The notes under the pieces: model-generated
Database searches by the model: none
Seen by the model: the letters and a program-made list of their open reading frames with translations, nothing else
Told to the model about the DNA's origin: nothing
Assembly: GCA_002269645.1 (NCBI GenBank)
Contig: NIVC01002738.1
Location: forward strand, 1 to 37,825
Source of the DNA: Macrostomum lignano
Lineage: Eukaryota
Direction of reading: 5' to 3'
Length of the DNA stretch: 37,825 nt
Made by a program: the position numbers and the translations under genes
In this document: one piece after another, positions 1-37,825 of the stretch
Layout: every line of letters starts with the position of its first letter
Position numbering within the stretch: the stretch's first letter is position 1

Positions 1-2
1 CC

Positions 3-108
3 AAAGAAAGGATTTGTCGCGCAATCTGCTACATCACTGGCTATTGGGTCATCGCCACGGGCAAGAAGTCCTGCCACCTGACTTACGTTGCTCAGCTGGA
101 TCCTAGAG
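3..108 (+). CDS. STARD10: STARD10/PCTP-like START-domain lipid transfer protein, internal exon (5'-truncated by window edge)
   Basis: Frame 3 reads [36 protein letters not shown], matching the STARD10-type segment (TGYLIQSTGPKSCVITYLAQVDPKG). It ends at a GTAAGT donor at 109 (phase 1). Not in the ORF track. Confidence 0.85.
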
Positions 109-516
109 GTAAGTTCATATGCAGCTGATTGACGCGTGCGTGAGAATGAGAGTCTGGGAATCCCTATAAAGTTCTTTGTTCCACATCTGATTTTATATTG
201 ACAAAGCCTGTCATATTATTGCACAGCTTTGTGTGTATGCGTAATGGAATGCATAGTAAAGCTTCCGTAGTCTTTGTTCTTATAATCAACATTAGACTGG
301 ATTATTCAGGCTGGCAAGAGAATAGTGATGATTGATGAGGAGCGTCTCTTTCAAGTTTAGAATTTGCTGTTGCACTGACAAGCTATCTTTGTTAAAAAGC
401 TTGTATATGTAGCATTTCGAAGCATTTCCCAAAGCTATCAGATGTTAGAAATCGTTTTAAATTACTTGTCTCCTATACTTACCATGTAATCTTATTAATC
501 TACCTCTGAAGGTCCA

Positions 517-1251
<735 letters not shown>

Positions 1252-3449
1252 TCAACCTGAATTGAGCATCTGCCTTGTGCTTGAGAATTTATGCTTTGTT
1301 TTCAAAAATGGATAGACGACTTTTCAGTTGGCTTTCACTCGCGTCAAAACTTGCCTGTCTGTCAGTAGCAGCGCTGGGGGGCCTATAGAAAGCCAAGGTT
1401 AAATAGAAACCTGTTGCCATGATTATTTTCATTACTTGTATTCTGTTTACTTTTGTTTTAATTGTTTTATAATTGTCTTTCTTCGATTGGCTATTGGACG
1501 TAATTCTGAGGCTTTACTTAACTAGATTTAATGCTCATAAATAAATATGAAATAATTTCTGCTTAAAACCACTGAATTGTGTTCTTTTCACGCAACAAAA
1601 GCGTTTTGATTTTTTATTATTTTTTTAATGTCATCCACTGAGTTAATTAAACTTCTCTATATTATCTAACATTGTGACAGTTATAGTCTCCCTGTTAAGA
1701 GGCCAATCGTTTTCTATTATCAATTATTTTCTGTCACTCGATCTGTTGTGTTTATGTATTTATTATGCTGATTGGACTGCTCTTACAATACTCCCGAATT
1801 TCAATTTAACTTCTGTTATCTATCCTGAGTTATGTGTGCTTCCAAAAAGAAAAAAATTATCGTTTTTATTAACTTAAAGTTAGAAATGTATTAAATTTAT
1901 GTATCGTATTATTATTCTGAATAAGTTTTGTCTGCACAAATGAAGGTCAACAGCCAAGCAGTAGTATTCTATAAAACTTATTCATTGTTATTATTTAATT
2001 TAACAACAGTAGATTCTAATTAATACTAAAATAGAGCCTTAATTGATAAATATTTTTGTTTATTTATACTCAGCAGCAACATTGAAAAGTCGCCATCACA
2101 GAAGATTCCGTCTGTTGTCGCCACTTTTGAGAGAGCAGGTAAAGTCTCTCAATCTTGCGACTGACGCAACTCAGCTACGCCACGCGGCAGACTTGAGTTG
2201 AGGAATGAAGTGAGGTGGAGCGGTGTGCGAGGGTTGGACGGATTAAAGCTACCCCGAATCAGTTTTCTCGTGTCTCTTATTGCAGAATAGTCCAAGAGAC
2301 ACTGCTCACTGGCGACTTTTCAATGTTGCTCAGTATACACCAGGATTCCGTCAAACCCCTCAGCCCTAGTCAACCATTAACAAATGCAAATCTTTGACAT
2401 CTACTGTCAAATTAAAATTATAATTTACTTGGTTTTTCGGTGACTCATTGTCCCGGATTTTCCTGCACTTTTAATTTGATTTACTTTTCCTTACTAGTAG
2501 TATATAATACTTTTTTTAATTTGCTGACAAACATTTGTGATTTTCATATACTCACGGGTAATACGCGTTCCTTTCAATTTTTTCAATAATTATTCTTTCA
2601 GTTGTAATTCATTTCTAAGCAATCAAGCATTAATACAATTTATTTGTGTGAAAAGCCAGTCTTGCACTCATATGTTTCTATTGGCTTGTTTATTTATATC
2701 GATCTCTGTCTGTGTGTGTGTGTGCGCGCGAGCGTTTTAAAGCGCACAATATGTTCTATTATTTTGGTGCAGGCATTCGATTGTTTTAATTGCTGCTAAA
2801 TAATATTTAGACTATTAACAAAAGTTTTAAAGTTTGCACCTTGCACCACTGTCCAGACAGATAAGACAGATAATGTTAATCTATATAATAGGACTTGAGT
2901 TCCGCATTGCTCTAGTTATAAAAGATCTAATCTCTCGCGCTGAGAATTCTTTCCGTTAATATCTAGCGCAAAAAAAGAAATATTATTGGTGCATAGCGTG
3001 TCTCTCTGATCTGAGTTAGTAGTGCTAATATTATTTTGGCCAAGCCGTTGGTGTCTGTATAACTAATATGTCAATCAGTATAAAATATTATTGCTATCGT
3101 TTCCGTTCAATCTGTTCTCATTCTGACTCAATCTAATTATTATACATATGAATATTTTAATTCATTTTTAGTTGCAGGAGAAAGGTTGTTGCGTACGCTG
3201 AGTATCTTCTCGCTTATGCATAAACGGCAATTCTAGATATCTATTACTTTTGTCTATTAGTTCATTCCTTATTTTTGGATGACGTCACAACAAATATATA
3301 TATTTGTATGCATACATACTGTTTACCTAGAACAGGGATTATTATGCTATTTTATTTGTTAGTTTGTGTCTCTCTTGACTTATTTATTAATTTTGTATAT
3401 AAATATCTAGAGCCGTTATTATAGAATTGTGATGAATTTTAATCTATAG

Positions 3450-3593
3450 CAGGGTTCGGCAAACTCAGGCCCCACCGGGTCCTTTGAAACTTCCCGTTCC
3501 CAGTAGCAATCCCTACTCAAAATTTATGCCCATTTCAATTTCCTCTCTCCTCCCTTTCCCTCCCATCGAGGTAAAAAAGTTTCCCGACTCCAG
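3450..3593. mobile_element. Degenerate hAT (Charlie-like) MITE, 144 bp
   Basis: Imperfect TIRs CAGGGTTCGGCAAACT and AGTTTCCCGACTCCAG (12/16 match), flanked by 8-bp atctatag / ttctaaag (6/8 match, resembling the NTCTAGAN target consensus). Confidence 0.45.
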
Positions 3594-5196
3594 TTCTAAA
3601 GTTTTGTAAGAGTCTGAACGTGTTCTGCTAGCGTGTGTTATCAATCGAATGAGTCATTCATCAATCTGTCCCCTGTGCGTGTCATTGTGCTTATATATAC
3701 GTGTCTCGCATATGTCTTGCGATTTCAAAAATTATTCTCTTAGAAGCATCAATTCAAGAATTAGGTGTTGTAGTATAAAGTTAATATGTGCTCGTTTTTA
3801 AGCTCGTGATTCTATCAAGTTTCCTGGGTTAATTCCTCTAGTTTTGAAATATTAATCCTGTTTGCTTTGGCTCCCTCTCGCTCTCCACTCCACTCTCTTC
3901 CCTTAGCGCTCTTGATTGTGACTGCCCCCTTTCCAACTCCCGTCACTCATTCCTTCATACTCGTAGTTCATGTCCAGCCTTTTTACACCTAAAGGACTTG
4001 ATGCCCACGTGATTGTTGGGGTGAGTCACGCCTCTAGGCTTCTGCTTCGTACTCACGTCTTTTTCTTTCCCCACTTTAATTTTTAGCCCGTGTTGCTCTC
4101 TCCTCTATGAAACAAATCGTAAAAATTCTAAAACATCAAAGCCCAATTTTTCTCCTCTTTGCATCTGGCTTTTAAACTTGTTTCCAGGTTCCATAGTTGT
4201 ATTCCTAGGACGAATGGTTTTATCACCATTCTCCATTGTAGTAAGTGATCAGGCACAAAACAGGATCTGGTGGAAATTATTGCCTTTGGCCCACTGTCTT
4301 CACCCCAAGTCCCCCAAACATTTTCATTGGTCTCCCAAGTGTGAATCTCTCCAAAAAACTCAGACCATGCCCTAATGCAGCCCACCAAGTTCCAGTTCCA
4401 TAGTTTGCCCTCTCTTTCCCAATTTTCCATGTCGTTGCGCCCACACTCCACACCACTCTTCACAGTTGGAGTTTTGTATAGGCCGTATAGAAGTGGATAG
4501 GGGGTCCTTGGGGTTGAGCCTGCCTCCCACACGCAGCCCCTGCTTCACTGTACAGTTTCTATTCCAACGTAATGCGCCCCACCCCCTCCTCGTGGTTCAG
4601 CGGGGATTTGCTGTCGCGGCCTTCACTCCAATCCAGCCCTCCTTCCCTATCTCTTTCATCCGCCCCTCTGCGCATGTGTTTGGCTCCACTGTGAATTCCT
4701 TTAATACAGAGGCGGAGGTGAGGTGGATCTCGGAGAGAGTGTACTCTTTGCCATTTAATCATGGCTACATTGGGACTGGGCACGTAGGAAAGAAATAAGA
4801 GAGGTCCCGTTTTTGGTAGTTTAAAACGCAAAAGGCAAAAAGGGTTTCTGCAACTCGCATACCCGCATTACCCGGTCTATTTTTGTTCGCCTGCATACAA
4901 TCGCTGTTCGTTCATCATCTTTGCGTCACCGGTTTTGTGCATCTGCGCATTTTTGTGTACTGCATTCTTCGCCTCGGACTTGGCCTTCCTTCGTGCGCTT
5001 AAAATAGCAACTGCCCTTAGTTGCCGTTTCCCATAAATCCGACTACGGAAACAGGCTAGTCGGAATATCCACCTGAGCGATCGCCTGAACCCAACTAGTT
5101 GCCAGCCGGCAACATCGCTGTTTTTAACGTCTGTCTGCTTGATTTATTCTACTGTTGACAAATCAAGCCGAACAGTATCCACAGTCAGGGTTCATC

Positions 5197-8100
5197 ATGA
5201 GCTCGCATTCTACTCGCAAGTTTGTCCAACTTTGCCTAGTCGCGTTTCTATTTCTACTGCCGGACTTTGAGCGGAAAATGCTGTAGACGCGTGATTCCAG
5301 ATCAACCTACAGCTTGCGTTGGTACGCGACGTTCGGAATTCACTATGAGCAACTCAGTAAAGCTAGTTGAAGTTCTGCGCAACTCACTGCTGATTGTCAG
5401 TTTATTATCGGCGATGTTCACATTATTAAAATCAACGAGCAGGAATTTATTGACCAAGGTAAACCGTTCAACTTGTCTTTTTTAGACTCCATTCGTGAAG
5501 TGACGGGTTGCATACAGATAATTGACAGCTGCTTCAATACGCCGATATCATTTAAAAGCCTAGAAGTCATTCGTGGAAAATGCGATGGTGAAGCAATCAC
5601 CATGCACTTTATGAGCACTTGCAAAATGCAAATACCGCCTGTTGATTTTCGAAATTTGCGCTACATTGGAAAAGGTGGAGTTCTTGTTGGCGGATTAAAG
5701 AATTGTTACTTAGAAAAGCGGATTAACTACGACGAACTATTCTCCGATGCAGCCAATCAAAAATTTGAGTCCAAACTTGATGCTTAGAAGAGAAAGAATC
5801 AGCTTGTCATGAAAGTTGTCCTGTATGGCCCGATTCAAAAAATACTGCTGGGGGCCCGGGTCTGATCAATGCCAGGCAAGATCCAAGTGTCGCAGTATAC
5901 AAGATTGCGTATCCAACAGGTGCTACATTAGCAACGGTGTTGAGAATTGCTGCTCTGAAAACTGTCTAGGTGGTTGCTATGGTACGTCATCGCGACAATG
6001 TTTTGGGTGTACGCGATTTAACAAAAATGGATCCTGCGTTGGTGCTTGCAGCACTTCTAAAGTGTACGACACCGTAAGTGCGCGTTTCGTCGAACCTAGA
6101 GAGAAGGTTTTCCCATTGGGTCCTATTTGTGTCTCGCAATGTCCAAGATCGTTTTTTGTCGAAGAAGATTCCTGCGTTAGCAAATGCACTGCTGGTTACT
6201 CAGCCAGCAGCAATAGAACCTGCATCAAAATGCAGGCTATTAGACAATGTGAGGCTGTTACGTCAAGCATTCTATGTGGGAATTCCAACCCACTATTAAC
6301 TCCGCTTTTCAATTCTTCTGTTATGCCGTGTACTGAGTTTACCGGAGATATTAGCATACTTGACAGTTGCCTTAAGGGCATTCCTTTTCCAGGCCAGAAA
6401 ATTTTAAGTCTACAAGATATGGAATATATATTTAGCAGGCTTACCGTTGTTCGAGGGAGCATCTACGTCACTATAAAGGAACCTCTACTATTGACAAATC
6501 TTTCGTTTATGTCCAAATTAAAAAGACTGGATAGCGCTCCTAAAATTCGCGACTCTGGCAATCTTCTTGTAATATCGCCACACATTCAATATTTGGGACT
6601 GTCATCATTGCAGAGTGTTGCTGGCTCAATCCACATCCTATCTTCAGCCGTAAGAAATCAAAAAGAATTAAAAAGCACCAATGTTCAGTTTTGCCCCAAT
6701 CTTTTTCCTAAACAAAATGCTACAACGGATGGTATCATATTTTCCTCTGGCAGCCTATCAAGTAAAGTTACAGATAATTTTATAAACAAGATACGTAACG
6801 GATTCTTCAGGCAAACGTGCCCCATTGATCTCAACAGATGTCACGTAGAATGCGACCCAAGGTACGGCTGTTGGGGGCCTTTGTCCAGCGACTGTGTAAA
6901 GTGCTCCCATGTCAAAGCGGGAACGCAATGTTTATCAAACTGCAGTGCTGCAAGTGGTTGGTGGTTTGATAAATTTCTTATTACATCAGTAAGTCCTACA
7001 ACGTCAATTGTACAGCAACAATGCAGTCGATGTTCTCTGCTGTGCTCCAGGTGCTACGGCCCAAATGAAAACAATTGTACAGACTGTGTTAGCTCTGCAT
7101 TCCGCGATGGTACGAAGTGTGTAAAGTCATGTTCTTTTTCGTCACAATACGCTGATTCAAGTCGAATATGTCAAAATTGCTCAAAACTATGTCTCAATCC
7201 AAGAAAGAATGTTCCAACGTGCTCCGGAAACGGATCGTTTGTTGGTCGTGGAGGATGCCAGTTTTGTGCTAGAGTTCTCCCTGAACTTGACTTAACAGGA
7301 AAGAGAATCTTAAAATGTTTGGATGTCAGACAAACATGTCCTGATGGTTTTTACGTAACCGTTCTTGACCAAAGTCATCTTTCGGAATTTCCGGATTTAT
7401 CTGAAGTTCTTAGTTCGACAACTCTGTCCGTTTCCATCTGTTTGCCATGCGCCGATCAGTGTAAAAAATGTCAGGGCGCTGCGCACATTTGTACAGAGTG
7501 TCGGCGCTTCAACATTGAGTCAAATGAAAAGACACCATCACACGCTGGATTGAAGTGCAGTTCGAACTGCCCTAACGGTTATTTTGCGGTAGCAGAAGAA
7601 AAAGTATGTAAACCGTGTGCAAAACATTGCTCTGAATGCTCTGGACCTAGTAGCTCGGACTGTTCAAAATGTGACAAACATGCTTTCACATACTTCCCCA
7701 TTAGGGTTCAATGGAAAGCAACGAATTTGTCTGTCTAAGAAGCTGTCCAGACTCACAGCCACATGCGTTTCTAGCCACTGATCTCGGAATGACCTGCTCT
7801 AGCAACCCACTCACTGCTATATCTGACCGAGAAAATGCCAGAAACGAGAAACAAGCAACAGTTATATCTGGGGTTCTAATCTGTGCGACGCTATTACTTA
7901 TTCTGGTCATCCTAATATTGTTTTATTGGTGCAGACAGCGTAGCCAACATTCAAAGAAAAAGCCGCGAATTATTGGCGTTTGGGATGAAGACATGGAACC
8001 ATTGAATGTCACAGACGCAGCACCAAACGTTGCTGTTTTACGCACTATTTCAGAAAAAGAAATATCCCGAGGTCAAGAAGTAGGATCCGGTGCTTTCGGA

Positions 8101-9741
8101 ACTGTTTACAGAGGAGAATGGTTTCCCGATGGAGATAATCAGCGAGTTTCTGTTGCTATTAAAATTCTATCTGATTCCATTGGAGACAACAATGTATCCA
8201 GTGAACTGCTGGAAGAAAGTCGAATAATGGCTTCAGTCGAGCATCCTCATTGTGTTAGGCTTGTTGGCATATGCATGACACAGCCGCTTCAGCTTATAAC
8301 ACAGTTCATGCCACTCGGAAACTTAAGAGACTTTTTACGAGCACGAAAAGACACGGACCAGATTGGAAGCAGCCATTTGCTTCGATATTCTTCTCAAATC
8401 GCTAGCGGAATGAGCTATCTCGAGCAACGCAATATTATTCATCGCGATCTAGCTTGTCGAAATGTACTTGTCGCATCGAATAAGTGCGTCAAAATCACAG
8501 ATTTTGGATTAGCCAAGTTGCTTGATAACCCAAACGAAGAGTACAGGGCATCCGGAGGCAAACTGCCTGTAAAATGGCTTGCACTTGAGTGCTTAGTTAG
8601 CCGGAAGTTCTCTCATAAGTCTGATGTTTGGGCTTATGGCGTAACATTGTGGGAGATCTTCATGTTTGGTGATACGCCTTACGTTAACGTTAAGCCAACT
8701 GATCTTGCTGACTACTTAGAAAAAGGAGAGCGTCTTCCTCAACCGCCTGTATGTACTCTTGATGTATACATTTTGATGATCAAATGCTGGATGCTCAACG
8801 AGTCGCAAAGACCAACATTTGATGATCTTGAGTCTAGCTTTAAGAAGATGTCTCACGATCCTGGCCGCTACGTTTATATCAGAGGCGACAAGTACGCTCG
8901 CAATCCATCAAATGAGAGCGGATCAACTGAGCACAGATCGGAGAGTTCTAAATCGCCGTCAATCAATCATCTTCACTCAACAGAGCTCAATCCAACTGGT
9001 GAAGTTGAAGACTGCAATTACTCTGCTTTAGATACAGCTGACATGGACAATGACGTGTTTCGGGGCGAACCAAGTCTTCCGCAGACATCAATGCCGTCAA
9101 CTTCCCAGCCGCATCCGACGATCGGCAGTGACAGTGGATTCTCCACAGCTCCACCCGTTTCAACAGCCGCCGCTGCTGCCGGGGCTAGTGGCATCGCTTC
9201 TAGGCAGCCTCGAGCTCAACCGAAAGACCCTCAGTTCTACGTAAATGTCGCAAAGTCTCGACTATCTTCGCACTCTGACAACAAGTATACATCGGATCCA
9301 TGCAAAGCCTCTGCAGAGGGACAGCCGCTCTCTCAGCTGAATGACCAGCCATCTGCTGCTACATCTGATGACGACTACTTGAGACCGATTCGAGCGAATT
9401 CCAGCAGCAGTCAGGACGAAGCCCTCAGATCACCGGAGACGCAGTCGAATGCAGTGCCGCACAACACATCGACTGTGCAAAATCCAGAGTACTTTTTTAA
9501 CGCCAGCCGTCGTCAGTATCACAACATTGCAACAGAATTACCCCCGACGAATCAGGGCGAAGAAGCTGATGATGCGTTTCCACAGCTTCCGCCGCCGCCA
9601 CCACCCCTGCCGCCTCCGCTGCCGTCACCTCCAGCACCACAGCCGCCGCCGCCTCTGGTGCATCCTCTGCAGTTGCAGGCGTCCCGAAGCACCTCGGTGG
9701 GAAGTCACTCTGAGGAAGATCCAAATTTGAGCTATGTTTAA
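5197..9741 (+). CDS. EGFR: EGFR/ErbB-family receptor tyrosine kinase, intronless, with frameshifts near 5262, 5385, 5781, 5840 and 7705
   Basis: Signal peptide MSSHSTRKFVQLCLVAFLFLL from the ATG at 5197. L1 domain (CVGT...DCQFIIGDVHI...NLSFLDSIREVTG), furin-like Cys region (CHESCP..CWGPG..CQ), L2, then an extended Cys-rich region. TM at 7861-7932. Kinase motifs GSGAFGTV, VAIK, HRDLACRN, DFG, GGKLPVKWLALE, SDVWAYGVT and DPGRYVYI. Tail has YVNV, NPEY and YHN. Confidence 0.93.
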
Positions 9742-9864
9742 TCGCTTGCTGCTGTAATTCGTCAAACAGTGGTTTCTGTCAAACTGACTCGCATTATGGT
9801 TTGTCAGCATTAATTGCAGTGTAGCGAAGGTTCTGCATAGACTTTGCTGTTTAACTGAAGTCCA

Positions 9865-9870
9865 AATAAA
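9865..9870 (+). terminator. Candidate polyadenylation signal AATAAA of EGFR
   Basis: Canonical hexamer about 125 nt after the stop codon. Confidence 0.45.
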
Positions 9871-10956
9871 GCTGTGAATCCATTGCAGAATTACCGATCT
9901 ACTAAGAAAATACTGCAGAATCTTTGCTGCACTGCATCTTGCTGTGTTTCCGGTAAAATGCTTTGCTGTAGAATTCGATAACTCTATGGACTTTGATTGC
10001 ACAAATGTGCGGTGCTCGTTACATTTCTTTGTCCTGAGCTCACTCAAATATTGCGTATTTTTGTAGCGTTCCAGCTTTTGCCAAGTGCTGGCAACAAAAA
10101 AGACTGCAAACCATGGGGATAATGGAGGTGATCATTTTATGAAGCTCAATTTTTGTTTCATTGCATCATTCTTAAAATATTATTTATTGGTGTATTTTGC
10201 CTGTGAATGCGAGGCCCTAAGCGCCCAGTTCCATCTTGTCATTTTGTCACGCCATCAACTTGAGCTGCCAGTGGAATTCCCAATAAGCGCTACCAGCCAA
10301 TGCACTTTATCCCCAGCAGCTGTACACAGCACGGTCTCCTGCTCACTCAGTCCCAGTTTAAATTTATCTGCTTATCCCGATTGAATTTGGCGCACAGAAG
10401 TCAAATCAAGCAGCCAGTCATTTCCTGTTGCTGTGGGCCCAGTTTCAGCTGAGGCCGCTCTCCATCATTTTTGCTCATCTCTGCTCTGCCCTTTTGATCT
10501 CCCACAGTTTTGCTCAGAATTTGCTCTGGTCCTGCAAGCTGCAGAATTTTCATGCTCTTGCTTGGCTGGGAACAAGCGGATATTGAAGCGGCTTTTACTG
10601 CACCGCTCTGGATTGCTAATCTGATTTGTGTAAATACTTTTGTATCATTTGCATCGGTGTGTCTGATGTGCAATGTTTACTTTATTGTCCCCGACAGAGG
10701 TGCACAGAGGTATCTGCAGTGGTCACACACCAAATTTTTCAGCTTTCTCAAGAGCTTTACGATAATATATTTTTTAATTTGTTTTACTGTGGCTCTCGTG
10801 TTTGCCCCACAATGCGTGCTTGCGTCACCTTGCAGCTGAGCTCTGCAGCCGCTCCATGTAGCTTTTGGTTTGCAAATATAAGCCCGATATTTACTCAGAT
10901 CTGACGCGATTCGTCTGTTGACTGTCTCCGTGTTGGTTTCGCTTTCAATACTGAGG

Positions 10957-11245
10957 TCCTCAGCTCCATCACCCAGCTGCCCAGATCTTCAGCTCCATCA
11001 CCCACCTGTCCAGATCCCCAGCTCCATCACCCAGCTGCCCAGATCTTCAGCTCCATCACCCAGCTGCCCAGATCTTCAGCTCCATCAACCAGCTGCCCAG
11101 ATCCTCAGCATTACCCAGCTGCCCAGATCCTCAGCATCACCCAGCTGCCCAGCTCCTCAGCTCCATCACCCAGCTGCCCAGCTCCTCAGCTCCATCACCC
11201 AGCTGCCCAGATCCTCAGCTCCATCATCCATCTGCCCAGATCCTC
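10957..11245. repeat. ~29/21-bp minisatellite (cccagatcctcagctccatcacccagctg)
   Basis: Tandem unit visible; it explains the spurious ORF 10918..11328. Confidence 0.9.
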
Positions 11246-11541
11246 TATGGTTGCTATATCTAATCCACAAAAAATTAATCTACGAAGTTACAAAATTCCT
11301 TACTATCTACTTCCTATTTAATCAGTAGTGTACCTGAACTATGAGCAGAGAAAATGTGCTGCAATTGGCGCGATTCTCGTAAAGAAAAAGCAGAGTTCCC
11401 CATGGCTATTATGATGTTAAATCTTTGAGCATACGCTCGTACATACTACCAACTGATCTATACTTAGTATAAGGCGTTAATAGGATGCCTAAGGCTGCTT
11501 GTTAGTAGTGTCAGAGGCCAGTTATAGTATCAGGGTGCCTG

Positions 11542-11795
11542 AGCTGGATCAGGATGTCAGAAGCTGGGTCAGGATGTCAGAAGCTGGGTCAGGATGTCAG
11601 AAGCTGTGTCAGGATTTCAGAAGCTGGGTCAGGATGTCAGAAGCTGGGTCAGGATGTCAGAAGCTGGGTCAGGATGTCAGAAGCTGTGTCAGGATTTCAG
11701 AAGCTGGGTCAGGATGCCAGAAGCTATGTCAGGATTTCAGAAGCTGGGTAGGATGTCAGAAGCTGGGTCAGGATATCAGAAGCTGGGCGTCAGGC
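11542..11795. repeat. 20-bp minisatellite (aggatgtcagaagctgggtc), ~12 copies
   Basis: Tandem unit visible. Confidence 0.95.
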
Positions 11796-11893
11796 TGTCA
11801 GCTGTTCAGCTCGCCCCAAACCGCACTGTCGCGGCCGCTCACTACTGCATGTAGCGGGTGTCAGCCGGCAGGAAGCGGTACAGAAAGTACACA

Positions 11894-12154
11894 ATGTACG
11901 ACAGCGGCAACCACAAAGAATCGCACAGCAGGGAGGACATCTGCTGCCGGCTGTTCATCGGAGGCCTGTCCCCGTCAGTGACCTCTGACAGCCTGCACAA
12001 GTACTTCAGCCAGTACGGCACTGTGCAGCACTGCAATGTGCCCAAGGACCCCAAGACTCAGAGATCCAAGGGCTACGGCTTTCTGACGTACAAGGACCGC
12101 GAGAGTGTGGACTCCGCCCAGCTGCACCGGCCTCACGTGCTGGATGGTCGCCAG
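11894..12154 (+). CDS. hnRNP A/B-family 2xRRM protein, paralog 1, coding exon 1 (RRM1)
   Basis: RNP2 LFIGGL and RNP1 KGYGFLTY; GTAAGA donor at 12155 (phase 0). The ATG at 11894 is the most likely start. Confidence 0.88.
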
Positions 12155-12202
12155 GTAAGAGGCTGAGTTGTGTGGGAGGCTTTTGAGTAGCCTTGAAGTT
12201 GC

Positions 12203-12793
12203 ACTGGCTCAGAATCAGCTGCTCAACTGCCTGCTGAGCAGAGCTGGTTAACTGGCTCAGAATCAGCTGCTCAACTGCCTGCTGAGCAGAGCTGGTTAAC
12301 TGGCTCAGAATCAGCTGCTCAACTGCCTGCTGAGCAGAGCTGGTTAACTGGCTCAGAATCAGCTGCTCAACTGCCTGCTGAGCAGAGCTGGTTAACTGGC
12401 TCAGAATCAGCTGCTCAACTGCTTGCTGAGCAGAGCTGGTTAACTGGCTCAGAATCAGCTGCTCAACTGCCTGCTGAGCAGAGCTGGTTAACTGGCTCAG
12501 AATCAGCTGCTCAACTGCCTGCTGAGCAGAGCTGGTTAACTGGCTCAGAATCAGCTGCTCAACTGCTTGCTGAGCAGAGCTGATTAACTGGCTCAGAATC
12601 AGCTGCTCAACTGCCTGCTGAGCAGAGCTGGTTAACTGGCTCAGAATCAGCTGCTGAACTGCCTGCTGAGCACAGCTGGTTAACAGCAGGTTAACTGGCT
12701 CAGAATCAGCTGCTCAACTGCCTGCTGAGCAGAGCTGGTTAACTGGCTCAGAATCTGCTGCTCAACTGCCTGCTGAGCAGAGCTGGTTAACTG
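12203..12793. repeat. 48-bp intronic minisatellite, ~12 copies
   Basis: Unit aactggctcagaatcagctgctcaactgcctgctgagcagagctggtt repeated head-to-tail. Confidence 0.95.
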
Positions 12794-12860
12794 AGTCGCC
12801 TGAACTGGCACTGAAAATCGCTCACCAAAATCGCCCTAAGTCGCCCCCAAATCGCCCCAG

Positions 12861-13814
12861 GTCGAGACGAAGCGCGCGATGCCCCGCGAAGAAGCCAACA
12901 ACCCGGAGGCGCACATCACCACCAAGAAGCTGTTTGTCGGCGCCCTTCGCAAGGACGTCACCGACCAGCTGCTGCGGGACTATTTCTCAGCCTACGGCAC
13001 CATTGTCGACGCCTACATCGTCAGGGACAACGCCACGGGAGACAGTCGCGGCTTCGGCTTCGTCGTGTTCGATGACTATGACCCCGTGGACAAAGTGATG
13101 CTGTACAAGCCTCACCTGCTGCGTGCTGGAGGCTCAGTCAGCATCACGGACGTGAAGAAAGGCCTCACCAAGGAGGAGCTGGCCAGCGCGCACCTTCGGG
13201 AGCAGCAGCAGTCTCGCGGCGGCGGCATCAGCGGGGGCGGCAGCGGCAGCGGCATGCAGGCCAACATGGGCGGCCCTCCCGGCGCTATGATGATGTCAGG
13301 CGGTGCCATGGGGCCCTGGGGTCCCATGATGGGACCCATGATGGGCGGCGGCAGCGGACCGAAGCCGCAGCAGCAGCAGCACGGAAAGCAGCCGCAGGCC
13401 GCGTCTTCAAAGCCCTCCAAGAGTCCCGCTGGGGCTGGCGGCGGCGGCGGCCCAGGACCCAACGGCATGGGCGGCCCTGGCGGCTCGATGGGACCCTACG
13501 GACCCATGGGCATGATGGGACCCGGTCCTATGGGTCCTATGGGCATGATGGGACCAGGTCCTATGGGTCCAATGGGCATGATGGGACCGGGTCCTATGGG
13601 TCCAATGGGCATGATGGGACCAGGTCCTATGGGTCCCATGGGCATGATGGGACCAGGTCCCATGGGCCAGATGGGCATGATGGGACCTGGCTTCGGGTTC
13701 TATCCGAATCAGTGCGGTGGCTACGGACCGATGGGGCGCGGAGGCTGGGGCGGATTCCGCAGCTCGCCCTATTCAATGATGCCGCCGCACAGAACCCGCA
13801 GCAACTCCACCTGA
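12861..13814 (+). CDS. hnRNP A/B-family paralog 1, coding exon 2 (RRM2 plus Gly/Pro/Met-rich low-complexity tail); about 404 aa in total
   Basis: CAG acceptor at 12858-12860 gives VETKRAMPREE. RRM2 has LFVGAL and RGFGFVVF. M9-like GPMGRGGWGGFRSSPY lies near the C-terminus. Confidence 0.9.
   Translation, partial: VETKRAMPREEANNPEAHITTKKLFVGALRKDVTDQLLRDYFSAYGTIVDAYIVRDNATGDSRGFGFVVFDDYDPVDKVMLYKPHLLRAGGSVSITDVKKGLTKEELASAHLREQQQSRGGGISGGGSGSGMQANMGGPPGAMMMSGGAMGPWGPMMGPMMGGGSGPKPQQQQHGKQPQAASSKPSKSPAGAGGGGGPGPNGMGGPGGSMGPYGPMGMMGPGPMGPMGMMGPGPMGPMGMMGPGPMGPMGMMGPGPMGPMGMMGPGPMGQMGMMGPGFGFYPNQCGGYGPMGRGGWGGFRSSPYSMMPPHRTRSNST
13497..13690 (+). repeat. Coding 33-bp repeat, 6 x (MGPMGMMGPGP)
   Basis: Six units whose DNA differences fall mostly at synonymous third positions. 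Confidence 0.9.
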
Positions 13815-13877
13815 GGCTTGAGAGCCGCCCGCTGACCGTCCGGTGAGTGGCTTGAGACTCCGGCTGCGTGGTCTCAG

Positions 13878-14790
13878 GAAATCGCCTCCAATCTCACTTG
13901 AAATGACCTCCAATCTCACTAGGGATCGCCTCCAATCTCACTGGAAATGACCTCCAATCTCACTGAGAAACGCCTCCAAACTCACTGGAAATCACGTCCA
14001 ATCTCACTAGAAATCGCCTCCAAACTCACTGGAAATCGCCTCCAATCTCTCTTGGAATGATCTCCAATCTCACTGGGAATCGCCTCCAATCTCACTTGGA
14101 ATCGCCTCCAATCTCACTGGAAATCGCGTCCAATCTCACTGGAAATCGCCTCCAATCTCACTTGGAATGATCTCCAATCTCACTGGGAATCGCCTCCAAT
14201 CTCACTTGGAATCGCCTCCAATCTCACTGGAAATCGCCTCCAATCTCACTGGAAATCGCCTCTAATCTCACTGGGAATAATCCCCAATCTCACTGGAAAT
14301 CGCCTCCAATCTCACTGGAAATCGCCTCTAATCTCACTGGGAATAACCCCCAATCTCACTGGAAATCGCCTCCAATCTCACTGGGAATCGCCTCTAATCT
14401 CACTGGGAAACGCCTCCAATCTCACTTGGAATCGCCTCCAATCTCACTGGAAATCGCCTCCAATCTCTCTTGGAATGATCTCCAATCTCACTGGGAATCG
14501 CCTCCAATCTCACTTTGAATCGCCTCCAATCTCACTGGAAATCGCGTCCAATCTCACTGGAAATCGCCTCCAATCTCACTTGGAATGATCTCCAATCTCA
14601 CTGGGAATCGCCTCCAATCTCACTTGGAATCGCCTCCAATCTCACTGGAAATCGCCTCTAATCTCACTGGGAATGACCCCAATCTCACTGGAAATCGCCT
14701 CCAATCTCACTGGAAATCGCCTCTAATCTCACTGGGAAACGCCTCCAATCTCACTGGGAATCGCCTCCAATCTCACAGGGAATCGCCTCC
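13878..14790. repeat. 22-bp minisatellite (ctccaatctcactggaaatcgc), ~40 copies
   Basis: Tandem unit visible. Confidence 0.95.
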
Positions 14791-15224
14791 ATAGCCATTA
14801 AAATCGGCCACCAAAGTCACTTCAAAGACCCCCACTGCACACCTTCAATTCCAGGTGCCACAATTCGGCTATCAGTGCAGATGAACTCACAGGGCCACTC
14901 GTGCGCATCTCTGACTGATTTTGTTCATATTGGTTTACATTGAGTGCCGCATTGTGCTGCAGAATGCATTGCCAGATTCATCCAATCAGAAGCTGCATGC
15001 TATGCGCAATCATTCTTATCAAGTCTGTTTTGTAAATTCAGCGTGTCTTGGTGACCTGTGCTCAAGTTTATGTTGGTTGGGCTGCTCATGTGAGCAGAAC
15101 GGTTGCTATGGGCTCAAATCGGAGCCAGACACCCTGACATCCGCCTGACATCCTGACGTCCGCCTGACACTCTGACATCCGCCTTCCAAACCAACTGCAT
15201 TCGATTTTTTGTCCTGCGCCTGTG

Positions 15225-16308
15225 GTTCTTTGTGTCTGTGTGTTTGTCCGTGTGTCTGCTGTCTGTCTGTGTGTTTGTCCGTGTGTCTGCTGTCTGTCTG
15301 TGTGTTGTCCGTGTATCTGCTGTCTGTCTGTGTGTTGTCCGTGTATCTGCTGTCTGTCTGTGTGTTTGTCCGTGTTTTCCGTGTGTCTGCTGTCTGTCTG
15401 TGTGTTTGTCCGTGTGTCTGCTGTCTGTCTGTGTGTTGTCCGTGTATCTGCTGTCTGTCTGTGTGTTTGTCCGTGTGTCTGCTGTCTGTCTGTGTGTTTG
15501 TCCGTGTGTCTGCTGTCTGTCTGTGTGTTTGTCCGTGTGTCTGCTGTCTGTCTGTGTGTTTGTCCGTGTGTCTGCTGTCTGTCTGTGTGTTTGTCCGTGT
15601 ATCTGCTGTCTGTCTGTGTGTTTGTCCGTGTGTCTGCTGTCTGTCTGTGTGTTTGTCCGTGTGTCTGCTGTCTGTGTGTGTGTTTGTCCGTGTGTCTGCT
15701 GTCTGTCTGTGTGTTTGTCCGTGTGTCTGCTGTCTGTCTGTGTGTTTGTCCGTGTGTCTGCTGTCTGTCTGTGTGTTGTCCGTGTATCTGCTGTCTGTCT
15801 GTGTGTTTGTCCGTGTGTCTGCTGTCTGTCTGTGTGTTGTCCGTGTTGTCCGTGTGTCTGCTGTCTGTCTGTGTTTGTCCGTGTGTCTGCTGTCTGTGTG
15901 TGTGTCTGTCCGTGTGTCTGTCTGTCTGTCTGTGTTTGTCCGTGTGTCTGCTGTCTGTCTGTGTGTTTGTCCGTGTGTCTGTCTGTCTGTCTGTGTTTGT
16001 CCGTGTGTCTGCTGTCTGTCTGTGTGTCTGTCCGTGTGTCTGTCTGTCTGTCTGTGTTTGTCCGTGTGTCTGCTGTCTGTCTGTGTGTTTGTCCGTGTGT
16101 CTGCTGTCTGTCTGTGTGTTTGTCCGTGTTGTCCGTGTGTCTGCTGTCTGTCTGTGTGTTTGTCCGTGTGTCTGCTGTCTGTCTGTGTGTTTGTCCGTGT
16201 ATCTGCTGTCTGTCTGTGTGTCTGTCCGTGTGTCTGCTGTCTGTGTCTGTCCGTGTGTCTGCTATTTGTCTGTGTGTTTGTCCGTGTGTCTGCTGTCTGT
16301 CTGTGTCC
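15225..16308. repeat. 31-bp TG/TC-rich minisatellite, ~35 copies
   Basis: Unit ccgtgtgtctgctgtctgtctgtgtgtttgt; source of four spurious 400-aa ORFs. Confidence 0.95.
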
Positions 16309-16544
16309 GCAGTCCAAATCCCTCAATTTTCGGGCCGCAGGCAGCTCCCAGATTTTCTGCTCCCGCGCTTTTCCCGACGCTGCACCGTCAGCGCCGTTTT
16401 TTCCAATGCGTTTTTGCTGACTTTTTGCATTCTCGAGGCCGGCAGTTTTTATCTGTTCGATTTTTAATAAATTTGAAACTTTTTGTTTTACTGGGCGACG
16501 GCTGCGTTTGACTTGCTTTGTCTTGGGCTGCGGGCTTCAGAACA

Positions 16545-17140
16545 GGTGTTACAGTGAGTGCCTGTTAGACACAGGGTGTTACAGTGAGTGCCTGTTAGAG
16601 CCAGAGTGTTACAGTGAGTGCTTGTTAGACAGAGGGTGTTACGGTGTGTTTGTGCCTGTTAGACACAGAGTGTTACAGTGTGTGCCTGTTAGACAGAGGG
16701 TGTTACAGTGTTTTTGTGCCTGTTAGACACAGAGTGTTACAGTGTGTGCCTGTTAGACAGAGGGTGTTACAGTGTTTTTGTGCCTGTTAGACACAGAGTG
16801 TTACAGTGTGTGCCTGTTAGACAGAGGGTGTTACAGTGTGTGCCTGTTAAACACAGGGTGTTACAGTGAGTGCCTGTTAGAGACAGGGTGTTACAGTGTG
16901 TTTGTGCCTGTTAGACACAGGGTGTTACAGTGAGTGCCTGTTAGACACAGGGTGTTACAGTGAGTGCCTGTTAGACACAGGGTGTTACAGTGAGTGCCTG
17001 TTAAACACAGGGTGTTACAGTGAGTGCCTGTTAAACACAGGGTGTTACAGTGAGTGCCTGTTAAACACAGGGTGTTACAGTGAGTGCCTGTTATACACAG
17101 GGTGTTACAGTGAGTGCCTGTTAGACACAGGGTGTTACAC
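16545..17140. repeat. 30-bp minisatellite (gtgttacagtgagtgcctgttagacacagg), ~20 copies
   Basis: Tandem unit visible. Confidence 0.95.
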
Positions 17141-17804
17141 TCGCTGTCTAACACCCCAATACACGGTGCCACAGGCAGTTACTCAACAATATCAAGGCTG
17201 CATACCGCAGGTTACCAAAATACTGCACCATATTCTACTGTACCATCATCGTTACAATGATGAGTGCCTCCCAGTGTGAAGTCACACTGACAGGCACTCG
17301 CAGACCCAACTGTACTGACTGTTGTATCGTACATCTCACTGTAACCATACAGTACTGAGTGCACTTTGATGCACTTTTACCTTGATCTGTTTGTACTTTT
17401 ACTGTGTGCATCGGTGTGCTGCCTCCAGCATGCTTAATATTTACGCTATTAAAGTACCTTTATTTATTACATTTTTCCTCAAAAAAGTAGTGTAAACTGC
17501 GACTGTACTACTTTATTCAGCCACCGACTGCCCACTTCAAATTGCGTTACCTACTGAAATAATATTGAATTCTGTGGTGTAAAACTAAAACTATACTTAG
17601 TGTTACTCTGGAGTTCTACAATAGTTATTGATTAATAAATTACTTCTGTTATGTAATACTACTTATTCAGTACATATGTACTTGAGGACTTAGCTTACTC
17701 ATATATATCATACTTCCCAGTAATATTAGGAATTATTTCAGTGTATGACAATTGCACCTGCCAATGGCTGAAAATCAGGTTTAGACTTATGCTGCGTTTC
17801 CCCG

Positions 17805-18448
17805 TCTCCCATCCTCTACTCAGCTTCCGGTTCCCCATCCGCTACTCAGCTTCCGGTTCCCCATCCGCTACTCAGCTTCCGGTTCCCCATCCGCTACTCA
17901 GCTTCCGGTTCCCCATCCGCTACTCAGCTTCTGCGATTCCCCATCCGCTACTCAGCTTCTGCGATTCCCCATCCGCTACTCAGCTTCCGGTTCCCCATCC
18001 GCTACTCAACCTCTGGTTCCCCATCCCCTACTCAGCATCCGTTACCCCATCCTCTACTCAGCATCCGTTACCCCATCCCCTACTCAGCTTCCGCGGTTTA
18101 CCATCCGCTACTCAGCTTCCGATTCCCCATCCCCTACTCAGCTTCCGCGGTTTACCATCCGCTACTCAGGTTCCGGTTCCCCATCCAATACTCAACCTCT
18201 GGTTCCCCATCCCCTACTCAGCATCCGTTACCCCATCCCCTACTCAGCTTCCGCGGTTTACCATCCGCTACTCAATCTCTGGTTCCCCATCCCCTACTCA
18301 GCATCCGTTACCCCATCCTCTACTCAGCTTTCGCGGTTTACCATCCGCTACTCAGCTTCCGGTTCCCCATCAGCTACTCAGCTTCCGGTTCCCTATCCGC
18401 TACTCAGCTTCCGGTTCCCCATCAGCTACTCAGCTTCCGGTTCCCCAG
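17805..18448. repeat. 26-bp minisatellite (ccatccgctactcagcttccggttcc), ~24 copies, ending in a candidate splice acceptor
   Basis: Tandem unit visible; the last unit ends ...ggttccccAG at 18448. Confidence 0.92.
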
Positions 18449-18509
18449 CCAGCCAGCCAGCCCCGCGGCCTCATTGCAGCGCTGAGCCCAGCATCCCAAC
18501 TGCTTCATC

Positions 18510-18794
18510 ATGGTATTCGGCGGAGCTTCCGGTGGCAGCAGGCAGTCGGCGCTGGCGCCGCGCGATCCGAGCGACGAGGCGTTCCGCAAAATCTTCGTCG
18601 GCGGCCTCAGTCCCGACGTGAGCACCGACGGCCTGCGCGAGTACTTTGCCAAGTTCGGCGAAGTCACCGACTGCGTGGCGGTCAGGAACCCGGCCACTCA
18701 GCGGTCCAAGGGCTTCGGCTTCGTCACCTTCAAAGACGCCGAGACCGTGAATGCGGTGCAGGCCAAGCGGCCCCACACCATTCAGGATAAGGAG
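18510..18794 (+). CDS. hnRNP A/B-family 2xRRM protein, paralog 2, coding exon 1 (RRM1)
   Basis: KIFVGGLS (RNP2), KGFGFVTF (RNP1), RPHTIQDKE; GTGAGC donor at 18795 (phase 0). Confidence 0.9.
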
Positions 18795-18819
18795 GTGAGC
18801 GGAGCTCTGAGTAGCCCAG

Positions 18820-19235
18820 AAATGCCTCAGCTGCTCCCAGCCTCCCAGATGAAGCCTCAAATGCCTAAGCTGCTCCCAGTCTCCCAGATGAAGCCTCAAA
18901 TGCCTCACTCAGCTGCTCCCAGGCTACCAGATGAAGCCTCAAATGCCTCACTCACAGCTGCTCCCAGCCTCCCAGATGAAGCATCAAATGCCTCACTCAC
19001 AGCTGCTCCCAGCCTCCCAGATGAAGCATCAAATGTCTCACTCACAGCTGCTCCCAGCCTCCCAGATGAAGCCTCAAATGCCTCACGGCTGCTCCCAGCC
19101 TCCCAGATGAAGCCTCAAATGCCTCACGGCTGCTCCCAGCCTCCCAGATGAAGCATCAAATGCCTCACTCACAGCTGCTCCCAGCCTCCCAGATGAAGCA
19201 TCAAATGCCTCACTCACGGCTGCTCCCCGCCCTCT
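18820..19235. repeat. 41-45-bp intronic minisatellite (cctcccagatgaagcctcaaatgcctcactcacagctgctcccag)
   Basis: Tandem unit fills the intron of paralog 2. Confidence 0.92.
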
Positions 19236-19240
19236 CCCAG

Positions 19241-19792
19241 GTGGAGGTGAAGCGCGCGATGCCCCGTGACGAGGGCGACCGCCCGGAGTTCCGCGTCACC
19301 ACCCCGAAGCTGTTCGTTGGCTCGCTGCCGAAGGACGCCACCGAGGACGAGATCCGCGAGCAGTTCGGCCAGTTCGGTGACATCGAGTCCGTTGAAATCG
19401 CCCGCGTCAAGGAGACGGGCGACAGTCGCGGCTTCGGCTTCGTGACCTTCTCCGACTACGACTCCGTTGACAAGGCGGTGCTGCACCGGCCGCACCGAGT
19501 AAAGAACTGCGGTGTGGATGTGCGCAAGGGTCTCAGCCGCGAGGAGATGCAGCGGGTCCGCATGCGCCAGCAGCAGCAGCAGCAGCAGTTCCAGCAGCCC
19601 TACGGCTACCCGTACCAGCAGCAGGAAGCTGGAGGCTACGGCGGCTTCGCTGGAGGCTACGGCGGTGGCTACGGCGGCGGCTACGGGCCGCAAATCGGGC
19701 GCGGCGGCTGGCGGGGGGTGCCGTACGCAGGCGGCTGGCAGCGAGGCGGCGGCGGCGGCGGCTACCGAGGAGGTCGCGGCCGCGGCATTTGA
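19241..19792 (+). CDS. hnRNP A/B-family paralog 2, coding exon 2 (RRM2 plus polyQ/GGY/RGG tail); about 278 aa in total
   Basis: CAG acceptor at 19238-19240 gives VEVKRAMPRDE. RRM2 has LFVGSL and RGFGFVTF; the tail has GGYGG and RGG repeats. Confidence 0.9.
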   Translation: MEVKRAMPRDEGDRPEFRVTTPKLFVGSLPKDATEDEIREQFGQFGDIESVEIARVKETGDSRGFGFVTFSDYDSVDKAVLHRPHRVKNCGVDVRKGLSREEMQRVRMRQQQQQQQFQQPYGYPYQQQEAGGYGGFAGGYGGGYGGGYGPQIGRGGWRGVPYAGGWQRGGGGGGYRGGRGRGI

Positions 19793-20511
19793 GGCCGGCT
19801 GAGCAACTGCGGGTTTCGGCTGGGCCGGGCGGTGCTGAGCAGCCGACTGTCTCTCCTCTGACAGCCCAGCCGCCTGTGGCGCGGTGCACCGCTTTGTTAG
19901 AAACGCGGCGAGTCTCAAAGCCGGCCGTACCGGTCCCGGGCTTCTCCCACTGCCAGCTCTGTTTTTTATTCATATTTATAAGCGACTTGACCGGCTGTTC
20001 AAAGTGACGCCTCACCCTACTGGCAGTAGTATATCGTCTGCGTGTCTCTAATTATTATTATCCTTTGTTATAATCGCTGTTGTTTCAAGTGGCACCAATT
20101 TAAACAGTTAATTGGGTTATCAGTTATCTGTAGGAATGCGAGCTGGTCAGTCAGCCTCTGCTAATCATCCGGCCCCATATTGATAATTTGCCCGCTTTGC
20201 CCTCCCTGCCCGCCTTGCAAACCCGCCGCCCCCGCCCAGGCCCGCCCGCAGCTGTTCTGTTGTTGCTGAGGTCCCGAGTTCGAGTCCCTCCGCCGCCGTC
20301 CCAGCTGCATGGACAATTTTGAGTCAGGCAGCGGCAGCGGCGGCTTCTGACCTTCCCTGTGCTTTTTTCTAACTGGTGTCAGAGCGGAAATACAATTTCT
20401 AAGAAACACCGCGGCTGCGCACCTGCGGCGCTCGCGGCTCCTCTGGGGCGCGAGTTTGGAGATAAAATGCTTTTTTGCCATGGCGACCTGCGGCTTTGTT
20501 ACCTGCTTTTG

Positions 20512-20655
20512 AAGTGACTGTGAGCTGGAGCCACATTGGTGACTCACTCATTGGTGACTGAGCTGAGGCCACATTGGTGACTCACTCATTGGTGACTGTG
20601 AGCTGAGGCCAGATTGGTGACTCACTCATAGGTGACTGTGAGCTGAGGCCAGATT
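20512..20655. repeat. ~40-bp tandem repeat, 3-4 copies, each with TGACTCA and ATTGG
   Basis: Unit gtgactgtgagctgaggccacattggtgactcactcattg. Confidence 0.8.
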
Positions 20656-21472
20656 CAGTCTGGTGAAAGAGTCTTCAGTGTGTCGAATTTTACTCAAGGT
20701 TGGCAGAGAATTTATTAAAGTGACCGCAAAGCTTTGTGTTTGAAAAATATCAGGCAAAACATGCGAGCAAGGATCCGTGTCTCTGGTCTGCGAAATGTCC
20801 CGTGGGAAAATACGCTCCCACGTGTCACGCAGGGGCTATCGGTTGACAAGCTTAGCAGATCGGATTTCACGTTTTCGTAATAATTCTGGTCTAAATACCA
20901 GCAAGTCTTGCAGCCAGACGTTGGCGAGCTTCTACGGCTCGTATTATGAGTGCAGCGCCTTTTTTAATCAGTGGTAGATTGTGTACAGTGTATATGATTT
21001 TTGAGGTAGACAATCATTAATTATTTACAGTGGCGAAGCTCTAGTGAATACGAAGATCTAGTGAAATGACAACGCCGTTGCATGGAAACTTCTACGGCAG
21101 CGACCTATATATTTTGACACGATATTATAAAGATAAAAGGGACTAAAAACGCAAAGTAACAATTGTAGAAGTGATGAGTATGAGTACGCGACAGTGTACG
21201 CACAAGCGAAAGTACAGAGAGGAGATAAAATAGCCAGAGCAGCGCAACCCGAAAACACACAACCCAACACAGCACCAACACCCAAGACACTCGTGACACA
21301 CGCCACAACAAAAACCACATGCACAAGCACAAGCGTTGATTAATTAGCCAACAGCGTGAGACAATGATTATGAGCTGTTTGAGTAGCGACTGGCTTTGCC
21401 ACAACTGAGCGGCTTCCCATGATTACGAATTTGGTTCCGGAGTAGCACTGCGTCTCATTGTAGGACTCAATT

Positions 21473-21742
21473 CAGTCACTGAGTGTTCATGAGGGAGCTG
21501 TCAGTCACTGAATGTTCATGAGGGAGCTGTCAGGCTGTCAGTCACTGAATGTTCATGAGGGAGCTGTCAGTCACTGAATGTTCATGAGGGAGCTGTCAGG
21601 CTGTCAGTCACTGAATGTTCATGAGGGAGCTGTCAGTCACTGAATGTTCATGAGGGAGCTGTCAGTCACTGAATGTTCATGAGGGAGCTGTCAGGCTGTC
21701 AGTCACTGAATGTTCATGAGGGAGCTGTCAGGCTGTCAGTCA
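21473..21742. repeat. 29/37-bp minisatellite (gtcagtcactgaatgttcatgagggagct +/- gtcaggct), copy A
   Basis: Tandem unit visible; the same family recurs at 22375-22538. Confidence 0.92.
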
Positions 21743-22374
21743 TTGCCGGAGTATGCAATATTTTAAATCATCAAAGTACATTTAATACAGTATATTCATT
21801 AGGAACATGTACAGTACAGTAAAATTTCTCAAACAGCTCGCGCAAAAGCCAGTTAAGTTTAAAAAGTTAAACATGTAAATATTTAAAATGAACATTTTTG
21901 ATTTAAAAACAAAATTTATTAAAAAGGCGGAGAGGCTTACAAAATTCCGAGTTCAACTCAAGCTGCTGCATCAAGTCTCTCCAGCTGGCTGCTGGCTGAG
22001 GAGGTGCCGGCTGACCTTTGATGCTATTGTGACCTTGCAGCCTTTTATGTACTTTTATTCTTGTCTTCAGGGATTTTGCAGGTGATTCACTGTAGGATTC
22101 TCATTTTGTATTTAGGAATTTACTTTTGTTAACTCAAAATCATGAAAGCTCTTAGCACGCGGCAGTTTGAAGGCAGCATTGAGGGGCAGAAAGCACAGAG
22201 GGTAAGATCGAGAACTGAGGCACGAACTCTTCCATTATTTTCAAATTTGTGTGTTAACTGAAAAAAGCAAGCAAACAGACTACAAATGTATTTTAGCAAA
22301 GTAACAAAATGATGAATTGCAAATTGGGGAATTTTATCATTTCGTCGATATCTGACGAGCTGAGGGTGGGATTT

Positions 22375-22538
22375 CATGAGGGAGCTGTCAGGCTGTCAGT
22401 CACTGAGTGTTCATGAGGGAGCTGTCAGGCTGTCAGTCACTGAATGTTTATGAGGGAGCTGTCAGGCTGTCAGTCAGTGAATGTTCATTAGGGAGCTGTC
22501 AGGCTGTCAGTCACTGAATGTTCATGAGAAGCTGTCAG
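22375..22538. repeat. 29/37-bp minisatellite, copy B, interrupted by a MITE
   Basis: Same unit as 21473-21742; it resumes after 22757. Confidence 0.9.
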
Positions 22539-22756
22539 GGGGACGCTTTCATAAAACATAAATTTCACAACGCCTAAATTTAATAACGCCTAAACCCAAA
22601 AATGCAGCGTCCTTCACATCGCCTAAATCTCAAAACGCCTAAAATTTTTGCTAATTAAAAATTTTAATGTTTTGAAATTTAGGCGATATGAAATTTAGGC
22701 GTTGTGAAGTCATGTGCTTTAGGCATTGTGAAATTTAAGCCTTAGAAAGCGCCCCC
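22539..22756. mobile_element. Palindromic (foldback-type) MITE, 218 bp
   Basis: TIRs GGGGACGCTTTC and GAAAGCGCCCCC (11/12). Internal subrepeats (cgcctaaa) on the left are mirrored by (tttaggcg) on the right. A 7-bp ctgtcag lies on both flanks. Confidence 0.7.
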
Positions 22757-22979
22757 CTGTCAGGCTGTCAGTCACTGAAGGGTACATGAGTACCTGATGA
22801 AAGTACAAAAAATTAATTTGCAGACTGATTGAGCTGAATTCATGAGCAGGTACTTAAATAATCAGGGAGCATGTACACACAGCATTTTAAGCTATCAAAG
22901 AACATCTAAAATATTTATCAGTAACATATGCAGTAAAAGTTTCTCGAAAAGCCCCCAAATCCAGAAAACCTTTAAAAAT

Positions 22980-23045
22980 TACGAGTTCAACTCAAGCTGC
23001 TGCATCAAGTCTCTCCAGCTTCTCCCTGACCCAACAGACCTTTGA
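22980..23045 (-). pseudogene. Relic copy of the cGLR C-terminal end (VCWVREKLERLDAAA*); a second, shorter relic lies at ~21950-21995
   Basis: Aligns by eye to 23385-23430 of the gene (IGWVRQKLEGLDAAS). The two relics share gttcaactcaagctgctgcatcaagtctctccagct. Confidence 0.65.
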
Positions 23046-23326
23046 ATTTTCCAGGTTCATGCAGATAACTGCTACCTGTGCATTTGGCTTGAATATTTCA
23101 TTAAACAGCAGTGGCAATTGGGTATTGAAGTCCGCAAAACAAAATCGCAGAGAAAAGCCCGCATCAAAGCAGACACGCAGTTTGAAGGGAAAAAGCTATT
23201 CAGCATGCAGTGTGAATTGAATCGCAGCAAAAATGTACAAAACTGCAGTTCATAGCATGAGGGCTGCTCGCACTCCATTCCATTTCCAGAGTAAATTGTA
23301 TTCGCAACGAAAAGAGCACCAGGCAG

Positions 23327-24852
23327 TCAGTCTGACTCGGCCTTCCTTTTACGACCTCGACTTTGCGACTCGACTTTGAGGACTCCGGATGCTGCATCAA
23401 GTCCCTCCAGCTTCTGCCTGACCCAGCCGATCTTCTCCTCGTCCTGCGTCTCCATGGCGACGCGTCTCTCTTTCTCGATCATCTCCATCTGCTGCAGGCT
23501 GAGCTCCACGTGCTCGCGGCAGTCGCTGTAGTGAGCCAGAGTGAGCAGCTCCTCCAAGTCCGGGTCTCCAAGCAGCTGTTCAATCCAATGATCGAATGCG
23601 ATTGCAGGTGCGCGATTGCGGAGCAGCTCAGCTTGGAGACTCCAGCTCAGGCAGCGGAAGTTCACGTACAGGTGGGAGGAGAGAGGCTGCGACAGTCTGG
23701 CTGTGAACAGAGTCTGCGTGAACTCGGGAAGGAATGGGAAGCGAGGTGGACAGTCGCAGGGGAGGCAGAACCTCCATGCCCAGTCTAAAACTTTTGGCAG
23801 TCTTATACTTTTTAGCAAAATACCCTCTTCATAAATATCCTGTGGCTCCAACCCTGACTCAACCTGATGTCTCTGAAGCTCCATCGCGAGTCTCTTAGCC
23901 TCCTCAGATTCTCCGAACTTCAAATGCGCCATGGCGGTCATGCACAGGGCGGCGCACTTGCACCACTGCAGATGATTCAGGAGACTGAGCTGCCTCATCA
24001 GGGTGTCTCTGTCACTCGATTCTGACTGCAGCTCGCTCACACACTGGTGCACCACACTGTACACGTCTGCGAACTTGTAGTAAAACTCATAGTGACCACT
24101 TCCTTCCCTGATCTCCGTGACAGCAGGCGGCGCTGTCAGAGGCAGCAGAGTGAACGGGTGAAAGTAGAACTTCTCTGACTTCAGAGGTCTCACGAGTCTC
24201 CTCAGCTGCTCGACCACTCCGCCGATGTCGCTTCTCAGCTCACAAAGTCGGTCTCGAACCCTCGCCTTCGTGTTGTCGAAGTCGCCGCCGATTCCAGCGT
24301 TCTTGAAGTAGAGCGGAGCGTCGGGCATGAAGAAGTGCGGCATGCACTCATCGGGCGAGCTGCTCGAGTCGATAAAGCTCAGCATCATGTCGAGAGACTC
24401 TTTGAGTAGAGTGATCAGATTGTGGGGCTGCCAAGCTTCAGCTTTAGTAGCGCCATGAATTCCAAGCGGGATCCACCATGCTTCAGCTTTCGGATCTGTG
24501 CCATGCTTCTCCAGCATGAAGAATAGCAGAGTCTTTGCATGGTAGGTCTTGAGTCCAGGTGTGTCCAGAGTGAGCGGCAAGTGTCTCTTGAAGATGAACT
24601 TGGTGAGTGTGAACAGCTGGCCCTGGACTGTGCTCAGGTCTCTCATGATGTGTTTCTCTTGGAAGCTGAAGCTCACTCTGAGCTCGTTGGTCTTACTCGG
24701 TCTGGTCGCTCGCACGAGGTGAACAAGATCGCTGTATCCAAGCAGTTGTTTCACTCTGTTTTTACAGAAACTGCTGCAGCACTCGATCGCATGGCACGTG
24801 TCTTGTGCAGGCCGCACACCGCACGCCGTGGCTGTCACTGCAGGTTGGCTGC
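23327..24852 (-). CDS. Ankyrin-repeat cGAS-like receptor (cGLR/Mab-21 family), terminal exon: third catalytic Asp, Mab-21 C-lobe, helical tail, basic NLS-like end
   Basis: Acceptor ctctgcAG at 24854-24853 (phase 1). Reads QDTCHAIEC, LRVSFSFQEK, GLKTYHAKTLLF, W...LITLLKESL and CMPHFFMPD, which are Mab-21/cGAS C-lobe motifs. Ends RGRKRKAESD*. Confidence 0.88.
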
Positions 24853-26301
24853 CTGCAGAGCGCAGTGAGAGGAGAGTCGCTTTGTTAAATTCGTTAAAAT
24901 GCTTGTAGAGAGTTATTAGACCATACCGTAATGCTCTACTTAAAGTAATATTCTAAGGAAGTCAATTTCTTTCAATATGAGTCATATCTATTTTAGGAAT
25001 CACGCGCAAACAGAATGATTTAGAACCCTACATTGTTTGATCAAGGAACCGGATTTCAACAGCTGTATTTGTTTTTCTATGGTAATGCTCAAACATGCAT
25101 GACCGCTTAATCAAACATTTTTGACCTAAGTAAATACCCAATCCCAAACCGGTTTTTCTCCAAAATTTTGCTATAAATATAAGTCAACATTCGAGTCAAA
25201 AATTCAGACTCAGGGCGGTCTCTAAGAAGACTCCGAAGAAATAAGAAGACCAATCACAGAGGGACCACACCTGTCCAATTGGTAAGCGTTTACCCGATTT
25301 AGTTAATTGTTAATAGCGCTAATAAGTTGATTAATTGAGTATACGAGAGCCACTTATCGCTCGACACATTTGAGAAAGGCCTCCTTGTTTCCTAGGATAC
25401 ATTCGTAGAGGATTTATTGAATTGAATTGAGTTATCCGTTACGTTTCGGACGTAACGAAGAAGACGCCCTTCAGGAGGACCTATCACAGAAAGTTAGAGG
25501 ATTCAATTGTTCATAAGGGCGCACGTTCTACTGTTAATTCCGAGCTCGAGGACCGTCAAGAAATTCTGATTCGCTCTCGTTTTTGGTCGACCCACAGATA
25601 AAAGTCAAGGACTCAAGAAGACTACTCCAAATCGGCCGCTACTACCGTTCAACCAAGTCAGGCAGAGTCACACACCCACCGCAAGAACCAGAAGCCTACC
25701 AACCACAAGAGGATCCGCTGCAGTAAGTTATTTGAACTGGTAAATACCTAGGCACTTGTTCCCCAGTGTCTAGAAGTGGGAGTTTTTGAGTGACTGATCA
25801 CCACTCTTAAACTCTTCATGCTTGCAGGGGCACCGCTATGGAGCTGATGATGGGCCGAGAAAGAGAAAAATTATTTTACGCTTCTACTTTCTCTCAGCTC
25901 AGGTTTTAACGTATCGCGTTTTGTAGACATGAGTATAATATAACGCGCCCTCACAAAATTCTACATTGATGCCCCGCAAAAAGTAATGTTTATATTATTG
26001 TCATTAATGCAAGAGATTTCCGGGCATCAATGTCGAAAATTCCGGGCTCTGTGTTATTACACAGAATGCAGTTGAAATGTCTATGGCCATTCTTTCTTTT
26101 GATTTGCGAGCTCTGGGCCATAGACGAAGTTTTGATGGTCCAGGTCTAGAGATGGACAGTAAAACTGAAGGAGCTAGAAAAATGCTAAATGTATATTTTT
26201 TCAAATCTATTTGATATTTTTCAAATCTGTCAGGACTAAGCTGTGCTTGACTTCTGAAAATGATCTACCATTTAATTAATTATTCTAATCTGCCGGGAGA
26301 A

Positions 26302-26715
26302 ATGGTTTCCGGTATGTCGGCCGAAGAGCTGGCGTGGGTATCATCCGAGTCGAACAGCCGGTATTTGGAGGAACTGAGCGAAGAATTTGCGCGCAAGATA
26401 GAATCAGAAGAGATTCTCGACATTCCGGAGGACGTGATGCAAGAGTTGAATCAGCTTGAACGAGATGGAATACCGGACTCCTTCGCCCGGCAGATGGAGG
26501 ACAATGTGAGCCGCTTCAAGACTTTTCTGGAAGAAATGAAACTGTCAACGGATCTGCCGCGAATTCCAAAGTCGATTCTGGCTAATTATTTGCGTTTCTT
26601 CTATTCGACACTGCGAACAAAGGACGAGCGGTACTATGCTCCAGCAAGTCTCATCTGCATTAGAGCCGGACTGCATCGCTTCTTCTGTCTCAGTCGCCCA
26701 GAGATTAACATTAAC
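26302..26715 (+). mobile_element. Crypton-like (tyrosine-recombinase transposon; DUF3504/ZMYM-KCTD1-type N-terminal region) fragment, 3'-truncated, antisense within the cGLR intron
   Basis: LANYLRFFYSTLRTKDERYYAPASLICIRAGLHRFF matches the L..FY..LR.KDG..Y...SL..IRAGL.R pattern. The ORF runs into (ATTAAC)n before any catalytic R-H-R-Y region. Confidence 0.65.
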
Positions 26716-27112
26716 ATTAACTTCTGCTGTTATTTGTTTGCCTCTGTTTCACACTGTTGTTCTATTTCGCTCTATTACTGAGATAGAAAATACCATAGAC
26801 AATTCAAGGCACGAATTGCCACATTGACGCCCGGAAAAGGGACGCTTAAGCCGGCAAAAATTAATGACAATGTATGCTAAGTTTCTGTTGAGATTCCCCT
26901 GCCTTACTTCTTAAAAAATAAAAAAATTACAAACAGTGCGAGAAAGGGTGAAAATATGTGAATAAAAACCAGACGATATAAACCTCATGGCAGAGAAGCT
27001 GCTTGGAGCTGCTGGAGGCTGAATTAAAATTCGAGCAAATTAATGGGCAAATCCAGCGAATCCTGCTGCATGCGGATCTCAGCATTTTGATGATGAACCC
27101 AGCGTCACTCAC

Positions 27113-27477
27113 CTGCTCCCACTGCCACCTGTGCGTGGCCCTCCGTGACCTGCAGCCGAGTGGCGTTTTGGCAGGATCCAGATCTTCCTTTGCAGCCACC
27201 TTCCAGATGGAACTCTTGCCCTTCAACCAGCACAGTCCAGTCAATGTCCGAGTCTGCAGCTGTCCTGCCGTTCACTTGCACCAGACTGTTGGCCCAGCCC
27301 TCTGCGTAGCTGCCCGTCATCTGCCTGCGATCCTGTGTGAGGACTTGAGCGACTCCTTCCAGCCAGTCAGCCAGTCTCTGCTGACACTTTGCTCTCTGAT
27401 GGGTGAATCCCGCATCGCTGAGCAGTCGATGCAGCTCCTCGCTGAGACGGTGGTCTTGCTCGGAGTGGTCTGAGAGT
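27113..27477 (-). CDS. ANK-cGLR exon carrying the nucleotidyltransferase active site
   Basis: Pyrimidine tract plus AG acceptor at 27479-27478 (phase 2). Reads LSDHSEQDHRLSEELHRLL...QMTGSYAEGWANSLVQVNGRTAADSDIDWTVLV. GTGAGT donor at 27112 (phase 1), in phase with the next exon. Confidence 0.85.
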
Positions 27478-27567
27478 CTGGGGGGGGGATGATGAGAAAG
27501 GAGTCAGTGGAGTGAAGCGTGGCCCAAGCTCGACCCAAGAGAGGGCAGTGAAAGCGGTCAGACTCAC

Positions 27568-27609
27568 TGATGAAGGCGTTGAGCGGCTGGCTGTGGGTGC
27601 TGAGGGTTT
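27568..27609 (-). CDS. ANK-cGLR 42-nt micro-exon (phase 2-2)
   Basis: Acceptor ...cacattccAG at 27611-27610 and donor GTGAGT at 27567. Encodes (E)NPQHPQPAAQRLH(Q) and keeps the frame between the ANK and NTase exons. Confidence 0.65.
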
Positions 27610-27683
27610 CTGGAATGTGTGAAGGAAAGCGAGGTAAGGTAGCGAAGTGATTGCAAGTAGAATGGCAACTAATGGCAACTGAC

Positions 27684-30600
27684 TCGGTGGGATTCAGCAG
27701 CCGCAGCACCTGCCGCTGCTCAAATCGCTCTGCGAGCTGCGCACAGGTGAGGCCCTGACTGTCTCGATGGCTGGCATCGGCTCCATTGTCGATGAGAATC
27801 TTGGCTGCTTGCACGTAACCGGCTTGGCAGGCTCGTGAGAGAGCGGTGCGACCGTGAGTGTCTTGAGCGTGCAGTGAGGCGCCGAGATCGATGAGTTTGT
27901 GAATGAGTTCGTGATGACCTGCATCAGCTGCCAGCATGAGAGCGGTGGCTCCGGTGTTGTCGTCTGGGAGATCGACATGCTGTGTGCTGAATCGCTGATG
28001 ATTGAGCAGTGTGGCGGCAAGAGCGACGTGTCTTTGAGAGATGGAGAGACGGAGCAGCTGTGTGATTTGAGCTGTCTGCATCTGAGAGAGGGTTTTGTTG
28101 AGAACGGAGTTTCTGTCTTCGATGGCCATTGCTGCAGTGAAGCTGAGGATGGTGTTGTATTGAAAGAGCCAGTCGGGCTCGAGACCGAGGGAGGCAACGA
28201 CATTTTCGTGAAGACGAGAGCAAGCCGCGATTGCGCATTGGAAACGGAGATTCGCTCTCTGATCCAGACTAGAGACACAGGAGATGAGAAACTTGACGAT
28301 TTCAAAGTGATCAAAAATTGCAGCTTTATCGGCAGCTTTGATGCAGCAGGTGTCCCTGTTTGATTGGTCATTGATTTGTGAGACGAAAAACTTGACGATT
28401 TCAAAGTGACCATTTTGCAGCTTTTCGGCAGCTTTGATGCAGCAGGTGTCCCTTTTGATTGGTCATTGATTTGTGAGAGAAAACTTGACGATTTCAAAGT
28501 GACCATTGTGCAGCTTTTTCGGCAGCATTGATGCAGCAGGTGTCCCTGTTTGATTGGTCATTGATTTGTGGGACGAGAAACTTGACGATTTCAAAGTGAC
28601 CATTGTCTGCAGCTTTTTCGGCAGCTTTGATGCAGCAGGTGTCCCTGTTTGATTGGTCATTGATTTGTGGACGAGAAACTTGACGATTTCAAAGTGACCA
28701 TAATTTGCAGCATTTTCGGCAGCTTTGATGCAGCAGGTGTCCCTTTTGATTGGTCATTGATTTGTGAGAGAAAACTTGACGATTTCAAAGTGACCTAATG
28801 CAGCATTCGGCAGCATTGATGCAGCAGGTGTCCCTTTTTGATTGGTCATTGATTTGTGGGACAAGAAACTTGACGATTTCAAAGTGACCATTGTTTGCAG
28901 CTTTTCGGCAGCATTGATGCAGCAGGTGTCCCTTTTTGATTGGTCATTGATTTGTGGACGAGAAACTTGACGATTTCAAAGTGACCATTGTCTGCAGCAT
29001 TTTCGGCAGCTTGATGCAGCAGGTGTCCCTGTTTGATTGGTCATTGATTTGTGGGACGAGAAACTTGACGATTTCAAAGTGACCCTTGACTGCAGCCCAT
29101 TCGGCAGCTTTGATGCAGCAGGTGTCCCTGTTTGATTGGTCATTGATTTGTGAGACGAGAAACTTGACGATTTCAAAGTGACCCTTGACTGCAGCCTTTT
29201 CGGCAGCTTTGATGCAGCAGGTGTCCCTGTTTGATTGGTCATTGATTTGTGAGACGAAAACTTGACGATTTCAAAGTGACCCTTGACTGCAGCTATTTTG
29301 GCAGCTTTGATGCAGCAGTGTCCCTTTTTGATTGGTCATTGATTTGTGAGACGAGAAACTTGACGATTTCAAAGTGACCATGGTCTGCAGCTATTTTGGC
29401 AGCTTTGATGCAGCAGGTGTCCCTTTTTGATTGGTCATTGATTTGTGAGACGAGAAACTTGACGATTTCAAAGTGACCATGGTCTGCAGCTATTTTGGCA
29501 GCTTTGATGCAGCAGTGTCCCTTTTTGATTGGTCATTGATTTGTGGACGAGAAACTTGACGATTTCAAAGTGATCAAAAATTGCAGCTTTTCGGCAGCTT
29601 TGATGCAGCAGGTGTCCCTTTTTGATTGGTCATTGATTTGTGGACGAGAAACTTGACGATTTCAAAGTGACCATTGTCTGCAGCTATTTTGGCAGCTTTG
29701 ATGCAGCAGTTGTCCCTTTTTGATTGGTCATTGATTTGTGACGAGAAACTTGACGATTTCAAAGTGACCATTGTCTGCAGCTTTTTGGCAGCTTTGATGC
29801 AGCAGTGTCCCTTTTTGATTGGTCATTGATTTGTGGGACGAGAAACTTGACGATTTCAAAGTGACATTGCAGCTTTTCGGCAGCTTTGATGCAGCAGGTG
29901 TCCCTTTTTGATTGGTCATTGATTTGTGGGACGAGAAACTTGACGATTTCAAAGTGACCATTGTCTGCAGCTTTTTCGGCAGCATTGATGCAGCAGGTGT
30001 CCCTTTTTGATTGGTCATTGATTTGTGGGACAAGAAACTCGGCGATTTCAAAGTGACCCTTGACTGCAGCTTTTCGGCAGCTTTGATGCAGCAGGTGTCC
30101 CTTTTGATTGGTCATTGATTTGTGGACAAGAAACTTGACGATTTCAAAGTGACCATTGTCTGCAGCTTTTTCGGCAGCATTGATGCAGCAGGTGTCCCTG
30201 TTTGATTGGTCATTGATTTGTGAGACGAGAAACTTGACGATTTCAAAGTGACCATTGTCTGCAGCTTTTTCGGCAGCATTGATGCAGCAGGTGTCCCTTT
30301 TTGATTGGTCATTGATTTGTGGGACAAGAAACTCGGCGATTTCAAAGTGACCTTGTCTGCAGCTTTTCGGCAGCTTTGATGCAGCAGGTGTCCCTGTTTG
30401 ATTGGTCATTGATTTGTGAGACGACAAACTTGACGATTTCAAAGTGACCATGGTCTGCAGCTTTTTCGGCAGCTTTGATGCAGCAGGTGTCCCTGTTTGA
30501 TTGGTCATTGATTTGTGGGACGAGAAACTTGACGATTTCAAAGTGACCCTTGACTGCAGCTTTTCGGCAGCTTTGATGCAGCAGGTGTCCCTTTTTGATT

Positions 30601-31272
30601 GGTCATTGATTTGTGGACAAGAAACTCGGCGATTTCAAAGTGACCATTGTCTGCAGCTTTTTCGGCAGCATTGATGCAGCAGGTGTCCCTGTTTGATTGG
30701 TCATTGATTTGTGAGACGAGAAACTTGACGATTTCAAAGTGACCATTGTCTGCAGCTTTTTCGGCAGCTTTGATGCAGCAGGTGTCCCTGTTTGATTGGT
30801 CATTGATTTGTGGGACGAGAAACTTGACGATTTCAAAGTGACCCTTGACTGCAGCCTTTTCGGCAGCTTTGATGCAGCAGGTGTCCCTTTTTGATTGGTC
30901 ATTGATTTGTGGGACAAGAAACTCGGCGATTTCAAAGTGACCATTGTCTGCAGCTTTTTCGGCAGCTTTGATGCAGCAGGTGTCCCTGTTTGATTGGTCA
31001 TTGATTTGTGAGACGAGAAACTTGACGATTTCAAAGTGACCATTGTCTGCAGCTTTTTCGGCAGCATTGATGCAGCAGGTGTCCCTGTTTGATTGGTCAT
31101 TGATTTGTGGGACGAGAAACTTGATGATTTCAAAGTCACCGTTGTCTAAAGCACTGTGAGTGGCCTGAACGATATCACTTAAGCTGGACGATGTCGTACC
31201 ATGGGCACGTCGAGCAGTTTGCGGGATGTTTTCGGTCGTGACGAACTGATGCTGACTTTGATTTTGGCTCAT
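27684..31272 (-). CDS. ANK-cGLR first coding exon: short N-terminus, ~30 near-identical 33-aa ankyrin-type repeats, linker and ~3 canonical ankyrin repeats; many 1-nt deletions in the array as assembled
   Basis: ATG at 31272. Repeats read RDTCCIKAAEKAADNGHFEIVKFLVPQINDQSK. The last repeat (28306) runs without a stop into MAIEDR...TGATALMLAADAGH...HGRTALSRACQAGY...QGLTCAQLA. Candidate donor GTCAGT at 27683 (phase 2). Confidence 0.78.
28290..31160 (-). repeat. Coding tandem array of 30 x ~99 bp (33-aa ankyrin-type unit)
   Basis: The anchor gatttcaaagt (FEI codons) was counted 30 times between ~28298 and ~31126. Confidence 0.95.
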
Positions 31273-31851
31273 TGTTCTCTAGAACTGTGTTGGATTAGTA
31301 AGGTTAAAAGTGGTGGAAAATAGGAGAAAGTTGGGGATGTAGGGAAAATGAAGTGGAGGGAGAAGAAAGTGAGGGAGCTGTGGCGCCGCCTGGCTTAGCT
31401 CATTGACTGATTTTTACTGACTTACTTTGTGTACGTAATATTTACTCATCGCCAATGTACGTAGCGTTCACGCGCCACGTTGTGCCTAGGCTAAAGTTAG
31501 AAATGTTTGACTGCGCTATATTATAGGCGTTTTGTCGGTTGTTTCTCAATATAATAAAGGCCGCTTAACTGTCACTTGAAGTTGCGTTTTTTTCTTGTGC
31601 TCAACTAAGCGCTCTCTTATAACGAAGAGTCCTCCTTATGGCTACGGCACGACATGTGCAAGAAAGAGAGAAGAGAGAAAGAGAGGAGGACGAAAGAAAG
31701 AGGGGAGGGAGGGAGAAGGAGGGAGGGAGGGAAAAAGAAGGGTGGGAAAAAGAAAGAGGAAGGGACAGAGGTAGAGGTGAGGTTTGCAGCTTTGCGGCTG
31801 TAAATGTTTTTAATGAATTATGAAGAGACTTTATGAACCTTGTCCGTAATG

Positions 31852-32430
31852 TCTGGCTGCTGTCAGAGTGGCAGATGTCAGTCACGGCTGCTGTCAGAGT
31901 GGCAGATGTCAGTCACGGCTGCTGTCAGAGTGGCAGATGTCAGTCACGGCTGCTGTCAGAGTGGCAGATGTCAGTCACGGCTGCTGTCAGAGTGGCAGAT
32001 GTCAGTCACGGCTGCTGTCAGAGTGGCAGATGTCAGTTACGGCTGCTGTCAGAGTGGCAGATGTCAGTCACGGCTGCTGTCAGAGTGGCAGATGTCAGTC
32101 ACGGCTGCTGTCAGAGTGGCAGATGTCAGTCACGGCTGCTGTCAGAGTGGCAGATGTCAGTCACGGCTGCTGTCAGAGTGGCAGATGTCAGTCACGGCTG
32201 CTGTCAGAGTGGCAGATGTCAGTCACGGCTGCTGTCAGAGTGGCAGATGTCAGTCACGGCTGCTGTCAGAGTGGCAGATGTCAGTCACGGCTGCTGTCAG
32301 AGAGGCAGATGTCAGTCACGGCTGCTGTCAGAGTGGCAGATGTCAGTCACGGCTGCTGTCAGAGAGGCAGATGTCAGTCACGGCTGCTGTCAGAGAGGCA
32401 GATGTCAGTCACGGCTGCTGTCAGAGTGGA
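31852..32430. repeat. 31-bp minisatellite (ggcagatgtcagtcacggctgctgtcagagt), ~18 copies
   Basis: Highly homogeneous tandem unit. Confidence 0.95.
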
Positions 32431-32928
32431 GGTGTTTCAAAGGTTTGTGCAGCCGGTTGCCCGAAAGATTTTACCGCCTCATCTCTCAGCTGCCCGCCCT
32501 TTTGCAGCCTCTGGCGAGGCCGACCACCCCTCGGCCTGAGCAGCCGAAACTTCTCTCCCGAGCATGAGCGCTGAGTCCGCCGCCTTCGCCTCTGTGCACC
32601 CAGCATGGCAACGGAGAGGCTGCGGCTGCAGCGGCCACCCCAAGCTGTACTTGATGAGGCTGAGCTGACCCATTGTGCCCCAGTGCAGTCTGAGATCTTT
32701 AAATGCATTTAATTACTGAGCAGAGTAAAATGCTGCTCAGTCTCGCAGTGCTTCGGTGTGAGGAGGCGGTCAAATGTGCATAAAATGCATTGTTAAACTG
32801 GGCCAGTTTTCTCTCTCACTCTGCCTACTGGCCTTCTCAACTGTACAGTAGTTGTAGAGAATCGGTTGCTTAGCAACAGGGCTCTGGCTCTCTCCCGACT
32901 CTCCTATGCTTTTACCTGTCTCTCTCGT

Positions 32929-34370
32929 GCCCACCAAGAGACAGGGACTCCCACCAAGAGACAACAGACAGGGGCGCCCACCAAGAGACTGGGGCGCCCA
33001 CCAAGAGACAGGGGCACCCACCAAGAGACAGGGGCGCCCACCAAGAGACAACAGACAGGGGCGCCCACCAAGAGACTGGGGCGCCCACCAAGAGACAGGG
33101 GCACCCACCAAGAGACAGGGGCGCCCACCAAGAGACAGTGGCGCCCACCAAGAGACAGGGGCGCCCACCAAGAGACAGGGGCGCCAACCAAGAAACAGGG
33201 GCGCCCACCAAGAGACAGGGGCGCCCACCAAGAGACAGGGGTGCCCACCAAGAGACAGGGGTGCCCACCAAGAGACAGGGGCGCCCACCAAGAGACTGGG
33301 GCGCCCACCAAGAGACAGGGGCACCCACCAAGAGACAGGGGCGCCCACCAAGAGACAACAGACAGGGGCGCCCACCAAGAGACTGGGGCGCCCACCAAGA
33401 GACAGGGGCACCCACCAAGAGACAGGGGCGCCCACCAAGAGACAGGGGCGCCCACCAAGAGACAGGGGCGCCCACCAAAAGACAGGGGCGCCAACCAAGA
33501 AACAGGGGCGCCCACCAAGAGACAGGGGCGCCCACCAAGAGACAGGGGTGCCCACCAAGAGACAGGGGTGCCCACCAAGAGACAGGGGCGCCAACCAAGA
33601 GACAGGGGCGCCCACCAAGAGACAGGGGCGCCCACCAAGAGACAGTGGCGCCCACCAAGAGACAGGGGCGCCCACCAAGAGACAGGGGCGCCCACCAAGA
33701 GACAGGGGCGCCCACCAAGAGACAGGGGCGCCCACCAAGAGACAGGGGCGCCCACCAAGAAACAGGGGCGCTCACCAAGAGACAGGGGCGCCCACCAAGA
33801 GACAGGGGCGCCCACCAAGAGACAGGGGCGCCCACCAAGAGACAGGGACGCCCACCAAGAGACAGGGGCGCCCAGCAAGAGACAGGGGCGCCCACCAAGA
33901 GACAGGGGCGTCCACCAAGAGACAGACAGACAGGGGTGCCCACCAAGAGACAGGGACTCCCACCAAGAGACAGGGGCACCCACCAAGAAACAGGGGCGCC
34001 CACCAAGAGACAGGGGCACCAACCAAGAGACAGGGGTGCCCACCAAGAGACAGGGGCGCCCACCAAGAGACAGGGGCGCCCACCAAGAGACAGGGGTGCC
34101 CACCAAGAGACAGGGGCGCCAACCAAGAGACAGGGGCGCCAACCAAGAGACAGGGGCGCCCACCAAGAGACAGGGGCGCCAACCAAGAGACAGGGGCGCC
34201 CACCAAGAGACAGGGGCGCCCACCAAGAGACAGGGGCGCCCACCAAGAGACAGGGGCGCCCACCAAGAGACAGGGACTCCCACCAAGAGACAGACAGACA
34301 GGGGTGCCCACCAAGAGACAGGGGCGCCCACCAAAAGACAGGGGCACCCACCAAGAGACAGGGGTGCCAG
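32929..34370. repeat. 20-bp minisatellite (ccaccaagagacaggggcgc), ~70 copies
   Basis: Tandem unit visible; source of the spurious 400-550-aa ORFs. Confidence 0.95.
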
Positions 34371-34479
34371 GGAGCCCACAGCGCAACAGCGAATACTTAT
34401 TAATCTGAAGGTCTGCAGATGCATAATGTACAGGAATGCACGAACACACGAATGCACGATGCACGAACGACGCCATCAT

Positions 34480-35555
34480 GTATATTTCCGTTTTCGCCAC
34501 TTTACGCGTGGACCGCAAGCAATCTGATGGGGCGGGTGGTCCGCTGAGCTTTATCCGAGACCACCTTGAATACAAGCGCATCCCAGTTGACACAGCAGAG
34601 CCGATTGAGATCTGTCGCGTGCGTGTCTTTCTGGGCACCAAGAAGTCCCTGGTCGTTGACAACATCTACGCAACGATCGATCGAGGCACATCCGCCGCGA
34701 CCCACGCCCGCACCGCTGCTGTCTACCGCGCTTTGAACCGGGAAGAGCTGCCAGATCCGCCAGGACGCAGTGCTCTTGGCGAGGTGCTCTTGGCGAGGTG
34801 CTCCTGGCGAGTTGCTCCTGGCGAGGTGTTCTTGGCGAGGTGCTCCTGGCGAGGTGCTCTTGGCGAGGTGCTCCTGGCGAGATGCTCTTGGCGAAGTGCT
34901 CTTGGCGAGGTGCTCTTGGCGAGGTGCTCCTGGCGAGGTGCTCCTGGCGAGGTGCTCCTGGCGAGATGCTCTTGGCGAGGTGCTCTTGGCGAGGTGCTCC
35001 TGGCGAGGTGCTCCTGGCGAGTTGGTCCTGGCGAGGTGCTCTTGGCGAGGTGCTCCTGGCGAGGTGCTCTTGGTGAGGTGCTCTTGGCGAGGTGCTCCTG
35101 GCGAGGTGCTCTTGGCGAGGTGCTCTTGGCGAGGTGCTCCTGGCGAGGTGCTCTTGGCGAGGTGCTACTGGCGAGGTGCTCTTGGCGAGGTGCTCCTGGC
35201 GAGGTGCTCTTGGCGAGGTGCTCCTGGCGAGATGCTCTTGGCGAGGTGCTCCTGGCGAGGTGCTCTTGGCGAGGTGCTCCTGGCGAGGTGCTCTTGGCGA
35301 GGTGCTCCTGGCGAGGTGCTCCTCTTTCTGGAAACTTCTGGCCTTCTCCGCGCCTACAGCACCATCGCTAACCCAGCCGCTGACCCCACCTGTCACCGCT
35401 GTATGGAGGGCCCTGAAGACCTCAAAAAACACTGGCTGGGTTGCCTCGCCCTCCCGGCACCTGAGGCTGAAAATCTTCGATGAGGACACCCTGGACTCGA
35501 GGTTCTGACCGCCGCCCCTGCGACGAGGTCGGTGGCGCTCTCTGATTGCACTTGA
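34480..35555 (+). mobile_element. Internally deleted non-LTR retrotransposon (LINE) remnant: APE endonuclease fragment joined to the C-terminal CCHC region, with no RT
   Basis: RVDRKQSDGAGGPLSFIRDHLEY..IEICRVRVFLGTKKSLVVDNIY is APE-like. It is followed by HARTAAVYR...EVLLAR and LLRAYSTIANPAADPTCHRCMEGPEDLKKHWLGC (CCHC knuckle), then RLKIFDED. Confidence 0.65.
34768..35325. repeat. 14-bp minisatellite (gaggtgctc[c/t]tggc), ~40 copies, inside the LINE remnant
   Basis: Tandem unit visible; it reads EVLL(A) in the LINE frame. Confidence 0.95.
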
Positions 35556-35559
35556 TGCT

Positions 35560-35740
35560 TGTGGTGCTCGTAGTCCGCTTGGCGGGTAAGAATCTTGGCC
35601 TCTAAGAGCCGTATATTTGCGATATATATTCACGCAGCTGCCGACGTGCAGCTATGAGTTACGCAATACATTGGGGTACTGAGCACGTTGGCTAGAGAGC
35701 AAGAGAAAGGGCATTGTACACGCATAGGCTGCGCACCACA
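35560..35740 (-). mobile_element. 3' LTR of a Gypsy element (181 bp)
   Basis: On the minus strand it runs TGTGGTGC...GCACCACA (8-bp inverted termini, TG...CA), immediately after the polypurine tract. Confidence 0.85.
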
Positions 35741-35750
35741 TCTCTCCCCC
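35741..35750 (-). other. Polypurine tract GGGGGAGAGA
   Basis: Directly abuts the TG of the LTR, downstream of the integrase stop. Confidence 0.85.
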
Positions 35751-35940
35751 AAAGCAAAAGAAAAGTCCAATACGAGAGGGTTTAAAATTTCATTGCGAAA
35801 ATTGGTCAAGAAACGACGTGAAGGATTAAAAAAATTAATTAGTAAAACAGTCTCAAATTTTTTTGATTTCGAACGATTAAATACTTAAACAATTAAAGCA
35901 TGCCGATCTTTGACAGCGTTCCGGCTCAGTTCGAATCAAG

Positions 35941-37825
35941 TCACTGCTTGTAGCAGACGGGCTGCTTTGCTGTCCTGGGATGAGGCCTCTGCGCAATCGG
36001 ACCGTCGTTGGCCGAATTTGCCTCTGTCACAGGCGCCCCCGGCCGCTGATCGCCGTCCATCTCGTCAAGGTCCCAGGGGCACTCACGAAGCGGCTTCGTC
36101 TCGGTCACATGCCGCCGAATGACTGCCGTGCCGCGTTGCAGAGTCAGGGCGCCGCCGCTGACTGCCTTGACAAGCCAAGGCCGCGGGTCGAACGGACAGC
36201 GCAGCTTGGCCTTGCCGCGGTTTCTGAGCAGCACGCGGGCGCCTGCCAGGATGCCGTGTGGCGCAGCCGAACGCCGCGTGTCGGCCGCCTTGCGCATCGC
36301 CTGCTTGTAGCCGCGGTCGTGGAGCTGCAGCTGCCGTCCGGAGCTGCCGGTTTGCTTTGTCAGGCCAGATGGCAGGATGTCGCCGGTCTCTCGGTTGAAC
36401 ATGAGGTCGTTGGGCGTGCGGTCGGTGCCTTGGTGCACAGAGTTGCGGTATCCGAGCAGCCACTCGTGGATCGCCCGCCGCCAGTCGTTGCCTTCGGCCG
36501 TGGCGGCGTTGATGGCCTTGTTGAGGCTGCGGTTGAAGCGCTCCACCTCGCCGTTCGCCGCCGGGTAGAGTGGGGTGACCCTGCGCTGTCGAACCCGAGG
36601 CCGTCCAGAAACACGTTGAATTCTTCGCTCGTGAAGTAGGTGGCGTTGTCCGTAGTGATCTGCTGCGGCACACCGAAGCGGCTGAATGAGGCAATGACGC
36701 AGTTGATGACGCTGGCGCTGGTGAGGCTGCGCACCACGTAGAGGTCCGGGTAGCGGCTGAAGTAGTCCACCAAGACAACTACGTTCTCGCCCGTTGGGAA
36801 TGGTCCGCACACGTCGACGCTGAGCGATTGCCAGGCCCCCGACGGAAGCGGCGTCGGCTGCATCGGCGGGTGTTTCACGGCGCCGTCGGTCCGGGCCGCT
36901 TGACACGGGAGGCAGTTAGTGACGACCGCCTCGACCTGCTTGGACATGCCGGGCCACCAGACCTTACGCTGCAGTCGGTCGCACGTCTTCTTCTGTCCGA
37001 GGTGGCCCTGGTGCGCTAAACGATCGTAAGCTGCTGAAGCTCCGCCGGATCACGATTCTGTTTCCCCGGAGCAGAAGGCCTGCGTGAACGCTCAGTTCGT
37101 CTTTGAGGGACCGAAAACTGTGCGCCGGGCTCGCCGCGCCGCAGCTCCAGTTTCCTGTTTCCAAGGCGCGCATGACGACACCAGAGCTGGGTCTCTCTCG
37201 GTCGCAGCCTGGATCCTGTCGACGGTCAGGCCCTTTGGGGTGGCCGCTTGGACAACGGCGTTGCACAGTCTGGTGTCCTCAGCCTCGTCTTTGTGTGACG
37301 ATGCGCTTGTCAGCGGATTGCGGCTCAGTGGGTCTGCCGGGTTGTCCTCGCCTTTGCGGTAGTGCAGTGTGAACGTGAAGTGCTGGGTCTGCAGCATGAT
37401 ACGCTCGAGCCGGGGCGGCGGCCTTGAGTCTGCTCTGTAGATCCCGAGCAGCGGCTTGTGGTCGGTGTAGATATCAAAGTGCGGGCAGCCCTCCAGGTAA
37501 AACGCGAACTTCAAGCAGCCGAACTTGACGCCCAGGGCCTCGCGCTCGATCTGGCTGTAGCGCCGTTCGACGTCACTGAGCGTGCGGCTCGCGTAGGCCA
37601 CCGGCCGCGTCTGCCCGCTTGGGTGCCGCTGCTGCAGAATGGCACCAACGCCGACGGGTGACGCAGCGACCACCAGCTCGGTCGGCAGCCGCTTGTCGAA
37701 GAAGGCCAGCGTGCAGCCCTCGGAGATGCAGTCCTTGACGGCCTGGAAGGACTGCTGCTGCTCGCGGTCCCAGACGAATTCCTGGCCTTTCGTGTTAGTC
37801 GCCTCAGCGGCTCCGCTTTGTTGGA
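35941..37825 (-). mobile_element. pol: Ty3/Gypsy (Mag-like) pol: end of RT/connection, RNase H and integrase; several frameshifts; continues beyond the window
   Basis: EFVWDREQQQSF; RNase H ASPVGVGAIL..PVAYASRTL..YSQIEREAL..TDHKPL; integrase HQGHLG..WWPGM..C..C zinc finger, SVDVCGPF, TTDNA and NGEVERFNRSL (D,D,E). The RH-then-IN order indicates Gypsy. Confidence 0.95.

What the first reader, a model, noticed from the sequence alone, without database searches (positions are those of the whole stretch)
23327..31272. Giant ankyrin-array cGAS-like receptor (ANK30-ANK3-cGLR-helical tail), hidden by splicing and frameshifts
Four phase-compatible exons (31272-27684, 27609-27568, 27477-27113, 24852-23327) join a ~30-unit ankyrin array to a Mab-21/cGAS fold, giving ~1,850 aa. 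Seen: MTGS-X20-DIDW at 27320-27237, and a third Asp (QDTCHAIEC, 24802) about 59 residues later. Established: this fits the CD-NTase/cGLR active-site consensus h[QT]GS-X8-20-[DE]h[DE]h-X50-90-h[DE]h, except that the third Asp has polar neighbours. cGLRs make cyclic dinucleotide second messengers in animal innate immunity, and some carry ANK or TPR fusions. Inference: a catalytically competent pattern-recognition receptor whose large repeat array acts as a ligand or pathogen sensor, in a lineage whose cGLR signalling is poorly characterised. An automated annotator would probably miss the link.
Basis: partly seen in the sequence, partly recalled or inferred. Interest (0 to 1): 0.9.

Follow-up and report, generated by a model that had tools for sequence, protein, structure and literature searches.

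The report
Flatworm ankyrin-array cGAS-like receptor gene
This is a real gene of the flatworm Macrostomum lignano that joins a very long ankyrin-like repeat array to a cGAS-like enzyme domain, but its family is already catalogued as cGAS-like receptors and the "frameshifts" look like genome-assembly errors, so it is an unusually large member of a known kind.

Summary
All four exons, the GT..AG introns and the GS / DID / D motif are at the stated coordinates. The window is a whole contig of the Macrostomum lignano Mlig_3_7 assembly. The gene is already annotated as BOX15_Mlig032893g1 (partial, 885 aa). That model already joins the three ankyrin repeats to the Mab-21 exons.

An AlphaFold model of exons 2-4 (pLDDT 86.7) matches human cGAS, MAB21L1 and MiD51 best. 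The catalytic residues are kept in 31-33 of 35 alignable paralogs.

The 30-unit, 99-nt array is real but read-through is broken in at least 13 units. Almost all breaks are 1-nt deletions in short homopolymers. A duplicate contig with no mismatch over about 4.9 kb outside the array carries a different set of deletions (35 and 37 sites, 6 shared). The assembly is PacBio/Canu polished only with short reads. The frameshifts are therefore most likely consensus errors, and a protein of about 1,850 aa is plausible but unproven.

Li et al. 2023 already list M. lignano ANK-cGLR fusions. They cloned an 82%-identical paralog, and no flatworm enzyme is among their 15 active ones. Catalysis, ligand and downstream receptor remain untested.

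Verdict: new member of a known kind, moderate-to-low interest.

The parts
27684..31272 (-). Exon 1: start codon ATG 31272-31270, 41-aa N-terminus, repeat array, linker and three canonical ankyrin repeats
   Evidence: An in-frame stop lies two codons upstream of the ATG. The N-terminal ORF aligns from Met1 with Met1 of paralog P0008, 62% identity. The donor is CCGA|gt. As assembled it is broken into 9 open segments.
28220..31146 (-). Tandem array of 30 units of 99 nt, each encoding a 33-aa ankyrin-like helical hairpin (consensus DNGHFEIVKFLVPQINDQSNRDTCCIKAAEKAA); the last unit is divergent and runs into the linker
   Evidence: TRF gives period 99, 29.3 copies, 92% matches. Pfam Ank_2 E 3.2e-37 on the first 244 aa. 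20 of 33 codons are invariant and there is no nonsense substitution. 35 deletion sites against the consensus, nearly all 1 nt in homopolymers, and only 6 are shared with the duplicate contig.
27690..27961 (-). Three canonical ankyrin repeats (ANK3) at the 3' end of exon 1
   Evidence: Pfam Ank_2 1.3e-17 and Ank 4.2e-14. Helical hairpins with pLDDT around 90 in the model of P0001.
27568..27609 (-). Micro-exon 2 (42 nt, NPQHPQPAAQRLHQ): flexible linker between the ankyrin solenoid and the NTase domain
   Evidence: Boundaries ag|..|gtgagt. Present in the deposited protein P0001. Residues 242-259 of the model have pLDDT below 50.
27113..27477 (-). Exon 3: N-terminal spine helices and the first NTase strands, with G55-S56 (MTGS 27320-27309) and D77/D79 (DIDW 27248-27237)
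   Evidence: Splice sites. In the model, strand R50-T54 is followed by G55-S56, and strand 77-84 carries D77 and D79. GS is kept in 35-36 of 37 aligned sequences and D77/D79 in 33/32 of 35.
24853..27112 (-). Intron 3 (2,260 nt); contains an unrelated + strand ORF at 26260-26781
   Evidence: GCAG|gtgagt ... ctgcag|GCAG. There is no gap at this junction in the alignment with P0008, so no exon is missing. The ORF has only a weak QRICH1-domain hit, E 0.088.
23327..24852 (-). Exon 4: rest of the NTase core with the third acidic residue D139 (24802-24800), the Mab-21 C-terminal helix bundle (about 24565-24311), a family-specific tail of about 280 aa (24181-23330) and stop TGA 23329-23327
   Evidence: 503-aa ORF. 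Pfam Mab-21_C 21 bits, E 3.8e-4, below the 24.1-bit cut-off. Profile match of this stretch to cGAS chains, E 3e-6. D139 lies on strand 137-145. The tail is conserved in all paralogs.
24434..24478 (-). Copy-specific 15-aa insertion WWIPLGIHGATKAEA, flanked by a repeated KAEAW, in a loop of the helix bundle
   Evidence: Absent from P0008 and other paralogs. pLDDT is below 50 at residues 244-257 of the 629-aa model.

Best explanation
The locus is one transcribed gene of Macrostomum lignano (BOX15_Mlig032893g1). It belongs to a very large lineage-specific radiation of ankyrin-fused cGAS-like receptors (Mab-21 fold).

The true product most likely starts at ATG 31272. It reads through about 30 ankyrin-like 33-aa repeats, a linker and three canonical ankyrin repeats. 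A flexible tether encoded by the micro-exon follows, then a cGAS-type nucleotidyltransferase domain with an intact GS / DxD / D active site, and finally a family-specific C-terminal domain of about 280 aa. Total length is about 1,850 aa.

The frameshifts in the array are uncorrected long-read consensus errors in a tandem repeat that short-read polishing could not fix.

Inferred mechanism, not shown: the ankyrin solenoid binds a protein or other ligand, or holds the enzyme in an auto-inhibited or oligomeric state. It thereby controls synthesis of a nucleotide second messenger by the NTase domain. The repeat number and a few variable positions in each repeat tune what is recognised.
For: Identity and splicing:
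- 100% match to the deposited protein.
- Mlig_3_7 gene models come from RNA-seq-guided transcript assemblies plus TransDecoder (PMC5730564).

One gene:
- P0008 shows Met-repeats-linker-ANK3-cGLR-tail in one protein. It is collinear with the window's N-terminal ORF (62% identity from Met1) and with P0001 (82%).

Fold:
- AlphaFold model with pLDDT 86.7 and pTM 0.88.
- The top 22 Foldseek PDB matches are human cGAS and MAB21L1 (best E 4.9e-7, TM 0.43-0.53 on the target). MiD51, CdnD and DncV follow.
- The family profile hits cGAS chains at E 3e-6 and cGLR1 (8gjy) at 6e-5.
- Remote profile hits pass Pfam PF03281 and PF20266.

Active site:
- G55-S56, D77, D79 and D139 sit on the expected strands.
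- They are kept in 31-33 of 35 alignable paralogs.

Frameshifts as errors:
- The breaks are 1-nt deletions in CCC/AAAAA/CC runs.
- The duplicate contig L001 has 0 mismatches over about 4.9 kb of exons and introns outside the array. Across exon 1's repeat region (window 31500-28100) it has 57 mismatches and 61 gaps in 3.3 kb.
- Deletion sites number 35 in the window and 37 in the duplicate, with only 6 shared.
- There are no nonsense substitutions in 29 units, and 20 of 33 codons are invariant.
- The assembly was made with Canu on PacBio reads and polished only with Pilon on short reads. It has 180 Mb of redundant blocks (PMC5730564).
Against: - No read-level or cDNA evidence covers the array. 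The deposited model stops inside it.
- Six deletion sites are shared by both contigs and could be real.
- A naive merge of the two copies did not restore one ORF.
- A search with the N-terminal array found no independent intact giant protein.
- The third Asp has polar neighbours (Q, T), and the GS-to-DxD spacing of 20 is at the upper limit of the consensus.
- The NTase core has pI 7.0, not the basic surface expected of a nucleic-acid binder.
- Five M. lignano family members, including an 82%-identical paralog, were in the Li et al. screen. None is among the 15 active enzymes.
- cGAS and STING were not found in the planarian Schmidtea (PMC13563047). I could not test for STING in M. lignano.
Confidence: 0.6

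Rival explanations
1. The repeat array is truly degenerate: a recently amplified coding minisatellite that has accumulated slippage frameshifts. The functional product, if any, is only the ANK3-cGLR part, translated from an internal start such as Met at 28129 (MAIEDRNS...).
For: At least 13 frame-breaking units in the window and a similar number in the duplicate contig. Six deletion sites are shared. Several paralogs are annotated as starting at the homologous MAIEGRNS (P0003, P0004). P0005 and P0006 lack an array.
Against: About 85% of deletion sites are private to one of two contigs that have no mismatch elsewhere. All are in homopolymers. No nonsense substitutions, and 20 of 33 codons are invariant. 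The first 6.5 units are intact from an ATG homologous to that of P0008. The polishing method cannot correct tandem repeats.
Confidence: 0.2
2. The protein has the Mab-21 fold but is not an enzyme. Like MAB21L1 or MiD49/51, it would act as a nucleotide-binding or purely structural scaffold, with the ankyrin array mediating protein-protein assembly.
For: MAB21L1 and MiD51 are among the best structural matches. Pfam PF03281 does not hit, and PF20266 is below its cut-off for this protein. The third Asp has polar neighbours. pI of the core is 7.0. Close paralogs are not among the active enzymes in vitro. Some paralogs have lost the acidic residues (P0026, P0029, P0034, P0038, P0041).
Against: All three acidic residues and GS are kept in 31-33 of 35 alignable paralogs down to about 33% identity, which is hard to explain without catalysis or at least metal-nucleotide binding. 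Li et al. state that many cGLRs are inactive in vitro because their ligand is unknown.
Confidence: 0.3
3. Two separate genes: an ankyrin-repeat gene (31272 to about 28400) and a downstream ANK3-cGLR gene.
For: The deposited model is 5'-partial and begins inside the array. On the duplicate contig the array is called as separate small genes of 97 and 183 aa.
Against: There is no stop or splice signal between the last repeat and the linker. P0008, P0009, P0012, P0015 and P0040 carry repeats, linker, ANK3 and cGLR in one protein. The small gene calls are bounded by the frameshifts.
Confidence: 0.05

Closest known systems
M. lignano ANK-fused cGLRs catalogued by Li et al. 2023 (e.g. PAA68676.1 = BOX15_Mlig016402g1 = P0008; also PAA93208.1)
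   Same: Same family and architecture. 82% identity over 871 aligned columns, the same MTGS...DSDIDW...RPAQDTCHA motif and the same C-terminal tail.
   Different: P0008 has 3 N-terminal ankyrin-like repeats and the window has about 30. The window copy has a 15-aa loop insertion. Its array is frame-broken in the assembly, and its N-terminus is MS.. rather than MG..
Human cGAS and Drosophila/Tribolium cGLR1
   Same: Predicted fold (Foldseek E 4.9e-7 to cGAS), profile-level sequence similarity in the helix bundle, and GS / [DE]x[DE] / [DE] on equivalent strands.
   Different: 12-16% identity. No basic N-terminus, and the core has a neutral pI. It has extra ankyrin domains and a 280-aa tail. Ligand, product and receptor are unknown.
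MAB21L1 and MiD49/MiD51 (Mab-21-fold proteins with no shown second-messenger synthesis)
   Same: Equally good structural matches (5eom E 1.4e-5; 4oaf 2e-3).
   Different: The window protein keeps all three acidic active-site residues, and so do most of its paralogs.
[quoted passage not shown] 2023)
   Same: cGLR core fused to protein-interaction repeats, and a strong lineage-specific radiation: at least 88 clusters at 50% identity with E<=1e-30, all sampled ones from M. lignano.
   Different: Different phylum, one in which most members are reported to have no cGLR other than Mab21-like. The repeat here is a non-canonical 33-aa hairpin amplified about 30 times.
Long ankyrin solenoids (ankyrin-B/G membrane-binding domains, DARPins)
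   Same: 33-residue period, Pfam Ank hits, and DARPin/AnkB/AnkG as best fold matches of the N-terminal part. Variation between units is concentrated at a few positions, including the two residues before GH.
   Different: Array units lack the TPLH motif. They are modelled as a 10-residue plus a 17-residue helix rather than the canonical helix pair with a beta-hairpin loop. The units are about 92% identical, which indicates very recent amplification.

Membership tests
cGLR (criteria of Li et al. 2023, PMC9980059) | Active-site motif h[QT]GS-X8-20-[DE]h[DE]h-X50-90-h[DE]h | tested here: met
   M-T-G-S, X20, D-I-D-W, X57, Q-D-T. All acidic residues and spacings fit. Only the two 'h' positions around the third Asp are polar. 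The identical AQDTC is present in PAA68676.1, which Li et al. list among their cGLRs.
cGLR (criteria of Li et al. 2023) | Sequence homology across both the NTase core and the C-terminal helix bundle | tested here: met
   The family profile hits cGAS chains (E 3e-6) and cGLR1 8gjy (6e-5) in the helix bundle. Its remote hits (E about 1e-15 to 1e-19) pass Pfam PF03281 and PF20266. The single sequence alone scores only 21 bits on PF20266 (cut-off 24.1) and does not hit PF03281.
cGLR (criteria of Li et al. 2023) | Predicted structural homology to known cGLR/CD-NTase enzymes (AlphaFold2) | tested here: met
   Model pLDDT 86.7, pTM 0.88. The 22 matches with E<=1e-3 are all cGAS or MAB21L1. MiD51, CdnD and DncV follow.
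cGLR | Synthesis of a nucleotide second messenger that depends on the active-site acids | not testable with these tools
   Literature only: five M. lignano relatives were cloned for the screen, and the 15 active enzymes did not include flatworms.
cGLR | Activation by a pathogen-associated ligand and signalling through STING or another receptor | not testable with these tools
   No searchable M. lignano proteome was available here. cGAS and STING were not found in the planarian Schmidtea (PMC13563047). Parasitic flatworms have 0 cGLR and 0 STING in Table S5 of Li et al..
Mab-21 (Pfam PF03281 / PF20266) | Score above Pfam's gathering threshold | tested here: inconclusive
   PF20266 scores 21 bits against a 24.1-bit cut-off, and PF03281 gives no hit for this protein. 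Many paralogs carry a precomputed PF20266 hit.
Ankyrin repeat | 33-residue repeat matching Ank profiles and forming a helix-turn-helix solenoid | tested here: met
   Ank_2 E 3.2e-37 on the array ORF and 1.3e-17 on ANK3. Solenoid with pLDDT around 90 and DARPin/ankyrin-B/G best fold matches. Array units are non-canonical: no TPLH, and helices of 10 and 17 residues.
Pseudogene | Disabling mutations that are reproducible in independent sequence of the same locus | tested here: not met
   Only 6 of 35 (window) and 37 (duplicate contig) deletion sites are shared, although the contigs have no mismatch outside the array. There are no nonsense substitutions. Read-level confirmation is still lacking.

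The most novel reading that the evidence does not exclude
The N-terminal array could be a rapidly expanding, copy-number-variable recognition surface. In-frame repeat counts seen in deposited paralogs run from 0 to about 10, against about 30 conceptual units here. Variation is confined to a few repeat positions, including the canonical ankyrin binding positions. The radiation in M. lignano (at least 88 clusters at 50% identity) would then be a flatworm-specific receptor repertoire that replaces lost TLR/NLR/STING pathways. Some members are wired directly to caspase or RING effectors (P0026, P0057, P0047), which would mean a STING-independent route from a cGLR to cell death.
Probability: 0.12. 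Interest if true: 0.8.

Novelty: new member of a known kind. Interest (0 to 1): 0.35.

Why it matters
Most flatworms are reported to have lost cGLR and STING signalling, yet M. lignano carries a very large radiation of ankyrin-fused cGLRs whose ligands and outputs are unknown. This copy has the longest repeat array seen in the family. It is therefore a good test case for whether repeat number and repeat-surface variation set specificity in fused cGLRs. M. lignano is also transgenic- and RNAi-tractable. On the practical side, the case shows that coding tandem repeats in the Mlig_3_7 assembly carry uncorrected indels. These truncate gene models and can mimic pseudogenes.

Tried and rejected
1. 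Fold search with the whole 885-aa model returned only DARPin/ankyrin matches. I re-modelled exons 2-4 alone.
2. A search of the 5.8-billion-protein set with the N-terminal array ORF, looking for an independent intact giant protein, returned only unrelated ankyrin proteins of oomycetes, amoebae and metagenomes. Not even the M. lignano paralogs appeared, because repeated words saturated the prefilter.
3. A naive merge of the two contigs, filling 1-2-nt gaps, still left 7 open segments. Alignment in a tandem repeat creates paired artefactual gaps, so this neither supports nor refutes the error hypothesis. The per-unit comparison of deletion sites is the cleaner test.
4. Pfam on exon 3 alone gave only noise.
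5. Literature searches for Macrostomum with cGAS, Mab21 or STING found nothing specific beyond Li et al. 2023 and the Schmidtea paper.
6. I considered a missing exon in the 2.2-kb intron 3, because the DxD-to-D spacing is short. I rejected this because P0001 and P0008 align without a gap across the junction.
7. I did not try to find STING in M. lignano. The word-indexed search cannot be restricted to one organism, and no M. lignano genome collection is searchable here.
Full report
**Origin and annotation.** A protein search with the spliced product of exons 2-4 returned a 100%-identical, 100%-covering entry. It is 'hypothetical protein BOX15_Mlig032893g1, partial [Macrostomum lignano]' (P0001, 885 aa), on a contig of exactly 37,825 bp. 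The window is therefore a whole contig of the Mlig_3_7 assembly (GCA_002269645.1). The deposited protein already joins the last two array repeats, the linker, the three canonical ankyrin repeats, the micro-exon and both Mab-21 exons. Mlig_3_7 gene models come from RNA-seq-guided transcript assembly (StringTie/TACO) with TransDecoder ORFs (PMC5730564). The three introns therefore have indirect transcript support.

**Checking the observation.** All proposed exon boundaries are canonical GT..AG. The frame of the 3' part of exon 1 leaves 2 nt that combine with exon 2. Exons 2-4 then read to TGA at 23329-23327. MTGS-X20-DIDW is at 27320-27237 and the third Asp is at 24802-24800. Tandem Repeats Finder reports a 99-nt array at 28286-31147 with 29.3 copies, 92% matches and 2% indels. 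I count 30 units between 31146 and 28220. Pfam gives Ank_2 E 3.2e-37 for the first 244 aa and 1.3e-17 for the ANK3 region.

**The frameshifts.**
- Unit lengths are 99 nt in 13 cases and 93-98 nt in the rest. At least 13 are not multiples of three.
- ATG 31272 and the 3' end of the exon are in different frames, and the exon breaks into 9 open segments.
- Aligned to the consensus, the breaks are almost all 1-nt deletions in CCC, AAAAA or CC runs.
- A second contig (L001, start of NIVC01001464.1) is collinear with window 13160-37171.
- Outside the array the two have 0 mismatches over about 4.9 kb of exons and introns. Across exon 1's repeat region (window 31500-28100) they differ by 57 mismatches and 61 gaps in 3.3 kb.
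- Unit by unit, the window has 35 deletion sites against the consensus and the sister contig has 37. Only 6 are shared. For example, the first five units are intact in the window, but four of them carry a deletion in the sister.
- Corrected conceptually, the 29 regular units have no nonsense substitution. 20 of 33 codons are invariant. The variation sits at nine main positions, with a few single changes elsewhere.
- The assembly was made with Canu 1.4 from PacBio reads and polished only with Pilon on Illumina and RNA-seq reads. It contains 180 Mb of redundant blocks (PMC5730564). Short reads cannot be placed uniquely in a 2.9-kb array of 92%-identical units (inference).
- I conclude that most or all frameshifts are consensus errors. 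This is not proven. Six shared sites could be real, and a naive merge of the two copies did not give one ORF.

**One gene or two.** Paralog P0008 (998 aa) begins MGQNQSRHQQATTENI. It has three of the same repeats, then the same linker, ANK3, cGLR and tail. The window's N-terminal ORF aligns with it from Met1 (62% identity), and P0001 aligns with residues 90-942 at 82%. P0009, P0012, P0015 and P0040 show 3 to about 10 repeats in frame, while P0005 and P0006 have none. The array is thus a variable N-terminal module of the family, and this copy is the largest seen.

**Fold and active site.**
- The full model of P0001 (pLDDT 85.2) shows a continuous solenoid (residues 1-240), a disordered tether (242-259, the micro-exon) and a globular C-terminal part. 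Its fold search was swamped by DARPins.
- The model of exons 2-4 alone (pLDDT 86.7, pTM 0.88) matches human cGAS best (9c8n E 4.9e-7; TM 0.43-0.53 on the target). MAB21L1, MiD51, CdnD and DncV follow.
- A profile of eight diverse family members hits cGAS chains (E 3e-6) and cGLR1 8gjy (6e-5).
- An exhaustive profile search found 1,105 representatives. The remote ones pass Pfam PF03281 and PF20266.
- On its own, the window protein scores only 21 bits on PF20266 and misses PF03281.
- In the model, G55-S56 follow strand 50-54, D77 and D79 lie on strand 77-84, and D139 lies on strand 137-145.
- GS is kept in 35-36 of 37 aligned sequences, and the three acids in 31-33 of 35. Losses occur in a few divergent members, including the caspase-fused P0026.

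**What is already known.**
- Li et al. 2023 (PMC9980059) define cGLRs by the same motif, by two-lobe homology and by AlphaFold similarity. They note ANK and TPR fusions, and state that nematodes and most platyhelminths have no cGLR other than Mab21-like.
- Their Table S2 lists M. lignano accessions with Ank_2 domains, including PAA68676.1.
- Their Table S3 lists five M. lignano proteins cloned for the biochemical screen. These include PAA68676.1 (= P0008) and PAA93208.1 (nearly identical to P0012 over the printed stretch).
[quoted passage not shown] The authors stress that many cGLRs are inactive in vitro, probably for want of the right ligand.
- The kind is therefore known and a close paralog has been handled. 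This gene and its array expansion have not been described in any paper I could find.

**Scale of the family.** 88 clusters at 50% identity score E<=1e-30, and every strong hit I looked up is from M. lignano. Assembly redundancy inflates this number. Some members carry C-terminal caspase (P0026, P0057), RING (P0047) or AAA-type (P0109) domains.

**Mechanism.** Shown: gene structure, fold, conserved active-site residues, and a repeat solenoid tethered by a flexible linker. Inferred: the solenoid senses a ligand or partner and controls nucleotide second-messenger synthesis. Points against a classical nucleic-acid sensor are the neutral pI of the core (7.0) and the negative screen for close relatives. 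The main rival for function is a non-enzymatic Mab-21 scaffold. The main rival for structure is a truly decayed array with an internally initiated ANK3-cGLR product.

**Verdict.** The finding is a new, unusually large member of a known kind. Interest is moderate to low unless accurate reads confirm the intact array of about 30 repeats and biochemistry finds an activity.

Noticed in passing
window 26260-26781 (+), inside intron 3: A 173-aa ORF on the opposite strand with only a weak QRICH1-domain similarity (E 0.088). It may be a fragment of a mobile or domesticated element inserted in the intron.
   Followed up: partly
window 24434-24478 (-): Copy-specific in-frame 45-nt insertion (WWIPLGIHGATKAEA) flanked by a repeated KAEAW. 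It is absent from paralogs and is modelled as a disordered loop in the helix bundle.
   Followed up: partly
window 5816-9741 (+): EGFR-like receptor tyrosine kinase. Furin-like and growth-factor-receptor domain IV lie in ORF 5816-7738, and a tyrosine-kinase domain (E 6.6e-91) lies in ORF 7711-9741. The two ORFs overlap by 28 nt in different frames, so there is either a short intron or another assembly indel.
   Followed up: partly
window 12879-13814 (+) and 18510-19792 (+): RRM-domain (hnRNP-like) coding ORFs. The first contains a 33-nt coding minisatellite (13506-13687, GPMGMMGPGPM repeats). The second locus is interrupted by a 45-nt repeat array (18828-19231).
   Followed up: partly
window 35941-37673 (-): Remnant of an LTR-retrotransposon pol gene (RNase H E 3e-25, integrase core E 3e-9) split over several frames.
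   Followed up: partly
whole window, e.g. 513-873, 13880-14791, 15227-16306, 17808-18447, 31855-32429, 32929-34368, 34770-35321: Very high density of minisatellites: 52 TRF rows, with arrays of 14-31-nt units reaching 1-1.4 kb. This fits the reported 15% simple/tandem repeat content of this genome.
   Followed up: no
L001 1-23778 versus window 13160-37171: A second contig of the same assembly is collinear, with no mismatch in unique sequence. It differs in every tandem array and by a 1,330-nt indel in the 5' flank of the gene. This is assembly redundancy or a second haplotype. On it the repeat array is called as separate small genes (97 and 183 aa).
   Followed up: yes
paralogs P0026, P0057, P0047, P0109 (other M. 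lignano loci): Family members fuse the cGLR-like domain to a C-terminal caspase domain (P0026, P0057), a RING finger plus WSC domain (P0047) or an AAA/zeta-toxin-like P-loop domain (P0109). P0026 has lost two of the three active-site acids.
   Followed up: partly
window 31272-31255 (-) versus P0008 residues 1-6: P0008 starts MGQNQS, which resembles an N-myristoylation consensus (my own knowledge, not tested). The window copy and its duplicate contig start MSQNQS.
   Followed up: no
window 23330-24181 (-): The C-terminal part of about 280 aa (helices plus a small beta-sheet, DWAWRFCLPC...FLPEFT...HLYVNF) is conserved in all family members and confidently modelled. It has no Pfam match and lies beyond the part that aligns with cGAS, so it may be an undescribed domain.
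   Followed up: partly
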